NCBI GenBank assembly: GCA_017478965.1 | Contig: JAFVCV010000038.1 | Coordinates: forward strand, 23,977 to 87,976 | DNA from: Ruminococcus sp. | Lineage (GTDB): Bacteria > Bacillota > Clostridia > Oscillospirales > Ruminococcaceae | DNA: 64,000 nucleotides | Reading direction: 5' to 3' | Shown here: positions 1-64,000 of the stretch, piece by piece | Numbering within the stretch: the first letter of the stretch is position 1 | Layout of the letters: each line of letters begins with the position of its first letter | Notes under the pieces: model-generated | The model's database searches: none | The model's input: only the letters and a program-made list of their open reading frames with translations | Told to the model about the DNA's origin: nothing | Position numbers and translations under genes: made by a program

Positions 1-536
1 CCAACGGCGGAAAGATCGGTATAGCGGGCAGCTTTGAGATAAGAGATATCCCCCCGGAGCTTGGGGGAGCACAGGACAGCCGGGTCGGTATCTACATCGG
101 GCCGGAGAAGGATATGCGGCCCTTTGAGGTGACTTTACAGCTCATACCCAGGTGTGTGACGGTGGGCATAGGCTGCAAAAGAGGGACCCCGGAGGAGGAC
201 ATCGAAAAGGCCGTAAGGGCGGTCTTTGATGAGATGGGATATGATATGCGGGCTTTGGAGTCGGTGGCGAGCATTGACCTGAAAGCCCATGAGGAGGGAC
301 TTCTTGACTTTTGCGCTAAGGCGGGAGCGGAGCTTCTTACCTACAGTGCGGATGAGCTCAACAGCCTGGAGGGAGAGTTCTCGGAGTCGGACTTTGTAAA
401 GAGCGTCACGGGGGTGGACTGCGTATGCGAGCGCAGCGCCGTGATGAGCGGGGGAAAGCTTATGATAAAAAAGCGTAAGTTTGACGGAGTGACCGCAGCC
501 GCTGCGGTAAAAAAAGAGGTAATAAGCATAGGATAA
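1..536 (+). CDS. cbiG: Cobalt-precorrin-5A hydrolase CbiG, C-terminal part (5' end lies outside the window)
   Basis: Frame 3 is open from base 3 to the stop at 534-536. The translated C-terminal domain (VTVGIGCKRG...ASIDLKAHEEGLL...CERSAV) resembles CbiG. It lies directly upstream of cbiH, as in anaerobic cbi operons. Confidence 0.75.
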   Translation, partial: NGGKIGIAGSFEIRDIPPELGGAQDSRVGIYIGPEKDMRPFEVTLQLIPRCVTVGIGCKRGTPEEDIEKAVRAVFDEMGYDMRALESVASIDLKAHEEGLLDFCAKAGAELLTYSADELNSLEGEFSESDFVKSVTGVDCVCERSAVMSGGKLMIKKRKFDGVTAAAAVKKEVISIG

Positions 537-628
537 GGACGCATCGGGGCAAAGGTCTTTTGAAAGGTCTCCCGCAGGAAAAAGCGGGTCAGCCGCACAG
601 ACCCGATACCCAAAACGGAGGACAGGAA

Positions 629-1348
629 ATGTTATACATAGCAGGCTTTGGCTGCGGGAGCAGAGAGGGCATGACCCTGGAGGTGCAGGCGGCGCTGGAG
701 AGGTGCGAAACGGTGGTGGGATATCGGACCTATACCGATATCATAGCTGAGTTTTACCCCGGCAAAGAATTCATCAGCACCGGTATGAAACAGGAGATCG
801 ACAGAGTAAGGCTGGCGCTGGAGCTTGGGACGCAGAAGGACACTGTGATGGTGTGCAGCGGGGACCCGGAGCTTTACGCAATGGCCGGGCTGGCCTTCGA
901 GCTGAGAGGAGAGGGCCGGGAGCCTGAGATAGAGGTACTGCCCGGGGTCAGTGCAGCTTTCAGCGGAGGGGCGCTTTTAGGTGCGCCGCTGACCAACGAT
1001 ATGGCGATAGTGAGCCTTTCGGACCTGCTGACGCCCTGGGAGGTCATAGAGAAAAGACTGAGGGCGGCGGCTATAGGGGACTTTGTGACGGTGCTCTATA
1101 ACCCCGGCTCGAAAAGCCGCAGGGACGCCTTAAAAAAAGCCTGCGGGATAATGATGGGCTATAGGGATAAAGATACAGTCTGCGGGTATGTCAGAAATAT
1201 CGGCAGAGAGGGGCAGGAAGCCGGGATAATGACTCTGGGGGAGCTTGGGGACTTTCAGGCGGATATGTTCACCACGGTCTTTATCGGCAGCAGCGCCACG
1301 AAAAACATCGGCGGGAAGATGGTCACGCCAAGAGGATACCGTGTTTAG
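629..1348 (+). CDS. cbiH: Cobalt-precorrin-3B (cobalt-factor III) C17-methyltransferase CbiH
   Basis: The tetrapyrrole methylase fold starts at MLYIAGFGCGSREGMT, with VVGYRTY and VCSGDPELY motifs. The ATG at 629 was chosen over the upstream ORF start because the conserved N-terminus begins there. Confidence 0.85.
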   Translation: MLYIAGFGCGSREGMTLEVQAALERCETVVGYRTYTDIIAEFYPGKEFISTGMKQEIDRVRLALELGTQKDTVMVCSGDPELYAMAGLAFELRGEGREPEIEVLPGVSAAFSGGALLGAPLTNDMAIVSLSDLLTPWEVIEKRLRAAAIGDFVTVLYNPGSKSRRDALKKACGIMMGYRDKDTVCGYVRNIGREGQEAGIMTLGELGDFQADMFTTVFIGSSATKNIGGKMVTPRGYRV

Positions 1349-2081
1349 GGCGGTGATCTTCGGCGGCACTACAGAGGGGCGGCTGCTGGGAGAGTTCTGC
1401 GAAAGAGAGGGCATAAGTGCGGTGAACTGCGTGGCTACTGCGGAGGGGGCGAAGGTCCTGCCGGAGGGGTGCAGGGTCCTGGTTGGAAGGCTCACCTCTT
1501 CGCAGATGGAGGAGCTTTTTGAAAGCGAAGGCTGCACGCTGGCGGTGGACGCCACCCATCCCTACGCCCTGGAGGTAACGAAGAACATAAGGTCCGCCTG
1601 CGAAAGGGCGGGGGTAAGATATGTAAGGCTCATAAGGGAACGGGGGCCTGTTTACGGAGAGAGTGCGGGCAGCATGGAAGAGATGAGGCAGATGCTCGAT
1701 CTTTGTGAGGACCGGGTGCTGAGCACTCTTGGGAGCAAGGAGGCCGGAGAGCTTTCAAAGGTCAGGAACGCCGGGGAGAGGATATGGCTGCGGGTACTGC
1801 CGGGAGAAGAGGTAAGGCGGCACTGTGAAGAGCTGGGCTTTGACCCGGAGAAGATCATACAGGCTAAGGGACCTTTTACTGAAAAGCAGAACATGGAGGA
1901 CCTGATAAAAAGCGGGGCCGGGATACTTCTTACGAAGGAGAGCGGCGCCGCCGGAGGGTACCCGGAAAAGATAAGAGCGGCAATGGCCCAGGGTGTGAGG
2001 GTCATAGGACTGAAAGGGCCGCAGGAAGAGGGAATGAGTCTCGCTCAGGTGCAGGACCTGCTGGCGGGACAGGATAAATAA
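1341..2081 (+). CDS. cbiJ: Cobalt-precorrin-6A reductase CbiJ/CobK
   Basis: The N-terminus VIFGGTTEGR and internal VDATHPYA are typical of CbiJ. The GTG at 1341 overlaps the cbiH stop. Position in the operon fits. Confidence 0.8.
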   Translation: MFRAVIFGGTTEGRLLGEFCEREGISAVNCVATAEGAKVLPEGCRVLVGRLTSSQMEELFESEGCTLAVDATHPYALEVTKNIRSACERAGVRYVRLIRERGPVYGESAGSMEEMRQMLDLCEDRVLSTLGSKEAGELSKVRNAGERIWLRVLPGEEVRRHCEELGFDPEKIIQAKGPFTEKQNMEDLIKSGAGILLTKESGAAGGYPEKIRAAMAQGVRVIGLKGPQEEGMSLAQVQDLLAGQDK

Positions 2082-2105
2082 GGCAAGGCGAAAGGCGGAA
2101 ATAAG

Positions 2106-3296
2106 ATGAAGGTGTACATCGTAGGGGCCGGGGCAGACGGTGAAAAGGGTCTGACGGTCCAGGGCAGGAGTGCCATTGGTGAGGCGGGACTGCTCATAGG
2201 TTCAAAGCGCCTGGTGGAGCGCTTTGAGGATATGGGTAAAGAGATATATGTGACATACAAGCCTGAGGACATCGCAAAGAGACTCAAAAACAGCAGCGCA
2301 GACTGTGCGGCGGTGCTGATGTCCGGGGACTGCGGGTTCTACAGCGGGGCAAAGGCTCTGCTGCCTATGCTGACGGGGCATGAGGTGAAGGTCATAGGGG
2401 GAGTATCCTCAATGGTCTATATGTGCTCGGAGCTGGGACTGGACTATGAGAACATGAAGGCCATTTCTCTGCATGGAAGAAAGGGCTATGCGGCGATAAA
2501 TGTAAAGCTCCATGAAAAGTGCTTTTTCCTCCTGGGGGGCGAGATCGGTGCGGACGAGCTTTGCAGGCATCTTTGCAGCCACGGTCTGGGAAACGTCACG
2601 GTCTATATCGGGGCGGACCTTGGGTATGAAGAGCAGAGGATCATAAGCGGAAGGGCTGACGAGCTGAGAGAGTGCAGGGTGTCGAAACTGTGCTCGGTGA
2701 TAACGGTCAATCCAGGGTACCTCAGACATATACCCGCCTGCATAGACGACGGGCAGTTCATACGTGACAAGGTGCCGATGACCAAGGCGGAGGTCAGGTG
2801 TGCGGCGGTTGCGATGCTCAATATCGGCAGGGACAGCGTGTGCTGGGACATAGGCAGCGGCACCGGGGCGGTGTCGGTGGAGATGGCCTACCGGTGTCCT
2901 CAGGGCGAGGTCTATGCCTTTGACAAGGCTCCGGAGGCTGCGGCCCTGACAGAGAAGAATGCCGGGCGGTTCGCCTGCGACAACATAATCTGCAAGCAGG
3001 GGGAATGCCCGGAGATGCTCAGGAACGTCCCGGCGCCGCAGAAGGTCTTCATCGGGGGGACTTCCGGGAACATGGAGGCCATTTTTGCGGCTGTACACCA
3101 CAAGAACCCCAGGGCTGACGTGGCGGTGACGGCGGTGTCGCTGGAGACTCTGGAGGAGGCCAGGCAGTGCTTTGGATACTATGGGGTCAATTGCAGCGTT
3201 ACTCAGATAGCGGTCACGAGGACCAAGACTGTAGGTGAGCACACCATGTTCGATGCGCAGAACCCTGTGTTCATAATCAGGGGAAGGCTCAGATGA
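2106..3296 (+). CDS. cbiET: Fused CbiE/CbiT (cobalt-precorrin-7 C5-methyltransferase / cobalt-precorrin-6B C15-methyltransferase, decarboxylating)
   Basis: This 396-aa protein has an N-terminal tetrapyrrole methylase half (KVYIVGAGADG, SGDCGFYS). The C-terminal half is a SAM-methyltransferase with MTKAEVR and the DIGSGTGAVSVE motif. Confidence 0.85.
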   Translation: MKVYIVGAGADGEKGLTVQGRSAIGEAGLLIGSKRLVERFEDMGKEIYVTYKPEDIAKRLKNSSADCAAVLMSGDCGFYSGAKALLPMLTGHEVKVIGGVSSMVYMCSELGLDYENMKAISLHGRKGYAAINVKLHEKCFFLLGGEIGADELCRHLCSHGLGNVTVYIGADLGYEEQRIISGRADELRECRVSKLCSVITVNPGYLRHIPACIDDGQFIRDKVPMTKAEVRCAAVAMLNIGRDSVCWDIGSGTGAVSVEMAYRCPQGEVYAFDKAPEAAALTEKNAGRFACDNIICKQGECPEMLRNVPAPQKVFIGGTSGNMEAIFAAVHHKNPRADVAVTAVSLETLEEARQCFGYYGVNCSVTQIAVTRTKTVGEHTMFDAQNPVFIIRGRLR

Positions 3297-4639
3297 GAAG
3301 GTGTCTTATTGCCGGGACCGGCAGCGGCTGCGGAAAGACCACTGTGGTCTGCGGGATAATGCAGGCAATGAAGGACCGGGGGCTGAGGGTCAGCGCCTTC
3401 AAGTGCGGGCCGGATTACATCGACCCCATGTTCCACCGGCGGGTCACCGGTACGGCGGCCTATAATCTGGACGGCTTTTTCTGCGATGACGAAAGGCTGG
3501 GCTTCCTTCTGGCAGAGGGCAGCCGGGGGGCGGACGTTTCGGTCATAGAGGGCGTTATGGGCTACTATGACGGCGGGGAAGGCTCGGCGCACAGCTTAGC
3601 CCGCAGGACCGGCACAGGGGCGGTGATCGTCATAGACTGCCGGGGAATGATGGACAGCATAGGGGCGGTCATGAAAGGGTTCCTGACCTACAGAGAGGAA
3701 AGCTGTATAGAGGGCTTTATCTTCAGCCGCCTGCCGGGAAGGCTGCTGCCGGAGGTGAAAAGGCTCTGCGAGGAGCTTGGGACCGTTTGCTACGGGCATA
3801 TGCCGGTGACGGAGGCGGTCATAGAGAGCCGCCATCTCGGGCTGGTCACTGCCGGAGAGATAGAGGGGCTAAGGGAAAAGCTCTCAGAGCTTGGACGCTT
3901 GGCACAGGAGAACATCGACATCGACGGATTGCTGAGACTTACCGGCGGGGACCCTGAGGGAAAGGCCCCTGAGATAAAGAGGACAGAAGGCCGGGTCAGG
4001 ATAGCGGTGGCAAGGGACCGGGCGTTCTGCTTTATTTATGAAGAGAACCTGAGGCTGTTGGAAAAGATGGGCTGCGAGACAGTGTTTTTCTCGCCCCTTG
4101 AGGACCGGGAGCTTCCTGAATGTGAAGGGATACTGCTTTACGGGGGATACCCGGAGCTTTACGCCCAGTGGCTCACTCTCAACGAAAGGATGCTCAGGTC
4201 CATAAGGTCCGCAGCTGCAAGGGGAGTGCCCATTATAGCGGAATGCGGCGGGGCAATGTATCTGAGAGAATGGCTGGAGGATCCTCAGGGCCGGCGCTGT
4301 GAAATGGCGGGGGTCCTGCCTGGAGGGAGCCGCAGCATGGGAAGGCTGACCAACTTCGGCTATGCAGAGCTGAGGGCTGAGAGTGACGGGCTATTGCTCA
4401 AAAAGGGCGAAACGGTGAAGATACACGAGTTTCACTACTGGGACAGCGAGATGGCCGGCAGTGACTTCACCGCCATTAAAAAGGGCCGGGAGCCAAGGCG
4501 CTGCGGTTATCACACCCCGAACCTTTATGCGGGGTTCGGGCATATTTATTTTTATTCGGACATAAAAACTGCGGAGAGGTTCGTTGCGGCCTGCGCCGCC
4601 TATGGAGAGAGAAATGGAAATAGCAGTAAAGGCCGCTGA
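3293..4639 (+). CDS. cbiA: Cobyrinate a,c-diamide synthase CbiA
   Basis: It has the P-loop AGTGSGCGKTT, the KCGPDYIDP motif, and a C-terminal glutamine amidotransferase domain (AECGGAMYL). The start ATG overlaps the cbiET stop as ATGA. Confidence 0.9.
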   Translation: MRRCLIAGTGSGCGKTTVVCGIMQAMKDRGLRVSAFKCGPDYIDPMFHRRVTGTAAYNLDGFFCDDERLGFLLAEGSRGADVSVIEGVMGYYDGGEGSAHSLARRTGTGAVIVIDCRGMMDSIGAVMKGFLTYREESCIEGFIFSRLPGRLLPEVKRLCEELGTVCYGHMPVTEAVIESRHLGLVTAGEIEGLREKLSELGRLAQENIDIDGLLRLTGGDPEGKAPEIKRTEGRVRIAVARDRAFCFIYEENLRLLEKMGCETVFFSPLEDRELPECEGILLYGGYPELYAQWLTLNERMLRSIRSAAARGVPIIAECGGAMYLREWLEDPQGRRCEMAGVLPGGSRSMGRLTNFGYAELRAESDGLLLKKGETVKIHEFHYWDSEMAGSDFTAIKKGREPRRCGYHTPNLYAGFGHIYFYSDIKTAERFVAACAAYGERNGNSSKGR

Positions 4640-5657
4640 CCGGGGTGCAAGGCGGCGGGCAAAGGAGCGCTGGGACAGTATAGCAAAGCCCCTGGGGAGC
4701 CTGGGGGTACTGGAGGAAATGGTCATCACCATGGCGGGAGTGCAGGGAACGGAAAATGTGAGACTGGACCCGGCTAAGGCGGTGGTCATGTGCGGGGACC
4801 ACGGTGTGGTGGCGCAGGGAGTTACTCAGTGCGAGAGCGATGTTACTGCAAAGTGCGCCGCTGAGATCGCCATGGGAAGGTCTAACGTCAACGCTATGGC
4901 GGAGGTCTTCGGTATAGATGTCATGGCTGTGGACATGGGGATAAAGAACAGGCCGGACTGTGAGAGGCTGATAGACAGGAGCCTTGGACAGGGGACTGCG
5001 GACTTTACTCTTGGCCCGGCCATGGAAAGGCGTGCGGCGCAAAAGGCCATAGAAACAGGCATCTGCATTGCCGGGGAGCTGAAAGCGCAGGGAGTGAGGC
5101 TGCTGATGACCGGTGAGATGGGGATAGGCAACACCACCTCTGCGGCCGCATTGGCGTCGGTGATGCTGGGAATGGAGCCTGAGAAGGTCACAGGCCGGGG
5201 GGCCGGTCTTGACAGAGAGGGGCTTTCAAGAAAAATAGCCGCTGTGAAAAGGGCGATAGAGGTGAACCGACCCGACCCTCAGGACCCGGTGGGCCTTCTG
5301 GCAAAGCTGGGGGGGTTTGAGATAGGGGGAATGACCGGCCTTTTCCTTGGCTGTGCCTGCTACGGTATGACTGCTGTGGCGGACGGGGTCATATCTGCGG
5401 CGGCGGCAGCCCTGGCGGCGGGGATAGAGCCGGGGTGCGCAGACTATATCCTTGGCAGCCACTGCTCAGGGGAGCCGGCGGCAAGAGGCCTTTTAGAGAA
5501 GGCCGGGCTCCTGACGGCTATAGACGCAGGACTGAGGCTGGGTGAGGGCACCGGGGGGGTGCTGTTATATCCCCTGTTAAAGGGCGCTCTGGCAGTCTAT
5601 GAGAATTCTCACAGGTTTGAAGAAACGGGCATAGAAAGGTATGTGGAGCTTAAATGA
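4614..5657 (+). CDS. cobT: Nicotinate-nucleotide--dimethylbenzimidazole phosphoribosyltransferase CobT
   Basis: Motifs KPLGSLGVLEE, GEMGIGNTT and LGEGTGG are present. The start is ambiguous (in-frame ATGs at 4584, 4602, 4614); 4614 follows GGAGAGAG. Confidence 0.88.
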   Translation: MEIAVKAADRGARRRAKERWDSIAKPLGSLGVLEEMVITMAGVQGTENVRLDPAKAVVMCGDHGVVAQGVTQCESDVTAKCAAEIAMGRSNVNAMAEVFGIDVMAVDMGIKNRPDCERLIDRSLGQGTADFTLGPAMERRAAQKAIETGICIAGELKAQGVRLLMTGEMGIGNTTSAAALASVMLGMEPEKVTGRGAGLDREGLSRKIAAVKRAIEVNRPDPQDPVGLLAKLGGFEIGGMTGLFLGCACYGMTAVADGVISAAAAALAAGIEPGCADYILGSHCSGEPAARGLLEKAGLLTAIDAGLRLGEGTGGVLLYPLLKGALAVYENSHRFEETGIERYVELK

Positions 5658-6172
5658 TAAGGCTTGTGGCGGGCGGCTCGAAAAGCGGCAAGTCGGCCTA
5701 TGGGGAAAGGCTTCTGGAAAGCTTTAAGGGGCAGAAGGTCTATATAGCGACTATGGAGCCTTACGGCGAAGATGCAGAAAGGGCAATTGAGAGGCACCGG
5801 GCAATGCGGGCCGGGAAGGGATTTGTGACCCTGGAGAGATACCGGGACATAGGCGGGGCGCAGATACCTGAGGGGGCCGGGGTGCTGATAGAATGTATGG
5901 GGAACCTGCTGGCAAACGAAATGTTCACGGAGGACGGCATATGCTGTCCTACAGAGAAGATCCTTTCAGGCATAGAGGAGCTTTCCCGCCGGGCAGGGGA
6001 GCTGATAATAGTGACGAACCTGCTTGACGGGGACGGACGGACCTACGGAGAAGGGACGGAGCTTTACATAAGATATATGGGTGAGATGAACCGAAGGCTC
6101 GGGGCAATGGCACAGAGCGTTACGGAATGCGTTTTCGGCATACCCATTGCGGTGAAGGGGGAGCTTTTATGA
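5654..6172 (+). CDS. cobU: Adenosylcobinamide kinase / adenosylcobinamide-phosphate guanylyltransferase CobU
   Basis: It has the P-loop GGSKSGKS followed by IATMEP...AIERHR, the histidine-containing region typical of CobU/CobP. The start overlaps the cobT stop as ATGA. Confidence 0.85.
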   Translation: MIRLVAGGSKSGKSAYGERLLESFKGQKVYIATMEPYGEDAERAIERHRAMRAGKGFVTLERYRDIGGAQIPEGAGVLIECMGNLLANEMFTEDGICCPTEKILSGIEELSRRAGELIIVTNLLDGDGRTYGEGTELYIRYMGEMNRRLGAMAQSVTECVFGIPIAVKGELL

Positions 6173-6939
6173 TAAAGTCGCTGTTTTCGGCTTTTCTCAT
6201 GTATTCCAGGATACCCATGCCAAGGGTGGAATGGAAGGAGGAGAACCGCCGGTACGCACTGGGGTTCTTTCCTCTGGTTGGGGCGGTCATTGGGTGGCTT
6301 TTCACAGGCTGGCGGCAGCTCTGTCAGACTCTGGGGCTGTGGTCGATGCTGTTTGCGGCAGTGTCGGTGCTCATTCCCCTGGCCGTTACCGGGGGGATAC
6401 ATATGGACGGGTTCATGGACGTTACGGACGCTAGGAATTCCTTCGGGGACAGGGAGAAAAAGCTTGAGATAATGAGCGACCCCCATGTGGGGTCTTTTGC
6501 GGTCATATGGGGGTGCGTGTACCTTATCGTTCAGGCGGGGCTTTTCAGCCAGGCCTACAATATGCGCACCTGCAGCATGGTGTCGGCGGTGTTCGTGCTT
6601 TCAAGGTCGCTGAGCGCCTTCGGGGCGATCTGTTTTAAGTCCGCTAAGAGCCAGGGGAGCTTGCAGAGCTTTAAAAAGCCTGCCCACAAGGGCATAACTC
6701 TCGCCATGACCGGGGCTGCGTTCCTGTTCTCGGCAGGCATGATGGTGAGGGCGGACTTTACGGTGGGGGCGGCCTGCGTAGTGACGGCCGCAGCTGTGCT
6801 GGTCTTTTGCAGGCGGTGGGCCTATAAGGAACTGGGCGGCTTTACCGGGGACGTCTGCGGCTGGTTTTTGCAGCTGTGCGAGATCTTCGCCATTGCCGTG
6901 ATAGTCATAGGAGAAAGGATAGCGACGGTGGTAAGATGA
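6169..6939 (+). CDS. cobS: Adenosylcobinamide-GDP ribazoletransferase (cobalamin synthase) CobS
   Basis: This multi-pass membrane protein starts MIKSLFSAFLMYSRIPMP and carries GGIHMDGFMDV and FTGD motifs. The start overlaps the cobU stop as ATGA. Confidence 0.9.
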   Translation: MIKSLFSAFLMYSRIPMPRVEWKEENRRYALGFFPLVGAVIGWLFTGWRQLCQTLGLWSMLFAAVSVLIPLAVTGGIHMDGFMDVTDARNSFGDREKKLEIMSDPHVGSFAVIWGCVYLIVQAGLFSQAYNMRTCSMVSAVFVLSRSLSAFGAICFKSAKSQGSLQSFKKPAHKGITLAMTGAAFLFSAGMMVRADFTVGAACVVTAAAVLVFCRRWAYKELGGFTGDVCGWFLQLCEIFAIAVIVIGERIATVVR

Positions 6940-7325
6940 TACTTATTGTAGGAGGACGGGCCTCCGGCAAGGGGGAATTTGCCGCACAGGAGCTGGGAGT
7001 CAGGACCGTGGCCAAGGGCGGCGAGGACAGCATTGAGGACATCATGGACGGGCAGTGGGACTGTCTGAGAGATGTGCATCTGCTTGTAAGGCGGCTGATG
7101 GCTGAGGGGCGGGACCCGCTGAGTTTTATGGAGGAGCTTTTTGAGAAAAGGCCTGAGGGAGTCTTTATCACCGACGAGATAGGCTGCGGCATAGTTCCGG
7201 TGGAGAAGGAGGAAAGGCTCTGGCGGGAGAACGCAGGGCGCTGCGGCTGCATGGCGGCGGCAAGGGCCGAAAAGGTCGTAAGGCTCATATGCGGGACGGC
7301 AGTTTATATCAAGGGGGAACGGTGA
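6936..7325 (+). CDS. Short CobU-like P-loop protein (129 aa), a second paralogue
   Basis: It has the P-loop VGGRASGKG and a C-terminal ITDEIGCGIVPVEKEERLWRENAGR resembling the CobU core. The stop/start codons overlap on both sides (ATGA with cobS, TGATG with cobC). Confidence 0.55.
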   Translation: MILIVGGRASGKGEFAAQELGVRTVAKGGEDSIEDIMDGQWDCLRDVHLLVRRLMAEGRDPLSFMEELFEKRPEGVFITDEIGCGIVPVEKEERLWRENAGRCGCMAAARAEKVVRLICGTAVYIKGER

Positions 7326-7885
7326 TGGAGCTTTATATGATCCGGCACGGAATGACGAAGGGCAACCTGGAGCGGCGCTACATAGGCCGGACTGACGAGG
7401 ACCTCTGTGAGGAGGGGCGGCAGGCTCTGGGAAGGCTCAGCCTTGCGCAGTGTGAGATCATCGCTGCAAGTCCCATGAAAAGGTGCATAGAGACAGCGAG
7501 GATACTCTGGCCGGGAAAGGAGCCTATAGTTTGCAGTGACTTCCGTGAGTGTGATTTCGGGGACTTTGAGGGGAAGAATTACGAGGACCTGAACGGCAGG
7601 GAGGACTATCAGCGCTGGATAGACAGCTTCGGTGCGCTGCCCTTTCCCGGCGGGGAGGATCCGACAAAGTTCAGGGAAAGGTGCATAAGGGCCTTTGAGG
7701 AGCTTATGGAGATATGCTCAGGCTGTGAGAGCCTGGGCCTTGCGGTACATGGGGGGACTGTCATGGCACTGATGGAAAGGTTCGCAGAGCCAAGAAAGGG
7801 CTACTACGACTGGCAGGTACCCTGCGCAGGGGGCTTTCACTGCCGGATCGGCGGCGGGACTTTCACTGTACTGGAGAAGATCTGA
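7325..7885 (+). CDS. cobC: Alpha-ribazole phosphatase CobC (histidine phosphatase family)
   Basis: The RHG motif (MIRHGMTKGN) and the downstream HGG (AVHGGTV) mark the histidine phosphatase superfamily. It sits within the cob operon. Confidence 0.8.
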   Translation: MELYMIRHGMTKGNLERRYIGRTDEDLCEEGRQALGRLSLAQCEIIAASPMKRCIETARILWPGKEPIVCSDFRECDFGDFEGKNYEDLNGREDYQRWIDSFGALPFPGGEDPTKFRERCIRAFEELMEICSGCESLGLAVHGGTVMALMERFAEPRKGYYDWQVPCAGGFHCRIGGGTFTVLEKI

Positions 7886-7888
7886 GCC

Positions 7889-8875
7889 ATGGGGACAGAA
7901 AAGATGTTTTTGCCGGCCCTGCCTTTAGTGCTGGGCTTTTTGCTTGACTGCATCGTTGGGGACCCCTACAGTGTGCCCCACCCCATAAGGGCCATCGGAG
8001 ATCTGATAGGCGCACTGGAAAAAAAGGTCCGCAGGAGCTTCAGGGACCTGAGGGCCGGGGGGACCTTGCTGGCCCTTGGGGTCATAGCGGTATCGGCGGC
8101 GGTGCCGGGGGCGGTGCTCTGGATATGCTACAGGGTGAACACCTGGCTGGGGATAGGCGTGGAGACTGTGATGTGCTGCTATATGCTGGCGGCTAAGTGC
8201 CTGAAAGACGAGAGCATGAAGGTCTGCCGGGCGGCGGCAGCGGGGGACACTGAGGGCGCAAGGAAGGCTGTGTCCATGATAGTGGGAAGAGACACGCAGG
8301 TCCTTGACAGAGAGGGGATAATAAGGGCGGCGGTGGAGACCGTGGCGGAGAACACCTCCGACGGGGTAACGGCGCCTATGATGTATATGGGGCTTTTCGG
8401 GGCTGTGGGCGGCTTTGTCTACAAGGCTGTCAATACCATGGATTCGATGATAGGCTATAAGGACGAGAAATATGCGGACATAGGGCGCTTTGCGGCAAGG
8501 CTGGACGATGTGCTCAATTTTGTGCCGTCCAGGGCAACGGCGGTGCTGATGGCGGCGTCGGCAGGGCTGATGAGGGGCTTTGACGGAAAGAACGCACTGA
8601 GGATATGGCGGCGGGACCGCAGAAAACACGCCAGTCCTAACTCGGCCCAGACTGAGAGCGCCTGTGCGGGGGCTCTGCACCTGAGACTGGCCGGGGACGC
8701 ACAGTATTTCGGCAGGCTCTGCAAAAAGCCATTTATAGGAGATGACGACAGGCCTATCGAGCCTGAGGATATCCGCCGGGCCAACAGACTGATGTATGTA
8801 AGCTCAGTGATGATGCTGCTGATATGCACGGCGGTGAGGACGGGCCTTGGGGCCTTATGGACGGTGATAAGATGA
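7889..8875 (+). CDS. cbiB: Adenosylcobinamide-phosphate synthase CbiB
   Basis: This membrane protein has the DCIVGDPYSVPHPIRAIG N-terminus and NTSDGVTAPMMY and SPNSAQTE motifs characteristic of CbiB/CobD. Confidence 0.9.
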   Translation: MGTEKMFLPALPLVLGFLLDCIVGDPYSVPHPIRAIGDLIGALEKKVRRSFRDLRAGGTLLALGVIAVSAAVPGAVLWICYRVNTWLGIGVETVMCCYMLAAKCLKDESMKVCRAAAAGDTEGARKAVSMIVGRDTQVLDREGIIRAAVETVAENTSDGVTAPMMYMGLFGAVGGFVYKAVNTMDSMIGYKDEKYADIGRFAARLDDVLNFVPSRATAVLMAASAGLMRGFDGKNALRIWRRDRRKHASPNSAQTESACAGALHLRLAGDAQYFGRLCKKPFIGDDDRPIEPEDIRRANRLMYVSSVMMLLICTAVRTGLGALWTVIR

Positions 8876-9909
8876 AAGGAAAACTGCCTTTGCACGGCGG
8901 CGATATTTACGCAAAAGGTAAGGTGCTGGACTTTTCAGCCAATATCAATCCTCTGGGTATGCCCCCGGGGGTCAGGCAGGCGGTCATAGAGGGTGCGGAC
9001 AGCTGGGAAAGGTACCCCGACCCCTTTTGCCGGGAGCTGGTGAAAAAGCTCTCCGAATATGAGGGCGTGAGCGAGGACAGGATAGCCGTGGGCAATGGGG
9101 CGGACGACCTTATCTACCGGCTTTGCAGGGTGCTGAGAGCTGACAGCGGAGTGGTCTGCGCCCCATCGTTTTCGGAATACGGCCGGGCGCTCAGGGAGAG
9201 CGGCAGTCTGGTGAGGACCTACAGGTTGAAGGAAGAGAGCGGCTTTGAGCTTGACCGGGGGATAGCGGATTTTTGCCGGGGCTCCGGGGCGGTGTTCGTC
9301 TGCTGCCCGAATAATCCCAGCGGCGCCGTGGTAAAGCCGGAGATAACAGAGGAGCTGGCGGCGGAGTGCGAAAAAAACGGACAGGTGCTTATTTACGACC
9401 AGTGTTTTTTAGACTTCGTAAAAGGCGGCGGAGAGTTCGGCCTTGAAAGGCATATGGGTAAGAACGGGATCATTATAAAGGCCTTTACCAAGATCTTCGC
9501 CATGCCGGGGCTGAGGCTGGGCTATATGGTCTTCGGCAGCAGAGAGCTGTGCGAAAAGGTCCGGAGCTGCGGGCAGTACTGGCCTGTGTCGGCGCCGGCA
9601 CAGGCGGCGGGCATTGCGGCCCTGAGAGAGGCGGCGGAGCATATCCGCAGGACGGCAGGATATGTCGAAAAAGAGCGAAAGGCGCTTGAAGAAGGCCTGA
9701 GAGGGCTTGGGCTGAAGGTCTATGGGTCAAGGGCGAATTTCCTGCTTTTCAGGGGACGGGAGGACCTTGGAGAAAGGCTTGCAAGTCGGGGGATACTCAT
9801 AAGGAGCCTTGAAAATGAGGAGGGCTTAGGCGGGGGCTTTTTCAGGACGGCTGTCAGGACCGTGGAAGAGGACCGCAGGCTTTTGCAGGAGATAAGGGAG
9901 GTCATCTGA
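8872..9909 (+). CDS. cobD: L-threonine-O-3-phosphate decarboxylase CobD (class I/II aminotransferase fold)
   Basis: It begins HGGDIY...DFSANINPLG and has a PLP-lysine context FTKIFAMPGLRLGY. The start overlaps the cbiB stop as ATGA. Confidence 0.85.
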   Translation: MKGKLPLHGGDIYAKGKVLDFSANINPLGMPPGVRQAVIEGADSWERYPDPFCRELVKKLSEYEGVSEDRIAVGNGADDLIYRLCRVLRADSGVVCAPSFSEYGRALRESGSLVRTYRLKEESGFELDRGIADFCRGSGAVFVCCPNNPSGAVVKPEITEELAAECEKNGQVLIYDQCFLDFVKGGGEFGLERHMGKNGIIIKAFTKIFAMPGLRLGYMVFGSRELCEKVRSCGQYWPVSAPAQAAGIAALREAAEHIRRTAGYVEKERKALEEGLRGLGLKVYGSRANFLLFRGREDLGERLASRGILIRSLENEEGLGGGFFRTAVRTVEEDRRLLQEIREVI

Positions 9910-11393
9910 TGGGGAGAGCAAAGGCTGTAATGCTGCAGGGGACCATGTCCAACGTGGGGAAGAGCTTTCTGACGGCGGCCCTATGCAGGATATTCACAGA
10001 GGAGGGCTACAGGACGGCCCCTTTCAAGTCACAGAATATGGCGCTCAATTCCTACATAACCGCCGACGGCAGCGAGATAGGCCGGGCGCAGGCTGTGCAG
10101 GCCATGGCGGCGGGCATAGAGCCAAGTGCGCTCATGAACCCGGTGCTTTTGAAGCCCACCACCGATGTTGGCTCCCAGGTCATAGTAAACGGAAGAGTCA
10201 GGGGGAACATGAGGGCGAGAGATTATTTCGCCCGCAAGAAAGAGCTTATACCGGAGATAATGGGGGCTTATGAAAGGCTTTCGGAGGAGTATGACCTGAT
10301 CGTTATCGAGGGGGCTGGCAGCCCTGCGGAGCTGAACCTCAAAAAGGACGACATAGTGAACATGGGCCTTGCAAAGCTGGTGAAAGCGCCGGTGGTACTG
10401 GTAGGGGACATCGACCGGGGGGGCGTTTTTGCGCAGCTCTTAGGGACCCTGGACCTGCTGGAGGAGGACGAGCGGCAGCTGGTGAAGGGTCTTATCGTCA
10501 ACGGTTTCCGTGGGGACCGGCGGCTTTTTGAGGACGGTGTGAGGATACTGGAAGAGCGGGGCGGCAGGCCTGTGCTGGGGGTGGTGCCTTACATTGAATG
10601 TGACATCGAGGACGAGGACAGCTTAGCCGGGAGACTTCAGAAGGAAGGCCCCTTCCGTGGGGAGGGAGACATCGACATAGCGGTCATAAGGCTGCCTAGG
10701 ATCTCCAATTTCACTGACCTGGACGTTTTCGGCCAGTATGATGGGGTGTCGGTCAGATATGTGAGAAAGGCCGAGGACCTGGGACGGCCGGACCTTTTGA
10801 TAATACCGGGGACCAAGAGCACCGCAGCGGACATGGAGTGGCTCAGAGAAAGCGGCATGGAAAGGGCGGTACTTGACTGCGCCGGCGAGGGCGTGCCGGT
10901 GTTCGGCATATGCGGAGGGTATCAGATGATGGGCCTTAGCATAAGCGACCCGGAGAACGCCGAGGGCGGCGCAGAGATAAATGGTATGGGTCTTCTGAAC
11001 AGCAGGACAGTGTTTGAGAGAGAAAAGCGGCAGGTAAGGACCGCCGGGAAGTTTTTGAGCCCCGGAGGCTTTTTCGGCTGTCTGGCCGGGGCGGACTTTT
11101 ACGGCTATGAGATACACATGGGAAGGACCGCCGACGAGGGCCAGCCTCTTACTGACGCCGGAGGCAGCTGGCAGGGGAATGCGGCAGGGTGCTACATACA
11201 CGGCATCTTTGACAGCGCCGACGTTTCGGGCAGGCTGGTAAGGGCGCTTTACGAACGCAGGGGCATAAGATCTCACGGCAGGGCGGTGAGTATGGACAGC
11301 TACCGGCAGGAGCAGTTTGACCTTATGGCCGCAGGAGTGAGAGAGGCGCTCGACATAAAAAAGATAGAAGAAATATTCCTGAGAGGAGTCTGA
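9909..11393 (+). CDS. cobQ: Cobyric acid synthase CobQ/CbiP
   Basis: Its N-terminus is MLQGTMSNVGKS. EGAGSPAE and a C-terminal GATase domain (GICGGYQMMG, YEIHMG) are present. The start overlaps the cobD stop by 1 nt. Confidence 0.92.
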   Translation: MGRAKAVMLQGTMSNVGKSFLTAALCRIFTEEGYRTAPFKSQNMALNSYITADGSEIGRAQAVQAMAAGIEPSALMNPVLLKPTTDVGSQVIVNGRVRGNMRARDYFARKKELIPEIMGAYERLSEEYDLIVIEGAGSPAELNLKKDDIVNMGLAKLVKAPVVLVGDIDRGGVFAQLLGTLDLLEEDERQLVKGLIVNGFRGDRRLFEDGVRILEERGGRPVLGVVPYIECDIEDEDSLAGRLQKEGPFRGEGDIDIAVIRLPRISNFTDLDVFGQYDGVSVRYVRKAEDLGRPDLLIIPGTKSTAADMEWLRESGMERAVLDCAGEGVPVFGICGGYQMMGLSISDPENAEGGAEINGMGLLNSRTVFEREKRQVRTAGKFLSPGGFFGCLAGADFYGYEIHMGRTADEGQPLTDAGGSWQGNAAGCYIHGIFDSADVSGRLVRALYERRGIRSHGRAVSMDSYRQEQFDLMAAGVREALDIKKIEEIFLRGV

Positions 11394-11396
11394 AAG

Positions 11397-12035
11397 ATGG
11401 AGTTTGTCAGGCCTGAGGACATCGAGAAGAGGAGCTTTGAGATAATAAGGGAGGAGCTTGGGGACCGGGTCCTGCCTGAGGGGACAGAGAGCGTCATAAT
11501 GCGGTGTATACACGCCACAGCGGACTTTGACTACGCTGAGAATATGTATTTTTCACCCGGGGCCATGGAAAGGGCCGGGGAGCTCATCAGGGCCGGAGCC
11601 GCAATAGTGACGGACACGAACATGGCCAAGGCCGGGGTGAACAAAAGGATCACGGAAAAATTCGGTTGTTCATGTCTGTGCTTTATGGCTGACAGGGACG
11701 TGGCAGAGACTGCGAAAAAACGGGGCGTCACCAGGGCGGCAGTGTCGGCGGAAAAGGCAGCTGAGATCACGGGACCGCTCATCTATGCGGTTGGGAACGC
11801 ACCTACGGCCCTCATCAGGATATGCGAGCTGATAAGGAGCGGAGAGCTGGAGCCGGGGCTTGTCATCGGGGCGCCGGTGGGCTTTGTGAACGTTATACAG
11901 TCCAAGGAGCTGCTCATCGAAACGGCACGGATATCCGGCACAGAGTGTATAGTCCCCAGAGGAAGAAAGGGCGGGAGCACGGTGGCGGCGGCCATTCTCA
12001 ACGCTCTGCTGATGGAGGCCGAAGGGGATATGTAA
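11397..12035 (+). CDS. cbiC: Cobalt-precorrin-8 methylmutase CbiC
   Basis: Motifs RCIHATADFD, VTDTNM, AVGNAPTAL and GAPVGFV are present. It is the last gene of the biosynthetic operon. Confidence 0.9.
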   Translation: MEFVRPEDIEKRSFEIIREELGDRVLPEGTESVIMRCIHATADFDYAENMYFSPGAMERAGELIRAGAAIVTDTNMAKAGVNKRITEKFGCSCLCFMADRDVAETAKKRGVTRAAVSAEKAAEITGPLIYAVGNAPTALIRICELIRSGELEPGLVIGAPVGFVNVIQSKELLIETARISGTECIVPRGRKGGSTVAAAILNALLMEAEGDM

Positions 12036-12065
12036 AAAAATTCATGCCCTTTGCTATAATTATAC

Positions 12066-12094
12066 TTGAAAAATATGTCGGGCTGTGTTATAAT
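12066..12094 (+). promoter_or_regulatory. Sigma-A type promoter for the riboswitch-controlled uptake operon
   Basis: TTGAAA (12066-12071), a 17-nt spacer, then TATAAT (12089-12094) preceded by TGt (extended -10). Confidence 0.5.
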
Positions 12095-12224
12095 TACATA
12101 GTTAACAGGACAAGACGTTCATGAACGCTCTGCCCCCTTCGGGGCAGAAAACAATCGAATATGCGGCAAGGGGCGGGACGGCCGCCCTTTGCCGGAAGGC
12201 GGACGGTGCCTTCGATCACGGCTG

Positions 12225-12440
12225 CCGGTGCAGGCGGTCCGTGAGGCCGAAGGGTAAAAGGGAAACAGGTGAAAGGCCTGTACGATCTCGTCACTGTGTT
12301 TGCGAAGCACCGGGCTGAAGCTCTGAGGGATATATCCTTAGGGGCGCCACTGGGGTCCTGTATCCTGGGAAGGTAAGTTCTGGGTGCGCAGTGCTTTTGA
12401 AAGCGCTATAGGCATAAGTCAGGAAACCTGCCGTTTTTGC
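12225..12440 (+). promoter_or_regulatory. Cobalamin (B12) riboswitch aptamer
   Basis: Conserved blocks were read directly: AAAAGGGAAACAGGTGAAAGGCC (12256-12278), CACTGT (12292-12297), GCCACTGG (12346-12353), GGGAAGG (12367-12373), and the B12 box AAGTCAGGAAACCTGCC (12416-12432). It lies upstream of corrinoid uptake genes. Confidence 0.85.
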
Positions 12441-12556
12441 CGGTACAGCGGCGCTCTGGCCAGAAAACGGTCAGACAGCCGCAGGTCACGAGGTATTGAT
12501 CGTACTGCAAAATAAGGCTCCGGGAAAGTTTATATCCCGTGGGTCCTGGTTTGTTG

Positions 12557-12597
12557 TGCCTTCTTTTCCTTGCGGGAATGAGGGCATTTTGTTTCTC
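12557..12597 (+). terminator. Possible riboswitch expression-platform terminator (attenuator)
   Basis: An imperfect hairpin pairs TGCCTTCTTTTCC with GGAATGAGGGCA and is followed by TTTTGTTTCTCT. It lies between the aptamer and the first gene. Confidence 0.45.
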
Positions 12598-12638
12598 TAC
12601 GATCCCATACCCCTTTTCAGGAAAGGAATGGATCAAAA

Positions 12639-13730
12639 ATGTTAAATTCAAAAAGGATAGCCGCACTTCTTCTGAGCCTTTGCATGGCGGCGTCTATGGC
12701 TGCCTGCGGGGACACTTCCGGGGACAGCAGCGCTGCGACCACCACAGAGAAGGCCGGAGAAACAGTGAGCGCAGAGGAGAGCGCCGCAGAGGAAAGCTCT
12801 GAGGAGCCTGCCCAAAGCGCCGATGAAGACTCTGAGGAAGAGTCTGAGAGCGGACAGGAGGAAGAAGAAGTGGACGAGGAAGAAAACTACGACACAGGGG
12901 ACGCATCTCTTGACAAGGTCCGCAACGAGGACGGCATAGGCGAGAAAGAGCTTCTGGTGGTGAGCTTCGGCACCAGCTTCAACGACAGCAGAAGGCTGAC
13001 CATAGGGGCCATCGAGGACGCTCTGGAGGGAGCCTTCCCTGAATACTCAGTAAGAAGGGGCTTTACTGCCAACATCATCATCGACCACGTCAACAGGCGT
13101 GACGGCATACTGATAGACGATGTGGACGTAGCTCTTGACAGAGCAGTTGACAACGGGGTGAAGACTCTGGTGGTACAGCCCACCCACCTTATGCACGGGC
13201 TGGAGTATAACGACCTGGTGGCCCAGGTAGGCGAATATGCCGACGGCTTCGACAAGGTGGTCTTCGGTGAACCTCTGCTTTCCAGCGATGAGGATTTCAA
13301 GCGTGTGGAAGAGGCCATAGTAAACTGGACCGCTGATTACAACGACGGAAAGACCGCTATCTGCTTTATGGGCCACGGCACCGAGGCCGAGTCCAACGAG
13401 GTCTATGCGAAGATGCAGGACCTGCTGACGGAGGACGGATATGATAACTATTTTGTCGGCACTGTAGAGGCGGAGCCTTCGGTGGACGACGTGCTGGCAC
13501 TGGTACAGGCCGGGGACTATGAAAGAGTGATACTTGAACCTCTGATGGTAGTTGCCGGGGACCACGCCAACAATGACATGGCCGGCGATGAGGAGGATTC
13601 CTGGAAGTCGGTCTTTGAGAGCGCAGGCTATAAGGTAGAGTGCCTGCTGAGAGGGCTTGGCGAGAACGAGGACATAAGGCAGATCTACATCGACCACGCA
13701 AAGGCCGCTGTAGACAGCGCAGAGGGCTAA
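12639..13730 (+). CDS. Exported CbiK-like (class II chelatase fold) lipoprotein with an acidic linker
   Basis: The signal peptide with lipobox (LSLCMAASMAAC) is followed by a D/E/S-rich linker. A full CbiK-type domain follows (LLVVSFGTSFNDSRR, VQPTHLMHG, FMGHGTE, VVAGDHANNDMAG). Confidence 0.8.
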   Translation: MLNSKRIAALLLSLCMAASMAACGDTSGDSSAATTTEKAGETVSAEESAAEESSEEPAQSADEDSEEESESGQEEEEVDEEENYDTGDASLDKVRNEDGIGEKELLVVSFGTSFNDSRRLTIGAIEDALEGAFPEYSVRRGFTANIIIDHVNRRDGILIDDVDVALDRAVDNGVKTLVVQPTHLMHGLEYNDLVAQVGEYADGFDKVVFGEPLLSSDEDFKRVEEAIVNWTADYNDGKTAICFMGHGTEAESNEVYAKMQDLLTEDGYDNYFVGTVEAEPSVDDVLALVQAGDYERVILEPLMVVAGDHANNDMAGDEEDSWKSVFESAGYKVECLLRGLGENEDIRQIYIDHAKAAVDSAEG

Positions 13731-13815
13731 GGACCAGGCAAACGGTATATCATTCCCCCCGGACAAAAACGGGGGGAAATGTATATCCGGCAAAAACGAA
13801 AAGGGAGTGCTTTGA

Positions 13816-14790
13816 ATGAAGATAAATAAGCTCAGTGTCCTTATGGCCGCAGCGCTGCTTTGCGGAGCCATGGCCGCCTGCGGACAGACCGGGGACGGCT
13901 CCGGGAGCAGCGGGGAAGTCTCGCATAGTGAGGTGAATGCCGAAGAAAAGGTATCGGAGAATGAAGAGGAGAGCGCCGCAGTAACTGAGGAGCCGAAGGA
14001 TGAGGACGAGCCTGGGGAGAGCCTTGCCACAGCACCGGTGGAGGAGGTAGGCTTTGAGGGCATGGAGGCCGTGGAGGGCGACAAGCTCAATGACGGGACC
14101 TATGAGATAAATGCAGAGTCAAGCTCCTCCATGTTCAGGATAGAACGGTGTCTGCTGACTGTCAGCGGCGGAGATCTGAGCGCAGAGCTTTTCATGAGCG
14201 GCAAGGGCTACAGATATCTTTTCATGGGGACCTCGGAGGAGGCGCAGGCCGCCGGAGAGGATAGTTTCATTGGTTTTGAGGAGAAGGATGGGACCCACAC
14301 ATTCACGGTGCCGGTGGAGGCCCTTGACAGCGAGATCGACTGTGCGGCCTTCAGTGACCGCAAGGAGGCCTGGTATGACAGGACCCTGGTGTTCAGGGCT
14401 GACAGTCTGCCGGGGGAGGCTTTCAAGGAGGGCCGGGGACAGAGCGCCGGGGACCTTGGTCTAGCTGACGGGACGTATTCTGTAGGGGTCACTCTGGAGG
14501 GCGGCTCGGGAAAGGCCAGCGTAATGTCGCCCGCAAGGCTCACGGTAAGCGGCGGCGAGGTGAGCGCAAGGCTTGTCTGGAGCAGCGACAAGTATGATTA
14601 TATGATAGTTGACGGCGAGAGGTATGATGCGGTCATAGAAGACGGAGCTTCCTGCTTTGAGGTGCCGGTAAAGGCCTTCGGGACCCCGCTGACGGTCCTG
14701 GCGGACACCACGGCCATGAGCGTTCCCCACGAGATAGAGTACAGGCTGACCTTTGACCCGGACAGCATCGAGCAGGCCGGGGAACAGTGA
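13816..14790 (+). CDS. Lipoprotein of unknown function with an internal two-domain duplication
   Basis: It has a signal peptide with lipobox (LLCGAMAAC) and an acidic linker. Two related modules begin DGTYEINAESS...LLTVSGGDLSAELF and DGTYSVGVTLE...RLTVSGGEVSARLV. Confidence 0.7.
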   Translation: MKINKLSVLMAAALLCGAMAACGQTGDGSGSSGEVSHSEVNAEEKVSENEEESAAVTEEPKDEDEPGESLATAPVEEVGFEGMEAVEGDKLNDGTYEINAESSSSMFRIERCLLTVSGGDLSAELFMSGKGYRYLFMGTSEEAQAAGEDSFIGFEEKDGTHTFTVPVEALDSEIDCAAFSDRKEAWYDRTLVFRADSLPGEAFKEGRGQSAGDLGLADGTYSVGVTLEGGSGKASVMSPARLTVSGGEVSARLVWSSDKYDYMIVDGERYDAVIEDGASCFEVPVKAFGTPLTVLADTTAMSVPHEIEYRLTFDPDSIEQAGEQ

Positions 14791-14792
14791 TA

Positions 14793-15944
14793 ATGAGAGC
14801 GGGCAGGAAACTGAGGACCTTTGCGGTCTGCCTTGGAGCGGCGGTCATTCTGGCCGGGTGCGTGGGCAAAGGGAAGGCGGTCGGCGAAGAGAGCGACGGG
14901 CCTGAGGGGCTGCGGGTCGTCTCTGAAATGCAGCTTGAATACGCCCACGAATTCAGCGTCAGCTTATGCGAGGGGGGCTATGCCCTTATAGATATCGGTG
15001 AGGACGGGTTTCTCCTGGTGCCGGAGGGTGCGAAGGTCCCGGCAGATACTGAGGGGCGCACGGTCCTTGAACAGCCCATAGAGAATATCTACATGGCGGC
15101 ATCCTCGGCCATGGACCTCTTTGACAGCATAGGGAGCTTAGACCGGGTGAAGATGTCTGCCTATGAGGAGGACCGCTGGTCCTTGGAAAACGTCCGTCAG
15201 GCCATGGAGCGGGGCGAGATGGGTTATGCCGGGAAGTACAGTGCGCCGGACTATGAGCTGCTCGCTGCGCAGGAATGTGACCTGGCTGTGGAGTCTACCA
15301 TGATCTTTCACAGTCCCAGGGTCAAGGAAAAGCTTGAACAGCTGGGGATACCCGTGCTGGTGGAAAGGTCAAGCTACGAGAGCCACCCTCTGGGGAGAAT
15401 GGAGTGGATAAAGCTCTACGGACTTCTGATGGGGGACTATCCCGGAGCGGAGAAACGTTTTGAAGAGCTTACGAAGGGGCTGGAGGACCTGAAAGGGGAG
15501 AACTCCGGCGACGGTCCCAAGGCGGCATTTTTCAGTCTCAGCACCGGGGGCTGGGTGACTGTACACAAGCCGGGGAACTACTTTTCGAGAATGATAGAGC
15601 TGGCGGGAGGACGGTATCTGTTCACGCCGGAGGACCTGAACGTGGAGGAGAACGCACTTTCCACCATGAAGATACAGTTGGAGAGCTTTTATGAAAAGGC
15701 CGCAGAGGCCGATGTGCTCATATATAACAGCACCATCGTGGGGGAGCTCGGCAGCCTTGAGGAGCTGCTGGAAAAATGCCCGGTGCTGTCGGACCTGAGG
15801 GCTGTCAGGGAGGGCAGGGTCTGGTGCATAAGCGAGGATATGTTCCAGCACACCACGGCTGCGGCGGAAATGATAAGAGAGCTGAGTGCGGTGTTTGACG
15901 GCACGGCTCAGGACGAGATGGGATATCTTTACAGATTGAGATGA
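14793..15944 (+). CDS. BtuF/FecB-type (cluster A) ABC substrate-binding lipoprotein
   Basis: It has the lipobox ILAGC. The periplasmic-binding-protein pattern includes PDYELLAAQECDL, PVLVERS and WIKLYG. The start may be GTG 14787 (overlapping the previous stop) or ATG 14793. Confidence 0.8.
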   Translation: MRAGRKLRTFAVCLGAAVILAGCVGKGKAVGEESDGPEGLRVVSEMQLEYAHEFSVSLCEGGYALIDIGEDGFLLVPEGAKVPADTEGRTVLEQPIENIYMAASSAMDLFDSIGSLDRVKMSAYEEDRWSLENVRQAMERGEMGYAGKYSAPDYELLAAQECDLAVESTMIFHSPRVKEKLEQLGIPVLVERSSYESHPLGRMEWIKLYGLLMGDYPGAEKRFEELTKGLEDLKGENSGDGPKAAFFSLSTGGWVTVHKPGNYFSRMIELAGGRYLFTPEDLNVEENALSTMKIQLESFYEKAAEADVLIYNSTIVGELGSLEELLEKCPVLSDLRAVREGRVWCISEDMFQHTTAAAEMIRELSAVFDGTAQDEMGYLYRLR

Positions 15945-15959
15945 GCGGGGTGAGGACCG

Positions 15960-16994
15960 GTGGAAAAGACGGCAGGCGGCGGGAAGACAAGATATATTTT
16001 CGGCTTCGGCCTGCTGTCGGTGCTGGCCCTGGCCTTTTTTTGCCTCAACATCTGCCTTGGCAGCAGCGATATGTCCCCCGCAGAAGCCATAGGCTCCCTT
16101 TTTGGCGGAGGGACAGAAAGCGGCAGGAGGATAATTTTCAGCATAAGACTGCCAAGGACCTTAGCGGCGATGCTATTAGGGGGAGCGCTTTCGGTATCGG
16201 GACTGCTTTTGCAGAGCTTTTTCTCAAACCCCATAGCTGGACCCTTCGTACTTGGCATATCCTCAGGGGCAAAGCTGACGGTGGCGGCTGCCATGATATT
16301 CGCCCTTGAACACGGGGCGGCCCTGGGATCCCTTCCCATGACGGCGGCGGCTCTGGCCGGGGCCCTTGGGGCGGTGGGGGTCATAATGCTCATGTCGGGG
16401 CGGGTAAGGTCCATGGCACAGCTCATAGTGGCCGGGGTCATGGTGGGGTATATTTGCAGCGCACTGACGGAGCTTATGGTGACCTTTGCGGACGACGCCA
16501 ACATCGTGGACCTTCACAGCTGGTCCATGGGCAGTTTTTCCGGCATCAGCATGAGGGACGTGGGTTTTATAGCGGCGGCGGCGGTGCCGGCATTTATAGG
16601 GGCTTTCATGCTCTCGAAACCCATGAGTGCCTACCGGCTGGGGGAGAGCTACGCTAGGAGCGCCGGGGTGGACATCAGGGCATTCCGGACGGCGCTGGTG
16701 ATCCTTTCCAGCATACTCTCGGCCTGCGTCACGGCCTTTGCCGGGCCTGTGTCTTTCGTGGGGGTGGCAGTGCCGCACCTTATGAAGGCGCTTTTCGGCA
16801 CTTCTAAGCCCATAGTCATCATACCTGCATCACTTATCGGCGGCGGAGTCTTCTGCATGGGGTGCGACCTGGCGGCAAGGCTGATGTTTGCTCCGGTGGA
16901 GCTGAGCGTCAGCACGGTTACGGCTGTGCTGGGAGCGCCGGTGGTCATCGGGGTCATGCTTGAGAGAAGGGGGCGGAAAAATGATGGGCAGTGA
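15960..16994 (+). CDS. FecCD/BtuC-family ABC permease
   Basis: This multi-pass membrane protein carries RLPRTLAAMLLGGALSVSGLLLQ and FVGVAVPHL motifs typical of FecCD permeases. It starts with GTG. Confidence 0.88.
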   Translation: MEKTAGGGKTRYIFGFGLLSVLALAFFCLNICLGSSDMSPAEAIGSLFGGGTESGRRIIFSIRLPRTLAAMLLGGALSVSGLLLQSFFSNPIAGPFVLGISSGAKLTVAAAMIFALEHGAALGSLPMTAAALAGALGAVGVIMLMSGRVRSMAQLIVAGVMVGYICSALTELMVTFADDANIVDLHSWSMGSFSGISMRDVGFIAAAAVPAFIGAFMLSKPMSAYRLGESYARSAGVDIRAFRTALVILSSILSACVTAFAGPVSFVGVAVPHLMKALFGTSKPIVIIPASLIGGGVFCMGCDLAARLMFAPVELSVSTVTAVLGAPVVIGVMLERRGRKNDGQ

Positions 16995-18078
16995 ACCTGT
17001 CCTCGTGGCAGGGGGACTTGCCGGGGGGTACGGAAAAAAGCTGGTCTTTGAGGGCATGGAGCTGGAGGTAAGGGCCAAAGAGGTGCTGACCCTAATGGGT
17101 CCTAACGGTGCGGGGAAGTCCACGGTATTAAAGACTCTTGCCGGCCAGCTCAAAAGCTTCGGGGGACGGGTGGTCCTCTGCGGGCGGGATATGCAGGAAC
17201 AGAGCCGGGGAGAGAGAGCCGCCAAGGCGGCGGTGCTGCTGACAGGGCGGGTGGACACGGAAAGGATGACCTGCTTTGAAACTGCTGCGGCGGGCCGATA
17301 CCCCTACACCGGGCGGCTGGGGATACTGAGGGAGCAGGACGTAAGGGCGGTAAGAGACGCCATGGAGCTTACCGGGACCTGGGAACTGAGAGACAGGGAG
17401 CTTGGGGCGGTCAGCGACGGACAGCGGCAGCTGGTCATGACCGCAAGGGCAATAGCGCAGGAGCCGGAGATAATGCTGCTCGACGAGCCGACCTCATACC
17501 TTGACATCGACAGAAAGCTGCGGGTCCTGAGAATGCTGAGGGAATATGCGAATTCACACGGTACGGCGGTGGTGATGACCCTGCATGAGCTTGACCTTGC
17601 GCAGAGGTTCTCGGACAGGGTGCTCTGCATAAAGGAGGGCCGTCCCTTTATGACCGGGACGCCGGCGGAGGTCTTCCGTCCGGGGAATATCGAGGAGCTT
17701 TACGGTATGAGCGCCGGGGCCTATGACTGCCTTCACGGCACGGCGGAGCTTCTGAGGACCGGCCGGGAGCCGGAGGCCTTTGTCATCGGCGGCGGAGGAA
17801 TGGGCATGGAGGTCTACCGTGACCTGCAGCGCCGGGGGATACCCTTTGCGGCAGGGGTGATACATGAGAACGATACGGAGTATTTCACAGCCCTGACCTC
17901 GGCGGAGGAGGTCATAAGCGAGCGTGCCTTCGAGCCGGTGGGTGAGAAGGCCTACGGAAGGGCACGCCAGGTCATGAGGGACATTATGGCGAGGGGCGGC
18001 AGGGTGATATGCTGCTGTGAGAACTTCGGGACCATGAACAGGCTCAATCTGAAACTGAAGGAGGAGGCGGGACTTTGA
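16981..18078 (+). CDS. BtuD/FecE-type ABC ATPase with an extra C-terminal domain of roughly 100 aa
   Basis: Walker A GPNGAGKST, signature VSDGQRQ and Walker B MLLDEPTSYLD are present. The sequence continues well past the normal end of the ABC domain (GREPEAFVIGGGGMGMEVY...CCCENFG). Confidence 0.85.
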   Translation: MMGSEPVLVAGGLAGGYGKKLVFEGMELEVRAKEVLTLMGPNGAGKSTVLKTLAGQLKSFGGRVVLCGRDMQEQSRGERAAKAAVLLTGRVDTERMTCFETAAAGRYPYTGRLGILREQDVRAVRDAMELTGTWELRDRELGAVSDGQRQLVMTARAIAQEPEIMLLDEPTSYLDIDRKLRVLRMLREYANSHGTAVVMTLHELDLAQRFSDRVLCIKEGRPFMTGTPAEVFRPGNIEELYGMSAGAYDCLHGTAELLRTGREPEAFVIGGGGMGMEVYRDLQRRGIPFAAGVIHENDTEYFTALTSAEEVISERAFEPVGEKAYGRARQVMRDIMARGGRVICCCENFGTMNRLNLKLKEEAGL

Positions 18079-18382
18079 CGGACATACTTATGGTGGAGGA
18101 CAGCAGCGATATCGCCATGCTGCTGTGCGATTTCCTGAGGGCCAAGAGCTATACGGTCAGCGAGGCGGGTACCGGCGAGAGGGCCTTAGAGCTTTTGAGC
18201 GCTACGGCGCAAAGCTTATCCTTTTTGACCCCTTCCTGCGGGGCAGCAACAGCAAAGGCAAGAGCGGCAGCGGTCTGGGGCTTTATATCTGCCGGGAACT
18301 GATGCTCGCCCAGGAGGGCGATATCTTTGCCGCCATAGCCGAGGGCGAGATGAGAGTCACTGCTGTGTTCAGGATGGTCTGA
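18075..18382 (+). pseudogene. Remnant of a response regulator / histidine kinase pair (deletion fusion plus frameshift)
   Basis: The frame starting at 18075 gives a receiver N-terminus, MTDILMVEDSSDIAMLLCDFLRAKSYTVSEAGTGERALEL. The receiver continues in the +1 frame as FERYGAKLILFD, so a 1-nt loss in the T-run at 18193-18196 is likely. It then runs directly into the extreme C-terminus of an HK ATPase domain (RGSNSKGKSGSGLGLYICRELM...RVTAVF). Confidence 0.7.
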
Positions 18383-18388
18383 GGGCCT

Positions 18389-18427
18389 GCCTGTTCCCAT
18401 ACCGTGAGGTGGGAACAGGCTTTTTTT
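18389..18427 (+). terminator. Rho-independent terminator ending the uptake operon
   Basis: GCCTGTTCCCA (18389-18399) pairs with TGGGAACAGGC (18410-18420) and is followed by TTTTTTT. Confidence 0.85.
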
Positions 18428-18523
18428 ATCAGGTCACAGTCCGGGTCTTGGTCAAAGTGCAATAATGGCGGACGGGGGATTTGTGCAAAAGGGTAATTGT
18501 ATGTTCAGGGTGAGCGGAAATGA

Positions 18524-18553
18524 TTGACTTTGTGGAGGATATTGTGATATAAT
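18524..18553 (+). promoter_or_regulatory. Sigma-A type promoter of the dynamin/TerD/AIM24 operon
   Basis: TTGACT (18524-18529), an 18-nt spacer, then TGaTATAAT (extended -10, TATAAT at 18548-18553). This implies a 5' UTR of about 150 nt. Confidence 0.55.
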
Positions 18554-18705
18554 GAATTGATAATGGGTCACTATGCGTTTGCGTCAGAGTGACCGGCCGT
18601 ATGAGGAAACGGCAGGCCTTTGGAAGGCATATGAGTTATTGATAAAAAGTTTGAAGATGAGCTGCCCGGGGCGGGAAAATGGTCCTGGGAAAAGGAGGTT
18701 CGTTG

Positions 18706-20772
18706 ATGGAAAAACAGATCGATTACGGCAGCTATTCCGGATACAAGGAAACGGTCAGCGGCCTGACTGCGGACTTGCAGGAGCTTTTAAAGCTCAGCGA
18801 GGAGATAGCGCTGGTCAACACGGCGGAGTCCATAAGAGAGACGATAGAAAAGGCCAAGGACGAGCATTTTGAAGTCGCCATCGTGGGCGAGTTCAAAAGG
18901 GGCAAGAGCACCCTTATCAATGCGCTGTTAGGGCAGGAGATACTGCCGGCGGACGTGCTGCCTGCCACGGCTACCCTTAACAGAGTGACCTACAGCAAGG
19001 AGCCTTATGTTCAGGTGGAATATAAGAACGGGGACTCTGAGCGGGTGGATATCGACAGGCTGGAGGAGTATGTAACAAAGCTCACCAGCGAGAGCGAGCT
19101 GAAAGCGGAGACTGTCAAGGAGGCCACCGTTTATTACGACACTGAGTTCTGCCGCAACAATGTGGATATCATCGACACTCCTGGCCTGAACGATGACGAG
19201 CAGATGACCAACGTCACCCTTTCGATAATACCGAAGATAGACGCTGCGGTCTTCGTTATCAGTGCAAACTCGCCCTTTTCGCAGTTCGAGAAGGAGTTTC
19301 TGGAAAAGAAGATGCTGACCTCGGACGTGGGAAGGATAATCTTCGTAGTTAACTGTTTCGGGACCTTCTCACAGGAGGACGAGTCGAAGATAGTGGAGAC
19401 TGTCAGGACCAGGATAGGCCGCTACGTGATGGAGAAGGCCAAGAAGGTCATGGGGGAGGATTCGAGAGAATTCGCAGTCTATAAGAGAAAGATAGGCACT
19501 CCCAGGGTCATAGGCGTTTACGCCAAGAGGGCGCTGACCGCCAAGACCATCGGCAGCGAGGAGCTGCTGGAGCAGAGCAATTTCCCGGAGTTTGAAAGAG
19601 CACTGGAGACGCTGCTGACCAAGGAGAGGGGTGCGATCACTCTCCAGATACTGGCCAACAAGATAACCAACTCAGGCACTGAGGTGCTAAGGTCCATCGT
19701 TATGCAGGAGAATGCGCTGATGATGGCAAACGATGAGTTCATGGAAAAATACGACGCTGCCATCAAGGAGATCGATGAGATCAGGAATATGAAGAGGCAG
19801 GAGTTCGTAAAGATAAACAGCGCCGCCAATCAGGTATTTGACGACCTGAGGCCGGTGCTGGACAGCTACTGGTCGAATATCGAGGACGCTGCAATGCAGG
19901 TCATCGACAATTTCCAGATGTCCTCGGACGACTTCAAGAAGGACAGGCTCAAGCTGGTCAGCTCCAAGCTCACCGAGAAGATAAAGGAGAGCATGGAGGC
20001 CAGGGCGCAGATAATCTGCGAGCAGATACAGAACAGCATCAACCGTGCGGTCAGCGGCGAGGCTCAGAGACTGCAGGAATTCGAGGACGAGTTCTTTGAG
20101 GCTGTGGCAGCTATACAGAGAATGTTCACCGTCAGTGAGAGAGTGTCCAATAACGGCGGTATGCTGGATAAGGTCATAGGTGCGGCTACGGGTATGTACG
20201 GAGTCGGCGGCGTGTTCTTAGGTTTCCGGGAGAGCGGCGTGAAGGGTGCGCTCCTCGGGGGCGCTACAGGCCTGGCCGGGTTCTATGCCACCTTCTATGC
20301 AGCTACTTTCTTTGCGGGCTTTTTAGGCATCATGGGCGCACCGGTGGTGACGCTGTGTCTCATGGCCTTCGCCGGCATCGCAGGGACGTTCACCTCAAAC
20401 TTTGCCGTTGACAAGATACTGGTCAACGAGAGGATAGACAAGTATAAGTCCAACTTCAAGACCCACGTCAGGAAGCAGTTCCACGAGATGAAGCTCAACA
20501 ACGACTTTACCGAGACTGTAAGACGTCAGGTGTTCTCGTCCTTTGACAGCATCAAGAGCAAGATCGAGGAGGAGACTGAGATCATACTCAGAGACACTCA
20601 GGAGACTCTGGACAACCTTAACGACCTGAAGGCTGAGAAGTCCAGCGTTTCGCAGAAGGAGATGGAAAGACTGCACGTCATTGCGGAGACAGCCAGCAAT
20701 ATAGTTCAGGACGCTTATGCAGTAAGAAAGGCTCTGGCGGACGAGACGACCACTGAGGCAAAGAACGCCTGA
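18706..20772 (+). CDS. Bacterial dynamin-like GTPase 1 (DLP1) with a glycine-rich hydrophobic membrane-insertion segment
   Basis: It has the G1 motif VAIVGEFKRGKSTLINALLG, the G3 motif IIDTPGLND and long helical stalk regions. The hydrophobic segment is GGVFLGF...GLAGFYATFYAATFFAGFLGIMGAPVVTLCLMAFAGIAG. The ATG at 18706 follows AAAGGAGG (18691-18698). Confidence 0.85.
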   Translation: MEKQIDYGSYSGYKETVSGLTADLQELLKLSEEIALVNTAESIRETIEKAKDEHFEVAIVGEFKRGKSTLINALLGQEILPADVLPATATLNRVTYSKEPYVQVEYKNGDSERVDIDRLEEYVTKLTSESELKAETVKEATVYYDTEFCRNNVDIIDTPGLNDDEQMTNVTLSIIPKIDAAVFVISANSPFSQFEKEFLEKKMLTSDVGRIIFVVNCFGTFSQEDESKIVETVRTRIGRYVMEKAKKVMGEDSREFAVYKRKIGTPRVIGVYAKRALTAKTIGSEELLEQSNFPEFERALETLLTKERGAITLQILANKITNSGTEVLRSIVMQENALMMANDEFMEKYDAAIKEIDEIRNMKRQEFVKINSAANQVFDDLRPVLDSYWSNIEDAAMQVIDNFQMSSDDFKKDRLKLVSSKLTEKIKESMEARAQIICEQIQNSINRAVSGEAQRLQEFEDEFFEAVAAIQRMFTVSERVSNNGGMLDKVIGAATGMYGVGGVFLGFRESGVKGALLGGATGLAGFYATFYAATFFAGFLGIMGAPVVTLCLMAFAGIAGTFTSNFAVDKILVNERIDKYKSNFKTHVRKQFHEMKLNNDFTETVRRQVFSSFDSIKSKIEEETEIILRDTQETLDNLNDLKAEKSSVSQKEMERLHVIAETASNIVQDAYAVRKALADETTTEAKNA

Positions 20773-20823
20773 TCTTCGGGGCTTTGGAAAAGATCAGTGA
20801 CGGGAAATAAGGGAGGGCACTCG

Positions 20824-21801
20824 ATGAGTGATATAATAGAGAATGTCAATCCGCTGCTTCAGATCGATACGGGGTTTCGTTCATACCTTAACGCCTATAC
20901 CAGGTCCTACCAGAACCATATGGTGGACGGGAGCCTTGACTATGCTTTTGAATCGGACTTTGCGGTAAGGCAGAAGATAATGGGCCTTGGCGGCGCAGCA
21001 AAGCTGTTCAAGGCGGTGAACACAGCGGATGTTTCGGCGGAGGCAAAGCATCTGTTCATGAAGTGTGACCAGGTGGGGCCGCTGAAATATCCTGAGATAT
21101 ACGATATAGTGAAGAAGTGTGCCGAGAGGCTGGAGCTGATAGTACCCATAGTGTTCATCAGAGAGGACATGGACAGGCCCCTGGTATACTCCATAGCAAG
21201 CGAATTGATAGAACCCTGCATAGTGCTCACAAAGCAGCTCTGCGATATGTGCAAGGAGGACGAGCTGACGCTGCTTATTGGGTGTGAGTGCGGCAGGATA
21301 CAGAACAATCATTGTACTTACAACATGGCATATACATACATCAATACCAGCAGGAACGTGTTCAGGCCCATAGAAAGGTCCTTTACACAGCCTATAAACA
21401 GCCAGGTCATATCGGCCCTGGCGCAGTGGGTGAAATATGCGGACGTTACGGCGAGCCGGGCGGGCATGATATGCCTCGACAAGCCGGGACGGTATCTTGA
21501 TATAATGTGCGGACTTTACGCCAAGGGTTATACGGACTATTACGGCAGGCAGCAGGAGAATATCGACTTTGCTGAAATGACACGTTTGTCCGCAGAGATA
21601 CACTCAAGCACCTCACGCAGCATGAAGACCGACAGGGAGCTGACGGAGGTGGAAAGGTCGCTGCTTGCGGCTGGTGAGTTCCTTTACTGTCAGACGCTGT
21701 ATTCGTGGCGCAGGGACGTAGAGGACCTGGAGGGCCATGCCGAGAGCGGACAGATATGCGATGTGCGGACCAGTGTGATCGTCGGGAACGGAGGGCAGTA
21801 G
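20824..21801 (+). CDS. Hypothetical protein, M48/HtpX-like zincin fold with substituted metal ligands (probable pseudo-peptidase)
   Basis: The segment CIVLTKQLCDMCKEDELTLLIGCECGRIQNNH aligns by eye with the M48 consensus (..vLtsGLl..l..dEl.aVlaHElgHi.ngH), but HExxH is replaced by CECGR. The downstream KYADVTASRAG resembles the E..AD..a block without the Glu. The ATG at 20824 follows AAGGGAGGG. Confidence 0.45.
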   Translation: MSDIIENVNPLLQIDTGFRSYLNAYTRSYQNHMVDGSLDYAFESDFAVRQKIMGLGGAAKLFKAVNTADVSAEAKHLFMKCDQVGPLKYPEIYDIVKKCAERLELIVPIVFIREDMDRPLVYSIASELIEPCIVLTKQLCDMCKEDELTLLIGCECGRIQNNHCTYNMAYTYINTSRNVFRPIERSFTQPINSQVISALAQWVKYADVTASRAGMICLDKPGRYLDIMCGLYAKGYTDYYGRQQENIDFAEMTRLSAEIHSSTSRSMKTDRELTEVERSLLAAGEFLYCQTLYSWRRDVEDLEGHAESGQICDVRTSVIVGNGGQ

Positions 21802-21804
21802 GAT

Positions 21805-23571
21805 ATGAGCCATGAGAATATGATAACTGCCGATGAGAACATTCACGTTATCCGACAGAAATTGAACGATATAATAGACGATCCCAAGATAGCCAAGCTG
21901 CTCGGGGCGGACAGCGTAAGTCAGCTGAAGGAATATGACGGGCTGATAGCAAAGAAGTGCGAGGAACCTTTCACGCTCGTTATACTGGGCGAGTTCAAGA
22001 GAGGCAAGAGCACCATAATAAACGCCCTTTTAGGGAAAAATATCGAGCCTATCAACGTTACGCCGGAGACCTATACCATAAACGAGATAACCTTCGGGCA
22101 TATACAGAGCGTGGAGGCGATCCTGGAGAACGGGCAGAGGGTGCCTCTGGTGCTGGAGGATATCACCAGGGAGAACCTGGAGAAGCGCATGAAGCTTTTT
22201 CCCGCAAGGATAAGCAGCGTTCAGATAAAGGACAATGCGCCCATACTCAGGGACATAAGGATAGTAGATACGCCGGGGCTCTCGGACTTAGAGAGCTTGG
22301 ACAAGCAGGTGGAGGAGTATATAGTCAATGCGGACGCTATAATGTATGCGGCCTCATGTCTGCTGCCTTTTTCGGAGACTGAGCAGATATTCCTCGGCAG
22401 CCATGTGCAGCCACAGAGGTTCGGTATGCTGTATGTGCTGGTGAACATGATAGACGCACTGAATTCCATGGCGGACGTCAATAAGATCATGCGAAGGTTC
22501 AGGGGCATCGCTGAGAGGATAGTTCCGAATGCCATAGTTTACGGCATAAGCGGCGGCGATGAGCTAAGCAGAAAGCTCGGGAAGGACAGGCCTGCCGACA
22601 AGGGGACCAGGGAGTTCTATGAGACGCAGTTCCTACAGTTCGAGCTTTCGCTGAAAAGGGACATCATCATGCAGAAGGACGTCATAAGGAGCCAGAGGGT
22701 CTACACCATGCTCGATCAGATGCAGGCTGAGATAAGCTCCAAATTGCAGCTCCTGAGCGACATGACCGAGATGGACAAGCAGAAGCTGGAGCAGAAGGCT
22801 CTGGAGTTCGAGCAGCAGTGCGACGAGCTGGCGGCGGCACTGGAGAAGAAAAAGCCTGTGATACATCTTTCCATACTGGAGATGCAGCAGGAGGCCGAGA
22901 GCTGGATGTATGAGTTCTTCGCAAAGCTCAGGACCAGCATACTGGAATGCAGGGCAAAGGATGAAAACGGCGAGGACATCTATTCGCCGGAGGATATAGA
23001 GAAGTATTTCTATTCATTCCTGATGGAGAAGGTGGGCGAGGCCTACAGGCTCTGTATAGAAACTCACCGTGACAGGGTAGGGGAGCTGGTGGAAAAGACC
23101 GGCAGAGATCTGGCACAGACCCTTGGGATATCCGATATGGCAGAGGTCAGCAAGGCGCCGTCGGTGGACAGGATAATGATGTCAATGAACAAGAACGTCA
23201 CCAGGAGCGTCATGGGCGTAAAGCTCTTCGGCACAAGCGAGAATTTCCCGCCGGCGGCCATGAGCATTTTCAGCAGCATAATGAAAAAGAAAATGCAGAC
23301 CGATATCATTGATATCGCTCTGGAGAACTATGACGAGATAAGAATAAACATCGTCAAGGATATAAAGACCGTTTATCAGGACCTGGAGGTAAAGGCCATA
23401 TCCAGGCTTGACAGCCTTTATCAGTATCAGGTCGAGATGAGCAGAGACGCTATCGCCAAGGCCAAGGCCATGGCGGAGAGCGGCGACAACGCCGAACTCA
23501 ACGCCACCTTGCAGGAGGCTATAGAAAGGCTCAGAGAGCCTAAACGTATGCTGGCCGAGCAGGGATTGTGA
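21805..23571 (+). CDS. Bacterial dynamin-like GTPase 2 (DLP2), with no obvious transmembrane segment
   Basis: It has the G1 motif LVILGEFKRGKSTIINALLG, the G3 motif IVDTPGLSD and a long predicted coiled-coil/stalk C-terminal half. A GGAGGG RBS lies upstream. Confidence 0.85.
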   Translation: MSHENMITADENIHVIRQKLNDIIDDPKIAKLLGADSVSQLKEYDGLIAKKCEEPFTLVILGEFKRGKSTIINALLGKNIEPINVTPETYTINEITFGHIQSVEAILENGQRVPLVLEDITRENLEKRMKLFPARISSVQIKDNAPILRDIRIVDTPGLSDLESLDKQVEEYIVNADAIMYAASCLLPFSETEQIFLGSHVQPQRFGMLYVLVNMIDALNSMADVNKIMRRFRGIAERIVPNAIVYGISGGDELSRKLGKDRPADKGTREFYETQFLQFELSLKRDIIMQKDVIRSQRVYTMLDQMQAEISSKLQLLSDMTEMDKQKLEQKALEFEQQCDELAAALEKKKPVIHLSILEMQQEAESWMYEFFAKLRTSILECRAKDENGEDIYSPEDIEKYFYSFLMEKVGEAYRLCIETHRDRVGELVEKTGRDLAQTLGISDMAEVSKAPSVDRIMMSMNKNVTRSVMGVKLFGTSENFPPAAMSIFSSIMKKKMQTDIIDIALENYDEIRINIVKDIKTVYQDLEVKAISRLDSLYQYQVEMSRDAIAKAKAMAESGDNAELNATLQEAIERLREPKRMLAEQGL

Positions 23572-23592
23572 TATTCTGAAAGGTGGGAGGAT

Positions 23593-24903
23593 ATGGACGA
23601 GCTTTACGGGATACCTATGAACGTTACGCAGCCTATGGCTGCCGGGTCCATAATGAACGGTTCCGGCGCTCAGAGGACCATGGGCGCCATGGGGACAGAA
23701 CAGCTCATGGGAATGGCGGCGGCCCAGAGGACCCTCGGGGCGGTCAGCACACAGACCCTGATGACGGCGGCCGGTGCGGCTGCGGCGGCTTATTCCTCTC
23801 AGCAGAGCGATATGAGCGGCAGCTACAGCGCCAGCGGCGCAGGCTTTGGCCAGAACCCTTATGCCGCTCAGAACCAGTATCCCAGCCAGAACCAGTATCA
23901 GTATCCTGACCAGAACCGGTATCCAGGCAGTTACGGCGGGCAGGGCGTGATAGATATGCAGCCCATGGACCCTTTGCAGCAGGGCATGGGCGGGTATGTG
24001 CCGAACATCGTGCCGCCGAATATGTCAAATTCCGGCGGCCAGTACGGTCAGCCGAACTACGCAAATCAGCCGAACTACGCTAATCAGCCGAACTACGCTA
24101 ATCAGCCGAACTACGCTAATCAGCCGAGCTACGTTAATCAGCCGAACTACGGAGTGCAGCAGCCCCAGCAGGGGAATTTTTACAGCGCCGGCGGAAACCA
24201 GCAGCCGGTGCAGCAGAACAGGCCCACGGCGGTCCAGGGGGGCGGGTATTATTCCTCTCAGGCCATGCCGCAGGGTGTGGGAGGGGCGGCTCCTCAGAAA
24301 CAGCTGCCGCCTAAGCGCAAAAGGGCGCCCAGACAGGGCCAGACCATGGCCAAGGGTCAGAAGTATTCCATACAGAGCCTGGGCGGAAATCAGTGCAGGA
24401 AGCTGAAAATAGGCGTGGGCTGGGATATAAAGGACGCCAGGTGTGAGCTGGACGCATCAGCATTCATGCTCGGTGCAGACGGCAGGGTCCTGGGGGACGA
24501 ATGGTTCATTTTCTACGGACAGCCTGAAAGCCCGGAGAAAAGCGTCAGGTATCAGGTCTATGCGGAGGACGCCTCTGCGCCGGACGACGGTGCTATCGAG
24601 ATAGACCTTGACAGGATAGACCCGAGGGTGGAAAAGATAGTCATTGCGGTGACTATCTATGAGGCCTTTGAGCAGAAGCTGAATTTCGGCATGGCGGAAA
24701 ACGTCTATGCCAGGGTCATGGACGGCGCCGGGGGCAGAGAGCTTGCCAGGTTCACCTTAGCGGAGAACTATCCAAACGTGACGGCTATGGTGCTCGGAGA
24801 GCTTTACAGGTATAAAGGTGCATGGAAATTCAATGCGGTCGGCTCCGGCGTGTACAGGGACCTGGCGGGGTTCTGCGGAATGTACGGCGTTGCGCTGGAG
24901 TGA
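23593..24903 (+). CDS. TerD-domain protein with a long N-terminal Q/N/P/Y/G-rich low-complexity region
   Basis: The C-terminal ~190 aa (KIGVGWDIK...ELDASAFMLGADGRV...WFIFYGQ...EIDLDRI...KIVIAVTIYEA...FNAVGSG) match the TerD/CAPAB fold family. The N-terminal ~240 aa are low complexity and include the (QPNYAN)n repeats. Confidence 0.85.
   Translation: MDELYGIPMNVTQPMAAGSIMNGSGAQRTMGAMGTEQLMGMAAAQRTLGAVSTQTLMTAAGAAAAAYSSQQSDMSGSYSASGAGFGQNPYAAQNQYPSQNQYQYPDQNRYPGSYGGQGVIDMQPMDPLQQGMGGYVPNIVPPNMSNSGGQYGQPNYANQPNYANQPNYANQPNYANQPSYVNQPNYGVQQPQQGNFYSAGGNQQPVQQNRPTAVQGGGYYSSQAMPQGVGGAAPQKQLPPKRKRAPRQGQTMAKGQKYSIQSLGGNQCRKLKIGVGWDIKDARCELDASAFMLGADGRVLGDEWFIFYGQPESPEKSVRYQVYAEDASAPDDGAIEIDLDRIDPRVEKIVIAVTIYEAFEQKLNFGMAENVYARVMDGAGGRELARFTLAENYPNVTAMVLGELYRYKGAWKFNAVGSGVYRDLAGFCGMYGVALE
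24049..24156 (+). repeat. Six tandem copies of an 18-bp unit (CAGCCGAACTACGCWAAT) encoding QPNYAN repeats
   Basis: This was read directly. Units start at 24049, 24067, 24085, 24103, 24121 and 24139. The first four are near-identical; the last two are diverged. Confidence 0.95.
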
Positions 24904-24923
24904 CCGTTCATAGGGGAGATCAT

Positions 24924-25667
24924 ATGATAACTTTTGAAACTTGCAATGAGCTTTGTCTGAAAATAACCTGCCAGGGCGGCGGGGGACAGATATTCACAAA
25001 GGCCGGGGCCTTTATAGGCGGCGAGTGCAGGGGTCCGAAAAACTATACCTTCACCAAGGTGATGCTTGGCCCTCAGGGTAATTTCGGACAGGCACTTTTA
25101 GGTCAGATAGCACGCCGGTTCACGGGGGAGAACCTGCCGCTGATGAAGGTAGAATTCAACGGCGACAGTGTGACCTATTATGCAAACGACCAGCAGCACG
25201 TACTGGTCTACAAGCTCATGCCCAACGAGACTATCAGCGTGGAGAGCGAGAACATCTTAGCTTTCTCCAGCGAGTGCAAATACGGGGTAAGGTTTTTAGG
25301 GCAGGGCGTTATCTCGCAGAAGGGCCTTGCGACCTCTACACTGACGGGACAGGGCGACAATTCCTATGTGGCGGTGCTCATCGACGGCAACCCACTGGTG
25401 CTGAGCAACTACAGCAGCGGCTCTACCATCGAGGCGGACCCGGACGCTGTGGTCTGCTGGATAGGGGCTGACCCCACTCTCAGGACAGATATCTCCTGGC
25501 GCAACTTCATCGGGCAGAGCTCCGGTGAGTCGTATATGTTTGAATGGTCCGGCGGCGGTGCAGCTACTGTCATCATCCAGCCCATGGAAAGGGCCTCGGG
25601 CGTGGACGTTTCCATGGACGGCAGACGGTCCGGCAGCAGGCCTTCAGCCCAGCGGAGGATCTATTGA
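24924..25667 (+). CDS. AIM24-family (DUF124) protein
   Basis: The beta-rich sequence carries the family's recurring pattern (FTGENLPLMKVEFNGD, ISVESENILAFS, GQGDNSYVAVLIDG, IEADPDAVVCW, SSGESYMFEWSGGGAATVIIQP). The ATG at 24924 follows AGGGGAG. The longer upstream ORF overlaps the TerD gene and is unlikely. Confidence 0.72.
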   Translation: MITFETCNELCLKITCQGGGGQIFTKAGAFIGGECRGPKNYTFTKVMLGPQGNFGQALLGQIARRFTGENLPLMKVEFNGDSVTYYANDQQHVLVYKLMPNETISVESENILAFSSECKYGVRFLGQGVISQKGLATSTLTGQGDNSYVAVLIDGNPLVLSNYSSGSTIEADPDAVVCWIGADPTLRTDISWRNFIGQSSGESYMFEWSGGGAATVIIQPMERASGVDVSMDGRRSGSRPSAQRRIY

Positions 25668-25679
25668 TAACGATTACAG

Positions 25680-25706
25680 GACCGCAGTTTTTTCTGCGGT
25701 CTTTTT
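25680..25706 (+). terminator. Rho-independent terminator ending the five-gene operon
   Basis: GACCGCAG (25680-25687) pairs with CTGCGGTC (25694-25701) and is followed by TTTTT. Confidence 0.78.
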
Positions 25707-25835
25707 ACCTGGCCGGCCAGCGGTAGAGCGCACCGTGCTTTCAGGAAGGTCTGCTGGCGGCGGAGCTTTTACGGGTGTGCCGCTATATTTAACGCAGGCT
25801 GATTTGTAAACTTTTAAGCAATTGCACCGCTGTGC

Positions 25836-25864
25836 TTGAAAAATATATGAAATGGTAGTATAAT
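25836..25864 (+). promoter_or_regulatory. Sigma-A type promoter
   Basis: TTGAAA (25836-25841), a 17-nt spacer, then TATAAT (25859-25864). Confidence 0.45.
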
Positions 25865-25917
25865 GATTATTGACAGACCGGCCGGGAACGGCCGGATATC
25901 AGAGGGAGAGATATGAT

Positions 25918-27099
25918 ATGTTGATAGAAGAGGTAAAAAAAGAACTGATACAGCACATTATACCGTTCTGGAACAGTCTGAGAGACGACGAGAACGGGGG
26001 GTTCTACGGATTCAAGGGCTTTGACCTGAAACTCGACAAGCAGGCCGACAAGGGGGTCATACTCCATTCAAGGATACTGTGGTTCTATTCAAACGCCTAT
26101 ATGACCCTGGGGGACAAGGCGCTGCTGGATAACGCTGAACACGCTTATAGGTTCATCAGGGACAAGTGCGTGGATTATCAGTATGGCGGCGTATACTGGA
26201 TGATGGACTTCAGGGGCGGCGTGGCTGACGATATGAAACACACCTACAATATAGCCTTTGCCATCTATGCTCTTTCAAGCTATTACAGAGCCAGCGGCGA
26301 TGAAAGTGCGCTGAACTTAGCCTACAAGCTTTTTTTGGACGTAGAGGAGAACACGCTGGACGAGTACGGATATCAGGAGGCCTTTGACAGGACCTGGAAC
26401 CTGGTGGACAACGAGGCACTGAGCGAGAACGGCCTGAAAGCCGACAAGACCATGAACGCTATCCTGCATCTCATCGAGGCATATACTGAGCTTTACAGAG
26501 CCGACAAGAACAGGCCGGGGGCTGAAAAGGTCGCCCAGCGGCTGAAATTCCAGCTCGGCCAGATGAGGGATATCGTATATACTCCTGAGACTAACGCTTT
26601 GAAGGTGTTTTTTGACACGGCATTCAACCTGGTGGGGGATATCCATTCCTACGGTCACGACATAGAGGCCACCTGGCTCATGGACAGGGCCTGCGATGTT
26701 CTGGGGGACGAGGAGCTGAAAAAACAGTTTGCTGAGATGGATCTTAAAATTTCCCGCAATATCCTTGATATCGCTTTTGAAGACGGCGCTCTGAACAACG
26801 AGAGCGAGCACGGGGCCGTTGACAGGAAGAGAGTATGGTGGGTCCAGGCCGAGGCCGTGGTGGGCTTCATAAACGCTTATCAGCACTGCGGGGAAAAGAA
26901 GTTCCTTGAAGCCGCAGGTTCCGTATGGGAGTACATAAAGTCTGACATCATCGACAAGAGGGAAGGCTCGGAGTGGTATTCGGAGGTGTCCTTCGGTCAT
27001 GAGCCCCATGACTGGAAGGAGATCGTCGGCCCGTGGAAGTGCCCTTACCATAACGGGAGAATGTGCATGGAGGTCATAAATAGAAAGGTCGATCTTTGA
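25918..27099 (+). CDS. AGE-family (N-acylglucosamine 2-epimerase / cellobiose 2-epimerase-like) protein
   Basis: An (alpha/alpha)6-barrel family pattern is present (IIPFWNSLRDDENGGFYG, HSRILWFYS, GGVYWMMD, HLIEAY, HDIEATWL, WWVQAEAV, YHNGRMC). The ATG at 25918 follows AGAGGGAGAG. Confidence 0.78.
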   Translation: MLIEEVKKELIQHIIPFWNSLRDDENGGFYGFKGFDLKLDKQADKGVILHSRILWFYSNAYMTLGDKALLDNAEHAYRFIRDKCVDYQYGGVYWMMDFRGGVADDMKHTYNIAFAIYALSSYYRASGDESALNLAYKLFLDVEENTLDEYGYQEAFDRTWNLVDNEALSENGLKADKTMNAILHLIEAYTELYRADKNRPGAEKVAQRLKFQLGQMRDIVYTPETNALKVFFDTAFNLVGDIHSYGHDIEATWLMDRACDVLGDEELKKQFAEMDLKISRNILDIAFEDGALNNESEHGAVDRKRVWWVQAEAVVGFINAYQHCGEKKFLEAAGSVWEYIKSDIIDKREGSEWYSEVSFGHEPHDWKEIVGPWKCPYHNGRMCMEVINRKVDL

Positions 27100-27794
27100 T
27101 GTATAAGTTTGAGACACATCTGCATACCAGCGAGGCTTCGGCCTGCGCCTCGGCCAGCGGCGCAGAGCAGGCACAGAGGTATAAAAACAGCGGCTATGAC
27201 GGTATAATAGTCACAGACCATTTCTTCAACGGCAACACTGCCGTCAGGGAATACCGGGACTGGAAAGACCGGGTGGACCGGTACTGCATGGGCTATGAGA
27301 ACGCTAAGGCCCAGGGGGACAGGATAGGGCTGAAGGTATTCTTCGGGATAGAGTATACCTACTTCGGCACGGATATCTTAGTCTACGGTATTGACAAGGA
27401 CTGGCTCTATGAGAACAGCGACTGCGTTGACATAAGCTTTTACGAATTTGCACAGCGGGTCCGCAGTGCGGGGGCGCTGATGATACACGCCCACCCTTTC
27501 AGAGAGGCAGGGTATATACACGAGATAAGGCTCTTGCCGGAATGGGTAGACGGCGTCGAGGTCTACAACAGCGGCAACTACAAGGACGTTATGAATAAAA
27601 GGGCGCAGTGGTATGCGGAGCAGTACGGGTTCAGGACCACCGCCGGCACCGACAACCACCACCTGAACGTTCCCGATGACAGGCTCAGCGGCATATGGAC
27701 CGATATGGAGCTTGAAAGCATAGAGGATTATATCAAGGCATTCAGGGAAGGCAGGGTGTGGCCTGCCTATCCCAAGAGGTTCCTGGAGGAATGA
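27096..27794 (+). CDS. PHP-domain metal-dependent phosphoesterase
   Basis: The HLHTSEAS N-terminus, IIVTDHF, HAHPF and GTDNHH are histidine clusters typical of PHP domains. The start overlaps the previous gene as ATGA. Confidence 0.72.
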   Translation: MMYKFETHLHTSEASACASASGAEQAQRYKNSGYDGIIVTDHFFNGNTAVREYRDWKDRVDRYCMGYENAKAQGDRIGLKVFFGIEYTYFGTDILVYGIDKDWLYENSDCVDISFYEFAQRVRSAGALMIHAHPFREAGYIHEIRLLPEWVDGVEVYNSGNYKDVMNKRAQWYAEQYGFRTTAGTDNHHLNVPDDRLSGIWTDMELESIEDYIKAFREGRVWPAYPKRFLEE

Positions 27795-27800
27795 GCGGAA

Positions 27801-28859
27801 ATGGAGTATCTGGAAAATGACCCCATCAGGCTCAGTGCTGACAGGACCGCAGTGGAGGTGATAGACCAGCGGCTGCTGCCGGGGGAGCTGAGATGGGTGA
27901 GCCTTCGGTCTGCCGGAGAGGTGGCTGAGGCTATCCGGACCCTTGCTGTCAGGGGGGCGCCGCTTATAGGTATATGTGCGGCCTATGGGATATGTATAGC
28001 GGCGGCAAAGGCCCTGAGGGAGGACCGGGAGCATTTTTTTGAAAGGTTCAAAACTGACAGCCTTGTCATAAGCGGCGCAAGGCCTACGGCGGTGGACCCT
28101 TACCATGCGGCGCAAAGGCTCAGAAGAAGGCTGGAGAGACAGCGCTCTGCCGGACACGGACCGGAGGAGATAACCGAGGGGCTGTTTGAGGAGGCAGTAA
28201 GTCTCCATGAGGAGGAGATAAGGACCTGCCTTGCCATCTCAGAGCTGGGGCTTACGCTTATAAAGGACGGCAGCACCGTCATTACCCACTGCAACGCCGG
28301 GGCCATGGCCACCGGGCGCTATGGCACGGGGCTGGGACCGCTGCTTTTAGGGGCGGAGAAGGGGTATACCTTCCACGCCTATGTGGACGAGACCAGACCT
28401 CTTTTACAGGGGGCCAGGATAACGGCCTTCGAGCTGATGAGGGCAGGGGTGGACACTACGCTGATGTGCGACGATATGGCGGCTTATGTAATGGCGCAGG
28501 GAAAGACTGACGCCTGCATGGTGGGCTGCGACAGGGTGGCTGTCAACGGAGACACTGCCAACAAGATAGGCACCTGCGGACTTGCGGTCCTGGCTAAGCA
28601 TTACGGAGTGCCGTTTTATGTATTCTGTCCGGTGTCCACCATCGACCTTTGCTGTAAGACCGGAGCGGACATACAGATCGAGATGAGAGACGGCAGAGAG
28701 ATCACCGGGCTTTATTTTGAAAAGCCTGTGGCTCCGGAGGGGGTCAGGTGTCTGGACCCGTCCTTTGACGTTACGCCCGCAGAGCTGATAACTGCCATAG
28801 TCACCGAGAGAGGGATATTCTATCCGCCCTATGACTTTTCGGCCTTCGGGAAGGGATAA
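27801..28859 (+). CDS. mtnA: S-methyl-5-thioribose-1-phosphate isomerase-like protein (eIF-2B alpha/beta/delta family, MtnA-like)
   Basis: Motifs VIDQRLLPGE, VRGAPLIGICAAYG, THCNAGAMAT, ETRPLLQGARITAFEL and GCDRVAVNGDTANKIGT are present. Confidence 0.8.
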   Translation: MEYLENDPIRLSADRTAVEVIDQRLLPGELRWVSLRSAGEVAEAIRTLAVRGAPLIGICAAYGICIAAAKALREDREHFFERFKTDSLVISGARPTAVDPYHAAQRLRRRLERQRSAGHGPEEITEGLFEEAVSLHEEEIRTCLAISELGLTLIKDGSTVITHCNAGAMATGRYGTGLGPLLLGAEKGYTFHAYVDETRPLLQGARITAFELMRAGVDTTLMCDDMAAYVMAQGKTDACMVGCDRVAVNGDTANKIGTCGLAVLAKHYGVPFYVFCPVSTIDLCCKTGADIQIEMRDGREITGLYFEKPVAPEGVRCLDPSFDVTPAELITAIVTERGIFYPPYDFSAFGKG

Positions 28860-28888
28860 GTTTACCAATAAAAGGAAAGGGGATATTT

Positions 28889-30118
28889 ATGAAAGCAAGA
28901 AGATCGGCAGCGGCGTTGGCCGCAGCGGCAATGCTGATGGCGGCGGGACTGGCCGGCTGCTACAGCGAGGAAAAACCGTCCAACAGCACTGACACAGCAG
29001 TCAGCGCTGAGGACAAGACAGGGCAGAACGAACAGAGCGCTCCTTCGGCAGACGTCAGCACGGCCGAGGAAAAGCCGAACGTTTCCCAGACTCATCAGAA
29101 CGACCCGATGAACGCAGTCTCGGCCTGGGAACTGGTCGCTGATATGAAGATAGGCTGGAATCTTGGCAACACCCTTGACGCCACCGGCGGCTCCGGAGTG
29201 GATTCGGAGATCTCCTGGCTGCCCAACCCGGTGAAGACCGATGAGTTCATGATAAAGTCCGTCAAGGACCAGGGTTTCAATGTGCTGAGACTGCCGGTAT
29301 CCTGGGGCAACCACATGAGCGATGACTACACCGTTGACCCGGAGTGGATGGACAGGGTGCAGGAGGTAGTGAACTACGGCATAGACAACGGTATGTATGT
29401 GATACTCAATACCCACCACGAGGAGTGGTATATGCCCACGGAGGAGAACCTTGACCATGACCTGGAGGAGATAGAGGCTCTCTGGAAACAGATAGCAGAG
29501 AGATTCAAGGGCTATGATGAGCACCTTATCTTCGAGGGGCTGAATGAGCCCAGGCTCAGAGGCACCGGTCAGGAGTGGACAGGCACCAATGACGCCAGGG
29601 CGATAGTCAATCAGTATGAGAAAAAGTTTGTGGAGACCGTCAGGGCCACCGGCGGCAACAACGCTGACCGCTGCCTGATGATAACGGGCTATGCGGCTTC
29701 TTCGGCAAGGGAGAACCTTGCGGCCATAGAGCTTCCTGAGGACAGTGACAAGCTGATAATCTCCGTCCATGCCTATCTGCCTTATTCATTCGCTCTTGAC
29801 ACCAAGGGTACAGACGTTTATAAGTCCGTTGACAGTTCCATAACAGACCTGTTCAAGAACCTGGACGACCTGTTCCTTAGCAAGGGGCTGCCTGTCATCG
29901 TAGGTGAGTTCGGCTCGGTGAACAAGGATAATCTGGAGGACAGGGTCCAGTGCGCAAAGGATTATCTCACCACTGCCTCCTCCTACGGGATACCCTGTGT
30001 ATGGTGGGACAATTACGCCAGATTTGGCGCCGGCGAGAACTTCGGCCTTTTCGACCGTGCGGAGTACAGCTGGTACTTCCCGGACCTTATGAAGGCCATG
30101 ATGGAATCGGTGGAATAA
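28889..30118 (+). CDS. Glycoside hydrolase family 5 lipoprotein (endo-beta-glucanase/mannanase type)
   Basis: It has the lipobox GLAGC and the motifs GWNLGNTLDA, FNVLRLPV, NTHHE, FEGLNEPR (acid/base Glu), and VIVGEFG (nucleophile Glu). Confidence 0.85.
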   Translation: MKARRSAAALAAAAMLMAAGLAGCYSEEKPSNSTDTAVSAEDKTGQNEQSAPSADVSTAEEKPNVSQTHQNDPMNAVSAWELVADMKIGWNLGNTLDATGGSGVDSEISWLPNPVKTDEFMIKSVKDQGFNVLRLPVSWGNHMSDDYTVDPEWMDRVQEVVNYGIDNGMYVILNTHHEEWYMPTEENLDHDLEEIEALWKQIAERFKGYDEHLIFEGLNEPRLRGTGQEWTGTNDARAIVNQYEKKFVETVRATGGNNADRCLMITGYAASSARENLAAIELPEDSDKLIISVHAYLPYSFALDTKGTDVYKSVDSSITDLFKNLDDLFLSKGLPVIVGEFGSVNKDNLEDRVQCAKDYLTTASSYGIPCVWWDNYARFGAGENFGLFDRAEYSWYFPDLMKAMMESVE

Positions 30119-30125
30119 CGACACG

Positions 30126-30163
30126 AAAAAAATATCCCCCAGGTCTCCCTGGGGGATATTTGC
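30126..30163. terminator. Bidirectional terminator between the convergent GH5 and ABC exporter genes
   Basis: AATATCCCCCAGG (30131-30143) pairs with CCTGGGGGATATT (30148-30160). An A-run lies upstream and T residues lie downstream. Confidence 0.78.
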
Positions 30164-30164
30164 A

Positions 30165-32066
30165 TTATGACTCGGCAAAGCTGCCGGTGTAAAGACTGTA
30201 GTACTTGCCCTTCTTTTCGATAAGCTCCTCGTGGGTGCCTCTTTCGATTATCCTTCCCTGTTCAAGAACCATTATGCAGTCTGAATTCCTGACAGTAGAA
30301 AGGCGGTGGGCGATGACAAAGGTGGTCCTGCCATACATAAGTGCGTCCATGCCTGCCTGGACCTGTTTCTCGGTCCTGGTGTCGATGGAGGAGGTAGCCT
30401 CGTCAAGGATAAGCACCGGCGGGTCTGCCACAGCCGCACGGGCAATGGCAAGGAGCTGTCTCTGTCCCTGGCTCAGATTGCCGCCGTCGCCCTTGAGCAC
30501 GGTGTCGTAGCCGTTCTCCAGCTTTTCGATGAAGCCTGATGCGTTGGCCAGTTTTGCGGCCGCAATACATTCATCGTCGGTGGCGTCAAGATTGCCGTAA
30601 CGGATATTCTCCATGACCGTCCCTGTGAAAAGGTGGGTGTCCTGAAGGACTATGCCGAGGGTCTTGCGCAGGGCGGGCTTTTTTATCTTGGTGATGTTTA
30701 TGCCGTCATACCTTATCTTGCCGTCCTGGATATCGTAGAAACGGTTTATCAGGTTGGTGATAGTGGTCTTGCCGGCGCCGGTGGAACCTACGAAGGCTAT
30801 CTTCTGCCCGGGCTTCGCAAAGAGCTTTACGTCGTGGAGGACTATCTTATCGCTGTTATAGCCGAAGTCCACTCCGTCGAAGACTATCTCGCCCTCCATC
30901 TTGGTAAAGGTCACGGTGCCGTCTTCCTTATGGGGGTGTTTCCATGCCCAGGTGCCTGTGCGGTCATCGCTTTCGGTGAGCTGTCCGTCCTTGTCATACT
31001 TAGCATTGACGAATTCCACATAGCCCTCGTCCTTTTCCGGCTCGGCGTCCATAAGGTCCATGACCCTGCCGGCGCCGGCGCTTGCCATGATGATGAAGGT
31101 CATCTGCTGGCTTATCTGGGTTATGGGCATGGTGAAGTTCTTGTTAAGGCTGAGAAATGCCACTATCTTGCCTAAGGTCAGCCCGGCAAAGCCGTTTATG
31201 GCCAGAACTGCGCCTAAAATGGAGCAGACCACGTAGCTCAGGTTGCCGATATTTCCGTTTACGGGCATCATGATATTGGCGTATTTATTTGCCTTGAAGG
31301 CGGACTCTCTCAGTTCATCGTTGATCTTCCTGAAATCCTCCAGTGCCTTTTCCTCGTGGCAGAATACCTTTACTACCTTCTGACCGTCAAGCATCTCTTC
31401 GATGAAGCCGTTCACATTGCCGATGTCCTTTTGCTGGGCGGCGAAGTGTTTGCCGGACATCATGGAGAGCTTGTTGGTGACTGCGATCATTATGCCCGCC
31501 ATGAACATGGAGAGTAGGGTCATGGGAATGTTCATCCTTATCATGGCTATGGTGGTGATGACAAGGGTGACGGTGGAATTTATGAGCTGCGGAAGGCTCT
31601 GTCCGATGAACTGTCTCAGGGTGTCAACGTCGTTGGTGTAGACAGACATTATGTCGCCGTGGGGGTGGGTGTCGAAATACTTTATGGGAAGAGTCTCCAT
31701 ATTGTCAAAAAGTGCGTTCCTGAAATTTCTCAGGGTCCCCTGGCTCACGTTCACCATTATCCTGTTATAGGCGTAGGCGGAGCTTAGTCCTACTATATAG
31801 ACTACAGCAAGTCTCATAAGGGCCTTTGCCAGGGGGCCGTAGTCGATGACCGCCCCGTCAGCGAGCAGCGGCTTGATGTAAAGGTCCACCAGCTCCTGGA
31901 TAAAGGTCATTCCCTTGATGGTGGTGTAGGCCTGCACCAGTATGCAGACCACCACGATGGAAAAATGTATCTTGTATTTGCTGAGCATAAAGTTCAGCAC
32001 CCTGCCTAAGACCTTGAAGGTGTTCTTTGATACCGGGGGTCTTGGGGCCATATTGTTCCTTGGCAT
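30165..32066 (-). CDS. ABC exporter subunit (TMD-NBD), the canonical-site partner of a heterodimer
   Basis: It has six predicted TM helices, Walker A GSTGAGKTT, Walker B VLILDEATSSID and the non-canonical signature LSQGQRQ. Confidence 0.9.
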   Translation of the reverse strand: MPRNNMAPRPPVSKNTFKVLGRVLNFMLSKYKIHFSIVVVCILVQAYTTIKGMTFIQELVDLYIKPLLADGAVIDYGPLAKALMRLAVVYIVGLSSAYAYNRIMVNVSQGTLRNFRNALFDNMETLPIKYFDTHPHGDIMSVYTNDVDTLRQFIGQSLPQLINSTVTLVITTIAMIRMNIPMTLLSMFMAGIMIAVTNKLSMMSGKHFAAQQKDIGNVNGFIEEMLDGQKVVKVFCHEEKALEDFRKINDELRESAFKANKYANIMMPVNGNIGNLSYVVCSILGAVLAINGFAGLTLGKIVAFLSLNKNFTMPITQISQQMTFIIMASAGAGRVMDLMDAEPEKDEGYVEFVNAKYDKDGQLTESDDRTGTWAWKHPHKEDGTVTFTKMEGEIVFDGVDFGYNSDKIVLHDVKLFAKPGQKIAFVGSTGAGKTTITNLINRFYDIQDGKIRYDGINITKIKKPALRKTLGIVLQDTHLFTGTVMENIRYGNLDATDDECIAAAKLANASGFIEKLENGYDTVLKGDGGNLSQGQRQLLAIARAAVADPPVLILDEATSSIDTRTEKQVQAGMDALMYGRTTFVIAHRLSTVRNSDCIMVLEQGRIIERGTHEELIEKKGKYYSLYTGSFAES

Positions 32067-32067
32067 T

Positions 32068-33849
32068 TTATACCCCCTCCTTTCCTGTCTTCACGGCTCT
32101 GCCGGAGGAATCCTCCGGGCGGTCGAAATCACCGCCGCCGCCGGCCTGGGAACTGTAGATGTCCGCATAGGCGGCGTTGTTTTTCAGCAGCTCTTCATGG
32201 GTACCGAAGCCTGTCACCCTGCCCTCCTCCAGGACGATTATCCTGTCGGCGTTCTCCACGCTGGAGATACGCTGGGCGATGATGATCTTGGTGGTGCCGG
32301 GTATCTTTTCTGCAAAGGCTCGCTTTATCTTAGCGTCCGTGGCGGTGTCCACCGCACTGGTGGAGTCGTCAAGTATAAGTATCTTAGGCTTTTTGAGCAG
32401 CGCCCTGGCGATACAGAGCCTTTGTTTCTGTCCGCCTGAAACGTTGGCGCCCCCTCTTTCGATACGGGTGTTGTACTTATCGGGCATCTGCTCGATGAAC
32501 TCATCGGCGCAGGCCCACTTGCAGGCCTCGATACATTCCTCGTCGGTGGCGTTCTCGCTGCCCCACCTGAGATTGTCGAGTATAGAGCCTGAAAACAGCA
32601 CGTTCTTTTGCAGCACCACAGAGACATTGTCACGCAGATAGGTCATGTCGTACTTCCTTACATCGACCCCGCCGACCCTGACGCTGCCCCTGGTGACGTC
32701 GTAGAGGCGGCTTATGAGGTTCACAAGGGAGGTCTTTCCGCAGCCCGTGGGACCGATCAGCCCCACAGTCTCGCCGGAGCGGATATGCAGGTCGATGTCT
32801 TTGAGGACCTCCTTGTTCTCTCCCTTGAAATAAGCGAAGTCAACGCCGTCAAAGTCGATGGAGCCGTCCTTCATATCCCTGACAGGCTCCTCAGGCTCCG
32901 AAAGCTCCGGGACTTCGTCAAGGACCTCGCTGATACGCCTTATGCTTGCCGTGGACATGGAGATCATGACAAAGATGAAGGAAAGCATCATCAGCGACAT
33001 GAAGGCGCTGAATATGTAGGTGAACAGGGAAGTCAGCTCACCTGTCAGAAGGGTCCCGCCCACAACCAGGTGAGCGCCTATCCAGCTGATGGCGATTATG
33101 GCGGTGTAGCTTACGAACATCATCACGGGATTGTTGAGGGCGACTATGCTCTCCGCTTTGACGAACATATTGTAAAGGGCGCCGGAGGCTCTGCGGAACT
33201 TTTCCTTCTCATGGTCCTCACGGACATAGGCCTTTACGACCCTGATGGCCGAAACGTTCTCCTGAACGCTGGCATTCAGCTCGTCATACTTGTGGAAGGC
33301 GGAGTTGAAGGTCTTCATTGCCCTGGATACGATAAGGCTCAGGGCGATGGCTAAGAACACCAGAGCTATAAGGAACAGCATACTCATCGAAGGGCTTATG
33401 ACAAAGCTCATTATCATGCTGCTTATCAGCATCATAGGCGCCCTGACGGCGATACGTATTACCATCTGATAGGCGTTCTGGATATTGGTCACGTCGGTGG
33501 TCATCCTTGTGACAAGTCCGGCGGTGGAGAATTTGTCGATGTTAGAGAATGAGAAGGTCTGTATCCTCCTGTAGACCTCCTCACGGAGATTGCAGGCAAG
33601 TCCCGACGACGCCCTTGCGCCGTGAACGCCCGACATTATGCCCGAAAACAGGCTCACGACCGCAGCGGCAGCCATTGCTGCACCGTAGATCATGACCTTT
33701 TTCATATCCCCTTTGTCTATGCCGTTGTCGATTATCTTCGCCATTATGAACGGCAGAAGCACCTCCATGAACACTTCCAGCATAGCATAGAAGGGAGTCA
33801 GCAGCGAATCCTTTTTGTACTGCTTTACCTGTGCTAGTATCTTCTTCAA
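32068..33849 (-). CDS. ABC exporter subunit (TMD-NBD), the degenerate-site partner of a heterodimer
   Basis: Walker A is GPTGCGKTS and the signature is VSGGQKQR. Walker B is ILILDDSTSAVD, with Asp replacing the catalytic Glu. The TTG start is preceded by AAGGAGGG. The next gene starts 1 nt after its stop. Confidence 0.9.
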   Translation of the reverse strand: MKKILAQVKQYKKDSLLTPFYAMLEVFMEVLLPFIMAKIIDNGIDKGDMKKVMIYGAAMAAAAVVSLFSGIMSGVHGARASSGLACNLREEVYRRIQTFSFSNIDKFSTAGLVTRMTTDVTNIQNAYQMVIRIAVRAPMMLISSMIMSFVISPSMSMLFLIALVFLAIALSLIVSRAMKTFNSAFHKYDELNASVQENVSAIRVVKAYVREDHEKEKFRRASGALYNMFVKAESIVALNNPVMMFVSYTAIIAISWIGAHLVVGGTLLTGELTSLFTYIFSAFMSLMMLSFIFVMISMSTASIRRISEVLDEVPELSEPEEPVRDMKDGSIDFDGVDFAYFKGENKEVLKDIDLHIRSGETVGLIGPTGCGKTSLVNLISRLYDVTRGSVRVGGVDVRKYDMTYLRDNVSVVLQKNVLFSGSILDNLRWGSENATDEECIEACKWACADEFIEQMPDKYNTRIERGGANVSGGQKQRLCIARALLKKPKILILDDSTSAVDTATDAKIKRAFAEKIPGTTKIIIAQRISSVENADRIIVLEEGRVTGFGTHEELLKNNAAYADIYSSQAGGGGDFDRPEDSSGRAVKTGKEGV

Positions 33850-33931
33850 TAAAAGACCCTCCTTACGCAGCTTTTTAAAAGCTCAACGAAACACCGGGAA
33901 GCTCCCAGTGTCAAATTGATATACAAAAATC

Positions 33932-33960
33932 ATTATAACATATTTTTACATACAAAGCAA
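33932..33960 (-). promoter_or_regulatory. Candidate promoter of the ABC exporter operon
   Basis: On the minus strand: TTGCTT, a 17-nt spacer, then TGtTATAAT. Confidence 0.4.
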
Positions 33961-34123
33961 TAGCTTAAAATGAAGTTTTTTAGATATGTGTAAAATGGCT
34001 CTGCTGTCAGGGAAATTTCCAGTTTTTTTCAGTATATATTGAATTTGTGCTCACGACTTAACAAAAATTTAGGCTTGAATTTGTATAAAGTGACGTTAAT
34101 ATGGAAGTTAATGCTCAGTTTTA

Positions 34124-34152
34124 TTGACAAATCAGAGGAAAAGTTGTATAAT
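34124..34152 (+). promoter_or_regulatory. Consensus sigma-A promoter upstream of the pilin-like gene
   Basis: TTGACA (34124-34129), a 17-nt spacer, then TATAAT (34147-34152). Confidence 0.6.
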
Positions 34153-34249
34153 AAAGATAATAGAACAGGTATCGCTATCGGGATTTGCGGCAGGGGCCGC
34201 CTAAGGGATAAGCATTTTTTTCTTATAGAAATGAAAAAGAGGGATAGTT

Positions 34250-34933
34250 ATGAATAAGAATGAAGGGAACCGCTCACGGTGCGGCTTTACGCTGGTGGAG
34301 CTGGTGGTCGTGATCGCAATAATCGGCATACTTGCGGTCATAATCGTACCGCAGCTGCTCAACTGGGTGCATAAGGCACAGAAAAAAGCGGATATAGTAT
34401 CTGCAAAGATGATAGGCACCGCTACGGCGGCGCTTATAACTGAGGACGATGAGGCTTACAGATCGTTTTACAGCCCACAGTCGTGGACGCCAAGGTTCTA
34501 TGCCAAGGGCAGCGACGGGCAGGTGGAATCCTATCAGTGCTATATAGTCGGCAAGCTTGACGGGTGTACCTCAAAGGACGGGAACAAGGCCCGTCCGTGC
34601 AAGCCGCAGGAATGGCAGCCCGGCGAGGCCGGACGTTCTCCTCTCACCGGCGGAAATCAGGTGTATTTCTGCCAAAAGCTCACTGAGGAGAATATGGTGC
34701 GTGGCGGCGAGAAAAGGGGGCGCAACAAGGACAACTACGTTATGATACCGGTAAGGTACCGTGGCGCAGAAGATTCGCCCAATACAGAGGCTACCGGGGG
34801 CGACAGGTGGCTGATAGTTTACAGGAAGAACGATCCGGAGAAGATAGAGGTGTGGCTGGCCGACAGTTCAAAGCTTTACAGCTGTCAGCCGGTGTTCAGG
34901 CTCTGGCCGGACCCCGACGCTAATTTCAAATGA
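34250..34933 (+). CDS. Prepilin-type N-terminal cleavage/methylation domain protein (type IV pilin / pseudopilin-like)
   Basis: The class III signal is MNKNEGNRSRCG|FTLVELVVVIAIIGILAVIIVPQ, with Gly-1, Phe+1 and Glu+5. Confidence 0.8.
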   Translation: MNKNEGNRSRCGFTLVELVVVIAIIGILAVIIVPQLLNWVHKAQKKADIVSAKMIGTATAALITEDDEAYRSFYSPQSWTPRFYAKGSDGQVESYQCYIVGKLDGCTSKDGNKARPCKPQEWQPGEAGRSPLTGGNQVYFCQKLTEENMVRGGEKRGRNKDNYVMIPVRYRGAEDSPNTEATGGDRWLIVYRKNDPEKIEVWLADSSKLYSCQPVFRLWPDPDANFK

Positions 34934-35074
34934 CGGTCCAGATGCTCGTCTGAAGAAGGCGGGCATCTTTTATTTGAAAGACTGCTAGAGTTCCGGACAA
35001 AAGCGGACATTCTTTGTACACAATAGCCACTTGTCGGTTTAATTAACCGCTGTCATTTTATACAAATATGAGTC

Positions 35075-35103
35075 TTGACTTTTTGTGATTATTACTATAT
35101 AAT
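35075..35103 (+). promoter_or_regulatory. Candidate distal promoter of glgP
   Basis: TTGACT (35075-35080), a 17-nt spacer, then TATAAT (35098-35103). Confidence 0.45.
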
Positions 35104-35177
35104 ATAACAATAGAACAAAAACGAAGGCCATTTTTTGCTTAATTCATCGAAAATTAATATGAGGACCGGCGTGAACC

Positions 35178-35206
35178 TTGAAATTATCGCCGCAATGTGG
35201 TATAAT
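35178..35206 (+). promoter_or_regulatory. Candidate proximal promoter of glgP
   Basis: TTGAAA (35178-35183), a 17-nt spacer, then TGgTATAAT (TATAAT at 35201-35206). Confidence 0.45.
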
Positions 35207-35289
35207 TATAAGGATGGTTTTCATATCAGTCGATCCAATTGCGGCGGACCGGCGGTCTGCTGCCTATTCATCAGGAGGAGTTGTTATTT

Positions 35290-37698
35290 ATGTCAAAATC
35301 AGCCGAAAAGACCATAACCAAGGATGAGCTGAAAAAGCAGTTTATCGATACTCTGCATAATGATTTTCAGACCACCCCTGAGCTTGCTGACGATAAGCAG
35401 GTTTATGAGGCCCTTTCTAAGATCGTTGTAGGCATACTGAAGGCAAAGAGAAGAAGATTTACGGTAAAGACCCAGTCAGAGGGGAAGAAGAAGGTATACT
35501 ACCTCTCCATGGAATTCCTCATGGGCAGGTCCCTGAAGACTTCGCTGTATAATCTGGAGATGAACAAGCAGGCCACCGAGATGCTCAAAGAACTGGGCAT
35601 TTCTATAAACGGCGTGTATGAGCAGGAGCCGGATGCAGGCCTTGGCAACGGCGGTCTGGGAAGACTGGCTGCCTGCTATCTGGACGCTCTGGCTGCTGAC
35701 GGCTACCATGCCACCGGCTATTCTATCTGTTACGAGTACGGTATCTTCAAGCAGAAGCTGGAAGAGGGCTGGCAGACCGAGCTGCCTGATAACTGGCTGC
35801 CCGGCGGCTCTGTATGGCTGGTGCCGGTGCCTTCTAAGGCTATCGAAGTAAGGTTCGACGGCGAGCTGAAGGAGTACTGGGACAATCAGTATCACTGCGT
35901 TATCCACGAGGGATATACCTCCGTTATGGCTGTGCCCTATGACCTGTTCGTTTCGGGCTATGGCAGCGAGGCAGTTTCCAAGCTGAGACTGTGGAAGGCT
36001 GAGATGGCCTCTTTCGATATGGCAATGTTCAATCAGGGCGATTATTCAAAGGCCCTGGGCAAAAATATTCTTTCGCAGGCTATCACCAAGGTGCTCTATC
36101 CTAACGACAACCATGCCGAGGGCAAGAGCCTGAGACTGAGACAGCAGTATTTCCTCTGTGCCGCATCTATCGGCGATATCGTAAATCAGCATATGTATGT
36201 TTACGGGAACCTGGATAATCTCCATGAGAAGGTGGCTATCCATATAAACGATACTCACCCCACTCTTGCTATACCTGAGCTGATGAGAGTGCTGCTGGAC
36301 GACTGCGGCTACAGCTGGGACAAGGCCTGGCATATAGTTCAGAACACCTTCGCTTACACCAACCACACCGTAATGCCTGAGGCACTGGAGAAGTGGGACT
36401 GCAATCTCCTCAAGAGCGTCTGCCCGAGGATATTCTCCATCATCGTTGAGATAAACGAGAGGTATTGCAGAGACCTGTGGGAGAGGTACGGCGACCAGGC
36501 AAAGGTAACGCATATGTCCATCATCGAGAAGAACATGGTGAAGATGGCCACCCTGTGCGTACACGCTTCTCACAGTGTGAACGGCGTTGCCAAGATACAT
36601 TCCGAGATAATCAAGAGGGAGACTTTCAAGGACGAGTATCAGGACACTCCTGCAAAGTTCAAGAACGTCACCAACGGCATCGCTTACAGAAGATGGCTCT
36701 ATCAGTCCAACGAAGGGCTGACCGGGCTGCTGAAGGAGAAGATCGGCAAGGGATTTCTTTCCAACGCCGCAGAGCTGAGCAAGCTGGCTGTTTTCAAGGA
36801 CGATGAGGAAGTTCTTTCAAGGCTCATCGACATCAAGCAGGAGAACAAGAAGAGGTTCGCCAAGTATGTGAAGAACCAGTACGGCGCTGTGCTGAACACA
36901 GAGTCGATATTCGATGTTCAGGTCAAGAGGCTCCATGAGTACAAGAGACAGCAGCTCAACGCCATGAACATCATCGCTCAGTATAATATGCTCAGGGACG
37001 ACCCGGATATGCCTTTTACCCCCAAGACCTATATCTTCGCTGCAAAGGCTGCGCCGGGCTACCGTATGGCAAAGCAGATAATCAAGCTGATCTGGAACAT
37101 CTCTGAGGAGCTGAAACACAACGACAGGATAAGAGAAAAGCTCAATGTCATCTTCCTGGAGGACTATAACGTTTCACTGTCTGAGATACTCATGCCGGCT
37201 GCGGACATCTCCGAGCAGATCTCTCTGGCAGGCACCGAGGCTTCCGGTACGGGAAATATGAAGCTGATGATAAACGGCGCAGTGACCCTTGGTACCATGG
37301 ACGGCGCAAATGTTGAGATACACGAGCAGGTGGGCGATGAGAACATCATCATATTCGGTATGAACGTTGATGAGGTCAATGCCTGCAAGGCCGGCTACAG
37401 ACCGGTGGACATCTACAATTCCAACGGCACTGTAAAGCGTGTTATTGACACTATCCAGTACGGTATCAACGGCAATCAGTTCCCTGAGATCGCTGACAAT
37501 CTGAAAAATTCCGATCCATATATGGCTCTGAAGGATTTCGATTCCTATCAGAACGCTCAGAGGTATGCGTCAGAGTGCTACAACGACAAGATGAAATGGG
37601 CTAAGATGAGCTTAGCCAACATCGCCGGCGCAGGCATATTCTCCGCCGACAGGTCAGTTGAGGAGTACGCTAAGGATATCTGGGGCCTTACCAAGTAA
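35290..37698 (+). CDS. glgP: Glycogen/maltodextrin (alpha-glucan) phosphorylase
   Basis: GT35 hallmarks are present: YLSMEFLMGRSL, GLGNGGLGRLAACYLDA, RLWKA, NDTHP, TNHT, and EASGTGNMKLMINGA (PLP lysine region). The ATG at 35290 follows CAGGAGGAG. Confidence 0.93.
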   Translation: MSKSAEKTITKDELKKQFIDTLHNDFQTTPELADDKQVYEALSKIVVGILKAKRRRFTVKTQSEGKKKVYYLSMEFLMGRSLKTSLYNLEMNKQATEMLKELGISINGVYEQEPDAGLGNGGLGRLAACYLDALAADGYHATGYSICYEYGIFKQKLEEGWQTELPDNWLPGGSVWLVPVPSKAIEVRFDGELKEYWDNQYHCVIHEGYTSVMAVPYDLFVSGYGSEAVSKLRLWKAEMASFDMAMFNQGDYSKALGKNILSQAITKVLYPNDNHAEGKSLRLRQQYFLCAASIGDIVNQHMYVYGNLDNLHEKVAIHINDTHPTLAIPELMRVLLDDCGYSWDKAWHIVQNTFAYTNHTVMPEALEKWDCNLLKSVCPRIFSIIVEINERYCRDLWERYGDQAKVTHMSIIEKNMVKMATLCVHASHSVNGVAKIHSEIIKRETFKDEYQDTPAKFKNVTNGIAYRRWLYQSNEGLTGLLKEKIGKGFLSNAAELSKLAVFKDDEEVLSRLIDIKQENKKRFAKYVKNQYGAVLNTESIFDVQVKRLHEYKRQQLNAMNIIAQYNMLRDDPDMPFTPKTYIFAAKAAPGYRMAKQIIKLIWNISEELKHNDRIREKLNVIFLEDYNVSLSEILMPAADISEQISLAGTEASGTGNMKLMINGAVTLGTMDGANVEIHEQVGDENIIIFGMNVDEVNACKAGYRPVDIYNSNGTVKRVIDTIQYGINGNQFPEIADNLKNSDPYMALKDFDSYQNAQRYASECYNDKMKWAKMSLANIAGAGIFSADRSVEEYAKDIWGLTK

Positions 37699-37711
37699 TA
37701 AAAAAGACAAA

Positions 37712-37748
37712 GCCCTAAGACCGGAATAAAACGGTCTTCGGGTTTTTT
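37712..37748 (+). terminator. Rho-independent terminator of glgP
   Basis: CCCTAAGACCG pairs with CGGTCTTCGGG and is followed by TTTTTT. Confidence 0.78.
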
Positions 37749-37760
37749 GTGGGTAAAAAA

Positions 37761-37921
37761 CCGGCGGCAGGACGGAAAGAGCGGCGTTCTCCAGAAAAAT
37801 CAGGCACACCTCTCCTTTATTAAAGCGGGGGGCCTTTGTTTCTGTGTTGTGACGGCCCCCGCTGCAAACCCGTAACTCGTTGCGAAGACCGTTCTTACCG
37901 CTCTCTCCGGCCTGCCGCCGG
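37761..37921. repeat. Nested GC-rich inverted repeats in the convergent intergenic region
   Basis: The outer arms are CCGGCGGCAGGACGGAAAGAGCGG (37761-37784) and CCGCTCTCTCCGGCCTGCCGCCGG (37898-37921), complementary at 22 of 24 positions. The inner hairpin is GCGGGGGGCC (37825-37834) / GGCCCCCGC (37854-37862). Confidence 0.7.
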
Positions 37922-37936
37922 CAGGTCCTGCCGGGA

Positions 37937-38155
37937 CTAGGCTGCGTCCGACAGGAATTCTCTGTCCTTGAAGAACAGGGATATGCACCAGATGGCCGAA
38001 ACTGCCACCAGGGTGTAGACTATCCTCGACAGCGGTGCGCCCTGACCGCCGAAGATGAAGGCTACCAGGTCGAATTCAAAAATACCCAGCAGGCCCCAGT
38101 TGATGCCTCCGATTATAAGGAGGGCGAGTGCGATCCTGTCTAACATTTTCATCAT
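37937..38155 (-). CDS. DUF378-family small membrane protein
   Basis: LDRIALALLIIGGINWGLLGIFEFDLVAFIFGG is the DUF378 signature. Three closely spaced ATGs (38155, 38152, 38146) follow GGAAAGGA, so the exact start is uncertain. Confidence 0.8.
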   Translation of the reverse strand: MMKMLDRIALALLIIGGINWGLLGIFEFDLVAFIFGGQGAPLSRIVYTLVAVSAIWCISLFFKDREFLSDAA

Positions 38156-38337
38156 TCCTTTCCGTCGGCGGTCATATCCGCCGTTTACCTTAGTATTGCC
38201 TGAGGAAATGAAATAATTCAGGCAGGGAAAATTTTCCTGAATTTTTTTCGGAGTCCGGCGACCGCACCCAGAACGGTTAGTGTTGACTACCGTTAATAGC
38301 ACTATAATAGTATAGTTTATTTTAGCTAAAATTACTA

Positions 38338-38366
38338 TTGAAATGAAGGGGCAAAAATGTTATTAT
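38338..38366 (+). promoter_or_regulatory. Candidate promoter of the TM1266-type regulator gene
   Basis: TTGAAA (38338-38343), a 17-nt spacer, then TGtTATTAT (38361-38366), inside an AT-rich intergenic region. Confidence 0.4.
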
Positions 38367-38431
38367 ATTATTAATATATTAATGGTATACAAGCTTTGCT
38401 TGGCTGAGAAAATGGAAAGGCGGAGGTCGTT

Positions 38432-38677
38432 ATGGAGACAAGAGTTGCTGTTATCGCAATAATAGTTGAGAATGAAAGCTCCGTTGAGGGAGTGAACGCA
38501 CTGCTGCATGAGTACAGCAGCGGTATCATCGGGCGCATGGGCGTTCCCTACAGGGCCAAGGGCGTGAACATCATCAGTATTGCCGTTGACGCCGAGCAGG
38601 ACGTTATTAACACTCTTGCCGGGAAGATAGGCAGGCTCGAGGGCGTTACCGCAAAGACTGTGTATTCGTCTGTATAA
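38432..38677 (+). CDS. TM1266-family putative iron-only hydrogenase system regulator (small ACT/NikR-C-like protein)
   Basis: This 81-aa protein, METRVAVIAIIVEN...LLHEYSSGIIGRMGVPYR...NIISIAVDA...LAGKIGRLEGV, matches my recollection of the TIGR03959-type family found next to hydEFG genes. Its position next to hydF/hydE agrees with this. Confidence 0.7.
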   Translation: METRVAVIAIIVENESSVEGVNALLHEYSSGIIGRMGVPYRAKGVNIISIAVDAEQDVINTLAGKIGRLEGVTAKTVYSSV

Positions 38678-38931
38678 ATGGCGTTTTACAGTACTGGAAA
38701 AAGTTTGTTTGATCGAATTTGATAATTAAAAACCTCCTGACGCCGAAATTTTATTGAGGTGAAAGCGGGATCATACCGAAGTCTGTACATAGGCGGCGGC
38801 TGCAGGGTGATGCGGCGCCGGCGGGCAGGCTTGCTTTGCAGCGGTCAGATCTCTGTTGAACAGGTGATCTGGCTGTTTCTTTTTTGACGAAAACTGCGTC
38901 ACAGCGAGTTTTTAAAGCGGAGAGTGATATT

Positions 38932-40143
38932 ATGGGACTTAACGATACGCCATCGGGGGAGAGGGTACATATAGGGTTTTTCGGCAGGCGCAATGCCGGC
39001 AAGTCCAGTGTGGTCAATGCCTTCACCGGGCAGGAGCTGGCAGTGGTATCCGACACCGCCGGGACCACTACGGACCCGGTCTACAAGGCCATGGAGCTGC
39101 TGCCGATGGGGCCGGTGATGATAATAGACACCCCCGGCTACGACGACGAGGGGAAGCTGGGGGAACTGAGGGTGAAAAAGACCGCTCAGGTCCTTGGGAA
39201 GACCGACTGCGCTGTGCTCGTCGTTGATGCAACGGCAGAGATGGGTGCCTGCGAGGAGCAGCTCGTTGAGCTTTTTGAGAAGAAAAAAATACCTTACATC
39301 ATTACGGTGAACAAGTGCGATCTCTTAGAGAATGTGCCTGAAAATGACGAGGTGCGCATATACGTGAGCGCCAAGGAAAAAATAAACATAACAAAGCTCA
39401 AAGAGCGGGCGGCCCGCCTGGTGAACGTGAGGGAGGAGCAGCGAAGGCTGGTGGGGGACCTTGTTGAGCCGGGAGAATATGCGGTACTGTGCATACCCAT
39501 AGACAAGGCCGCTCCTAAGGGCAGGCTCATACTTCCGCAGCAGCAGGTCATAAGGGACTTGCTGGAGGCCGGGGCCGGAGCCTTCACCTGCCGGGAGACT
39601 GAGCTGAAAGCCTTCCTGTCATCTGCGGCGGCAAGACCTAAAATGGTCATCACTGACAGCCAGGTCTTTGCCAGAGCCGATGCTGACACCCCTAAGGACA
39701 TAAAGCTCACCTCATTCTCCATACTGATGGCCAGATACAAGGGCTTTCTTGACCTTGCAGTCAGAGGGGCCTATGCCATTGATAAGCTCAGAGACGGCGA
39801 CAGAGTGCTGATCTCGGAGGGCTGTACCCACCACCGGCAGTGCGAGGATATCGGCACTGTCAAGCTGCCGAAGCTGCTGAAAAAATACACCGGCGCAGAG
39901 CTGGAGCTTGTTTTCAGCTCAGGGCGTGATTTCCCGGAGGATATGAGCAGCTTTGCCCTTTGCATACACTGCGGAGGATGTATGCTCAATGCCAGGGAGA
40001 TGAACAGCCGTATGCAGACCGTGGAGGACTGCGGGGTGCCGGTGACGAATTACGGCATCGCCATCGCCTACATGAACGGCATACTGAGAAGGAGCCTGGA
40101 GGTACTGCCGGAGACTCTGAAACTGCTTGACGGCGAAGACTGA
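38932..40143 (+). CDS. hydF: [FeFe]-hydrogenase H-cluster maturation GTPase HydF
   Basis: It has G1 GRRNAGKSS, G3 DTPG and G4 NKCD. The C-terminal cluster-binding motif is CTHH...HCGGC. Confidence 0.9.
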   Translation: MGLNDTPSGERVHIGFFGRRNAGKSSVVNAFTGQELAVVSDTAGTTTDPVYKAMELLPMGPVMIIDTPGYDDEGKLGELRVKKTAQVLGKTDCAVLVVDATAEMGACEEQLVELFEKKKIPYIITVNKCDLLENVPENDEVRIYVSAKEKINITKLKERAARLVNVREEQRRLVGDLVEPGEYAVLCIPIDKAAPKGRLILPQQQVIRDLLEAGAGAFTCRETELKAFLSSAAARPKMVITDSQVFARADADTPKDIKLTSFSILMARYKGFLDLAVRGAYAIDKLRDGDRVLISEGCTHHRQCEDIGTVKLPKLLKKYTGAELELVFSSGRDFPEDMSSFALCIHCGGCMLNAREMNSRMQTVEDCGVPVTNYGIAIAYMNGILRRSLEVLPETLKLLDGED

Positions 40144-40162
40144 TTTTACGGAGCGTGATAGA

Positions 40163-41236
40163 ATGACCGCAGCGACCACAGTAAGGGACCTTATCGACAG
40201 GCTGGAGGAGGACAGGGAGCTGAGCCTTGAACAGTGGGAAAGGGTCTTTAAGGAATGGACCGAGGAGGACAGGCTCTATGCCGCCGAAAAGGCCAGGCGG
40301 ACGGCCCTGGAAAACTTCGGGAACAAGATATATATAAGGGGCATAGTCGAATTTTCAAATATCTGTAAGAACGATTGCCTTTACTGCGGCATAAGGGCCT
40401 CAAACAAGGAAGTATCCAGGTACAGGCTCACTGAGGAGGAGATACTCCAGTGCTGCGATGAGGGCTACGGGTACGGTTTTCGCACCTTCGTGCTGCAAAG
40501 CGGAGAGGACAGGTATTTCACCGCCGAAATACTTGCGGGGATCGTCAGGAAGATAAAGGCCGCCCACCCGGACTGTGCGGTGACGCTGTCAGTGGGGGAG
40601 CTTGGGTATGACGAGTATAAGCTGCTGAAGGAGGCCGGGGCAGACAGATATCTGCTAAGGCACGAAACGGCGGACAAGGAGCATTACGGCAGGCTCCACC
40701 CGCCCCAGATGTCCTGGGAGCACAGAATGAGGTGCTTAGAGCAGCTCATGGAGCTGGGTTATCAGGTGGGTGCCGGGATAATGGTAGGCTCGCCCTACCA
40801 GACCGAGAGGTGTCTGGCGGAGGATATGGTCTTTCTGGGGAGCTTTAAACCCCACATGATCGGCATAGGGCCTTTTCTGCCTCATAAGGACACGCCCTTT
40901 AAGGATATGCCTAAGGGTCCCTATGAGCTGACGCTGTTTTTGCTCTCCCTTTGCAGGCTCATGCTGCCGAGGGTCCTGCTGCCGGCCACCACGGCCCTCG
41001 GGACCATCAGGCCGAACGGCCGTGAGCAGGGAGTGCTCTGCGGGGCCAATGTCATCATGCCGAACCTGTCGCCTACGGCGGTGAGGAAGAAATATATGCT
41101 CTACGACAACAAAATCTGTACCGGGGACGAAAGCGCTCAGTGCAGGAGCTGTCTTGAAAGGAGAATGGCTGCCATCGGATACGAGGTCGCCATAACAAGG
41201 GGAGATCATCATGATAAAATTTGCGATATACGGTAA
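40163..41236 (+). CDS. hydE: [FeFe]-hydrogenase H-cluster radical SAM maturase HydE
   Basis: It has the CX3CX2C motif CKNDCLYCG, BioB-like architecture, and [13 protein letters not shown] and IMVGSP motifs. It is adjacent to hydF. Confidence 0.85.
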
Positions 41237-41981
41237 GGGCGGCATAGGAAAGTCCACCATGGCCTGCAATATCTCGGCTGCACTGGCTCTAAAAGGCATG
41301 AGGGTCATGCAGATAGGCTGCGATCCCAAGGCCGATTCCACTTCGCTTCTGCACGGAGGCGAAAGGGTGAGAACGGTGCTGGAACTCATAAGGGAAAAGG
41401 GCGTCGGCAAGGTAGAGCTGGAGGAAACGGTCCATGTCAGTGAACAGGGAGTCATCTGTGTGGAAGCCGGGGGACCCGTACCGGGCCTGGGCTGTGCAGG
41501 CAGGGGCATCATCAGCGCCCTGGAGACTCTGGAAAGACTTGGGGCTTATGAGAAGTACAGGCCGGATGTGGTCATTTACGACGTTCTGGGGGACGTGGTA
41601 TGCGGAGGATTTTCAATGCCTATGAGAAAGGGCTATGCGGATAAGGTCTTCGTAGTGACCTCCGGAGAGAAGATGTCAAGATATGCTGCTGCCAATATCT
41701 GTATGGCAGTGGAAAATTTTAAGGGCAGGGGCTATGCTGCCCTGGGGGGGATCATCCTCAATCGGCGCAGCGTTGCCGGGGAAGATGAGAGCGTGGCCGA
41801 GCTGGCGGAGGATTTCTCCACCAAGGTCATCGGCACCGTGGACCGCAGCGAGGACATCACCGCCGCAGAGGAGAAGGGACAGACCCTTGTGACAGTCTGT
41901 CCTGAAAGCAGGGCAGCCTGCCAGATAAGGGAGACGGCGGAAAGGATAGTTCAGATATGCGGGGGGAAGAGCGATGCTTAA
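41211..41981 (+). CDS. Nitrogenase iron protein-like ATPase (NifH/BchL/CfbC family), copy 1
   Basis: Motifs are [10 protein letters not shown] (P-loop), CDPKADST (switch I), GCAGRG and DVVCGGF (the two [4Fe-4S] Cys). The start overlaps the hydE 3' end by 26 nt and follows AAGGGGAG. Confidence 0.9.
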
Positions 41982-43308
41982 AGATATGCAGAGCTATGAA
42001 AGGCCGCCCTTTGTCACCGTTGATGAGGCTCCGGAGGGGGACCATTTTGCGGGGGGACTGGAGTATAATCCCCCGGCGAGAGGGGTCTGGAACATCGTCC
42101 ATACGGGTATGCTCATACCTGGGGCCCATCAGATATTCGTATGCGCACAGGGCTGTCTCAGGGGCGTTATACTTACCGCCGCAGAGATGGGTATGCTAGA
42201 CAGGCTCAGCTGGGTGTCCGTGTCGGAGGAGGATATGTTCGACGGGACCCTGGAGAGCGATGTTGTGGAAGGAACTGCTGAGATAATCCAAAAGCTCCCG
42301 GAGCGGCCTTCGGAGGTACTGCTGTTTCTGAGCTGCATACATCTTTTTGCCGGGGCGGACTTTGAAGAGATCATCAGGGAGCTTGGCGTAAGGTTTGAGG
42401 ATATCCATTTTACTGACTGCTATATGACGCCCACCATGAGAAAGACCGTCAGCCCCGATGCTAAGATGCGGACACAGCTTTATGAGGGCCTGCGGGCCTG
42501 TCCGATAGATCCGAAGTCTGTGAATATCATAGGCTGCGACAGGCCTACGGACGAAAGCTCTGAGCTGGTGAGGATAATAAAGGAAAACGGCTTTGTGCTA
42601 AGAGACATCACCCAGGCGAAAAGCTATGAGGATTATCAGCAGATGGCAAAGGCGGCTTTCAGCGTGACATATCTTCCGACGGCAAAGGGAGCCGGGGACA
42701 GGCTCAGCGAGCGCTTCGGCAGCAGGAACATCTATATCCCCAACAGGTTCGACCCACAGGGCATAAGGGAGGAACTTTCAAAGCTCTGCGAGGCGCTGGG
42801 AGTTGAGCTGCCAAAGCTGGATGAAGAGGAGAAAAAAGCTATGGAGGCCCTTGAAAAGGCGAGGGAGCTTATCGGGGACACTGCGGTGGCGATAGACTTC
42901 ACTGCGGTCACAAGGCCCTATGAGCTGGCAAAGCTTTTGTGTGAAAAGGGATTCAATGTCAGATATATCGTCAACGATGTACTTGGCGAGGACGTGGAAG
43001 CATTCCGCTGGCTGAAGAAAAACCGGCCCGGGATAAAGATATTCTCGGCCCTGAACGTCAATATGCTCAATGCTGCGGAAAGTGCGGAAAAGTCCGGCGA
43101 GACGGTACTGGCGGTGGGGCAGAAGGCAGCCTTCTTTTTCGCCACGGATAATTTTGTGAACATCGTGGCCAACGGAGGCTATTACGGTTTTAGCGGCATA
43201 AAGGCTATCGCAGAGCTGATGTGCGGCGCTTTCACGGTACCTAAGGACCGCAGGACGGTCATCCAGCATAAGGGCATAGGCTGTTATTCCTGCGTTTATC
43301 AGGACTGA
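41974..43308 (+). CDS. Nitrogenase component-1-like subunit (NifD/NifE/BchN-type), set 1
   Basis: This 444-aa protein has Cys motifs [10 protein letters not shown] and LFLSCIHLF and Rossmann-like repeats typical of the Oxidored_nitro family. It overlaps the preceding NifH-like gene by 8 nt. Confidence 0.72.
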
Positions 43309-43329
43309 CCAAGGATAAGGGGACTGGAT

Positions 43330-44466
43330 ATGAAAAACGTTTCTACTGTCATTCCCTGCTATGCGGCGGATACCTCCGGGGTCTGCTCGGCTCTTTATGA
43401 GCTGGGAGGACTGACGGTGGTCCATGACGCATCGGGATGCAATTCCACCTATTCGACACATGACGAGCCCAGGTGGTACGATAAAAGGTCAATGATATAT
43501 ATTTCTGCCTTAACGGAGATGGACGCCGTTATGGGAAACGATGAAAAGCTCATCCTTGACACCGTGGCGGCAGCGGCGGACCTGCGGCCGGAGTTCATAA
43601 CTCTCTGCGGGTCTCCAATGCCGATGATGACCGGTTTTGATTACGATGCGGCGGCGGCTGAGATAGAGGAAAGGTCCGGGATAAAATGTCTTCCCATGCA
43701 CACCAACGGCACCAGGTCCTATATCGAGGGAGCATCGGAGGCGTTTCTGGCGGCAGTGAAGGCCTTTGCCAAAGAGGGACCCAAGGTGGAAAACGGCGTT
43801 GCGGTCCTGGGGGCCACGCCGCTGGACTTCGGTCTGAGCGGAAGTATCGGGAGCATAAGGACCTGGCTCGGGGAACGGGGCTTTGAGACAGTTTCCTGCC
43901 TGGCTGTGGACAGTTCTTTCAAGGATCTGGAAAGGGCCGCACTGGCTAAGGTCAGCCTGGTGGTGTCCCAGTCGGGACTGGCGGCGGCGAAGTATCTGGA
44001 AAAGGAGTTCGGGATACCCTATGTCTGCGGGGTCCCCTACGGGAAGAAGTATGCAGAGCGGGTGGAAAGGTATCTGAGATGGGCCATGGAGGACAATGAG
44101 ACTGACTGGGTGGACGAGCGCAGCGGCAGGGACTTCGACACCGTGGTCATCGGTGAAACGGTGTCGGCATTTTCACTTTGCTCCGCCCTTTACTGGGACC
44201 TTGGCATAGACGCCGCAGTGATATGTCCGCTGCCGTATGAGGAAGGCAGGCTGGGCCGGGACCTTGCAATGAGCGCCGAGGAGGACATAAAGGCATTTCT
44301 GGAGGAATGCAGGCCCGCCAGAGTCATTGCGGACCCGCTGTACAGATACGTGGTGCCAAAGGACACAAGGCTCACAGAGCTGCCGCATTTCGCATTTTCG
44401 GGGCGGTGTTTCGGGCAAAGGATACCCGACCTTATAAATAAGGATATCAAGGAGTTTTTTGAATGA
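43330..44466 (+). CDS. Nitrogenase component-1-like subunit (NifK/NifN/BchB-type), set 1
   Basis: This 378-aa protein carries [26 protein letters not shown] and [13 protein letters not shown], an Oxidored_nitro-type pattern. It is paralogous to the protein at 46513-47550. Confidence 0.72.
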
Positions 44467-45224
44467 TAAAGCTGGCAATTTACGGTAAGGGCGGTATAGG
44501 GAAATCCACCTGCACCGCCAACTTAGCGGCGGCCTTCGCCACACTGGGAAAGCGGGTCATACAGATAGGCTGTGACCCCAAGGCGGATTCGACCATTAAT
44601 ATCCTGGGCGGGACCCCGGTCATGCCTGTGATGGACCATATGAGAGAGCATGACGAGGAGCCTAAGACTATAGAGGAGATCTCCAGGTCAGGATTCGGCG
44701 GCATACTCTGTATAGAGACCGGAGGCCCCACGCCGGGCCTTGGCTGCGCAGGCCGGGGCATAATCACGACATTTTCTCTGCTGGAGGAGCTGGAGCTTTT
44801 TGAGAAGTTCAAGCCTGACGTGGTGCTTTACGACGTGTTGGGAGACGTGGTCTGCGGCGGCTTTGCGGCGCCCATAAGAGAGGGCTATGCCGATAAGGTG
44901 CTGATAGTTACCTCAGGGGAAAAGATGGCGCTTTACGCCGCCAATAACATCAGCAAGGCGGTGAAGAATTTCGAGGACCGCAGCTACGCCAAGGTCAGGG
45001 GGATGATCCTGAACCGCCGCAGCGTAGAGAACGAAGAGGAGAAGGTCAGGGCATTTGCCGAAAGCGCCGGGCTGGACATCGTGGCGGATATACCAAGATC
45101 CGCAGATATAATAAAGTATGAGGACATGGGAAAGACCGTCATTGAGGGGGACCCTCAGTGCGAGACTTCACAGCGGTTCTTTGAGCTGGCAAGGCTTCTC
45201 ATAAGAGAGGAGGAGGGCCGGTGA
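44463..45224 (+). CDS. Nitrogenase iron protein-like ATPase (NifH/BchL/CfbC family), copy 2
   Basis: Motifs [24 protein letters not shown] and DVVCGGF are present. The start overlaps the preceding gene as ATGA. Confidence 0.9.
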
Positions 45225-46516
45225 GGGAGGCTTTTTATATAACGGCCAAGGACCTGAGCGCCCGAGGGCCTGAGAATATCCCCGGCGAGCTGCAAAGTGC
45301 AAAGCATATGATCTACAGCTCGCCTGCCACTCTGGACTTCAATTCTCCGGGAGCAAAGGGCTTTGGGGTAAAGCGGGCCGGACTGGCGGTGCCGGGTTCG
45401 GTGATGCTGCTGGTGGCGCCGGGGTGCTGCGGAAGGAATACGGCGCTGCTCAACGAGCTTGGCTACAGCGAGAGATTTTTCTATCTTCTTCTTGACGACA
45501 CCGACATCGTTACCGGCAGGCATCTGACGAAGATCCCGGCGGCCTGTGAAGAGATCTGTGAGGAGCTCGGGGATAAGCCCTCGGCCATAATGATCTGTAT
45601 AACCTGCGTTGACGCTCTGCTGGGGACGGATATGGAAAGAGTCTGCCGCAAATGCGAGGAAAAGACCGGGGTCCCGGCGGTGCCGGCCTATATGTATGCG
45701 CTCACCAGGGAGAAGAGACTTCCTCCCATGGCGGCGGTGAGAAAGTCGGTGTATTCCCTTTTGAGACCCCAGGCAAGAAAGAGCAATGAGTGCGCTCTGA
45801 TGGGCTATTTTGCACCAATGGAGGACGGCTGTGAGATATATGAGCTGCTGAGAAAAGCCGGGATAAAAAAGATACACGAGCTGGGAAGATGCCGGACCTT
45901 TGAGGAATACAGCATGATATCAAGGGCGAATTTCAGCCTGGTGCTGAACCCGGAGGCCAGATATGCCGCACAGGATATGCAGGACCGGTTAGGGATACCG
46001 TTTATCGAGATGGTAAGGCTTTACAGGCTGGACAAGATAAGAAACCAGTACAGGCTCTTAGGGCAGGCCATCGGGGCAGAGCTCGACGATGGGGAATATT
46101 ACGAAAAGGCCCGCAGGACCGTGGAAGATTTCAGGGAGAAGTACAAAGCGCTGACTTTCGCAGTGGGAGAGTCTCTCAATGCTGACAGCTTTGAGTTAGC
46201 GCTCTCGCTGTTAAGCTTCGGGTTCAAGGTAAGCGAGATCTACGGCACCGTGGGAGAGCGCAATTTCGTTTTCGTCAGAAAGCTCGCAGAGCTTTCTCCC
46301 GACACCAGGATATTCTCGAACCTTTCGCCCACCATGATGAACTATGAGCGAAGGACCGGGATAGATGCTGTTATCGGGGCTGACGCCGGCTATTATCATA
46401 AGGACCTGCCCTGTGTGCAGTTCAATGACGAGAAACAGCCCTTCGGCTATTTCGGGGTCATAAAGCTATTCACAGAGCTGGATAAAGCCCTGGAGGGCAG
46501 GAGGGAGAGACAATGA
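45221..46516 (+). CDS. Nitrogenase component-1-like subunit (NifD/NifE/BchN-type), set 2
   Basis: This 431-aa protein has Cys motifs VAPGCCGRN and [12 protein letters not shown]. The GTG start overlaps the NifH-like copy 2 stop (GTGA) and follows GAGGAGGAGGG. Confidence 0.68.
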
Positions 46517-47550
46517 AAAAGCTTTTGAAACATATCTCGCCTTTAGCCCCGGACGATTCGGGGGCCTGCTCGGTGCTTTATGAAATGGGCGGAATAACCG
46601 TGATCTGTGACGCCGGGGGCTGTGCGGGGAACGTATGCGGGTTTGACGAACCCAGGTGGTCTGAGAAACCGTCGGCGCTCTTCAGTGCAGGACTCAGGGA
46701 TATGGACGCTATACTGGGCCGTGACGACAGGCTGGTGGAAAAGCTGACGAAATGCTGTGAGCAGGTAGATGGCCGCTTCACTGCCATCGTGGGGACGCCT
46801 GTGCCGGCGGTCATAGCCACGGACTACAAGGCTCTGAAAAGAATGGCTGAGAAAAAGACCGGGCTGCCCTGCATAACTGTTCCCACAGACGGCACCAGGC
46901 TTTACGACTGCGGGGAGGAGCGGGCTTATATGGCCCTTTTCGAGGAATTTGCAGTGAAGAGACACGAGGTGAAAAAAGGCCGGGCGGCAGTTATCGGAGC
47001 AACGCCCCTTGACACCGGTTTTTTAAGGGCGGATAAGCTCATCGGGAACGTCAGGGCGATGGGTCTTGATGAAGTCGTCTGCATAGGCCTTGACAGCGGT
47101 CTTGAAGAGGTGGAGAACATCTCATCGGCAGAAAAGCTCATCGTCATATCTCCTGCCGGGATAAGGCCGGCGGGATATCTGCACGAGAAATTCGGTACAG
47201 AGGTCATTTACGCTTACCCCTGTCTGCCGGAGGAGGTCGTGAGTGAATGTAAAAAACTCAGGGGTAAAAAGGTGCTTATCATCCATGAACAGATGGCTGC
47301 CAACGCCCTGAGGGAGCTTATAGAGGAAGATAATCAGGCGGACTGTGCTACATTCTTTATGGCGGAGGAGAGCCTTTCAAAGCCGGGGGATATCAAGATC
47401 GCCGGTGAAGACGACCTCAGGGAAAAGACCGCTCAACGGGGATATGAGGTCATCGTAGCTGACAAATTCTTTTCAAGGGCCTTGGGGGGATTTGAAGGGC
47501 AGTGGATAGATTTTCCCCACAACGCCGCCTCTGGCAGACTGAGACAGTAA
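46513..47550 (+). CDS. Nitrogenase component-1-like subunit (NifK/NifN/BchB-type), set 2
   Basis: This 345-aa protein carries DDSGACSVLYEMGGITVICDAGGCAGNVCGFDEPRW, clearly paralogous to 43330-44466. The start overlaps the preceding gene as ATGA. Confidence 0.72.
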   Translation: MKKLLKHISPLAPDDSGACSVLYEMGGITVICDAGGCAGNVCGFDEPRWSEKPSALFSAGLRDMDAILGRDDRLVEKLTKCCEQVDGRFTAIVGTPVPAVIATDYKALKRMAEKKTGLPCITVPTDGTRLYDCGEERAYMALFEEFAVKRHEVKKGRAAVIGATPLDTGFLRADKLIGNVRAMGLDEVVCIGLDSGLEEVENISSAEKLIVISPAGIRPAGYLHEKFGTEVIYAYPCLPEEVVSECKKLRGKKVLIIHEQMAANALRELIEEDNQADCATFFMAEESLSKPGDIKIAGEDDLREKTAQRGYEVIVADKFFSRALGGFEGQWIDFPHNAASGRLRQ

Positions 47551-47562
47551 ACGCCGGTAACA

Positions 47563-49911
47563 ATGGGGATCTTTAAGGACGGTGAGGGATTGAAGGCTTA
47601 CAATATACACGTTTACGGCATCGTGCAGGGTGTGGGGTTCAGACCCTTCACTGCGGTCACTGCGGACCGCCTGGGCATCAGGGGGACGGTGGCCAACAAA
47701 GGGTCCTATGTGGATATCTTCGCTTATGGAGAAGAGGAGGACGTCAGGGCTTTCGCAGAGGAGATAAGGGAAAGGCCCCCGGAAAGGGCCATGGTCCTGG
47801 GGGTCGATCTTATAGAGCTTGCTGAGGGCCGGGGAAAAGTACCGGAGAGCTTTGAGATAATCGAGAGCGAAAAGGAGTACGGGGACATTTTCGTATCTCC
47901 GGATATCGCCACCTGCGACAGCTGCCGGAGGGAGCTTTTCGACCCTGAGGACCGCAGGTATCTCCACCCTTTCATAAACTGCACCCAGTGCGGTCCCAGG
48001 CTGACCATACTTGACACCATGCCCTACGACAGGATAAGGACTTCCATGGGAGAATTTCCCATGTGCGAAAAATGCGCAGCTGAATACAACGACCCGGTCA
48101 CAAGGCGCTATGACGCACAGCCGGTGTGCTGCAACGACTGCGGACCGGAGGTCTATATCATCGGGGAGGACCTCAGGGGCGCCGAGGCTATAAAAAAAGT
48201 CCGCCGGGCCATAATGGAGGGGAAGATAGCTGCCATAAAGGGCATAGGCGGCTTTCACTTATGCTGCGACGCTAAGAACAGCCGTGCAGCGGCCAGGCTC
48301 AGAGAGCTCAAAAGCAGGCCCGCCAAGCCCTTTGCGGTCATGATGAGGGATATGGACACGGTAAGCAGATACTGCCGCCTTAAACCGGGGCAGGAGGCTT
48401 ATCTGACCGGCTGGCAGAAACCGATAATGCTACTGGAGAAAAAAGAGGGCTGCGGCCTTTGTGACGAGGTGGCACCGGGCAACCCAACGGTGGGGGTCAT
48501 GCTGCCTTATGCTCCTGTGCAGATGCTGTTATTCGGCTATCCGGACGGAACGGAGATGACGGACTGCCTTATCATGACCAGCGGGAATGTCAGAGGAGCG
48601 CCCATCTGCCGCAGTGACGAGGACGCAGTGAAGGAGATAGGGAGCTTTTGCGACACTATCCTTTCCCACAACAGGAAGATACTGATACGCTCCGACGACA
48701 GCGTCACCGACTGGCTTTTTGACAGGCCCTATATGATAAGGCGCTCAAGGGGATTTGCGCCCCTGCCGGTCATGATGAAGGAGCGCTCTGACAGGCAGGT
48801 GCTTGCCATCGGCGGCGAGCTGAAAAACACCTTCTGCATAGGCCGGGGGGGACTGCTGTACCCCTCCTCTTATGTGGGCGACATGGGGGATATACGCACC
48901 GTGAAGGCTCTGGAGGAAAGCATAAGGCGTATGTGCGGACTGCTGGAGACTGAGCCGGAGCTGATAGTCTGCGACAAGCACCCTAAGTATAATACAGTCC
49001 GATTCGCCAAAGAGCTGGCTGAGCAGCGGGGAGTGCCTTTGCTGGAAGTACAGCACCACTACGCTCATGTGCTGAGCGTCATGGCGGAGAATCGGGTAAG
49101 GCCGGAGACAAAGGTGATAGGTCTGAGCTTTGACGGCACCGGCTACGGCGATGACGGGACCGTCTGGGGGGGAGAGATCTTCCTGTGCGACGGCAGGAGC
49201 TATGAGCGCCGGGGCAGCGTCAAGTCCTTTATGCAGGTCGGCGGCGATCTGAGCGCTAAGGAGGGATGGAGGATAGCGGCGGCTGTACTAAAAGACTTTG
49301 CCGGGGACGCACAGGAGCTTGTTGAAAGCCTGGGGCTTTGCACACCGCAGGAATACAGGCTCCTTGGGACCATGGCCGACAAGGGTCTCAACAGCGTAAG
49401 GTCCACCAGCTGCGGAAGGCTTTTTGACGGCGTTTCAGCCATACTTGGCATCAGGCGAAGCTCGACTTTCGAGGGTGAGGCCTCTACGGCGCTGATGTTT
49501 GAGGCAGAGGCCTTTGAGAAGGAAAACGGGGGCCGGGAGGAGTATGAGGGGCAGGAAAAGCTCATCAGGTATGAGGACGGTTTTGTTACCCTTTGCACCT
49601 CGGCGCTGCTGACGGATATCGCCAGGAAATTCTCGAAGGACCCACGTCCTGAGAACGCCCGGAGGCTTGCCTACAGGTTCCATGCAGTTTTAGCGGATAT
49701 GGCGGCGGAGGCCTGCGGAAGGCTCATGGCGGACAGCGGCGTAAGGCTCTGTGCCCTGACGGGGGGAGTATTCCAGAACCGGCTGCTCACAAGGCTCTGT
49801 CGGGAAAGACTCGAAAAGGCCGGGGCGGAGGTGCTCCTTCACAGCCTTATACCGCCCAATGACGGCGGGCTGGCCTTAGGACAGGCCTATTACGGGATAT
49901 ACAGTAAATAA
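47563..49911 (+). CDS. hypF: Carbamoyltransferase HypF
   Basis: It has an acylphosphatase domain (VYGIVQGVGFRPF) and two zinc-finger pairs (CDSC...CTQCGPR, CEKC...CNDCGP). A YrdC-like domain (IKGIGGFHL) and a Kae1-like C-terminal domain are also present. Confidence 0.92.
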   Translation: MGIFKDGEGLKAYNIHVYGIVQGVGFRPFTAVTADRLGIRGTVANKGSYVDIFAYGEEEDVRAFAEEIRERPPERAMVLGVDLIELAEGRGKVPESFEIIESEKEYGDIFVSPDIATCDSCRRELFDPEDRRYLHPFINCTQCGPRLTILDTMPYDRIRTSMGEFPMCEKCAAEYNDPVTRRYDAQPVCCNDCGPEVYIIGEDLRGAEAIKKVRRAIMEGKIAAIKGIGGFHLCCDAKNSRAAARLRELKSRPAKPFAVMMRDMDTVSRYCRLKPGQEAYLTGWQKPIMLLEKKEGCGLCDEVAPGNPTVGVMLPYAPVQMLLFGYPDGTEMTDCLIMTSGNVRGAPICRSDEDAVKEIGSFCDTILSHNRKILIRSDDSVTDWLFDRPYMIRRSRGFAPLPVMMKERSDRQVLAIGGELKNTFCIGRGGLLYPSSYVGDMGDIRTVKALEESIRRMCGLLETEPELIVCDKHPKYNTVRFAKELAEQRGVPLLEVQHHYAHVLSVMAENRVRPETKVIGLSFDGTGYGDDGTVWGGEIFLCDGRSYERRGSVKSFMQVGGDLSAKEGWRIAAAVLKDFAGDAQELVESLGLCTPQEYRLLGTMADKGLNSVRSTSCGRLFDGVSAILGIRRSSTFEGEASTALMFEAEAFEKENGGREEYEGQEKLIRYEDGFVTLCTSALLTDIARKFSKDPRPENARRLAYRFHAVLADMAAEACGRLMADSGVRLCALTGGVFQNRLLTRLCRERLEKAGAEVLLHSLIPPNDGGLALGQAYYGIYSK

Positions 49912-49931
49912 ATTTCAAGGAGGATAAATAT

Positions 49932-50141
49932 ATGTGTGTTGGATTGTCTGCAAAGGTAGTCAGCGTTAAGGACGGTACTGCGGTCATAGACGCCAGCGGT
50001 GCAAAGAGAGAGGTCAGCGCTGACCTTTTAGAGGAGCTGGAGCCTGGGGATTATGTGATGGTACACGCTGGGGTAGCCATCGCCAAGATCACCCAGAGCG
50101 ATGATGAAGAAACTGAGACTCTGCTTGAGGACCTGATATGA
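49932..50141 (+). CDS. hypC: Hydrogenase maturation chaperone HypC/HupF family
   Basis: This 69-aa protein starts MCVG (conserved Cys2) and contains GDYVMVHAG. Confidence 0.85.
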   Translation: MCVGLSAKVVSVKDGTAVIDASGAKREVSADLLEELEPGDYVMVHAGVAIAKITQSDDEETETLLEDLI

Positions 50142-51190
50142 ACGAGAGCATCAAAAACGCCCGTGACATCATCACGGGCTACAAGGGAAGAAAACTAAGG
50201 ATAATGGAGGTCTGCGGCACCCATACCCACGAGATCTTCCGTTTAGGCATCAGAAAGCTACTGCCGGAGCAGGTGGACCTCATCTCGGGACCGGGCTGTC
50301 CGGTGTGCGTTACTGCGGTGGGCTTTATCGACGAGGCTGTCTGGCTGACCCTGGAGAAAGGCTGCACGGTCTGCACCTTCGGAGATCTTATCAGGGTACC
50401 GGGGACGGAGATGAGCCTGGCCGGGGCAAGGTCTGAGGGCGGTAAGATAAAGGCGGTCTACTCGCCCCTGGACGCTGTGGACTTTGCCGAGAAGGAACCG
50501 CAGGAGCAGGTGGTGTTCCTTGCAGTGGGCTTTGAGACCACTACGCCCTCGGCCTGCCTTGCGGTGAAGACTGCGCAGAAAAAGGGGCTGAAAAACTTCA
50601 GTATCCTCACTGCCAACAAGACCATGCCCAACGCCTATAACGCTCTGGTGGGAAGTGCAGACGCATTTCTATACCCGGGCCATGTGAACGCCATCACCGG
50701 CAACGCAGTCTGCAAAAAGCTCTGCGAGGATAAGGGCGTTTCAGGAGTGGTGGCAGGATTTACGGCAGGGGAGCTGCTGACGGCAATGGCGGTGACGCTG
50801 ACCCTTGCTGACAAGGGGGAGCCATTTTTCAGGAACTGCTACCCCAGAGTGGTGAAGGACGAGGGCAATATCCCCGCACAAAAGCTCATCGCAGAGGTTA
50901 TGGAGCCTTGCGACAGCGAATGGAGGGGGTTAGGGCTTATCCCCATGTCGGGCATGAGACTGAGGGAGGAGTATGCTGAGTTCGACGCCCGCAAGAAGTA
51001 CCGGATGCCAAAGATCACCGGCCGGCCCAACCCGGCCTGCCGCTGCGGCGATGTTTTGCAGGGCAAGTGCAAGCCCTCGGACTGCAAGGTCTTCGGCAAG
51101 GTCTGCACCCCCCAGCACCCCATCGGCGCCTGCATGGTCTCCGATGAAGGAGCCTGTTCGGCATACTATCAGTATTCAGGCCTGGTCTGA
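50138..51190 (+). CDS. hypD: Hydrogenase formation protein HypD
   Basis: Motifs MEVCGTHTH, GPGCPVCV, GFETT and PGHVNAITG are present, along with a C-terminal Cys cluster (CRCG...CKPSDC...CTP...GACMVSDEGAC). The start overlaps hypC as ATGA. Confidence 0.92.
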   Translation: MNESIKNARDIITGYKGRKLRIMEVCGTHTHEIFRLGIRKLLPEQVDLISGPGCPVCVTAVGFIDEAVWLTLEKGCTVCTFGDLIRVPGTEMSLAGARSEGGKIKAVYSPLDAVDFAEKEPQEQVVFLAVGFETTTPSACLAVKTAQKKGLKNFSILTANKTMPNAYNALVGSADAFLYPGHVNAITGNAVCKKLCEDKGVSGVVAGFTAGELLTAMAVTLTLADKGEPFFRNCYPRVVKDEGNIPAQKLIAEVMEPCDSEWRGLGLIPMSGMRLREEYAEFDARKKYRMPKITGRPNPACRCGDVLQGKCKPSDCKVFGKVCTPQHPIGACMVSDEGACSAYYQYSGLV

Positions 51191-51205
51191 TACTTTACAC
51201 AGCAT

Positions 51206-51246
51206 AAAAATAAGCCGGAGTTCGCCTGAACTCCGGCCTTTTCGTT
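51206..51246. terminator. Bidirectional terminator between hypD and the convergent DUF1015 gene
   Basis: GCCGGAGTT (51214-51222) pairs with AACTCCGGC (51229-51237). AAAAA lies upstream and CTTTTCGTTT lies downstream. Confidence 0.78.
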
Positions 51247-52508
51247 TATCCTGAAATTTTTCTTGCCTCAACATAGAAACGCTTATCCTCAGCGTGGCCC
51301 ATCGAGAAAGTCTTCCTAGGCAGGGCGCCGTCACAGATGACCGTGGGGAAAAGCTCGCTCTTGTGCATATCCGGCAGGAGGAAACCTACGGAATTCTCCT
51401 TCTTTGAAAGCTCCCTTACAACATCGGCCCCGTGGATATAGTCCACCTTGCCGCCCATCTCGGGCAGCAGCTTGTCAAGGGCGGACTGAAGCGAACCTAC
51501 CGCCAGTTTTGAAAGCGGCGCATGGACATAGACCGTTCGCTCTTCGCCGTTTTCAACCACGGTTATCCTTTGCCCGCTCTCCTCTTCCCTCAGGTCGAGC
51601 TTTTCCGTGAGCTTTTCCAGCAGCAGGCTCACGTCCACATTAGTGACTATCCTGTGGATAGCCTCGAATTCCAGGGCGGGGGAGTGGAGGTCCACTATCT
51701 CTGCAAGGGCGTACCTTGCCGGGTGGCCCGAAAGGTCCTTTCCAGGCTCCTTCTGTTTCAGCGTCTCATAGAACTCCTTTGCAGTGGCAAGGCTGTGATT
51801 GCCGTCGCCCATGGCAAAGGTCAGGGGAGCGGTGCCTTCCATGCCGTATCTTTCCTTAAAGGCCTCAGGCGAGGAGAACTTCTCCAGTCTTTCCATGATC
51901 CCGGCCCTGGTCGTTTCATCGATAAGCCAGCCCTCGACCTTTCCGCCGCCGGCCATCAGCTCAAAGCTATAGAGCTTTTCAAAGCCTTCTTTCTTAGCGG
52001 CAAGGGGTTCGATGATCTCTTTCTTCACATCGTCAATGAGTATCATGATATGGGGCAGCTCGATGGGGGCGCCCTTTCTTATCTTCATCCTTGGCGGTAT
52101 CCTCTCCACCACGGTGGCCTCGGTGGCCCTTACCTGGGACTCGCTGCCCTTATAGTATTCGTACTGTGTAAGGTCGATGGCTCCCACCACGCCGGCTCTC
52201 AGCTTGCCGTCGGACTGGGTCCTTTCCACGTAGATAAGGGCATCTTTATATTCAATGAAAACTCCCTCGTCAAGATACTCCTTCATGGTGCGGTGTATGC
52301 GGTCTATCCTGTATTCCAGCCCGGGGGCTTCCAGGTAGACCTCGGGCAGTATGAGCTTGTAGGCGGACCTTTCGTCCCCTACCAGCTTTTCCACTTTCTC
52401 CCAGTACTCCGGCTCTGAGGTGTACTGGTCGCAGGCCACAACTGCCCATTTGTTCATATCGGTGTCCTTCGGCAGCAGTATGTCTGCCGGGGTGAATGCC
52501 AAACTCAT
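51246..52508 (-). CDS. DUF1015-family protein
   Basis: This 420-aa protein has the N-terminus FTPADILLPKD...WAVVACDQYTSEPEYW and GDGNHS and FLLPDM motifs that I associate with DUF1015. Confidence 0.75.
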   Translation of the reverse strand: MSLAFTPADILLPKDTDMNKWAVVACDQYTSEPEYWEKVEKLVGDERSAYKLILPEVYLEAPGLEYRIDRIHRTMKEYLDEGVFIEYKDALIYVERTQSDGKLRAGVVGAIDLTQYEYYKGSESQVRATEATVVERIPPRMKIRKGAPIELPHIMILIDDVKKEIIEPLAAKKEGFEKLYSFELMAGGGKVEGWLIDETTRAGIMERLEKFSSPEAFKERYGMEGTAPLTFAMGDGNHSLATAKEFYETLKQKEPGKDLSGHPARYALAEIVDLHSPALEFEAIHRIVTNVDVSLLLEKLTEKLDLREEESGQRITVVENGEERTVYVHAPLSKLAVGSLQSALDKLLPEMGGKVDYIHGADVVRELSKKENSVGFLLPDMHKSELFPTVICDGALPRKTFSMGHAEDKRFYVEARKISG

Positions 52509-52541
52509 AGATCTACTCCTTAGATATATTGTTTTTCAGGC

Positions 52542-55184
52542 TTACTTCCTCTTGCGCAGAGTCATGTTGTGATGCTCCGCAGGCTGGAGCACCTGCTGTC
52601 TCTGTGGGGGAGCGGTGTTCCTTCTCACCTGTATAGTGAAGAGCATCTTCACAGTGTCTTCCCTGATGGACTCTATCATGGCGTCGAACATATCCATGCC
52701 TTCCATACGGTATTCTACAACAGGGTTCTTCTGCCCGAAGCTCCTGAGGGTTATGCCCCTCTTCAGCTCTTCCATATCGTCGATGTGGTCCATCCACTTC
52801 TGGTCAACGACCTTCAGCAGCACCACTCTCTCTATCTCATGCAGAAGCTCCGAACCAAGGTCCTGCTCACGGGCTTCGTACAGCTTCAGCGCCCTGTCCT
52901 CCAGAGTTTTCTGGATATCTTCCTTGGTTATGCTGTCAAGCTCCTCGGAGGTGTAATTAAAGTCCCCCTGGTCTGTCAGCAGGCCCATCAGCGACTCACG
53001 CAGGCCCACCAGGTTCCAGTCGTCAGCGATATCGCCCTGTACATACATATTCACCGTGTCAGAAACAAAGTCCTTTATCATTCCGATGATATACTCATGC
53101 AGGTCCTCGCCGTCAAGCACCATCTCTCTCTGGCCGTAGATTATCTCACGCTGCTTGTTCATAACGTCGTCGTAGTTGAGGACGTTCTTTCTTATATTGA
53201 AGTTCCTGCCCTCCAGCTTTTTCTGTGAGGACTCGATGACGCTTGAGAGCATCTTGGACTGTATGGGCGTGTTCTCGTCAACATTGAGGGTATCCATCAT
53301 GCTGGTTATCCTGTCGCCGCCGAATATCCTCATCAGGTCGTCCTCCAGAGAAAGGAAGAACATACTCTCTCCCGGGTCGCCCTGACGGCCGGAACGTCCT
53401 CTCAGCTGGTTGTCGATACGCCTTGACTCATGTCTCTCGGTGCCGATGATGTAAAGGCCCCCGGCCTCTTTGACCTTATCGGCCTTCTCCTTTACCTCCT
53501 CATCGAACTTAGCGTAAAGCTCTCTGTACCTCTTGCGGGCCTTGAGTATCTCCTCGTCCTCGGTGTTGGAGTAGCTTGCGGCCTCAACAGCCTGCTCCTC
53601 GGTATAGCCCTCCTTCTGGAGCTGATGGAGAGACTTGTACTCAGCGTTTCCGCCCAGCATGATATCCGTACCACGGCCGGCCATGTTGGTCGCTATGGTC
53701 ACTGCGCCGTACTTGCCGGCCTGGGCTACTATCATAGCCTCACGGTCATGATACTTGGCGTTGAGGACCTCGTGCTTGACGCCCTTCCTGCTAAGGAGCT
53801 TTGAAAGGTACTCGGATTTCTGTATGGAGACTGTGCCCACCAGGACCGGCTGGCCCTTTTCGTGGCACTCCACTATCTTGTCTATCACCGCATTGAACTT
53901 GCCCTTCTCGGTCTTGTAAACAACGTCCGGGTGATCTATCCTGATAACGGGCTTATTCGTGGGGACCTCTATGCAGTCCAGCTTATATATCTCCCTGAAC
54001 TCGTCCTCCTCGGTCAGCGCCGTACCGGTCATGCCGGAGAGCTTGCCGTAGAGCCTGAAATAATTCTGATAGGTTATGGTTGCGATGGTCTTGGACTCTC
54101 TCTTGACCTCAACGCCTTCCTTGGCCTCGATGGCCTGGTGCAGACCGTCATTGAAACGCCTGCCGTCCATAACACGTCCTGTGAACTCGTCAACTATCAG
54201 CACCTCGCCGTCCCTGACGATATAGTCAACGCCCTCCTTCATGACGCCGTTGGCTTTCAGGGCCTGGTTGATGTGGTGGGAGATAGTCAGGTTCTCCGAA
54301 TCCATCAGGTTATCCAGCTTGAAATACTTCTCCGCCTTTTTAACGCCGCTCTTGGTTATGGTAGCGGTCTTGGCTTTCTCGTCGATGATATAGTCGCCGT
54401 CCAGCTGGTCGTTATCGGCCTTGTCGTCCATCTCCACCACGGTGACGGACTTCAGGGTCTTGGCAAAACGGTCAGCCAGAGTATAAAGCTCGGTGGACTT
54501 ATCCCCCTGTCCGGAAATGATAAGAGGGGTCCTGGCCTCGTCGATGAGTATGGAATCCACCTCGTCCACGATGGCGAAGGTGTGTTCTCTCTGGACCTTG
54601 TCTTTCTTATAGATGACCATATTGTCTCTCAGATAATCAAAACCGAATTCGTTGTTGGTGCCGTAGGTGATGTCTGCATTGTAGGCCTCACGCTTGGCAG
54701 CCTTGTCCATTCCTGTCAGCACGCAGCCGATAGAGGTGTTGAGAAAGTTGAATACCTTTCCCATCTCCTCAGACTGGAACTTGGCCAGATAGTCATTGAC
54801 TGTAACAACGTGTACTCCCTTGCCGGTGAGAGAATTGGCATAGGAGGCCAGGCAGGCCACCAGGGTCTTGCCCTCGCCGGTCTTCATCTCAGCGATACGT
54901 CCCTGATGGAGAACGATAGCGCCTATTATCTGAACAGGGTATGGCTTTTTGCCCAGGACCCTGAAAGCCGCCTCACGGCAGACCGCCAGAGCGTCCGGCA
55001 GAACGTCGTCAAGGCTGGAAAGCTCGTCTAATCTGCTCCTGAGGATACCGGTCTGCTCCCCCAGCTCCTTATCAGACATGGCCTGATACTTCTCCTCCAG
55101 CTCAAGGACCTTGTTCTTGATAGGCTCTATCTTCGCCAGTTCCTTCTTTGAATAATTACCGAATATCTTGTCTAAAAATCCCAT
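52542..55184 (-). CDS. secA: Preprotein translocase ATPase SecA
   Basis: Motifs are MGFLDKIFG..., MKTGEGKTL (Walker A), [37 protein letters not shown] and [12 protein letters not shown]. Confidence 0.96.
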
Positions 55185-55455
55185 TTTTCAGCCACCTTTG
55201 ATAACACAGGGCCGGGCGCAGGTCCGTCCCCTTATTTCCTTTTATAATGAACCATGTATGCGGGCATACCCGCTCGATACAGTATAAAAACACATAATAT
55301 ATTATACACCATCGCCCCTTAAAAGTCAAGTGTTTTTACTTTTGTCCCGAGTGTTTTGCGGTAAGTTTTGTGGGGCAAAGACTGCTTTTCGCCATCGCAG
55401 TCAAAATGCACAAAAATGGTAGGAGATATTCTCTTGCAGCAGGGGCCGGTTAGTC

Positions 55456-55485
55456 TTGACAAACAAACTTGTTTTGTGAGATAAT
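55456..55485 (+). promoter_or_regulatory. Sigma-A type promoter of the rubrerythrin gene
   Basis: TTGACA (55456-55461), an 18-nt spacer, then TGaGATAAT (55480-55485). Confidence 0.5.
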
Positions 55486-55542
55486 CAAAGAAAGCTATTG
55501 GCTTTTATTTGTAAAGATCATGCTAAACGGAGGTAGATAGAA

Positions 55543-56094
55543 ATGAAAAAGTTTGTATGTACGATATGCGGCTATATATACGAAGGCGAGGCCGCTCCCG
55601 AGAAGTGTCCTCAGTGCAATGCACCGGCGTCCAAGTTTGAAGAGCTGAAGACTGAGGAGGATATAGTCTGGGCTGACGAACACAGGATAGGCGTTGCCCA
55701 GGGCCTTGACCCTGAGGTAGTGGCTGCCCTGAAGGAGAACTTCAACGGCGAGTGCTCTGAGGTAGGTATGTATCTTGCCATGGCAAGGCAGGCTTACAGA
55801 GAGGGCTATCCTGAGGTGGGCCTTTATTATGAGAAGGCTGCCTGGGAGGAGGCTGAGCACGCTGCCAAGTTCGCAGAGCTTTTAGGCGAGGTAGTCACTC
55901 CTTCCACCAAGAAGAACCTGGAACTCAGATACATGGCCGAGAACGGCGCCTGTGAGGGCAAGCTGAAGCTGGCCAAGAGGGCTAAGGAGCTTGGCTACGA
56001 CGCTATCCACGATACCGTTCACGAGATGGCCAAGGATGAGGCCAGACATGGCTGCGGTTTCAAGGGCCTTTACGACAGGTATTTCAAGAAGTGA
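55543..56094 (+). CDS. Reverse rubrerythrin (N-terminal rubredoxin-like domain, C-terminal diiron ferritin-like domain)
   Basis: The N-terminal CTICGYIY...CPQCNAP (two CxxC pairs) is followed by a four-helix-bundle ligand pattern (E...EEAEH ... E...DEARH). Confidence 0.9.
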
Positions 56095-56199
56095 GCCTTT
56101 GAAGACAGACAAGTGCGTTTCAGGACGTCCCTGCTTATGCGGCGGGGACGCCTTTTTTGCCCATTTTAGGGTGGAAATGTAAACTTTTAACGATGTTTA

Positions 56200-56227
56200 T
56201 TGACTTTCATCTGTGTTGTGGTATAAT
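56200..56227 (+). promoter_or_regulatory. Sigma-A type promoter of the GGDEF-sensor / SBP pair
   Basis: TTGACT (56200-56205), a 16-nt spacer, then TGgTATAAT (TATAAT at 56222-56227). Confidence 0.5.
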
Positions 56228-56333
56228 GGTAAATGGTATTTAGATCTGCATCAGATGGGGCTATCCCGGAAAGGAGGCGGCGCTTACGGAAAAGGATAAG
56301 AAGGCGGGCAATGTCAGGCACGCTGTTTCGAGA

Positions 56334-57758
56334 ATGACTTTTTTCTATGTTCTTATACTGGTAGTGACCTGCGGGATAGTGCTGGGGTATTCGGGCTATA
56401 TGCACTATGACAGGCAGCTCCAGTCAGAGGCCGGGCTGCTTTCGGCGGCTGCCGCTGAGACCGGGTCTGCGGTGGAGATATATATGAACAAGCTCTCCGA
56501 TGCCGCTGTAGTGCTGATCTCAGGGGAGGAGTGGAAGGAGCTCGACCCGGAGTTCTCCACGGCCGATGAGTTCGAGCGGGCGGTGCAGAATGAAAGGCTC
56601 GATGACAGGATAACCGAGCTGGGGCTTATGGACAATTACTGCGATTTTGCGGTGGTCTACAGCGACGGCACCTGCGCCGGCAAGCTCTCCGAGGGCAGCC
56701 GGGACCTGCTGACTAAGGACGGGACGGACCTTTATGAGGCTGTCAGCGGCATCTATGAGCAGAACGGCGGCTATGCGGGAGCCGTTTCGGGAGACTACCG
56801 GAGGATATTCTACATCTGTCAGGCCAGCAGGAGCGCTTATTTTATCGGAAGCTTTTATGCCGCAGAGCTTTCTAACATGATAATCCCCTCCCACAATGTG
56901 GAGGACCTGAGATTTTATCTGACCGACGGCCTGGGGCGGATAGTTTTCAGCAACGATACGGACTGGAGCATAAAGCTGCCCAAGGACAAGGCGGACAGCT
57001 ATGTGCATATCGAGCACGAGCAGCTCACTGCGGGGGAACGCCTTGACAGCGGCTGGCGGCTGGTGATGATAAAGGACCTGAGTGAAACGGCGGCCCTTTA
57101 CAGACGCTATGCTATCGAGACTGCGGCGGTGATCTCAGCGGCGCTGATAGTGCTGATAGTTTTCAATGTGATGAATACCAGGGCCGAGGGCATCTATCCG
57201 GCGAATATGACGGTCAGCCCTTCAATTGACGCTCTGACGGGCCTTAACAATGCGGAGGACGCTGAGAACCTTATCGCAGACAGGCTGGAGACCTGCATTC
57301 AGGGCTCCACGATAATGATAGCTCTGGTGAGCATAATCAATCTGCATGAGATAGAGAAAAAGTACGACAGGTCGGCCTATAACGGTTCCATCATCAAGAC
57401 CTACAGGGCCATGGCGGAGTATTTCGGCACTGACCGGCCGGAGACAAAGAACATCATCGGCAGGACCGGTGAGAACGAGTTCGTCATCTATGCGGATTTT
57501 GCCGAGTATGACCTTTTCAAGGCTACGGACAGGATAAAGGAGAGCCTGGAGGAACTGAGCGAAAGGTTCAGTGGAGTATATATCCAGGAGCCGGGGGACG
57601 TGCAGATAAGGGTCGGCGCATCGGTCTATCCTATTTTCAGCACGGACTATGACGAGCTTTACGACCAGGCCAAGGAGGTGCTGGAAAAGTCCATTGACAG
57701 CAGCGGGCAGATCTGGGCGCTTTACAGCAACAAGGAAGGCAAGGGTGGTCACAGATGA
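56334..57758 (+). CDS. Membrane sensor with an extracytoplasmic (Cache-like) domain and a degenerate GGDEF domain
   Basis: An N-terminal TM helix, a ~240-aa extracytoplasmic region and a second TM (AAVISAALIVLIVF) are followed by a GGDEF fold (DALTGLNN...). The active-site motif reads RTGENEF instead of RxGGDEF. Confidence 0.72.
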   Translation: MTFFYVLILVVTCGIVLGYSGYMHYDRQLQSEAGLLSAAAAETGSAVEIYMNKLSDAAVVLISGEEWKELDPEFSTADEFERAVQNERLDDRITELGLMDNYCDFAVVYSDGTCAGKLSEGSRDLLTKDGTDLYEAVSGIYEQNGGYAGAVSGDYRRIFYICQASRSAYFIGSFYAAELSNMIIPSHNVEDLRFYLTDGLGRIVFSNDTDWSIKLPKDKADSYVHIEHEQLTAGERLDSGWRLVMIKDLSETAALYRRYAIETAAVISAALIVLIVFNVMNTRAEGIYPANMTVSPSIDALTGLNNAEDAENLIADRLETCIQGSTIMIALVSIINLHEIEKKYDRSAYNGSIIKTYRAMAEYFGTDRPETKNIIGRTGENEFVIYADFAEYDLFKATDRIKESLEELSERFSGVYIQEPGDVQIRVGASVYPIFSTDYDELYDQAKEVLEKSIDSSGQIWALYSNKEGKGGHR

Positions 57759-59026
57759 GGCGGTCGATAGGCAGGAGCGCTGCGGCAGTTCTGTGTGCTG
57801 CGGCGATACTGGGAATGAGCGGGTGCAGCGATGTTTTCGAGACTACCGTATATAATGAGGACAATAAGGAGATAAGCTTTTCCTGGTGGGGCGGCGACGA
57901 CAGGAACGAGCGGACACTAATGGGTCTTGCCGTGTTCAAGGAACAGTACGGCATCACTGTCAGGCCGGAGTATTCGGAGTTCGAGGGGTTTAAGAAGAAG
58001 ATGGACTCGCAGCTCATCTCCGGTAACGAGGCTGATGTGATGCAGCTCAACTACGACTGGCTCTATCAGTATTCTCCGGACGGTGAGGGCTTTTATGACC
58101 TCAGTCTGCTTTCGGCGGTGGTGGACCTTTCAACTTATCCGGAGGGGAGCCTGGAGTGCGGCACCATAAACGGCAAGCTCATCGCAGTGCCATACAGCTT
58201 CAACGCACAGACTTTCATATATAACAGGACCATGTACGAAAGATACGGTCTTGAGCTGCCCAGGACCTGGGATGACCTTTTTGACGCAGCAAAGGTCATG
58301 GTCCCCGACGGGGTCCACCCCATGGCGATGACGGAGAAGAACATCTGGCTGTGCAGCTGCGCTTATTTCGAGCAGACTACCGGCAGAAAGCTTTTTGACG
58401 GCACCGACCGGCTGGACCTGAGCGCAGATGATTATGAGATACTGATAGGCTTTGCCTGCGACCTGCTTGACAAGGGAGTGACAAGGCTCGGCTCACAGTA
58501 TGACCGGCAGGACCTGGCAAGGGGACAGGTGGCCGGTGTGCTGACCTGGGCTTCGGACCCGGGATATTTTGAGAAGGCAGCCTGGGAGAACTCTTTCAGC
58601 ATCGAGATAGGGGACTATCTCACCACTGCTGACCCTAAGCTCTACGGCTGGTATGTAAAGCCAACGGGGGTCTACGCCGTCAGCAAGGATACGAAGGAAC
58701 CTCAGGCCGCAGGAAAGTTGCTGAACTATCTGATTAACAGCTCGGATATGGCGGCCATGCTGGAAATGAGCAAGGGCGTGCCGGTGAGCCGGTCGGCTAT
58801 GGAGACTCTGGAGGCCCGTGATCTTCTGGACGGCATCGAGCACAAGGCTACCCAGAAGATAAACGATACCCCGCAGCTGGGCGTCATGAGCCCGTACATC
58901 GAAAACGACGGCTTTATAACCGCCTTTACGGACCTTTACACCGAGGTCTACTACGGCAGGTCTACGGTGGAGGAGGCCGCAGCGCAGGCTGCGGAGACTA
59001 TGAACAGCATCAGGATAGTATGGTGA
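57755..59026 (+). CDS. Family-1 extracellular solute-binding lipoprotein (sugar-type ABC SBP) without adjacent permease genes
   Basis: It has the lipobox LGMSGC and SFSWWGGDDRNE and other carbohydrate SBP-like motifs. The start overlaps the previous gene as ATGA. Confidence 0.82.
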   Translation: MRRSIGRSAAAVLCAAAILGMSGCSDVFETTVYNEDNKEISFSWWGGDDRNERTLMGLAVFKEQYGITVRPEYSEFEGFKKKMDSQLISGNEADVMQLNYDWLYQYSPDGEGFYDLSLLSAVVDLSTYPEGSLECGTINGKLIAVPYSFNAQTFIYNRTMYERYGLELPRTWDDLFDAAKVMVPDGVHPMAMTEKNIWLCSCAYFEQTTGRKLFDGTDRLDLSADDYEILIGFACDLLDKGVTRLGSQYDRQDLARGQVAGVLTWASDPGYFEKAAWENSFSIEIGDYLTTADPKLYGWYVKPTGVYAVSKDTKEPQAAGKLLNYLINSSDMAAMLEMSKGVPVSRSAMETLEARDLLDGIEHKATQKINDTPQLGVMSPYIENDGFITAFTDLYTEVYYGRSTVEEAAAQAAETMNSIRIVW

Positions 59027-59033
59027 GAAATGC

Positions 59034-59067
59034 AAAAAAAGCGCCGCAGGCACTGCCTGCGGCGTTT
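59034..59067. terminator. Bidirectional terminator between the SBP gene and convergent thrS
   Basis: CGCCGCAGG (59042-59050) pairs with CCTGCGGCG (59056-59064). AAAAAAA lies on one flank and TTT on the other. Confidence 0.78.
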
Positions 59068-59071
59068 GATA

Positions 59072-61015
59072 TTATTTTGCCTTTGTGCGTATCTCTTCGT
59101 CAAGCTTTGCGATAATGTCGTCAACGGGAACGTTCGGCATCTCGCCTTCTTTTCTGGAGCGTACAGTTACTGTGCCGGCGGCGACTTCGTTGTCGCCTAC
59201 GATGAGCATATAGGGTATCCTGTCAAGACGTGCCTGCTTTATCTTGGGGCCGATGTTATCGTCCTCGGCGTCAACAGTCACTCTCATGCCCATTTCGGCC
59301 ATTCTGTCGGCTATCTTCTGAGCGTAGCCGTTGTGCTCAGGCTTGATGGGCAGCACCCTTACCTGCTCGGGGGCTAACCAAAGGGGCAGCACTCCTGCAT
59401 ACTTCTCCAGCAGAAGAGCCAGGGTCCTTTCATAGCAGCCCACGGAAGTTCTGTGGATTATATAAGGCATCTTCATCTTGCCGTCCTTGTCAACATACTC
59501 CATGCCGAATTTCTTGGCTATCTGCATATCTATCTGGATAGTGATAAGAGTGTCCTCCTTGCCGAAAACATTCTTTATCTGTATATCCAGCTTTGGTCCG
59601 TAGAAGGCAGCCTCGTCAATTCCGATGTCGTAATCAAGGCCTATGTCGTCAAGTATCTTCTTCATAGCGCCCTGGGCAAGGTCCCACTGCTCGGCAGTGC
59701 CTTCGTACTTGTCCTTTCTGTTGGGGTCCCACTGAGAGAAACGGTAGCTTACGTCCTCTGCAAGGCCGATAGTTTCCAGGCAGTACTTGGCCAGTGCCAG
59801 ACAGCCCTTGAATTCATCCTCCAGCTGCTCGGGCCTGATGATGAGATGCCCCTCGGATATGGTGAACTGCCTTACCCTGATAAGGCCGTGCATCTCGCCG
59901 CTGTCCTCATTCCTGAAAAGAGTTGACGTTTCACCCAGTCTCATGGGCAGGTCCCTGTAGGAACGCTTTCTGTTGAGAAATACCTGATACTGGAACGGAC
60001 AGGTCATTGGCCTCAACGCAAAGCACTCTTTCGTATCGTCGTCCGGATCCCCCAGAATGAACATACCGTCACGATAGTGGTCCCAGTGACCGCTTATCAT
60101 ATAAAGGTCTTTCTTCGACATGAAAGGCGTTTTCGTCAGCTGATAGCCTCTCTTGTACTCCTCGTCCTCTATCCATCTCTGAAGGGTCTGTATGACCTTA
60201 GCGCCCTTGGGCAGCAGTATAGGCAGGCCCTGCCCGATATAGTCCACCGTTGTGAAATACTCCAGCTCACGGCCGATCTTGTTGTGGTCACGGAGCTTGG
60301 CCTCCTCCATCTGCTTCAGGTGCGCCTCCAGCAGCGACGCCTTGGGGAAGGCTGTGCCATAGATCCTTGACATCACTTTGCCGTCCTCAGCCTTGCCCCA
60401 GTATGCTCCTGTACACTGAGTGAGCTTGACGGCCTTCACAGGCGCAACGCTCATAAGATGGGGACCGGCGCAGAGGTCGATGAAGTCTCCCTGCTGATAG
60501 AAGCTCAGAGCTTCGCCTCTGTCATTGTGCTTTTCTATAAGCTCTACTTTGTAGTCCTCATTTCTCTCTTTCATAAGGGCCAGAGCATCCTCATAGCCAA
60601 GCTCGGACCTGGTCAGCTCATAGCCCTCTTTGGCCAGCCTTTTCATCTCGGCTTCCAGCTTTTCCAGGTCGGCGGGAGTAAAGGGCTTCTCAACATCAAA
60701 ATCATAATAGAACCCAGTTTCCGTAGCGGGCCCTCTGCCAAGCTTTGCGCCGGGGTAGAGATCTTTGACAGCCTGCGCCAACAGGTGGGACGCAGTGTGC
60801 CAGAATACCTCCTTGCCGGCCTTTGAATCAAATGTCATTACCTCGAACTCGCAGCTGCTGTCGATGACCGTCCTCAGATCTCTGACCTCGCCGTTTATCT
60901 TCACACAGCAGGCGGCCTTGTAAAGCCCCATGCCAATGCCCTTTATTATCTCACAGGCGGGCATAGCCTGCTCGATCTCCCTGACCGAACCGTCTTTAAG
61001 TTTCAGCTCTATCAT
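59072..61015 (-). CDS. thrS: Threonine--tRNA ligase
   Basis: This 647-aa protein has a TGS domain N-terminus, an editing domain (HTASHLLAQA) and class II motifs (FRNEDSGEMHGLIRVRQF, GFYGPKLD). A C-terminal anticodon-binding domain is present. Confidence 0.96.
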   Translation of the reverse strand: MIELKLKDGSVREIEQAMPACEIIKGIGMGLYKAACCVKINGEVRDLRTVIDSSCEFEVMTFDSKAGKEVFWHTASHLLAQAVKDLYPGAKLGRGPATETGFYYDFDVEKPFTPADLEKLEAEMKRLAKEGYELTRSELGYEDALALMKERNEDYKVELIEKHNDRGEALSFYQQGDFIDLCAGPHLMSVAPVKAVKLTQCTGAYWGKAEDGKVMSRIYGTAFPKASLLEAHLKQMEEAKLRDHNKIGRELEYFTTVDYIGQGLPILLPKGAKVIQTLQRWIEDEEYKRGYQLTKTPFMSKKDLYMISGHWDHYRDGMFILGDPDDDTKECFALRPMTCPFQYQVFLNRKRSYRDLPMRLGETSTLFRNEDSGEMHGLIRVRQFTISEGHLIIRPEQLEDEFKGCLALAKYCLETIGLAEDVSYRFSQWDPNRKDKYEGTAEQWDLAQGAMKKILDDIGLDYDIGIDEAAFYGPKLDIQIKNVFGKEDTLITIQIDMQIAKKFGMEYVDKDGKMKMPYIIHRTSVGCYERTLALLLEKYAGVLPLWLAPEQVRVLPIKPEHNGYAQKIADRMAEMGMRVTVDAEDDNIGPKIKQARLDRIPYMLIVGDNEVAAGTVTVRSRKEGEMPNVPVDDIIAKLDEEIRTKAK

Positions 61016-61187
61016 AAAAATACCTCCTAAGAAATTCAGTTATCCTGTTGATGCTCACGGTGTGATCTGTACGTATAAGGCGCACGCAATGCGGCGGTAT
61101 AGCCAATGCTCCCTGGCAAACTGTAAAATATCCTGTTTTTATCTGCCCTTCGCATAGTATCATCACCCCCCTGGCCCGCAGCCGGAT

Positions 61188-61450
61188 AAAAAAAGCCCCA
61201 CGCAAGCTCTCGCTCACATGGGACGTTATAAACGTGGTTCCACCCAGTTTCACAGGGACACAAAAACACGGACCCTGCCTCATAAAGTCTTTAACGCAGA
61301 ACTGCGGCGTGTATTGGACGCACTCCGGGGCGGTTTCTGTAAACGCTGCAAAACGCCTTGCTTTCAGCCGGTGACAAGGCTCTCTTTCGTTCTGCCTTCG
61401 CATGAACAGCTTCCCCATCAAAGTTTTGAAATATATGTGCCTTCGCACTT
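61188..61450 (-). promoter_or_regulatory. T-box leader (tRNA-Thr sensing) of thrS
   Basis: The minus-strand reading shows an AGAGA-type box (GAAAGAGAGCC) and GGCTGAAAG. The T-box core is CTGGGTGGAACCACG (plus-strand 61233-61247). A terminator hairpin ending in GGGGCTTTTTTT follows (A-run 61188-61194 on plus). A candidate specifier GAA-ACC-G places a Thr ACC codon at 61332-61334. Confidence 0.75.
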
Positions 61451-61456
61451 GTATAC

Positions 61457-61485
61457 ATTCTAGCACTATATCCCAAAAATGTCAA
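61457..61485 (-). promoter_or_regulatory. Sigma-A type promoter of the thrS leader
   Basis: On the minus strand: TTGACA (61480-61485), a 17-nt spacer, then TAGAAT (61457-61462). Confidence 0.5.
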
Positions 61486-61546
61486 GTAGATATTTGTACA
61501 GTAAATAGAAATTTAAATTTTTTTGTACAAATAACTAAAAAACACC

Positions 61547-61575
61547 TTGACAATTTCGGCAAATTATTATACAAT
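61547..61575 (+). promoter_or_regulatory. Candidate promoter upstream of rny
   Basis: TTGACA (61547-61552), a 17-nt spacer, then TACAAT (61570-61575). This would give a leader of about 275 nt. Confidence 0.4.
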
Positions 61576-61855
61576 AGTATTGTGCATTTATGTTTTTATT
61601 ATTAGTTCGTCATGGCCCGCCGGGCGTGGCAGTCGGAGTTAAAGCAGGAAAAAAGATGACTTTTAACGCTTAGATCGGGTCTTTGCAGCGCAGAGATGCG
61701 CTGTGATCTATGGCGATGAAAATAAAATTATTTTTGCAATTTGTATCTTTACAATTTAATATCGGTGGCAGGACCGTTTTATGAGATGAGCGCAGCCTCA
61801 GGGGGCGCTTTCAGGGACGGACTTGCCATACTTTCAAGAAGGAGGAAAGCTATAC

Positions 61856-63421
61856 ATGCATCCGATCGTAATTGTACTACTGTGTGTAGCAGCTCTGATC
61901 CTTGGTGCAGCAGTCAGCGGCTATATCGCTTTCAATAAGGGCGTTGAATACCGCAAGAAGACTGCCGAGGCAGCCTTCGGTTCCGCCGAGGCTGAAGCGG
62001 AAAAGATAGTGGATGAAGCTAAAAAGGAAGCAGAAACGCTGAAAAAGGCTGCGCTGGTCGAGGCGAAGGACGAGATCCATAAGTCGAGACAGGAGACCGA
62101 GAAGGAGCTAAAGGAAAGAAGGAGCGAGGTTTCGAGACAGGAGAGAAGGATCCAGCAGAAGGAAGAGTCTATCGACAGGAAGCTGGACAACCTTGAAAAG
62201 AAAGAGGAGACACTTCAGAAAAAGCTGAGATCCGCCGACGAGAAGGTACAGGAGGCCGACAGGATCAAGAATTCGCAGCTGGATATGCTGGAGAAGATCT
62301 CGCAGTTCTCGGTTGAGCAGGCTAAGGAATATCTGCTCAGTCAGCTTGAAGACGAGCTTGTCCACGAGAAGGCAGTGAAGATCTCGGCTTTCGAGTCACA
62401 GATCAAGGAAGAGTGCGACGCCAAGGCAAGGCAGTATGTTTCACTTGCCATAGCAAGGTGTGCAGCTGACCAGGTTTCTGAGACTGCGGTATCGGTAGTT
62501 GCTTTGCCCAACGATGAGATGAAGGGCAGGATCATAGGCCGTGAGGGACGCAACATCAGGACCATCGAAACGCTCACAGGCGTTGACCTTATCATCGACG
62601 ATACTCCTGAGGCTATCACCATATCATGCTTTGACCAGGTAAGGCGTGAGGTCGCAAGGATAGCCCTTGAAAAACTTATCCAGGACGGACGCATACATCC
62701 TACCAGGATCGAAGAGATGGTGGAGAAGGCCAAGCGTGAGGTCGAGCTGAAGATAAAGCAGGAGGGCGAAAGGGCAGTGCTGGAGACCAATGTACACGGT
62801 CTCAACCACGAGCTCATCAAACTTCTGGGACGTCTGAGGTTCAGGACCAGCTACAGGCAGAACGTTCTCAACCATTCCATCGAGGTAGCTCATCTGGCGG
62901 GCATGATGGCGTCGGAGCTTGGTGTAGATGCAAACCTTGCAAGGCGTGCAGGACTTCTGCATGATATAGGCAAGGCGCTGAGCTATGAGATAGAGGGTTC
63001 GCACGTACAGATAGGCGTTGACGTCTGCAAGAAGTATAAGGAGAGCCCTGATGTTATCCATGCGATAGAGGCACATCACGGCGACGTTGAGACCAGGACC
63101 GTGGTCGCTGCCCTTGTGCAGGCGGCAGATGCTATCTCGGCAGCAAGGCCCGGAGCAAGAAGCGAGAATTACGAGAACTACATCAAGAGACTTCAGAAGC
63201 TGGAGGAGATCTGTACCTCTTATGAGGGCGTTGAGAAATCCTATGCTATACAGGCCGGCAGAGAAGTCAGGATAATGATAGCACCTGAGAAGATCAATGA
63301 TGAGAAGATGGTGCTGGTTGCACGGGAGATAGCCAAGAGGATAGAGACAGAGATGGACTATCCGGGACAGATAAAGGTAAATCTCATTCGTGAGAGCAGA
63401 GCAGTTGAATATGCAAAGTAG
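61856..63421 (+). CDS. rny: Ribonuclease Y
   Basis: An N-terminal TM helix is followed by a long K/E-rich coiled coil and a KH domain ([12 protein letters not shown]). The HD domain carries [10 protein letters not shown]...LLHDIGKA. The ATG at 61856 follows AAGGAGGA. Confidence 0.93.
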
Positions 63422-63448
63422 ACCGCTCGAGGGATAATAAAAATGAAA

Positions 63449-63478
63449 AGCGGGCAAAGAGATTTGTCCGCTTTTTTG
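63449..63478 (+). terminator. Rho-independent terminator of rny
   Basis: AGCGGGCAAA pairs with TTTGTCCGCT and is followed by TTTTTT. Confidence 0.8.
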
Positions 63479-63495
63479 TTACGGAGGTTGAAGAT

Positions 63496-64000
63496 ATGGG
63501 CAACAGCGATAAAGAGACAGGGACGGTTAAGGAGCGCAAGCACCTTTTCGGCTCGACGGAGAAGTCCGACTTTATACTGAATATGGACTTTGACGGGGCG
63601 CAGAAGATGTGCGGGGCCTTTTGTCTGGCGTCTATGGCCATAGTGTCGGCCCTGGCCATACCGGCCTATTTCACACAGGAGGTAGGCCTTTATACAGAGG
63701 GCAACTATACCCATGTATTAAGTGAAAATTTCATATTTTATTCAGCGGCATTGATGATGCTGATGGGCTGGCTGGGTATGCTGGTGTTCAGGATAGCCTG
63801 CACGAAGGGGCTGGTAAAACTAAGCTCCAACAAGCTCATGAGCCTCGGGCTGGGGGTCATAGCCGTGTCCCTTATCTCGGGACTTTGCTCGGTGAACATC
63901 ACTACCTCTGTTTTCGGCCTTCTGGGAAGGCATGAGGGCATACTGAGCATAGCGGCCTGTTTCGGGCTGTTTGCGGTGGCAGCGGCCGTAAGCGACAGAA
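63496..64000 (+). CDS. Multi-pass membrane protein, 5' part (runs off the window); possibly O-antigen ligase/polymerase-like
   Basis: The ATG at 63496 follows GGAGG, and the frame stays open to base 64000. The translation has several hydrophobic helices (FCLASMAIVSALAI, FYSAALMMLMGWLGMLVF, LGLGVIAVSLISGL) and the segment VFGLLGRHEGILS. The family assignment is tentative. Confidence 0.55.
   Translation, partial: MGNSDKETGTVKERKHLFGSTEKSDFILNMDFDGAQKMCGAFCLASMAIVSALAIPAYFTQEVGLYTEGNYTHVLSENFIFYSAALMMLMGWLGMLVFRIACTKGLVKLSSNKLMSLGLGVIAVSLISGLCSVNITTSVFGLLGRHEGILSIAACFGLFAVAAAVSDR

Follow-up and report, generated by a model that had tools for sequence, protein, structure and literature searches.

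Organization of the locus

The stretch of Ruminococcus sp. DNA analysed here (64,000 nucleotides, hereafter the window) contains five consecutive open reading frames on the forward strand, encoding two dynamin-like proteins (DLP1 and DLP2) on either side of an M48-like protein, followed by a TerD-domain protein and an AIM24-family protein (Table 1). ORF and domain searches confirmed the positions and domains that a first-pass annotation had assigned to them (Dynamin_N twice, M48-like, TerD and AIM24 in Pfam), as well as the short intergenic gaps (51, 3, 21 and 20 nt, from 5' to 3') and a purine-rich Shine-Dalgarno sequence upstream of every start. An alternative ATG for DLP1 lies at position 18679.

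Table 1. Coordinates of the genes and signals of the operon and its upstream boundary in the window
Feature	Position	Strand	Description or evidence
Two-component-system remnant	18075..18382	+	response regulator N-terminus joined to histidine kinase C-terminus
Intrinsic terminator, preceding unit	18389..18420	+	12-bp stem, 7 G-C pairs, then TTTTTTT
Promoter-like site, sigma-70-type	18524..18553	+	TTGACT, 18-nt spacer with TG extension, TATAAT
DLP1, membrane-anchored dynamin-like GTPase, 688 aa	18706..20772	+	Dynamin_N, E 3.8e-33
M48-like pseudo-peptidase, soluble, 325 aa	20824..21801	+	Pfam Peptidase_M48, 18.5 bits, below the 20.3-bit cut-off
DLP2, soluble dynamin-like GTPase, 588 aa	21805..23571	+	Dynamin_N, E 5.9e-20
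TerD-domain protein, 436 aa	23593..24903	+	TerD domain at residues 251-431, E 8.5e-57
Tandem 18-nt repeat, 5.8 copies	24048..24151	+	Tandem Repeats Finder, 95% matches
AIM24/DUF124-family protein, 247 aa	24924..25667	+	PF01987, E 8.4e-18
Intrinsic terminator, operon end	25678..25707	+	10-bp hairpin, then TTTTT

The single promoter-like site and single terminator previously described for this unit were both recovered. The former matches 11 of 12 consensus positions and is among the top two sites of the 12 kb scanned. The scan returned 10 such sites where shuffled sequences led us to expect 7.3 +/- 2.7, which is no excess, so that its role as the operon promoter is plausible but not proven. The terminator hairpin (25678-25703) was not picked up by a simple scanner but was recovered by folding (-16.9 kcal/mol, z = -4.5), and none of 200 shuffles folded equally well. 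No terminator was found between DLP2 and TerD, and the five genes are probably co-transcribed. No Rfam family matched between positions 18000 and 26000, a region that also covers the roughly 150-nt leader. The upstream terminator closes the preceding unit and insulates the operon.

The decayed two-component system reported upstream of the operon is real. In the closest relative (locus L004), an intact regulator and kinase pair lies directly upstream of DLP1; tblastn with these genes aligned regulator residues 2-50 to positions 18081-18227 (53% identity) and kinase residues 356-406 to positions 18221-18373 (55% identity). About 1.6 kb has been deleted between the two joined fragments. The remnant lies outside the operon and marks its upstream boundary.

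Acquisition of the operon had been suggested on the basis of a low G+C content, which is 51-53% in the first three genes. The lower G+C content is explained by amino-acid composition. GC3 in four operon genes (0.67-0.735; the AIM24 ORF was left out by an overlap filter) matches the window mean (0.69 +/- 0.04) and codon-usage distances are typical, so that nothing points to recent acquisition. The operon lies in a metabolic neighbourhood (CbiK, a binding protein, FecCD, an ABC ATPase, a GlcNAc-2-epimerase-like protein, MtnA and GH5), not in a defence island.

Two dynamin-like GTPases and a ligand-less M48-like protein

DLP1 has a hydrophobic segment (residues 529-568) and DLP2 has none, in agreement with the membrane-anchored and soluble states proposed for them. 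Among solved structures, Nostoc BDLP (2j68, E 3.3e-26) is the best match to DLP1, and both members of the Campylobacter DLP1/DLP2 complex (the two chains of 5owv) come next. DLP1 retains the G1 (GEFKRGKST) and G3 (DTPG) motifs and is 61-91% identical over 76 species-level loci. DLP2 retains G1, G3 and an NxxD G4 motif, and the GTPase domains of the two DLPs share 34% identity. The resemblance to the Leo system, which had been put forward for a PADLOC check, held for DLP1 (LeoBC, 9.2e-24; LeoA, 2e-23). It was weak and N-terminal for DLP2 (model positions 40-106 of LeoA only) and did not extend to any other operon protein, and the NCBIfam LeoA/HP0731 model, with a cut-off of 325, scored 23 bits.

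In the M48-like protein, HExxH has become CECGR and the Glu that serves as third zinc ligand has become Asp (motif alignments A1 and A2); the absence of ligands had been noticed earlier. With two of three zinc ligands gone, the protein of this window is predicted to be catalytically dead. Its AF2 model is of moderate quality (pLDDT 67, residues 1-75 unmodelled); the core resembles the HtpX domain 3cqb (TM 0.70, target-length normalised; rmsd 2.3) and also matches Ste24, BlaR1 and selecase. Despite the loss of ligands, the gene is under strong purifying selection, with dN/dS values of 0.04-0.11 at dS 0.16-0.9 (0.02-0.06 for the DLP genes in the same comparison). The reading frame is unbroken in 80 out of 80 species loci, and 65 residues, including the Glu at the catalytic position and a QN.H motif, are invariant among the 16 sequences of alignment A1. 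Loss of the first His (RECGH) is also seen in other lineages, where the proteins are still full-length.

Conservation of the triad and its wider family

The order DLP1–M48-like–DLP2 was found in 77 of 83 loci from the Ruminococcus/Oscillospiraceae clade, the other six being truncated by contig ends, and all these loci have two DLPs. This one clade accounts for at least 80 species-level genomes with the triad. The divergence of the three genes from those of the window is rank-correlated (Spearman 0.93-0.95). The upstream flanks can be aligned as DNA among R. albus-type species, which fits vertical inheritance. Neither TerD nor AIM24 occurs near the triad in any of the 83 clade loci (68 of the 77 ordered triads have at least 2.5 kb of downstream sequence). 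The count remains zero over 170 loci when 87 distant ones are added, including relatives with an M48-like protein 79-81% identical to that of the window.

A profile search with the M48-like protein retrieved 1047 relatives, whose distant full-length members carry HECGH. Named matches came from Clostridium, Lachnospiraceae, Syntrophomonadaceae, Nostocales, Ca. Accumulibacter and Treponema, and HECGH-type relatives were also present in 80 metagenome loci. The complete ordered triad was observed in 62 of the 87 distant loci, with no exception on contigs that were long enough. Three DLPs were encoded in 32 of 36 distant loci of at least 12 kb, and the order is DLP-DLP-M48-DLP in C. formicaceticum, Goleter, Ca. 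Accumulibacter and Treponema. All 60 DLPs at the upstream position contain a strongly hydrophobic stretch at about residue 537, against 31% of the downstream ones. The common form of the family comprises three DLPs and an M48 protein with an intact HECGH motif; in the Ruminococcus clade it is reduced to two DLPs and a ligand-less M48. Elongated second DLPs occur in about 15% of complete loci, and TIR, CHAT or kinase domains are present in the nine that were examined (fusions counted at the DLP2 position of distant cassettes: TIR, 4; CHAT, 2; Ser/Thr kinase, 2). These fusions, in a minority of distant cassettes, point to a role of the family in immunity or conflict rather than in housekeeping membrane repair. 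An integrase adjoins one locus (L090), and a search of 2.9 million viral contigs returned no relatives.

We found no description of the DLP–M48–DLP triad in open-access papers and bioRxiv preprints, although it may have been described elsewhere; within the same literature, the earlier statement that the M48-like protein belongs to no described dynamin system stands. The novelty lies in a cross-phylum cassette of three genes in which two dynamin-like GTPases flank an M48 protein, the TerD–AIM24 pair being already known.

The TerD–AIM24 pair

The TerD protein matches K. pneumoniae TerD (2kxt) over its full length (E 7.4e-34). Its N-terminal half is of low complexity and rich in Q, N, G and Y, with NQPNYA repeats encoded by the tandem repeat, and the N-terminal extensions of its relatives vary in length. 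The canonical GDNxTGEGDGDDE loop is missing here and has been lost in the AIM24-linked TerD subclade, so the Ca2+ sensing attributed to this protein should not be assumed.

AIM24 has more than 2000 homologues, with close ones in Ruminococcus. TerD adjoins AIM24 in most loci examined, and in one (L089) TerD genes are found near AIM24 on either side. The nearest relatives of the AIM24 protein (85-86% identity) belong to stand-alone TerD–AIM24 units that have a -10 box and a terminator of their own; stand-alone units elsewhere likewise end in a hairpin. The association of TerD with AIM24 is not new, its linkage having been published (Anantharaman, Iyer and Aravind 2012, according to PMC5822837). 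The two genes correspond to this known pair, which belongs to stress clusters of the ter type, and their origin is separate from that of the triad.

Discussion

Our analysis favours, with reasonable though far from full confidence, the view that the operon juxtaposes two modules, so far only in the lineage of this genome, and that its triad is a heterotypic dynamin machine with an M48(-like) regulator. Module A (18706-23571) is the Ruminococcus/Oscillospiraceae form of a cassette present in several phyla. Module B (23593-25667) would have lost its own promoter and would now be transcribed by readthrough from the dynamin operon. Its expression together with module A is probably a recent accident or an adaptation of the lineage and not a conserved design. 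Co-transcription of TerD–AIM24 with the triad across a 21-nt gap could, as a counterpoint, be adaptive rather than incidental.

The first-pass annotation had instead considered the five genes as one evolved module responding to envelope damage or phage infection, in which TerD would sense Ca2+ and act with AIM24 and the dynamin pair. The shared promoter and terminator, the short gaps without a terminator after DLP2, and the established connection of ter clusters as well as DLPs with membrane stress and resistance to phages agree with this proposal. However, TerD and AIM24 are absent from the 77 ordered clade triads and the 87 distant loci, even where the M48-like protein is closely related; the nearest TerD–AIM24 units stand alone; and the Ca2+ loop is degenerate in the subclade. 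As a conserved system, the five-gene model is largely refuted by these comparisons, and we consider it improbable. Its proponents had named, as a finding that would speak against it, that the five genes are not syntenic elsewhere and that only the DLP pair is conserved: the zero count at triads and the stand-alone units bear out the former, whereas the M48-like gene proved to be invariably conserved too. It is still less credible, indeed barely conceivable, that the DLP2/TerD junction is an assembly chimera. The arrangement is seen in this window only, but GC3 and codon usage are homogeneous over the junction, DLP2 is complete to its C-terminus, the intervening gap contains a proper ribosome-binding site, and the exact AIM24 protein occurs on three contigs according to the protein index.

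Within the triad, two lost zinc ligands, a changed third one and a Pfam score below cut-off might suggest that the M48-like gene is a functionless, decaying relic and that the DLP pair alone matters. This idea, to which we give almost no credence, is already contradicted by the selection analysis, and the intact frames, the invariant residues and the full-length RECGH proteins argue in the same direction. The triad could also be a variant of Eleos (LeoA/LeoBC) dedicated to immunity against phages, in which the DLPs sense or counter infection at the membrane with the M48 protease as activator or effector. A two-DLP operon has been validated as a defence system in which both P-loops are required (Millman et al.), and the PADLOC matches of DLP1, the effector domains typical of conflict systems fused to distant DLP2 proteins and the integrase beside L090 are consistent with this possibility. 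The layout is also reminiscent of DO-GTPase systems, in which two GTPases and an invariant third component are likewise combined with effectors that vary. Nevertheless, the version in the window has no effector fusion and a seemingly dead M48, DLP2 covers little of the LeoA model, and the NCBIfam score is far below cut-off. Its chromosomal neighbourhood is metabolic and conserved among related species, the three genes diverge in concert throughout the clade, and viral contigs yielded no relatives. We therefore regard a dedicated immune function as rather unlikely.

If the triad is indeed a heterotypic dynamin machine, DLP1 would insert in the membrane via a hydrophobic paddle and pair with soluble DLP2, and the two could use GTP to remodel, tether or seal the membrane. 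Such activities are documented for the DLP1/DLP2 pair of Campylobacter and for DynA of B. subtilis. The M48(-like) protein may be a dedicated regulatory partner of the pair. Mitochondrial OMA1 is an M48 protease and OPA1 is a dynamin. OMA1 is described as an M48 peptidase related to HtpX, with OPA1 as its substrate (PMC2806285). Catalytic M48 versions probably process a DLP or a membrane substrate in an OMA1/OPA1-like manner, and the ligand-less protein of the clade would act by binding only, as a pseudo-enzyme adaptor or switch. The triad would probably serve membrane integrity under stress, possibly including phage infection. The LeoBC and LeoA matches of DLP1, at about 1e-23, are a counterpoint to a role in membrane maintenance.

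Two modules in one operon

The operon is a composite of two modules: a triad in which an M48-like protein is encoded between two dynamin-like GTPases (DLP1 and DLP2), and a TerD-AIM24 pair. The five open reading frames lie head to tail at 18.7-25.7 kb on the + strand, with intergenic gaps of 51, 3, 21 and 20 nt and a Shine-Dalgarno sequence at every start. ORF analysis, Pfam searches and hairpin folding confirmed the gene content, promoter-like site, terminator, short gaps (3-51 nt) and ribosome-binding sites described in the first-pass annotation. An Rfam scan of positions 18000-26000, including the operon leader, gave no match.

Features of the operon and of its upstream border in the window
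Feature	Position	Strand	Length	Evidence
Two-component remnant	18075-18382	+		response regulator residues 2-50 and histidine kinase residues 356-406
Terminator of upstream unit	18389-18420	+		closes the preceding unit
Promoter-like site	18524-18553	+		11/12 positions matched, TG extension
DLP1	18706-20772	+	688 aa	Pfam Dynamin_N (PF00350), E 3.8e-33
M48-like	20824-21801	+	325 aa	Pfam Peptidase_M48, 18.5 bits (cut-off 20.3)
DLP2	21805-23571	+	588 aa	Pfam Dynamin_N (PF00350), E 5.9e-20
TerD	23593-24903	+	436 aa	PF02342 TerD domain at residues 251-431, E 8.5e-57
AIM24	24924-25667	+	247 aa	PF01987, E 8.4e-18; 65.2 bits (cut-off 25.7)
Terminator hairpin, operon end	25678-25703	+		-16.9 kcal/mol, z = -4.5, then T-run

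The decayed two-component system reported beside the operon is real. An internal deletion of about 1.6 kb joined approximately codon 50 of the response regulator to approximately codon 356 of the histidine kinase, and both genes are intact in L004, the closest related locus (4297-6191), directly upstream of DLP1. Since the intact pair occupies the same position there, this upstream context is common to the window and L004 and is not found in other species. A conserved two-component/ABC-transporter neighbour was considered as a regulator of the triad and rejected, the two-component system being present only in L004 and as the remnant in the window.

The operon is preceded by genes for CbiK, a substrate-binding protein, FecCD and an ABC ATPase, and followed by genes for a GlcNAc-2-epimerase-like protein, MtnA, a GH5 cellulase and an ABC exporter. 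This neighbourhood of cobalamin/iron uptake and sugar metabolism genes is no defence island, a setting for which the first-pass annotation had proposed a survey, and its flanks are conserved among related species. The reading of the low G+C content as a hint of acquisition does not hold up either. The four operon genes measured (the AIM24 ORF was left out by an overlap filter) have GC3 values of 0.67-0.735, compared with 0.69 +/- 0.04 for the window as a whole, and average codon-usage distances. The lower total G+C is due to amino-acid composition, so that there is no compositional sign of acquisition. Elsewhere in the window, a 156-aa ORF at 60996-61466 (- strand) deviates clearly in composition (GC3 0.51, where the window averages 0.69) and is the most distant in codon usage (0.21); it may be of foreign origin, or perhaps no real gene. 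Positions 1-30000 have a strongly positive GC skew (0.12-0.29) and carry almost all of their genes on the + strand, which is consistent with a leading-strand position.

The triad is inherited as a unit in Ruminococcus and its relatives

One genome per species was scanned with the M48-like alignment, yielding at least 80 loci, and three loci from direct look-ups brought the set to 83 (hereafter the clade). All 80 scanned loci belong to Ruminococcus, Oscillospiraceae or Clostridia; the one nearest to the window shares 81% identity with it, and those of R. albus 76-77%. Using tblastn with the five window proteins, we recovered DLP1, the M48-like gene and DLP2 in this order in 77 of the 83 loci, the other six ending at contig ends. 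The identities of the three proteins to those of the window are rank-correlated (Spearman 0.93-0.95), and the flanks of the triad can be aligned at the DNA level among R. albus-type species. Together with the conserved gene order, these observations indicate that the triad has been inherited vertically as a unit. The clade loci contain two DLP GTPase domains.

No TerD or AIM24 hit was obtained by tblastn in the 68 clade loci with at least 2.5 kb of sequence downstream of the triad, and none was found in the 87 distant loci, which lie outside the clade. The five genes are thus not supported as one conserved system, and the five-gene story is weaker than the first-pass annotation proposed, its interpretation being only partly supported. 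That annotation had also allowed for conservation of the DLP pair alone; TerD and AIM24 are indeed not syntenic with the triad, but the M48-like gene has remained with the DLPs. One Oscillospiraceae MAG (L001) has a Band_7/SPFH (flotillin-like) gene (15868-16863) some 3 kb beyond the downstream end of the triad, perhaps by coincidence.

The two dynamin-like proteins

DLP1 and DLP2 are Dynamin_N GTPases whose G1 (GEFKRGKST) and G3 (DTPG) motifs are conserved in 145 and 123 sequences, respectively. DLP1 is the only protein of the operon with a hydrophobic segment (residues 529-568, maximum Kyte-Doolittle score 2.09 over a 19-residue window); DLP2 has none, as in LeoA. The best solved relatives of DLP1 are the Nostoc BDLP (2j68, 3.3e-26) and then chains C and A of 5owv. 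The possibility that the cassette DLPs are orthologues of the crystallised Nostoc BDLP was discarded, as comparison within a Nostocales genome identified them as paralogues only (E ~1e-31).

The M48-like protein has lost its zinc ligands

The HExxH motif of M48 peptidases is missing from the M48-like protein: the window has CECGR and the clade consensus is xECG[RK], where distant homologues have HECGH. In the clade, the first position is occupied by C, S, M, A or I, the glutamate is invariant and QN.H follows. The third zinc ligand, the glutamate of the M48 SRxxExxxD motif, is altered as well, the family consensus WSRAAEVTCDRAG being replaced in the window by WVKYADVTASRAG, with a change from Glu to Asp; downstream of xECG[R/K], the third-ligand motif changes from SRAAEVTCDRAG to VKYADVTASRAG.

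The window protein falls below the Pfam M48 cut-off, which many of its relatives exceed, and a PDB sequence search with the M48-like profile returned nothing significant. An AF2 model (pLDDT 67, core residues above 80) matched the HtpX domain structure 3cqb in Foldseek with a probability of 1.00, an rmsd of 2.3 Å over 90 columns and a TM score of 0.70 (normalised by target length), and also matched the cores of Ste24, BlaR1 and selecase, all E-values being at least 0.028. Nei-Gojobori dN/dS of the pseudo-peptidase is 0.04-0.11 at dS 0.16-0.9, and that of DLP1 and DLP2 is 0.02-0.06 and 0.02-0.05, respectively. The loss of zinc ligands combined with these low ratios indicates that the M48-like protein is a conserved and functional pseudo-enzyme. 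In five further full-length family members (P0243, P0249, P0343, P0349 and P0370), the first zinc-binding histidine has been lost independently, giving RECGH or RECGR, which suggests recurrent shifts of the M48 family toward a non-catalytic role.

A DLP-M48-DLP family across several phyla

We defined a DLP-M48-DLP cassette as an M48(-like) gene with a paddle-bearing DLP gene (~680 aa) directly upstream and a DLP gene (~600 aa) downstream, all on one strand. This arrangement is present in the window and complete in 77/83 clade and 62/87 distant loci, with no exceptions where contigs allow. A profile search of 1.8 billion representative proteins identified 1047 M48-family relatives; the full-length distant ones (~320 aa) have an intact HECGH motif, or RECGH in a few lineages. 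Named members of the family come from Clostridium, Lachnospiraceae, Syntrophomonadaceae, Nostocales, Ca. Accumulibacter and Treponema, and the triad is a conserved unit across several phyla. The cassettes of C. formicaceticum, Goleter, Ca. Accumulibacter and Treponema consist, in order, of DLP, zinc-ribbon genes where present, DLP (~680 aa), M48 and DLP (~600 aa), an arrangement also seen in two metagenomic examples. In 80 further metagenome loci, a DLP gene is found on either side of M48 on every sufficiently long contig. No M48-family relative was detected in 2.9 million viral contigs.

Distant cassettes, catalytic where HECGH is intact, usually include a third DLP: among those of at least 12 kb, three DLP GTPase domains are present in 32 of 36, four in three and two in one. 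The DLP upstream of M48 has a strongly hydrophobic segment near residue 537 in all 60 cases (60/60), which is found in only 31% of downstream and 38% of third DLPs. Compared with these cassettes, the window triad is a reduced version, with two DLPs and a dead M48 protein that is still under selection.

In about 15% of complete loci, the DLP downstream of M48 is elongated. Pfam searches with nine of these proteins revealed a TIR domain in four (L124, L159, L163 and L165), a CHAT domain in two (L092 and L153), a Ser/Thr kinase domain in two (L158 and L171) and no added domain in one. TIR, CHAT and kinase domains are typical of immune systems, and their fusion to distant DLPs makes it more likely that the wider family serves as an immune system. 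This role is less certain for the Ruminococcus version because of its conserved metabolic neighbourhood and its lack of effectors.

Small DZR/zinc-ribbon proteins recur in the catalytic cassettes, either separating the third DLP gene from that of DLP1 or following that of DLP2 (at 2842-3809 and 8842-9210 in L090/L091, 3519-4928 in L096 and 9870-10808 in L093, the C. formicaceticum locus), and are absent from the Ruminococcus version.

Comparison with known systems and putative role

To our knowledge, the regulation of bacterial DLPs and the cause of their frequent pairing are largely unexplained. An M48 protein that is invariably encoded between two DLP genes in Bacillota, Cyanobacteria, Pseudomonadota and Spirochaetota is a concrete candidate for a DLP regulator, and parallels the protease control of mitochondrial dynamins. 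The repeated loss of zinc ligands under purifying selection further provides a natural experiment separating a binding from a catalytic role. We suggest that the anchored DLP1 and the soluble DLP2 could form a heterotypic, GTP-driven membrane machine, and that the M48(-like) protein would be its dedicated regulator, proteolytic in most lineages and acting by binding only in the clade. Such a machine may keep the membrane intact under stress, perhaps also when phages attack.

The DLP-M48-DLP cassette and its transition to a pseudo-enzyme are robust and apparently undescribed: we found no description of a DLP-M48 operon or triad in open-access papers and bioRxiv, and a review of cyanobacterial DLP gene contexts distinguishes KGK, HSR1, chaperone and tandem clades, with no M48. 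Like the DLP1/DLP2 pair of Campylobacter jejuni (5owv), Nostoc BDLP with its tandem partner (2j68) and the fused B. subtilis DynA, the cassette encodes together paralogous Dynamin_N GTPases of the BDLP/mitofusin class, one of which has a hydrophobic membrane paddle. In sequence, the cassette DLPs resemble those of the described pairs only as paralogues. In contrast to these pairs, the cassette always has an M48(-like) gene between its two DLP genes and, outside the clade, usually a third DLP.

Eleos, or 'Dynamins' (LeoA and LeoBC), is another operon of two consecutive DLPs, which acts against jumbo phages, needs both P-loops and adjoins other defence systems in ~60% of cases (Millman et al., 2022). 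The first-pass annotation noted a resemblance to LeoBC and LeoA in size. In PADLOC, DLP1 matches both models over most of their length at ~1e-23 (LeoBC: positions 56-577 of 601, 9.2e-24), and the match of DLP2 to LeoA is confined to the P-loop region (positions 40-106 of 559); the NCBIfam LeoA/HP0731 model scored 23.4 bits against a cut-off of 325. Among the operon proteins run through PADLOC, the M48-like protein, TerD and AIM24 gave no match. Unlike in Eleos, which has no peptidase, the DLP genes of the window are split by the M48-like gene, and the triad occupies a metabolic, syntenically conserved neighbourhood instead of a defence-island setting.

The nearest functional analogy for the DLP-M48 pairing is the mitochondrial OMA1-OPA1 pair, in which the HtpX-related M48 peptidase OMA1 cleaves the dynamin OPA1 (PMC2806285). 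Both cases pair an M48-family zinc peptidase with a membrane-anchored dynamin-family GTPase; we draw this as an analogy and claim no orthology. Unlike OMA1, the bacterial M48 proteins are mostly soluble and the window peptidase is inactive, and the cassette DLPs belong to the BDLP/mitofusin class and not to that of OPA1/Mgm1. The DO-GTPase/GAP1 systems are similar in combining two paralogous GTPases with a third component that is constant, zinc-ribbon proteins and effectors that vary, namely TIR, caspase-like or kinase (Kaur et al., 2020, eLife). However, their GTPases are of a different TRAFAC family and their third component is GAP1 and not M48; neither dynamin nor M48 is mentioned in that work.

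It is tempting to suggest that DLP-M48-DLP is an undescribed multi-phylum system in which a heterotypic dynamin machine has an M48 zinc peptidase as its obligate partner, as a bacterial counterpart of OMA1-OPA1. The TIR, CHAT and kinase fusions would then mark a membrane-based immune or conflict family, the Ruminococcus clade would be fixed in a reduced form with the dead peptidase as a pseudo-enzyme regulator, and TerD-AIM24 would have been additionally captured here. We hold this reading as a whole only tentatively, rating it possible but somewhat improbable. The fusions suggest that some members of the family form part of the immune repertoire of bacteria, and they offer a lead for the discovery of defence systems.

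TerD-AIM24, a captured pair

The TerD-AIM24 genes of the window are a captured, independently conserved pair, and neither annotation nor further study should treat the five genes as a single conserved system. Over 2000 homologues of AIM24 were found, and in every sampled context TerD lies beside or close to AIM24, with DLPs in none. In three loci (L084-L086), a 335-aa protein, TerD (456-495 aa) and AIM24 (85% identical) are encoded in this order; the 335-aa gene was considered as an M48-like relative and dismissed, having no similarity. TerD (458 aa) is followed by AIM24 (86% identical) in L177, TerD (244 aa) and AIM24 stand beside a kinase, a PP2C phosphatase and a sigma factor in L087 and L088, and AIM24 accompanies several TerD paralogues in L089. 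In the stand-alone units, TerD is preceded by a -10 box and a ribosome-binding site belonging to the unit, and AIM24 is followed by a hairpin, whereas TerD of the window has no promoter of its own and starts 21 nt after the DLP2 stop codon.

This association is already known, having been noted by Anantharaman, Iyer and Aravind (2012), as quoted in PMC5822837. As in that report, the TerD gene is immediately beside the AIM24 gene; unlike in ter clusters, no TerB, TerC, TerZ, TelA or biosynthetic genes accompany the pair, the N-terminus of TerD is long and of low complexity, its Ca2+ loop is degenerate, and the pair has been captured by another operon. At the locus itself, the ter-cluster partners (TerZABCDE, TelA and TerY) are absent and AIM24 is the sole companion of TerD.

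The entire TerD domain can be aligned to K. pneumoniae TerD (2kxt, 7.4e-34) and also to 3ibz. In the structure paper of the K. pneumoniae protein, the canonical Ca2+-binding loop reportedly reads GDN(R/L)TG(E/A)GDGDDE. It is missing from the window protein, which has YAEDASAPDDGA at the aligned position, and the acidic loop HTGDNRTGEGDGDDE of KpTerD is replaced by YQVYAEDASAPDDGA. The loss is common to the AIM24-linked TerDs of the window, L084, L085 and L087, whereas other TerD paralogues (L089) keep the loop. Given this degenerate loop, Ca2+ sensing by TerD, on which the first-pass model relied, cannot be assumed for the AIM24-linked subclade.

A PDB sequence search with AIM24 gave no match, and its AF2 model (pLDDT 51) was too poor for a fold search. 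The N-terminal half of TerD is of low complexity and contains an 18-nt tandem repeat in 5.8 copies (24048-24151, encoding NQPNYA); the AIM24-linked TerDs of relatives have GYNxQPNNGYNNGG and GAAANPVGAVM repeats instead. Near-identical relatives differ in TerD length, with 495 and 456 aa (L084, 6486-7973; L085, 3280-4650, respectively), which points to an unstable repeat number. In L087 (3940-8747), TerD-AIM24 lies directly downstream of the Ser/Thr kinase and PP2C phosphatase genes and upstream of an ECF-type sigma factor gene, an arrangement that recalls, by analogy, TerY-P-type kinase/phosphatase modules.

Follow-up and report, generated by a model that had tools for sequence, protein, structure and literature searches.

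Hydrogenase maturases and two nitrogenase-like gene trios share one conserved operon in Ruminococcus

In the window (the whole 64,000-nucleotide stretch of Ruminococcus DNA analysed here), maturases of the Hyd and Hyp types share a single tight gene block with two paralogous trios of nitrogenase-like proteins, each comprising a NifH-like protein (H) and two component-1-fold subunits (D and K). Composite operons of this kind are widespread and conserved in rumen and gut Clostridia; the block represents their Ruminococcus-type form, and most relatives also include hypE. The pairing of maturases with Nif-like sets, even where a matching hydrogenase is lacking, suggests a metal-cofactor enzyme system that has yet to be characterised. 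In our preferred reading, to which we give a probability of roughly 40%, the operon is an ATP-driven assembly line and/or host for a CO/CN-ligated iron cofactor, with the Nif-like complexes functionally coupled to the maturases.

Gene content and protein families

The twelve genes run TM1266-hydF-hydE-(H1-D1-K1)-(H2-D2-K2)-hypF-hypC-hypD, and the re-derived ORF layout reproduced both this order and every junction distance given by an earlier sequence-only reading of the same DNA. The hydF stop at 40143 and hydE ATG at 40163 leave a 19-nt gap; hydE overlaps H1 by 26 nt and H1 overlaps D1 by 8 nt; 21 nt separate D1 from K1; K1/H2, H2/D2 and D2/K2 each overlap by 4 nt; and gaps of 12 nt (K2-hypF) and 20 nt (hypF-hypC) are followed by a 4-nt overlap of hypC and hypD. 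Translation of hydF likely starts at ATG 38932, not at TTG 38884 where the ORF opens. The letters D and K denote gene position only; whether a subunit is alpha-like or beta-like is ambiguous. The features are:

38338..38366, + strand: sigma-70-like promoter match upstream of TM1266 (TTGAAA-17 nt-TATTAT, extended -10 TG)
38432..38677, + strand: TM1266-family small protein, 81 aa (TIGR03959 108.6 bits, cut-off 60.8; PF21699)
38729..38773, + strand: conserved leader RNA motif (covariation, model R1)
38842..38885, + strand: terminator-like hairpin (GGTCAGATCTCTG...CAGGTGATCTGGC) followed by TGTTTCTTTTTT (-21 kcal/mol, T-run)
38932..40143, + strand: HydF (TIGR03918 548.5 bits, cut-off 325.6; HydF_dimer and HydF_tetramer domains)
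40163..41236, + strand: HydE, radical-SAM H-cluster maturase (TIGR03956 550 bits, cut-off 254.6)
41211..41981, + strand: H1, NifH-like ATPase and [4Fe-4S] protein of trio 1 (PF00142, Fer4_NifH, 287 bits)
41974..43308, + strand: D1, nitrogenase component-1-fold subunit of trio 1 (PF00148, Oxidored_nitro, 70 bits)
43330..44466, + strand: K1, second component-1-fold subunit of trio 1 (PF00148 104 bits)
44463..45224, + strand: H2, NifH-like ATPase and [4Fe-4S] protein of trio 2 (PF00142 297 bits)
45221..46516, + strand: D2, component-1-fold subunit of trio 2 (PF00148 99 bits)
46513..47550, + strand: K2, second component-1-fold subunit of trio 2 (PF00148 64 bits)
47563..49911, + strand: HypF carbamoyltransferase (TIGR00143 722 bits, cut-off 466)
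49932..50141, + strand: HypC chaperone, beginning MC (TIGR00074 61.4 bits, cut-off 48)
50138..51190, + strand: HypD scaffold (TIGR00075 405.5 bits, cut-off 192.8)
51212..51239, either strand: strong bidirectional intrinsic terminator closing the operon (10-12 bp stems, 7 GC pairs)

The family names proposed in the sequence-only reading held in HMM searches, where HydF, HydE, HypF, HypC, HypD and TM1266 all exceeded curated cut-offs. TIGR03959 describes the TM1266 family as 'iron-only hydrogenase system putative regulator', and the protein matched PDB entry 2nzc (E 2e-12). Translations contain the P-loop, CTHH and HCGGC motifs of HydF, the CX3CX2C motif of HydE as CKNDCLYC, and CGTHTH, GPGCPVC and GFETT in HypD; HypF has acylphosphatase, zf-HYPF, YrdC and Kae1-like domains. 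As the earlier reading had stated, no HydA, [NiFe] subunit, HydG, HypE, HypA/B or NifB was found within the 64 kb. The absence of HypE, true of the window, is peculiar to this genome: HypE, ending PRIC, follows hypD in 36 of 37 related loci with at least 1.1 kb beyond hypD.

Judged by sequence, all six Nif-like proteins fall within the nitrogenase superfamily and outside every curated family. Best NCBIfam scores for D and K were 21-66 bits against cut-offs of 268-650, best PDB E-values ranged from 6e-4 to 1e-12, and Foldseek on the predicted D/K structures returned no preferred subfamily; none of the three places D or K inside a characterised clade, in keeping with the sequence-only reading. 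H1 scored 304.6 bits against the nifH model, under its 394 cut-off, and its P-loop and Cys95/Cys131 are invariant among 78 orthologues. H2, 52% identical to H1, scored 312.4 bits (nifH) and 298.7 bits (CfbC), each under its own cut-off, and 255.7 bits against Clostridium pasteurianum NifH; conservation reaches 90% or more at 160 of its 253 positions. Both H proteins keep the P-loop and both [4Fe-4S] cysteines intact.

The D and K subunits retain cysteines at the inter-subunit cluster site and have extra invariant ones. D1, with NifE as best PDB match (E 6e-4), gave an AF2 model (pLDDT 82.9) with TM scores of 0.56-0.67 to Nif/Vnf/Anf/NifEN/Mar/BchB chains; C57, C61, C121 and C437 are invariant, C149 is nearly so, and the C-terminal tail is Cys-rich and flexible. 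K1, matching 9p1x_A (1.3e-10) and NifE best, conserves C19, C93 and C360. D2 (best match 9p1x_A, 1.2e-12; AF2 pLDDT 81.7) is the most conserved protein of the set, with 196 of 431 positions at 90% or more and C69, C70, C126, C129, C142 and C224 invariant. K2 has a conserved Cx4Cx4C motif (C32, C37, C42) and also conserves C120 and C190. K1 and K2 share 29% identity (hhalign E 1e-67), and the two trios are anciently duplicated. No D or K subunit has a cysteine at the NifD-Cys275 position, which is Asn243 in D2, and neither D nor K contains a motif like the ligand sets of the [NiFe] large subunit or the HydA H-cluster.

Conservation, modular build and leader RNA

A peptide-pattern scan of one-genome-per-species data found 234 D1 relatives. 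K1-H2-D2-K2-HypF is kept in 49 of 54 loci with enough flank, so the adjacency reported in the sequence-only reading is strongly conserved and not unique to one genome; because it recurs in dozens of species, the arrangement is not due to chance. Of 51 related loci, 47 have TM1266 ahead of H1. HydE (37/51) and HydF (31/51) are facultative partners, absent from 14 and 20 loci, respectively, and in all of 52 loci the next ORF opens no later than 300 nt after the hydE stop.

The cluster is a composite of two modules. Trio 1 goes with TM1266, HydE, HydF and sometimes a FecCD-type ABC importer, and trio 2 with HypFCDE, a pairing that holds across different architectures (L078, L079, L080, L085-L090). 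Module A (trio 1, HydE and HydF) also occurs without trio 2 or Hyp in other Clostridia, and in C. ljungdahlii and C. ragsdalei the trios and HypFCDE lie away from HydE and HydF. NifB, NifV and NifX were absent from every context examined, and HydG was absent within 10 kb of every cluster examined.

Between TM1266 and hydF lies an unclassified, covarying leader RNA, laid out as CUGA, a 4-bp stem P1, RAAA, a variable loop, UUGA, P1' and RAAG. P1 is 96.9-98.9% paired, with both-side changes at all 4 of 4 pairs; model R1 gave 71 hits in 1.48 Mb, exactly one per locus, and the motif had no match in Rfam 15 up to E 10. The same RNA occurs in canonical TM1266-RNA-hydF-hydE-hydG operons at no fewer than 17 metagenome loci (HydG in one of these, L150, scores 917 bits). 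The backbone is thus an ordinary TM1266-hydF-hydE-hydG maturase operon in which the trios and hyp genes fill the hydG slot. Leader RNA and TM1266 also head FecCD-type importer operons that contain trio 1 (L080, L086-L088, L112, L140, L151) and NMT1/THI5-type importer operons without Nif-like genes (L129, L133, L137, L138, L154).

Candidate functions and known systems

Cluster genes are present in R. albus 7, 8, AR67, KH2T6 and SY3, Ruminococcaceae FB2012 and Ruminococcus sp. NK3A76; the complete cluster was read in five of these, and R. albus and NK3A76 have it in full. Greening 2019 (Table S2) gives the R. albus strains and FB2012 without [NiFe] hydrogenase and NK3A76, in one homology screen, without hydrogenase of any class. 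Since no client hydrogenase is listed there, Hyp, and in NK3A76 also Hyd, would be without a conventional client.

In the scheme we infer for the biochemical steps, cofactor, substrate and final client, an Fe(CN)x(CO) unit would be built by HypF, HypC and HypD together with a HypE from another part of the genome, while HydE and HydF would process and carry a related iron-carbonyl-cyanide fragment and H1 and H2 would provide ATP-dependent, NifH-type electron donation. D1K1, which travels with TM1266, HydE and HydF, may be a NifEN-like scaffold or reductase; D2K2, the most constrained pair, accompanies HypF and may either serve as another scaffold or be the enzyme that finally bears the cofactor. 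A NifB-type cofactor is unlikely because the contexts hold neither NifB nor HydG and the subunits no Cys275 equivalent; Hyd and Hyp are the only cofactor-biosynthesis genes present. We count in favour of a CO/CN-iron cofactor the tight conserved linkage, the modular pairing, the hydG-slot position, the retained and extra cysteines, the hosts without a conventional client and the even, low transcription. Against it we count the lack of [NiFe]- or H-cluster-ligand-like motifs in D and K and a window without the HypE that the proposed chemistry needs. Furthermore, HydE and HydF in the R. albus clusters could be housekeeping maturases of the active [FeFe] hydrogenases that these strains possess. 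The loci lacking HydE or HydF, and module A standing alone, mean that the Hyd link could be looser, and the leader RNA and TM1266 on importer operons mean that the association may be partly regulatory.

That the association is regulatory only strikes us as rather unlikely. The trios would then use ATP to reduce some unrelated substrate, perhaps an imported one (an iron chelate, a tetrapyrrole or an organosulfur compound, as examples), and would have their TM1266/leader-RNA control and promoter in common with housekeeping hydEF, next to the hyp genes and without exchange of intermediates. The importer operons under the same leader RNA and the facultative HydE and HydF fit this view, as do the group IV enzymes (Mar, isethionate reductase), which use small organosulfur substrates and adjoin ABC transporters (PMC13474568, PMC3464626). 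MarBHDK, isethionate reductase and CfbCD resemble the cluster as non-N2-fixing H plus D/K systems of anaerobes acting as ATP-driven reductases (PMC13474568), and ABC importers adjoin some trio 1 relatives in Mar-type fashion. However, Mar carries P-cluster-like and L-like clusters and requires the NifB homologue MarB (PMC13474568), and regulation alone leaves unexplained why a NifB homologue occurs in characterised relatives and never in these. MarD/K (9fmg, 9d9u) went undetected from D1 by sequence at E up to 1 and were reached from D2 at E 0.046 only; CfbC and CfbD models fell under cut-off on the cluster proteins, and CfbD, unlike the D/K pairs, is a single gene. Also unexplained would be HypFCDE after K2 in about 90% of loci, in hosts without [NiFe] hydrogenase, and start and stop codons that overlap at hydE/H1 and K2/hypF-type junctions hint that partners are translated together. 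Compared with the HypCDEF pathway for the Fe(CN)2CO unit of [NiFe] hydrogenase, the cluster has equivalog-level HypF, HypC and HypD with intact motifs, followed by HypE in most relatives; it departs from that pathway in that the window lacks both [NiFe] subunits, HypA/B and an endopeptidase.

A HydG-independent route to [FeFe] maturation, which we judge slightly less likely, would make the Nif-like proteins maturases only, not final enzymes: the trios and HypFCD(E) would replace HydG as source and reductive processor of the Fe-CO/CN synthon, from which HydE and HydF would make the [2Fe] subcluster of a HydA whose gene lies elsewhere. As in the HydE/HydF/HydG pathway, HydE and HydF here are equivalog-level with intact motifs; unlike in that pathway, HydA is not nearby. 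The TM1266 gene and leader RNA of the canonical operon, the placement of trios and hyp genes exactly at the hydG site, the lack of nearby HydG, the [FeFe] hydrogenases of cluster-bearing R. albus and the occurrence of module A without trio 2 all speak for it. Nine extra genes are nevertheless a large substitute for one enzyme, NK3A76 has the full cluster with no listed hydrogenase, and C. ljungdahlii and C. ragsdalei, whose trios lie apart from HydE and HydF, have atypical HydG-like genes in a published survey.

Far less probable, to the point of being nearly negligible, is a divergent N2-fixing nitrogenase (HDK) with a NifEN-like maturase, whose H2 would be recycled with the help of the hydrogenase maturases. 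The nifH model and C. pasteurianum NifH are the top scores of H1 and H2, and the two trios formally resemble nifHDK plus nifEN: NifH-type ATPases with intact motifs, two paralogous component-1-fold hetero-pairs suggesting scaffold and enzyme, and retained inter-subunit cluster-site cysteines. Unlike NifH+NifEN+NifDK, however, each trio has its own H protein, D and K lack Cys275/His442-type cofactor ligands and share only 12-19% identity with any solved chain, and Hyd and Hyp maturases take the place of NifB among the accessory genes; NifV and NifX are absent as well. All Nif equivalogs fall far below cut-off (D/K at most 66 bits against 427-653, about tenfold under), R. albus-type ([NiFe]) and NK3A76 genomes have no H2-recycling hydrogenase, and negligible N2 fixation is reported for the rumen (PMC6776011).

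The sequence-only reading knew of no characterised system with such a coupling, and the literature yielded none either. Its single mention is a lone sentence in Dos Santos 2012 (PMC3464626), and none of Hyp, Hyd and Ruminococcus is named in a 2026 Chem Rev review on nitrogenase-like proteins.

Terminators and transcription

The promoter candidate at 38338..38366 is the best match found, a consensus match only, at 10 of 12 hexamer positions. The hairpin at 38842-38885, lying between TM1266 and hydF, is probably an attenuator; 58 of 61 homologous intergenic regions have an equivalent with a T-run. The earlier claim of a sole terminator after hypD therefore stands in that no other strong one lies within hydF-hypD, but it had overlooked this second, terminator-like hairpin. 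The terminator at 51212-51239 has T-runs on both strands and is common to the operon and a convergent DUF1015 gene.

Transcription of the cluster in R. albus 7 is low and constitutive. TM1266 reads about tenfold higher than the genes that follow it, HydF to HypD (Rumal_0543-0555) are evenly transcribed at about 30-70, and HypE (Rumal_0556) reaches about 104-125.

Gene content and conservation of the cluster

The arrangement of Hyd and Hyp maturase genes around two nitrogenase-like H-D-K trios is real and non-trivial, and it has been noticed before merely in passing and never characterised. The sequence-only reading had placed TM1266, hydF, hydE, H1, D1, K1, H2, D2, K2, hypF, hypC and hypD, in that order, on the forward strand at 38.4–51.2 kb; the ORF layout reproduced this order, with all gaps and overlaps claimed for the junctions identical. 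Its names for the six accessory products also held, each scoring above its curated HMM cut-off: TM1266 at 108.6 bits, HydF at 548.5 and HydE at 550 bits (both above the equivalog cut-off, with cluster-binding motifs seen in the sequence), and HypF, HypC and HypD at 722, 61.4 and 405.5 bits (all above equivalog or subfamily cut-offs, with Cys2 of HypC and the CGxHxH, GPGCPVC and GFETT motifs of HypD readable). A search of the whole 64-kb window for HydA, a [NiFe] subunit, HydG, HypE, HypA/B and NifB found none, in agreement with the absences claimed earlier. The signals in and around the operon are as follows.

Regulatory features of the operon (window coordinates)
38338-38366, 5' of TM1266: best promoter-like site (10 of 12 hexamer positions as in the sigma-70 consensus)
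38729-38773 (+), between TM1266 and hydF: 45-nt leader RNA motif, reading CUGA, 4-bp stem, RAAA, variable loop, UUGA, complementary arm, RAAG
38842-38885 (+), 3' of the leader motif: terminator-like hairpin with a T-run
51212-51239, 3' of hypD: strong bidirectional terminator

The sequence-only reading knew of no characterised system coupling Hyd and Hyp maturases to nitrogenase-like proteins, and full-text literature searches likewise found no characterisation. The sole mention of the cluster found was a single line of Dos Santos et al. 2012 (PMC3464626); a 2026 Chemical Reviews article on nitrogenase-like proteins leaves Hyp, Hyd, Ruminococcus and Coprococcus unmentioned, and holds genomic context to be of little help for uncharacterised nitrogenase-like groups (PMC13474568). 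A lead from the selenoprotein work of Haft & Gwadz was dropped, as their 'organometallic' cluster is a different MerB/Mlp system.

A D1 profile scan of a one-genome-per-species collection gave 234 matching stretches, of which the best 80 were fetched and their neighbours tabulated by phmmer; an exhaustive HMMER search placed D1 relatives in 210 clusters at 50% identity (E ≤ 1e-30). These best 80 of 234 matches came mostly from rumen and gut Ruminococcus and Oscillospiraceae, with others from Clostridium ljungdahlii, C. ragsdalei, a Lachnospiraceae, Lentisphaeria and Intestinimonas. The adjacency proposed from this one genome recurs across relatives: K1, H2, D2, K2 and HypF were all kept in 49 of the 54 loci whose sequence ran 10.5 kb or more past the D1 start, and upstream of H1 (51 loci with 4 kb or more of sequence there) TM1266 was present in 47, HydE in 37 and HydF in 31. 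The commonest architecture was TM1266-HydF-HydE-H1-D1-K1-H2-D2-K2-HypF-HypC-HypD-HypE, and R. albus and Ruminococcus sp. NK3A76 carry the same cluster by independent gene calls with Pfam labels. Neither HydG nor NifB was seen in the tabulated neighbourhoods of D1 relatives.

HypE is the acceptor of the carbamoyl group from HypF. The HypCDEF set is incomplete in the window: hypD stands directly 5' of the terminator, followed by a convergent DUF1015 gene, and no hypE occurs at 51191-51245 or elsewhere within 64 kb. HypE, ending PRIC, was nevertheless found in 36 of the 37 related loci with at least 1.1 kb past hypD. The earlier statement that the window lacks HypE thus stands, but in this respect the window is an exception and not typical of the system.

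Neighbourhoods examined around remoter D1 relatives revealed a modular organisation in which trio 1 (H1-D1-K1) is the hub of one module.

Variant architectures among D1 relatives
L085: TM1266-H1-D1-K1 alone
L090: TM1266-HydE-H1-D1-K1-HydF
L080, L086, L087: FecCD permease, ABC ATPase with a TM1266-like domain as a C-terminal fusion (7027-8160, 7076-8188 and 7017-8192, respectively), HydE-H1-D1-K1, Peripla_BP_2 binding protein, sometimes HydF
L088: FecCD-ABC-H1-D1-K1-binding protein
C. ljungdahlii, C. ragsdalei, L089: H2-D2-K2-HypF-HypC-HypD-HypE, then (TM1266)-H1-D1-K1

From these varied architectures it follows that trio 2 (H2-D2-K2) goes with HypFCDE and trio 1 with TM1266, HydE and HydF, and that the window fuses both modules. 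The fusion of TM1266-like domains to the ABC ATPases of L080, L086 and L087 suggests that such domains may recognise a small ligand, in the manner of the regulatory domains found on other ABC ATPases. Several unassigned genes accompany the cluster. Between hydF and hydE, R. albus-type loci (L081, 2657-4546; L001-L009) carry a tandem array of two to six paralogous ORFs (~170–220 aa) without Pfam match; R. albus 7 has an additional hypothetical gene, Rumal_0553, between hypF and hypC; and a conserved ORF of ~190 aa, also without Pfam match, lies directly 5' of TM1266 in 11 loci from a subset of Ruminococcus (e.g. L037, 5989-6567; L084, 6011-6565) and is absent from the window.

Nitrogenase-like proteins compared with characterised systems

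Superfamily membership of all six proteins was clear. H1 and H2 scored 287 and 297 bits on PF00142 (Fe protein), and D1, K1, D2 and K2 scored 70, 104, 99 and 64 bits on PF00148 (component 1), all above the gathering score, and AlphaFold models of D1 and D2 (pLDDT 83 and 82) matched nitrogenase component-1 chains in Foldseek with probability 1.00. NifH-type Fe proteins are marked by a P-loop (GKGGIGKS), switch regions and the [4Fe-4S] cysteines C97 and C132 (NifH numbering). The P-loop, C95 and C131 were invariant among 78 orthologues of H1 and 64 of H2, and on these sequence features both are predicted to be NifH-type ATPase/electron donors. Identities of 52% (H1/H2), 24% (D1/D2) and 29% (K1/K2), with profile–profile E-values of 1e-38 for D1/D2 and 1e-67 for K1/K2, indicate an ancient duplication of the entire trio. 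Conservation, scored over 60–80 orthologues per protein as identity in at least 90% of them, was stronger in trio 2 (196 of 431 positions in D2 versus 119 of 444 in D1), and several of the conserved D/K cysteines align with P-cluster or [4Fe-4S] positions of NifD and NifE.

Conserved cysteines of the component-1-like proteins
D1: C57, C61, C121, C149 and a C-terminal Cys-rich tail (KGxGC-x-x-C, or CC in other lineages), predicted disordered
K1: C19, C93, C360
D2: C69, C70, C126, C129, C142, C224
K2: Cx4Cx4C motif, C120, C190

None of the characterised systems accommodates the trios. Against NifHDK, VnfHDK and AnfHDK, H1 and H2 reached 305 and 312 bits on nifH (cut-off 394), and the D/K proteins at most 33 bits on nifD, nifK and alternative alpha models (cut-offs 427–823). 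In the nitrogenase alpha subunit the cofactor is held by NifD Cys275, with His442 as partner ligand; the aligned position of Cys275 is Pro235 in D1 and Asn243 in D2, and reads VVSQSG in K1 and VISPAG in K2, so that none of the four has the cysteine. A bona fide nitrogenase also needs NifB (and NifEN), whereas no NifB-like gene occurred in the window or in any annotated context. Scores, missing ligands and missing NifB together led us to reject a true nitrogenase.

Membership in the NifEN, DPOR/COR, Cfb or Mar systems is ruled out by scores. The best nifE scores were 61 (K1), 66 (D2) and 38 bits (K2) against a cut-off of 505, with none for D1; BchL gave 184 and 212 bits for H1 and H2 against 345, both also fell below the BchX cut-off, and BchN/BchB gave at most 51 bits against 420–490. 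CfbC of F430 biosynthesis scored 293 and 299 bits against 402, and methan_mark_13 scored 16–19 against 268; CfbCD moreover has a single D-type gene, whereas each trio here carries two different component-1 genes. MarBHDK chains 9fmg_A/9d9u_A gave no match from D1 and E-values of only 0.046 from D2 and 3.4e-4 from K1, and MarB is a NifB homologue, of which the contexts of the trios contain none. The sequence-only reading had named as a refutation that the D/K proteins lie robustly within a characterised clade; this was not seen, the proteins scoring 21–66 bits against NifE, NifD, BchN/B and CfbD cut-offs of 268–650. D1 barely detects even NifE by sequence (E 6e-4). Clade placement by structure was dropped, since Foldseek similarity of the D1 and D2 models was about equally weak across NifD/K, VnfD/K, AnfD/K, NifE/N, MarD/K and BchB (TM 0.56–0.69, 11–19% identity). 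The proteins branch deeply within the superfamily and are unclassified; the cluster is best filed as a variant of the nitrogenase-like systems whose set of accessory genes is without precedent.

A candidate leader RNA shared with hydFEG operons

The P1 stem of the leader motif was 96.9% paired across 24 sequences and 98.9% across 69 distinct ones. Each of its four pairs varies on both sides, the observed score was reached by none of 500 shuffles, and slid controls collapsed. A covariance model found 71 matches in 1.48 Mb, one per locus and always on the operon strand, and a hairpin with T-run followed TM1266 in 58 of 61 loci. With its covariation, fixed 5'-leader position and downstream expression platform, the segment at 38729-38773 has the hallmarks of a putative cis-regulatory leader RNA; Rfam 15 held no match to the motif at gathering thresholds or at E ≤ 10. 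Antiterminator pairing between the leader tail and the terminator was rejected as a general feature (mean run 8.4 versus 8.0 shuffled; p ≤ 0.05 in 3 of 71 loci), such pairing being visible in about ten loci (AAAGUAAGA with UCUUACUUU).

In loci carrying trio 1 and its module only, the motif lies 5' of TM1266 or of the FecCD gene. An exact-pattern metagenome scan returned 69 loci, in 35 of which hydF was the next same-strand gene, and at least 17 metagenome loci read TM1266-RNA-hydF-hydE-hydG without Nif-like genes (the third gene of one, L150, is HydG at 917 bits). Since the same leader heads these canonical operons, the window operon corresponds to the ordinary maturase operon, its hydG position being taken by the trios and hyp genes. 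At other loci the motif heads NMT1/THI5-type or FecCD-type ABC importer operons; two pattern matches in phage capsid regions (L091, L108) were treated as chance. The leader is a candidate discovery in its own right: it may be a new cis-regulator acting on genes for hydrogenase maturation, and its ligand would point to the chemistry of the pathway.

Expression, hydrogenase complement and possible function

In R. albus 7 RNA-seq data (Greening et al. 2019, PMC6776011), where the cluster is Rumal_0542-0556, the TM1266 homologue had a value of ~500, HydF to HypD (Rumal_0543-0555) 30–70 and HypE (Rumal_0556) ~104–125, with non-significant fold changes of 1.0–1.2 between pure culture and H2-consuming co-culture. 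Transcription is thus shown to be low and constitutive, and the values fit one transcription unit that does not respond to H2 and in which, under the conditions used, the attenuator would stop ~90% of transcripts. A second component-1 gene pair of this strain (Rumal_0519-0524; PMC6776011 supplement), beside an NMT1/THI5-like ABC transporter and a LysR regulator, had transcript values ~30-fold apart in the two pure-culture replicates; it resembles a Mar-type system responsive to sulfur and is separate from the cluster.

In the genome table of the same study, R. albus 7, 8, AR67, KH2T6, SY3 and Ruminococcaceae bacterium FB2012 have no [NiFe] hydrogenase entry, and Ruminococcus sp. NK3A76 has none for any hydrogenase class (PMC6776011). 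Cluster genes occur in every one of these seven: the full cluster was read directly in AR67, KH2T6, FB2012 and NK3A76 and through locus tags in R. albus 7, the fetched flank of R. albus 8 stops at HypD, and in SY3 only the D2 homologue was seen. The cluster is thereby shown to occur without conventional clients. In Clostridium acetogens the HypCDEF genes adjoining the trios have been annotated as [NiFe] maturases, though HypA/B are missing (PMC9431212).

We favour, at a probability of roughly 40%, a reading that couples the Nif-like complexes to the maturases in making or hosting a CO/CN-ligated iron cofactor. H1 and H2 would serve as ATP-driven electron donors, D1K1 would act as a NifEN-like scaffold partnered with HydE and HydF, and D2K2 would be either the host served by HypCD or a second scaffold. 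A more specific version has a fair, if lower, chance of being right: that D2K2, possibly with D1K1, forms a nitrogenase-fold enzyme with an organometallic iron-carbonyl-cyanide active site, its cofactor supplied by HypCDEF with HydE/HydF, its electrons by a dedicated NifH-like ATPase, under an unclassified riboswitch-like leader shared with hydFEG operons. If true, D2K2 would represent a new class of CO/CN-iron enzyme beyond the three known hydrogenase families.

Co-regulation without common chemistry would explain the neighbourhood through shared control, and is strengthened by the importer operons that carry the same leader RNA; we think it less likely than the favoured reading. That the cluster provides a HydG-independent route to ordinary [FeFe] hydrogenases appears improbable; NK3A76 carries the full cluster with no hydrogenase listed. 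As for HydG elsewhere, tblastn of the L150 HydG against a plasmid collection matched no Ruminococcus record and so has no bearing on the question, and among the rows listed in the R. albus 7 RNA-seq table only a ThiH within a thiamine operon was seen. Nitrogen fixation by a true nitrogenase has a negligible probability given the scores and missing ligands.

To our knowledge, CO/CN-ligated iron occurs only in three hydrogenase families, and nitrogenase-fold proteins handle only Fe-S or NifB-derived clusters or tetrapyrrole substrates. A cofactor-building role for the Nif-like complexes would unite nitrogenase fold and CO/CN-iron in one system, extending both fields, would assign a function to hyp genes in bacteria without [NiFe] hydrogenases, and may bear on where the CO ligand comes from in anaerobes. 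Among the dominant fibre degraders of the rumen (Ruminococcus, Oscillospiraceae) the cluster is common, and it is present in C. ljungdahlii and C. ragsdalei, industrial acetogens that are genetically tractable and therefore allow direct testing. In surveys of gut and rumen, H1/H2-type genes may also lead to overestimates of diazotrophy where these are based on nifH. Table S2 of PMC6776011 gives 'NifH = 1' and no hydrogenase for several rumen isolates of Ruminococcus and other Ruminococcaceae, namely NK3A76, HUN007, R. albus AD2013 and R. flavefaciens AE3010, AE2021, KH2T8 and KHP2, and some of these calls may be cluster-type NifH-like genes rather than nitrogenase.

The rest of the window encodes ABC exporters, glycogen phosphorylase, DUF1015, SecA, ThrRS and RNase Y, besides dynamin-like GTPases and a cobalamin biosynthesis operon with its riboswitch. 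The long biosynthesis/salvage operon (1245-18078) comprises CbiJ, CobB/CobQ-type amidotransferases, CobT, CobU, CobS, CbiB, CbiC and CbiK, then a Peripla_BP_2/FecCD/ABC importer, with the cobalamin riboswitch at 12218-12449 (+) scoring 68.9 bits. Two genes for dynamin-like GTPases of 697 and 588 aa, interleaved with unannotated ORFs of 334 and 436 aa at 18679-23571 (+), resemble a bacterial DynA-type pair. MtnA, the S-methyl-5-thioribose-1-phosphate isomerase of methionine salvage (27801-28859, +), adjoins cellobiose 2-epimerase-like and metallohydrolase-like genes.

Follow-up and report, generated by a model that had tools for sequence, protein, structure and literature searches.

Described systems closest to the locus

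[quoted passage not shown] 2012 (BMC Genomics 13:162), who suggested for it a role in hydrogenase active-site assembly and reported nothing beyond the gene arrangement. The window analysed here, a stretch of 64,000 nucleotides from a Ruminococcus sp. genome, almost certainly holds a member of this uncharacterised group, as the described features match: two closely linked NifH/E/N-like copies adjoining hydrogenase maturation genes, two conserved cysteines in the D/E-like subunit (equivalents of aC88 and aC154) and one in the K/N-like subunit (equivalent of bC95). The same authors described nitrogenase-like trios accompanied by FecB/BtuF-type ABC importers (C. botulinum, C. cellulovorans and Methanocorpusculum types), which resemble the operons with a single set and the third-type trio reported below, whereas loci with two sets have set 2 and HypFCDE instead. 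The literature search returned no report of HydG complementarity and no functional test of these trios; this complementarity, the finding that HypFCDE is orphaned, the division into modules and the variant combining set 1 alone with an importer were established here and did not turn up in the literature searched.

With the canonical HydE/HydF/HydG system, the window genome shares a TM1266-like protein, HydF, HydE and the client [FeFe]-hydrogenase. The canonical system also has HydG, the tyrosine lyase making the Fe(CO)2(CN) synthon, which the tested genomes carrying the operon (hereafter carriers) lack; in its place they have eight extra genes (two trios plus hypF and hypC) along with hypD and hypE. 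As in the HypCDEF system of [NiFe] maturation, HypF, HypC and HypD of the window, and a HypE encoded on another contig of the source genome (C24), exceed the curated cut-offs and retain the characteristic motifs. For some Clostridium acetogens, the same unexplained combination has been reported: HypCDEF is present, HypAB is not, and no HydG was found (PMC9431212).

Like NifH with NifEN and then NifDK, where a scaffold precedes the enzyme, and like DPOR and then COR, which catalyse reductions in succession, the locus has component-1-type heteromers that are paralogues and depend on NifH-type ATPases, with two non-redundant sets in one pathway. Structure alignments give 12-19% identity to the proteins of those systems. 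An H protein of its own belongs to each set, as in DPOR/COR and unlike NifEN; unlike Nif systems, neither has a FeMo-co-type ligand, and where those systems have Nif or Bch partners, the partners here are hydrogenase maturases.

Organization of the operon

The operon comprises about 13 genes on the + strand, in the order TM1266-hydF-hydE-H1D1K1-H2D2K2-hypF-hypC-hypD (Table 1). From hydE to hypD, neighbouring genes overlap or sit at most 26 nt apart; hydE and H1 overlap by 26 nt, the H2 start overlaps the K1 stop (ATGA), and hypC and hypD overlap by 4 nt. The promoter-like site is the top consensus match of a pattern scan within 38000-51600, and between 38700 and 51190 the + strand has no terminator-like site of strength comparable to the hairpin at the operon end. 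The spacing, the promoter-like site and the strong terminator together mark the genes as one compact operon. The HydF reading frame begins at a putative TTG start, and both the dimer and the tetramer domain of HydF were matched. The first-pass annotation of this DNA covered 41211-47550 alone, so that hydF-hydE on one side and hypF-hypC-hypD on the other lay outside its view.

Table 1. Features of the operon (positions in the window).
Feature	Position	Strand	Evidence
Promoter-like site, TTGAAA-17-TATTAT with TG, 5' of TM1266-like gene	38338..38366	+	Pattern match only
TM1266-like small ACT-type protein, 'iron-only hydrogenase system regulator, putative'	38432..38677	+	TIGR03959 108.6 bits (cut-off 60.8), PF21699
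HydF, [FeFe]-hydrogenase H-cluster maturation GTPase	38884..40143	+	TIGR03918 548.5 bits (cut-off 325.6)
HydE, radical-SAM H-cluster maturase	40127..41236	+	TIGR03956 550 bits (cut-off 254.6)
H1, NifH-like ATPase/reductase, set 1	41211..41981	+	PF00142 286.8 bits
D1, NifD/E-like subunit, set 1	41974..43308	+	PF00148 70.1 bits
K1, NifK/N-like subunit, set 1	43330..44466	+	PF00148 103.7 bits
H2, NifH-like ATPase/reductase, set 2	44463..45224	+	PF00142 297.3 bits
D2, NifD/E-like subunit, set 2	45221..46516	+	PF00148 99.2 bits
K2, NifK/N-like subunit, set 2	46513..47550	+	PF00148 64.3 bits
HypF carbamoyltransferase; acylphosphatase, Zn fingers, YrdC, Kae1 domains	47563..49911	+	TIGR00143 722 bits (cut-off 466)
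HypC chaperone, N-terminus MCVG (Cys2)	49932..50141	+	TIGR00074 61.4 bits (cut-off 48)
HypD, with CGTHTH and GPGCPVC motifs	50138..51190	+	TIGR00075 405.5 bits (cut-off 192.8)
Bidirectional terminator-like hairpin, 12 pairs, operon end	51212..51239	.	No + strand site of like strength in 38700-51190

The six nitrogenase-like proteins

The two H-D-K trios recognized in the first-pass annotation are borne out in reading frames, coordinates and families. H1 and H2 match Pfam Fer4_NifH (E 2e-85 and 1e-88), and D1, K1, D2 and K2, the only PF00148 (Oxidored_nitro) genes in the genome, all exceed that family's cut-off and are short, as had been remarked (345-444 aa). H1 and H2 are 52% identical, D1 and D2 24% (E 2e-30), and K1 and K2 29% (E 2e-48), the D pair and the K pair each being mutual closest relatives; the description of K1 and K2 as clear paralogues thus stands. 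The analogy with BchLNB/BchXYZ or NifHDK/NifEN found no counterpart in family assignments, as no cut-off for NifD/K/E/N, BchN/B/Y/Z or CfbC/D was reached, and none of the six proteins meets a curated cut-off for Nif, NifEN, DPOR, COR or CfbCD. H1 scores 304.6 bits with the nifH model (cut-off 394) and 293 bits with CfbC (cut-off 402), H2 312.4 and 298.7 bits, likewise below cut-off, and D2 65.8 bits with nifE against a cut-off of 505; D1 has no NCBIfam equivalog match. NifE is among the best PDB sequence matches of the D proteins. AF2 models of D1 (pLDDT 86; nitrogenase component-1 fold, TM 0.6-0.68) and D2 (pLDDT 86.6) were obtained.

Both H proteins keep the P-loop and the cluster cysteines C95 and C131, which are invariant across 76 H1 and 66 H2 orthologues, and H2 is 75-91% identical across loci. 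Judging from these residues, both look functional, as had been proposed. Conserved cysteines of D1 are C57, C61, C121, C149 and those of a C-terminal GCxSC (C437, C440), and those of D2 are C69, C70, C126, C129, C142, C145, C191, C204 and C224; the ones picked out earlier (C57/C61 and C121 in D1, C69/C70 and C126/C129 in D2) are invariant or nearly so. C129 of D2 aligns with the Cys in the NifE motif NTCVPALIGDD. At the aligned position of the cofactor-ligand Cys of NifD/VnfD, D1 has Leu and D2 a gap. K1 conserves C19, D33 and C37, the last aligning with the Cys of HGAQGC in the NifN portion of a NifEN fusion; K2 conserves C19, C32, D33, C37, C42, C120 and C190, the extra pair noted in GCAGNVCG (C37 and C42) being invariant. 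K1 C93 (ITLCGSPMP) had been put forward as a candidate cluster ligand distinguishing K1 from K2. The difference is real, C93 occurring in 70/70 close K1 orthologues and being absent from K2, but it is conserved only within a Ruminococcus-type subgroup, and the position is A or G in five genomes with set 1 alone and in G423, so that C93 is no family-wide cluster ligand.

Ancient duplication and gene-order variants

In the D tree, D1 and D2 form reciprocally monophyletic clades (99% SH-aLRT each) with stems of 1.6-1.75 substitutions/site and congruent internal topologies. Together with the pairwise identities, this phylogeny shows an old duplication of the whole trio, after which both copies have been retained together; a recent lineage-specific duplication, the other outcome considered in the first-pass annotation, does not fit. 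Whether the sets occur together in other genomes had also been asked, and both were inherited together in about 60 loci long enough for judging. Their different conserved Cys patterns favour two distinct jobs over redundancy.

The operon is kept in at least 80 species or loci, mostly Ruminococcus and other Oscillospiraceae, and also in Clostridium (C. aromativorans, C. lapidicellarium), Lachnospiraceae and Synergistaceae, a TM1266-like gene heading the cluster in 66 of the 80 loci. The companions of set 2 are hypFCDE, those of set 1 hydE/hydF. The trios are not tandem in G101 and G423, which have H2D2K2-hypFCDE-H1D1K1, and hypE lies inside the nif-like block in three loci (L052, L054, L011). 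Five HydF+/HydG- genomes (G435, G187, G444, G335, G448) have set 1 without set 2, in operons holding hydE/hydF and TM1266, with set 1 placed between these genes, and with a FecB/BtuF-type (chelate-type) ABC importer directly beside the K gene. A related third-type trio in G424 has the same importer beside its K gene and coexists with HydG, so the link with HydG loss does not hold for the entire family. Since the order varies and the sets are separable, the two-step pathway suggested from the tandem trios is more aptly seen as a pair of modules, each linked to its own hydrogenase-maturase set.

Absence of HydG from carriers

A search of the source genome returned no HydG-like match except HydE itself, and HydG was found in 0/50 carrier genomes. 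In the genus of the window, all 12 carriers searched lack HydG, and the sole genome without the cluster (G007) has it; the two states are also mutually exclusive in genus g85 (four carriers without HydG, three non-carriers with it). Among the 399 genomes of the class sample, 7/7 carriers are HydF+/HydG-, and HydG is present in 238/251 other HydF+ genomes (Fisher p = 5.6e-9, a value overstating independence because carriers are phylogenetically clustered and many are MAGs). In eight other HydF+/HydG- genomes of the sample, PF00148 genes are either absent or solely of the nitrogenase type, which indicates that HydG can be missing, or missed, without this system.

Carriers keep HydE, HydF and HypE, and 50 of 51 have an [FeFe]-hydrogenase (PF02906). 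The [NiFe] large subunit, which HypCDEF serves in [NiFe] maturation, is absent from 48/51, and HypFCDE in those carriers is thus an orphan without its usual client. R. albus makes H2 with [FeFe]-hydrogenases (PMC6776011), and H2-producing cultures of R. albus 7 transcribe its version of the operon.

A possible route to the H-cluster and its alternatives

The evidence, all of it comparative, leads us to lean, somewhat beyond an even chance, towards a route that supplies the Fe-CO/CN unit of the H-cluster with two modules and without HydG. Each trio would be a module of its own, an ATP-driven reductase or maturase of nitrogenase-like type, and both would serve the organometallic iron centre of [FeFe]-hydrogenase in an accessory pathway replacing the missing radical-SAM enzyme HydG. 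As in [NiFe] maturation, HypF and HypE would turn carbamoyl phosphate into cyanide and pass it to iron held by HypC/HypD. Set 2, always contiguous with hypFCDE, might complete this iron unit with ATP-coupled low-potential electrons, its most likely task being CO supply or addition through CO2 reduction. Set 1 would receive or convert the unit, perhaps holding it at D1-specific cysteines (C57, C149 and those of the flexible GCxSC tail at the C-terminus), and hand it over to HydE/HydF for dimerisation and bridge installation; gene linkage is what assigns these steps to one set or the other. In genomes with set 1 alone, where set 2 is absent, the Hyp module is missing from the operon and an importer has joined, the product of the first module may be taken up instead of synthesized.

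Several points count against this route. The HypCDEF product is Fe(CN)2(CO) and the HydG synthon Fe(CO)2(CN), a mismatch in ligand stoichiometry that calls for an extra conversion step. Nitrogenase-like proteins are not needed for the Hyp CO ligand in ordinary anaerobes, genomes with set 1 alone apparently manage without set 2, and Cys215, present in 99% of D1 orthologues, is replaced by Ala in D1 of the window.

Alternatively, the logic of NifEN followed by NifDK could apply, HypFCDE and a scaffold trio building a CO/CN-iron cofactor for the other trio, the end enzyme of an uncharacterised reduction, with the hydrogenase cofactor made otherwise. A scaffold role for such pairs was raised by Dos Santos et al. 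2012, the operon has no hydrogenase structural gene, the two-set form always co-inherits both sets, and both D proteins have, in addition to the 2+1 set of the interface cluster, several invariant cysteines particular to their family, which would suit a second metal site. We nevertheless consider this unlikely: it leaves unexplained why every carrier lacks HydG with HydA, HydE and HydF kept, and why hydE, hydF and TM1266 are in the operon, with set 1 between them in operons of the set-1-only kind, whose genomes have no supposed scaffold or enzyme partner.

The complementarity with HydG is so strict that functional replacement explains it more simply than a helper role, in which the trios would be ATP-driven electron donors, or deliver or repair iron or Fe-S, for HydE/HydF and HypCD, HydG chemistry being replaced by, for example, scavenged precursors or free CO/CN. 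For helpers, HypFCDE and two full reductase sets with different specialisations would moreover be a heavy investment. The importer beside set-1 and third-type trios fits such a role, as does the coupling of metal transport to cofactor assembly suggested by Dos Santos et al. 2012, but this importer is missing from the window genome and the two-set loci checked. HydF loaded by HydE alone gave about 1% activation with ambient diatomics (cited in PMC9431212), which also speaks for helpers, a reading that we find quite unlikely on balance.

Reductases of tetrapyrrole-like or organosulfur substrates (DPOR/COR-, CfbCD- or Mar-like), lying beside maturase genes by accident, would share the component-1 fold (TM 0.6-0.7 to DPOR, Mar and NifEN alike) and the 2 Cys + 1 Cys (+Asp33) pattern, which resembles a DPOR-type interface cluster. 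This is highly improbable, as the BchL/N/B/X/Y/Z and CfbC/D models all score far below cut-off, the operon has no tetrapyrrole or sulfur-metabolism gene, and hyd/hyp linkage kept across families and phyla despite gene-order rearrangements argues against accidental adjacency. A cryptic N2-fixing nitrogenase with its own NifEN scaffold has next to no likelihood, even though annotation pipelines label Rumal_0546 and Rumal_0549 'nitrogenase' and rumen surveys count such nifH matches as putative nitrogenases, given nifH, nifD, nifK, nifE and nifN scores far below cut-off, D proteins without the cofactor-ligand Cys, just four, short PF00148 proteins in the genome and negligible rumen N2 fixation (PMC6776011).

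The operon is therefore probably part of an undescribed cofactor-building route in makers of [FeFe]-hydrogenase that lack HydG.

Two nitrogenase-like gene sets within a hydrogenase maturation operon

Positions 41211-47550 of the window hold six tightly packed ORFs on the + strand, arranged as two successive trios of NifH-like, NifD/E-like and NifK/N-like genes, H1-D1-K1 (set 1) and H2-D2-K2 (set 2). All six ORFs proposed in the first-pass annotation were confirmed, and the motifs quoted there are present. H1 and H2 match the Pfam family Fer4_NifH (PF00142; E 2e-85, 287 bits and E 1e-88, 297 bits, respectively) and have the NifH-type fold, with its P-loop, switch regions and two [4Fe-4S] cysteines. 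The four D and K proteins all exceed the Pfam cut-off for PF00148, each set having two paralogous subunits of this family (predicted component-1 fold in AF2 models, TM 0.6-0.7), and no PF00148 gene other than these four was found in the window's own genome.

The trios lie inside an operon of the order TM1266-hydF-hydE-H1D1K1-H2D2K2-hypF-hypC-hypD, of which the TM1266-like gene starts at position 38432. Between hydE and hypD no intergenic gap exceeds 26 nt and some neighbouring genes overlap, with a good promoter-like site 5' of TM1266 and a 12-bp bidirectional terminator 3' of hypD; an Rfam scan of the spacer of about 250 nt between TM1266 and hydF (window 38678-38931) gave nothing credible. 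All the maturases exceed their curated cut-offs by a wide margin (550 bits for HydE, 548.5 bits for HydF). The small size of hypC explains its absence from the ORF list, and hypE is a solitary gene on a separate contig (C24) of the same genome.

Location of the genes of the two sets, of hypC and hypE, and of the operons with set 1 only
Feature	Location	Strand	Length	Remark
H1	41211-41981	+	256 aa	
D1	41974-43308	+	444 aa	
K1	43330-44466	+	378 aa	
H2	44463-45224	+	253 aa	
D2	45221-46516	+	431 aa	
K2	46513-47550	+	345 aa	
hypC	49932-50141	+	69 codons	
hypE	C24:127535-128542			product ends in PRIC
Set-1-only operon	L097			genome G435
Set-1-only operon	L098			genome G187
Set-1-only operon	L099			genome G444
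Set-1-only operon	L100			genome G335
Set-1-only operon	L101			genome G448

A scan of one genome per species gave 133 D1 relatives, and the best 80 of these 133 loci show the same cluster up to the limits of their contigs. The carriers of these 80 loci include strains of Ruminococcus albus, numerous Ruminococcus from rumen and gut, other Oscillospiraceae, Hominimerdicola, Clostridium aromativorans, C. lapidicellarium, one Lachnospiraceae MAG and one complete Synergistaceae chromosome. In the window's genus, the cluster is present in 18 of 19 genomes, and several genomes of the genus hold a third PF00148 gene (frame of about 490-520 aa) that the own genome lacks. Judged by annotation order, the counterpart in R. 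albus 7 is Rumal_0542-0556, and published RNA-seq of H2-producing cells shows moderate and comparable transcript levels for all of its genes, hardly differing between pure culture and co-culture (fold changes of about 1; PMC6776011 supplement). The same supplement lists a second, separate pair annotated as 'oxidoreductase/nitrogenase component 1' (Rumal_0520-0524), located by ABC-transporter genes and a LysR regulator and strongly variable in expression between replicates.

Genes wedged into the operon at other loci were considered as conserved partners and rejected, since all except hypE are unrelated passengers. Such passengers sit on the same strand in short operon gaps (e.g. L014, L016, L021, L025, L028, L037, L044, L055 and L058) and encode GNAT acetyltransferases, SAM methyltransferases, small membrane proteins and SMI1-like proteins. 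The position of hypE is mobile: it occupies the gap between D1 and K1 in loci L052 and L054, the gap between H2 and K2 in L011, and follows hypD in other species. In loci of the R. albus type, hydF is separated from hydE by two or three paralogous genes with products of about 170-225 aa.

Ancient duplication of the trio

Pairwise identity between the sets is 52% for H1 and H2, 24% for D1 and D2 (E 2e-30) and 29% for K1 and K2 (E 2e-48), with only marginal similarity in comparisons of D with K proteins, which argues that the trio was duplicated as a unit, long ago. In the maximum-likelihood tree, the D1 proteins and the D2 proteins fall into separate clades, both supported at 99% SH-aLRT and both on stems of 1.6-1.75 substitutions per site. 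Branching within the two clades is largely congruent, the groups [R. albus], [L016/L020/L044], [L072/L075/L065] and [Clostridium L073 / Synergistaceae L076 / G101 / G423] (L and G denoting fetched loci and genomes) being found in both. The recent lineage-specific duplication with near-identical ligands that would have counted against the first-pass annotation is not seen. Set 2 is the better conserved across loci, H2 being 75-91% identical and D2 60-78%, as against 60-78% for H1 and 45-66% for D1.

At two loci, in C. aromativorans and C. lapidicellarium (L073:9152-11251 and L074:9158-11251), H1 and D1 read as a single ORF of 700 aa, which would be a natural fusion of a NifH-like protein with a D subunit. 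We know of no such fusion in characterised nitrogenase-like systems.

Comparison with named nitrogenase-like systems

When scored against the curated NCBIfam equivalog models, none of the six proteins reaches the cut-off of any model. H1 and H2 score 305 and 312 bits against nifH (cut-off 394), 293 and 299 bits against CfbC (cut-off 402), 184-212 bits against BchL (cut-off 345) and 183-196 bits against BchX (cut-off 331). The D and K proteins have no match to the nifK and nifN models; their scores are at most 31 bits for nifD (maximum 30.6, cut-off 654), 38-66 bits for nifE (cut-off 505), about 20 bits for BchN (cut-off 420), about 51 bits for BchB (cut-off 490) and, for K2 only, 18.6 bits for CfbD (cut-off 268). 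The trios therefore differ from Mo, V and Fe nitrogenases in these sub-cut-off scores, and also in having neither the cofactor cysteine nor a full set of P-cluster ligands; they differ from the NifEN scaffold in failing to reach the curated NifE and NifN scores. The likeness to methylthio-alkane reductase (Mar; 9fmg_A, 9d9u) seen in the D1 and D2 models is one of fold (TM 0.56-0.69, 15-18% identity).

The closest description is that of Dos Santos et al. (2012), who reported a 'NifHEN-like' clade of Firmicutes with a '2 Cys + 1 Cys' pattern and adjoining hydrogenase maturation genes. The window shares with it two linked NifH/E/N-like copies, the maturation-gene neighbours and the 2 Cys + 1 Cys pattern, the match being one of description, and no follow-up of that arrangement was found in the literature searched.

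Two of the genomes with HydF and without HydG, G143 (L085) and G142 (L086, L096), hold nitrogenase-like pairs that score higher for PF00148 (200-310 bits) and yet fall below the NifD/E cut-offs. The G142 pair has a cysteine-synthase-like gene as its neighbour and may thus belong to a Mar- or sulfur-type system.

Conserved cysteines and predicted fold

In alignments of 64-80 orthologues, neither H family shows any variation at the NifH cluster cysteines C95 and C131, and C57/C61/C121 of D1, C69/C70/C126/C129 of D2, C19/C93 of K1 and C37/C42 of K2 are invariant or nearly so. Of the canonical interface-cluster cysteines, D keeps two family-wide (C61/C70 and C121/C129) and K keeps one (C37), and the six-Cys ligand set of the P-cluster (three from D and three from K) is not present. 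C121 of D1 and C129 of D2 align with the cysteine of the NifE motif NTCVPALIGDD, and C37 of K with that of the NifN motif HGAQGC. Beside C37, D33 is conserved in more than 90% of K1 and K2 proteins and in all set-1-type K1 sequences checked. Set against the interface [4Fe-4S] cluster of the DPOR/COR type (3 Cys + 1 Asp), and judged from sequences alone, D offers two Cys and K offers C37 and D33. A differential ligand, K1 C93 as opposed to K2 V93, had been put forward in the first-pass annotation; it does not hold as a family-wide difference, as C93 is conserved only in a Ruminococcus-type subgroup and is replaced by A or G in six more distant set-1 proteins, those of G423 and of the five genomes with set 1 only.

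The cofactor-ligand cysteine of NifD/VnfD (equivalent to aC275) is lacking in both D proteins, D2 having a gap opposite the Cys of LLCHRS and D1 a Leu opposite the Cys of VnfD NCARSS. Further family-specific cysteines are found in D1 (C57, C149 and a C-terminal GCxSC, presumably flexible, in a low-confidence region of the model) and in D2 (C69, C126, C142/C145, C191, C204 and C224), any of which might contribute to a second site for a metal or for ligand handling. Residue 215 of the window's D1 (42616-42618) is Ala, in contrast to a Cys in 99% of 80 D1 orthologues and in every D2 protein (C224 in the alignment); either this cysteine is dispensable or the window's D1 is slightly impaired. The D1 of G335 likewise lacks it, with Phe at the equivalent position.

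The AF2 models of D1 and D2 are confident (pLDDT 86). In Foldseek searches with them, NifD, K, E, N, Mar and BchB all lie at TM 0.55-0.70, which reflects a generic component-1 fold that does not discriminate between these families. A phmmer search of D1 against PDB sequences gave no match, and profile searches gave weak, partial alignments to NifE, VnfD and BchB that stop short of the N-terminal Cys motifs.

Occurrence of the operon in genomes without HydG

HydG was not found in the own genome (92.8% complete), in any of the 12 carriers searched in the window's genus, or in any of the 50 genomes holding fetched loci. G007, the only member of the genus to lack the cluster, encodes a HydG that scores 932 bits and has no HypE. 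The idea of a divergent HydG hidden among radical-SAM genes was rejected: in the own genome the sole match to the HydG model is HydE itself (68 bits), and about half of the carriers have only a ThiH-like match of 170-230 bits that lacks the C-terminal part of HydG.

The target of maturation is present: 50 of 51 carriers (own genome included) encode an [FeFe]-hydrogenase catalytic domain. In 48 of the 51, the own genome among these, no [NiFe] large subunit (PF00374) was found, so that HypF, C, D and E occur in the own genome with no such subunit to mature. The genome thus shares HydE and HydF, but not HydG, with the HydEFG system, and HypC/D/E/F, but not the large subunit, with the [NiFe] Hyp maturation system.

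In a class sample of 399 evenly drawn genomes, in which a D2 orthologue served to mark carriers, HydF is found in 258; HydG is also present in 238 of these, none of which has a D2 orthologue. All seven genomes with a D2 orthologue have HydF and lack HydG (Fisher p = 5.6e-9, for genomes that are not independent). The same complementarity is seen within a single genus of the sample (g85), with four carriers lacking HydG and three non-carriers having it. As carriers are spread over several families and two phyla, and the tree shows a transfer between Clostridium and Synergistaceae, the association has arisen or been maintained repeatedly, though among genomes that are not independent samples.

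Thirteen genomes of the sample with HydF and without HydG remain. Five of these have set 1 only, as described below; the other eight have no PF00148 gene, or nitrogenase-type ones only, and four of the eight (G142, G199, G218 and G403) are incomplete (65-92%). In Clostridium acetogens, the absence of HydG together with HypCDEF without HypAB has been noted and left unexplained (PMC9431212). The literature searched gave only this observation and that of Dos Santos et al. (2012) on a HydG-independent route or a two-set system.

Separable modules and an importer variant

The two sets do not always keep the order seen in the window. In genomes G101 and G423 the order is H2D2K2-hypF-C-D-E-H1D1K1, with set 1 after hypE; this order, along with the positions of hypE in L052, L054 and L011, indicates that set 2 is always contiguous with hyp genes. 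Set 1 adjoins hydE/hydF or TM1266, both in loci of the window's type and in set-1-only operons.

The five set-1-only genomes (Table) are 84-100% complete, have two PF00148 genes each and lack set 2. Their operon runs TM1266/hydE-H1-D1-K1, followed directly 3' by a gene for a FecB/BtuF-type binding protein, with a permease and an ATPase at the same locus; hydF is visible in L097 and L101, as the contigs allow. The D1 proteins of these genomes nest in the D1 clade beside those of G101 and G423, and the simplest history of the set-1-only state would be a loss of set 2 and Hyp. No FecB/BtuF-type importer was found in the window's genome or at any two-set locus. An importer in the place of a biosynthetic module is a classic salvage signature, from which we infer that set 2 and HypFCDE would act upstream, and set 1 with HydE and HydF downstream.

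Genome G424, which does have HydG, carries a deep-branching H-D-K trio of a third type (L102:6585-14117), with a D protein 34% identical to D2 and a K protein 32% identical to K1. Genes of the FecB/BtuF-type importer family, two binding proteins among their products, lie on either side of this trio.

A possible HydG-free route to the H-cluster

[FeFe]-hydrogenase maturation is taught as strictly dependent on HydE, HydF and HydG. The pathway starts with HydG, which uses tyrosine to make an Fe(CO)2(CN)-cysteinate synthon; HydE dimerises this synthon, and its completion and delivery fall to HydF. In Hyp-dependent maturation, carbamoyl phosphate is the source of the cyanide that HypF and HypE make and attach to iron bound by HypCD. 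Reduction of CO2 to CO is a known activity of nitrogenases and of NifH.

On comparative evidence, it is very probable that the trios take part in the maturation of a hydrogenase metallocofactor. That the system substitutes for HydG is somewhat favoured. The assignment of individual steps is more tentative: HypFCDE would supply an Fe-CN unit, set 2 might add or adjust CO on this unit with ATP-coupled, low-potential electrons, and set 1 might take over the product, possibly by means of its additional cysteines and its C-terminal tail, to feed HydE and HydF. A caveat is that the CO:CN ratio of the Hyp product is not that of the HydG synthon. Rather doubtful as a whole is the full scheme, a tyrosine-independent, HydG-free synthesis of Fe(CO)x(CN) in which CN would come via HypF/HypE and CO via nitrogenase-like reduction by set 2 on HypCD iron, with handover by set 1 and an intermediate of set 2 and Hyp that is exchangeable between cells. 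Under this scheme the intermediate would be stable, and bacteria without the set 2 and Hyp module would import it through a dedicated ABC transporter.

Significance

The complementarity with HydG, the link to orphan Hyp genes, the two-module architecture and the importer variant appear to be new. Their interest is that H-cluster assembly without HydG becomes a directly testable question. If true, the proposal would for the first time assign a role both to 'orphan' HypCDEF genes and to a large, so far uncharacterised branch of the nitrogenase superfamily, and it may shed light on the long-standing question of how anaerobes obtain the CO ligand. Heterologous hydrogenase production might also benefit from a maturation cassette that is independent of tyrosine.

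A rumen survey counted NifH matches in 23% of reference genomes as putative nitrogenases and possible H2 sources (PMC6776011). The NifH-like genes of the two sets are probably among those matches, and the count of rumen and gut nifH-like genes as putative nitrogenases would then need revising. The proposal would explain how the H-cluster is built in major H2 producers of the rumen and gut that lack HydG, R. albus and its relatives, and such a second route would perhaps also account for the HydG-less acetogens (PMC9431212).
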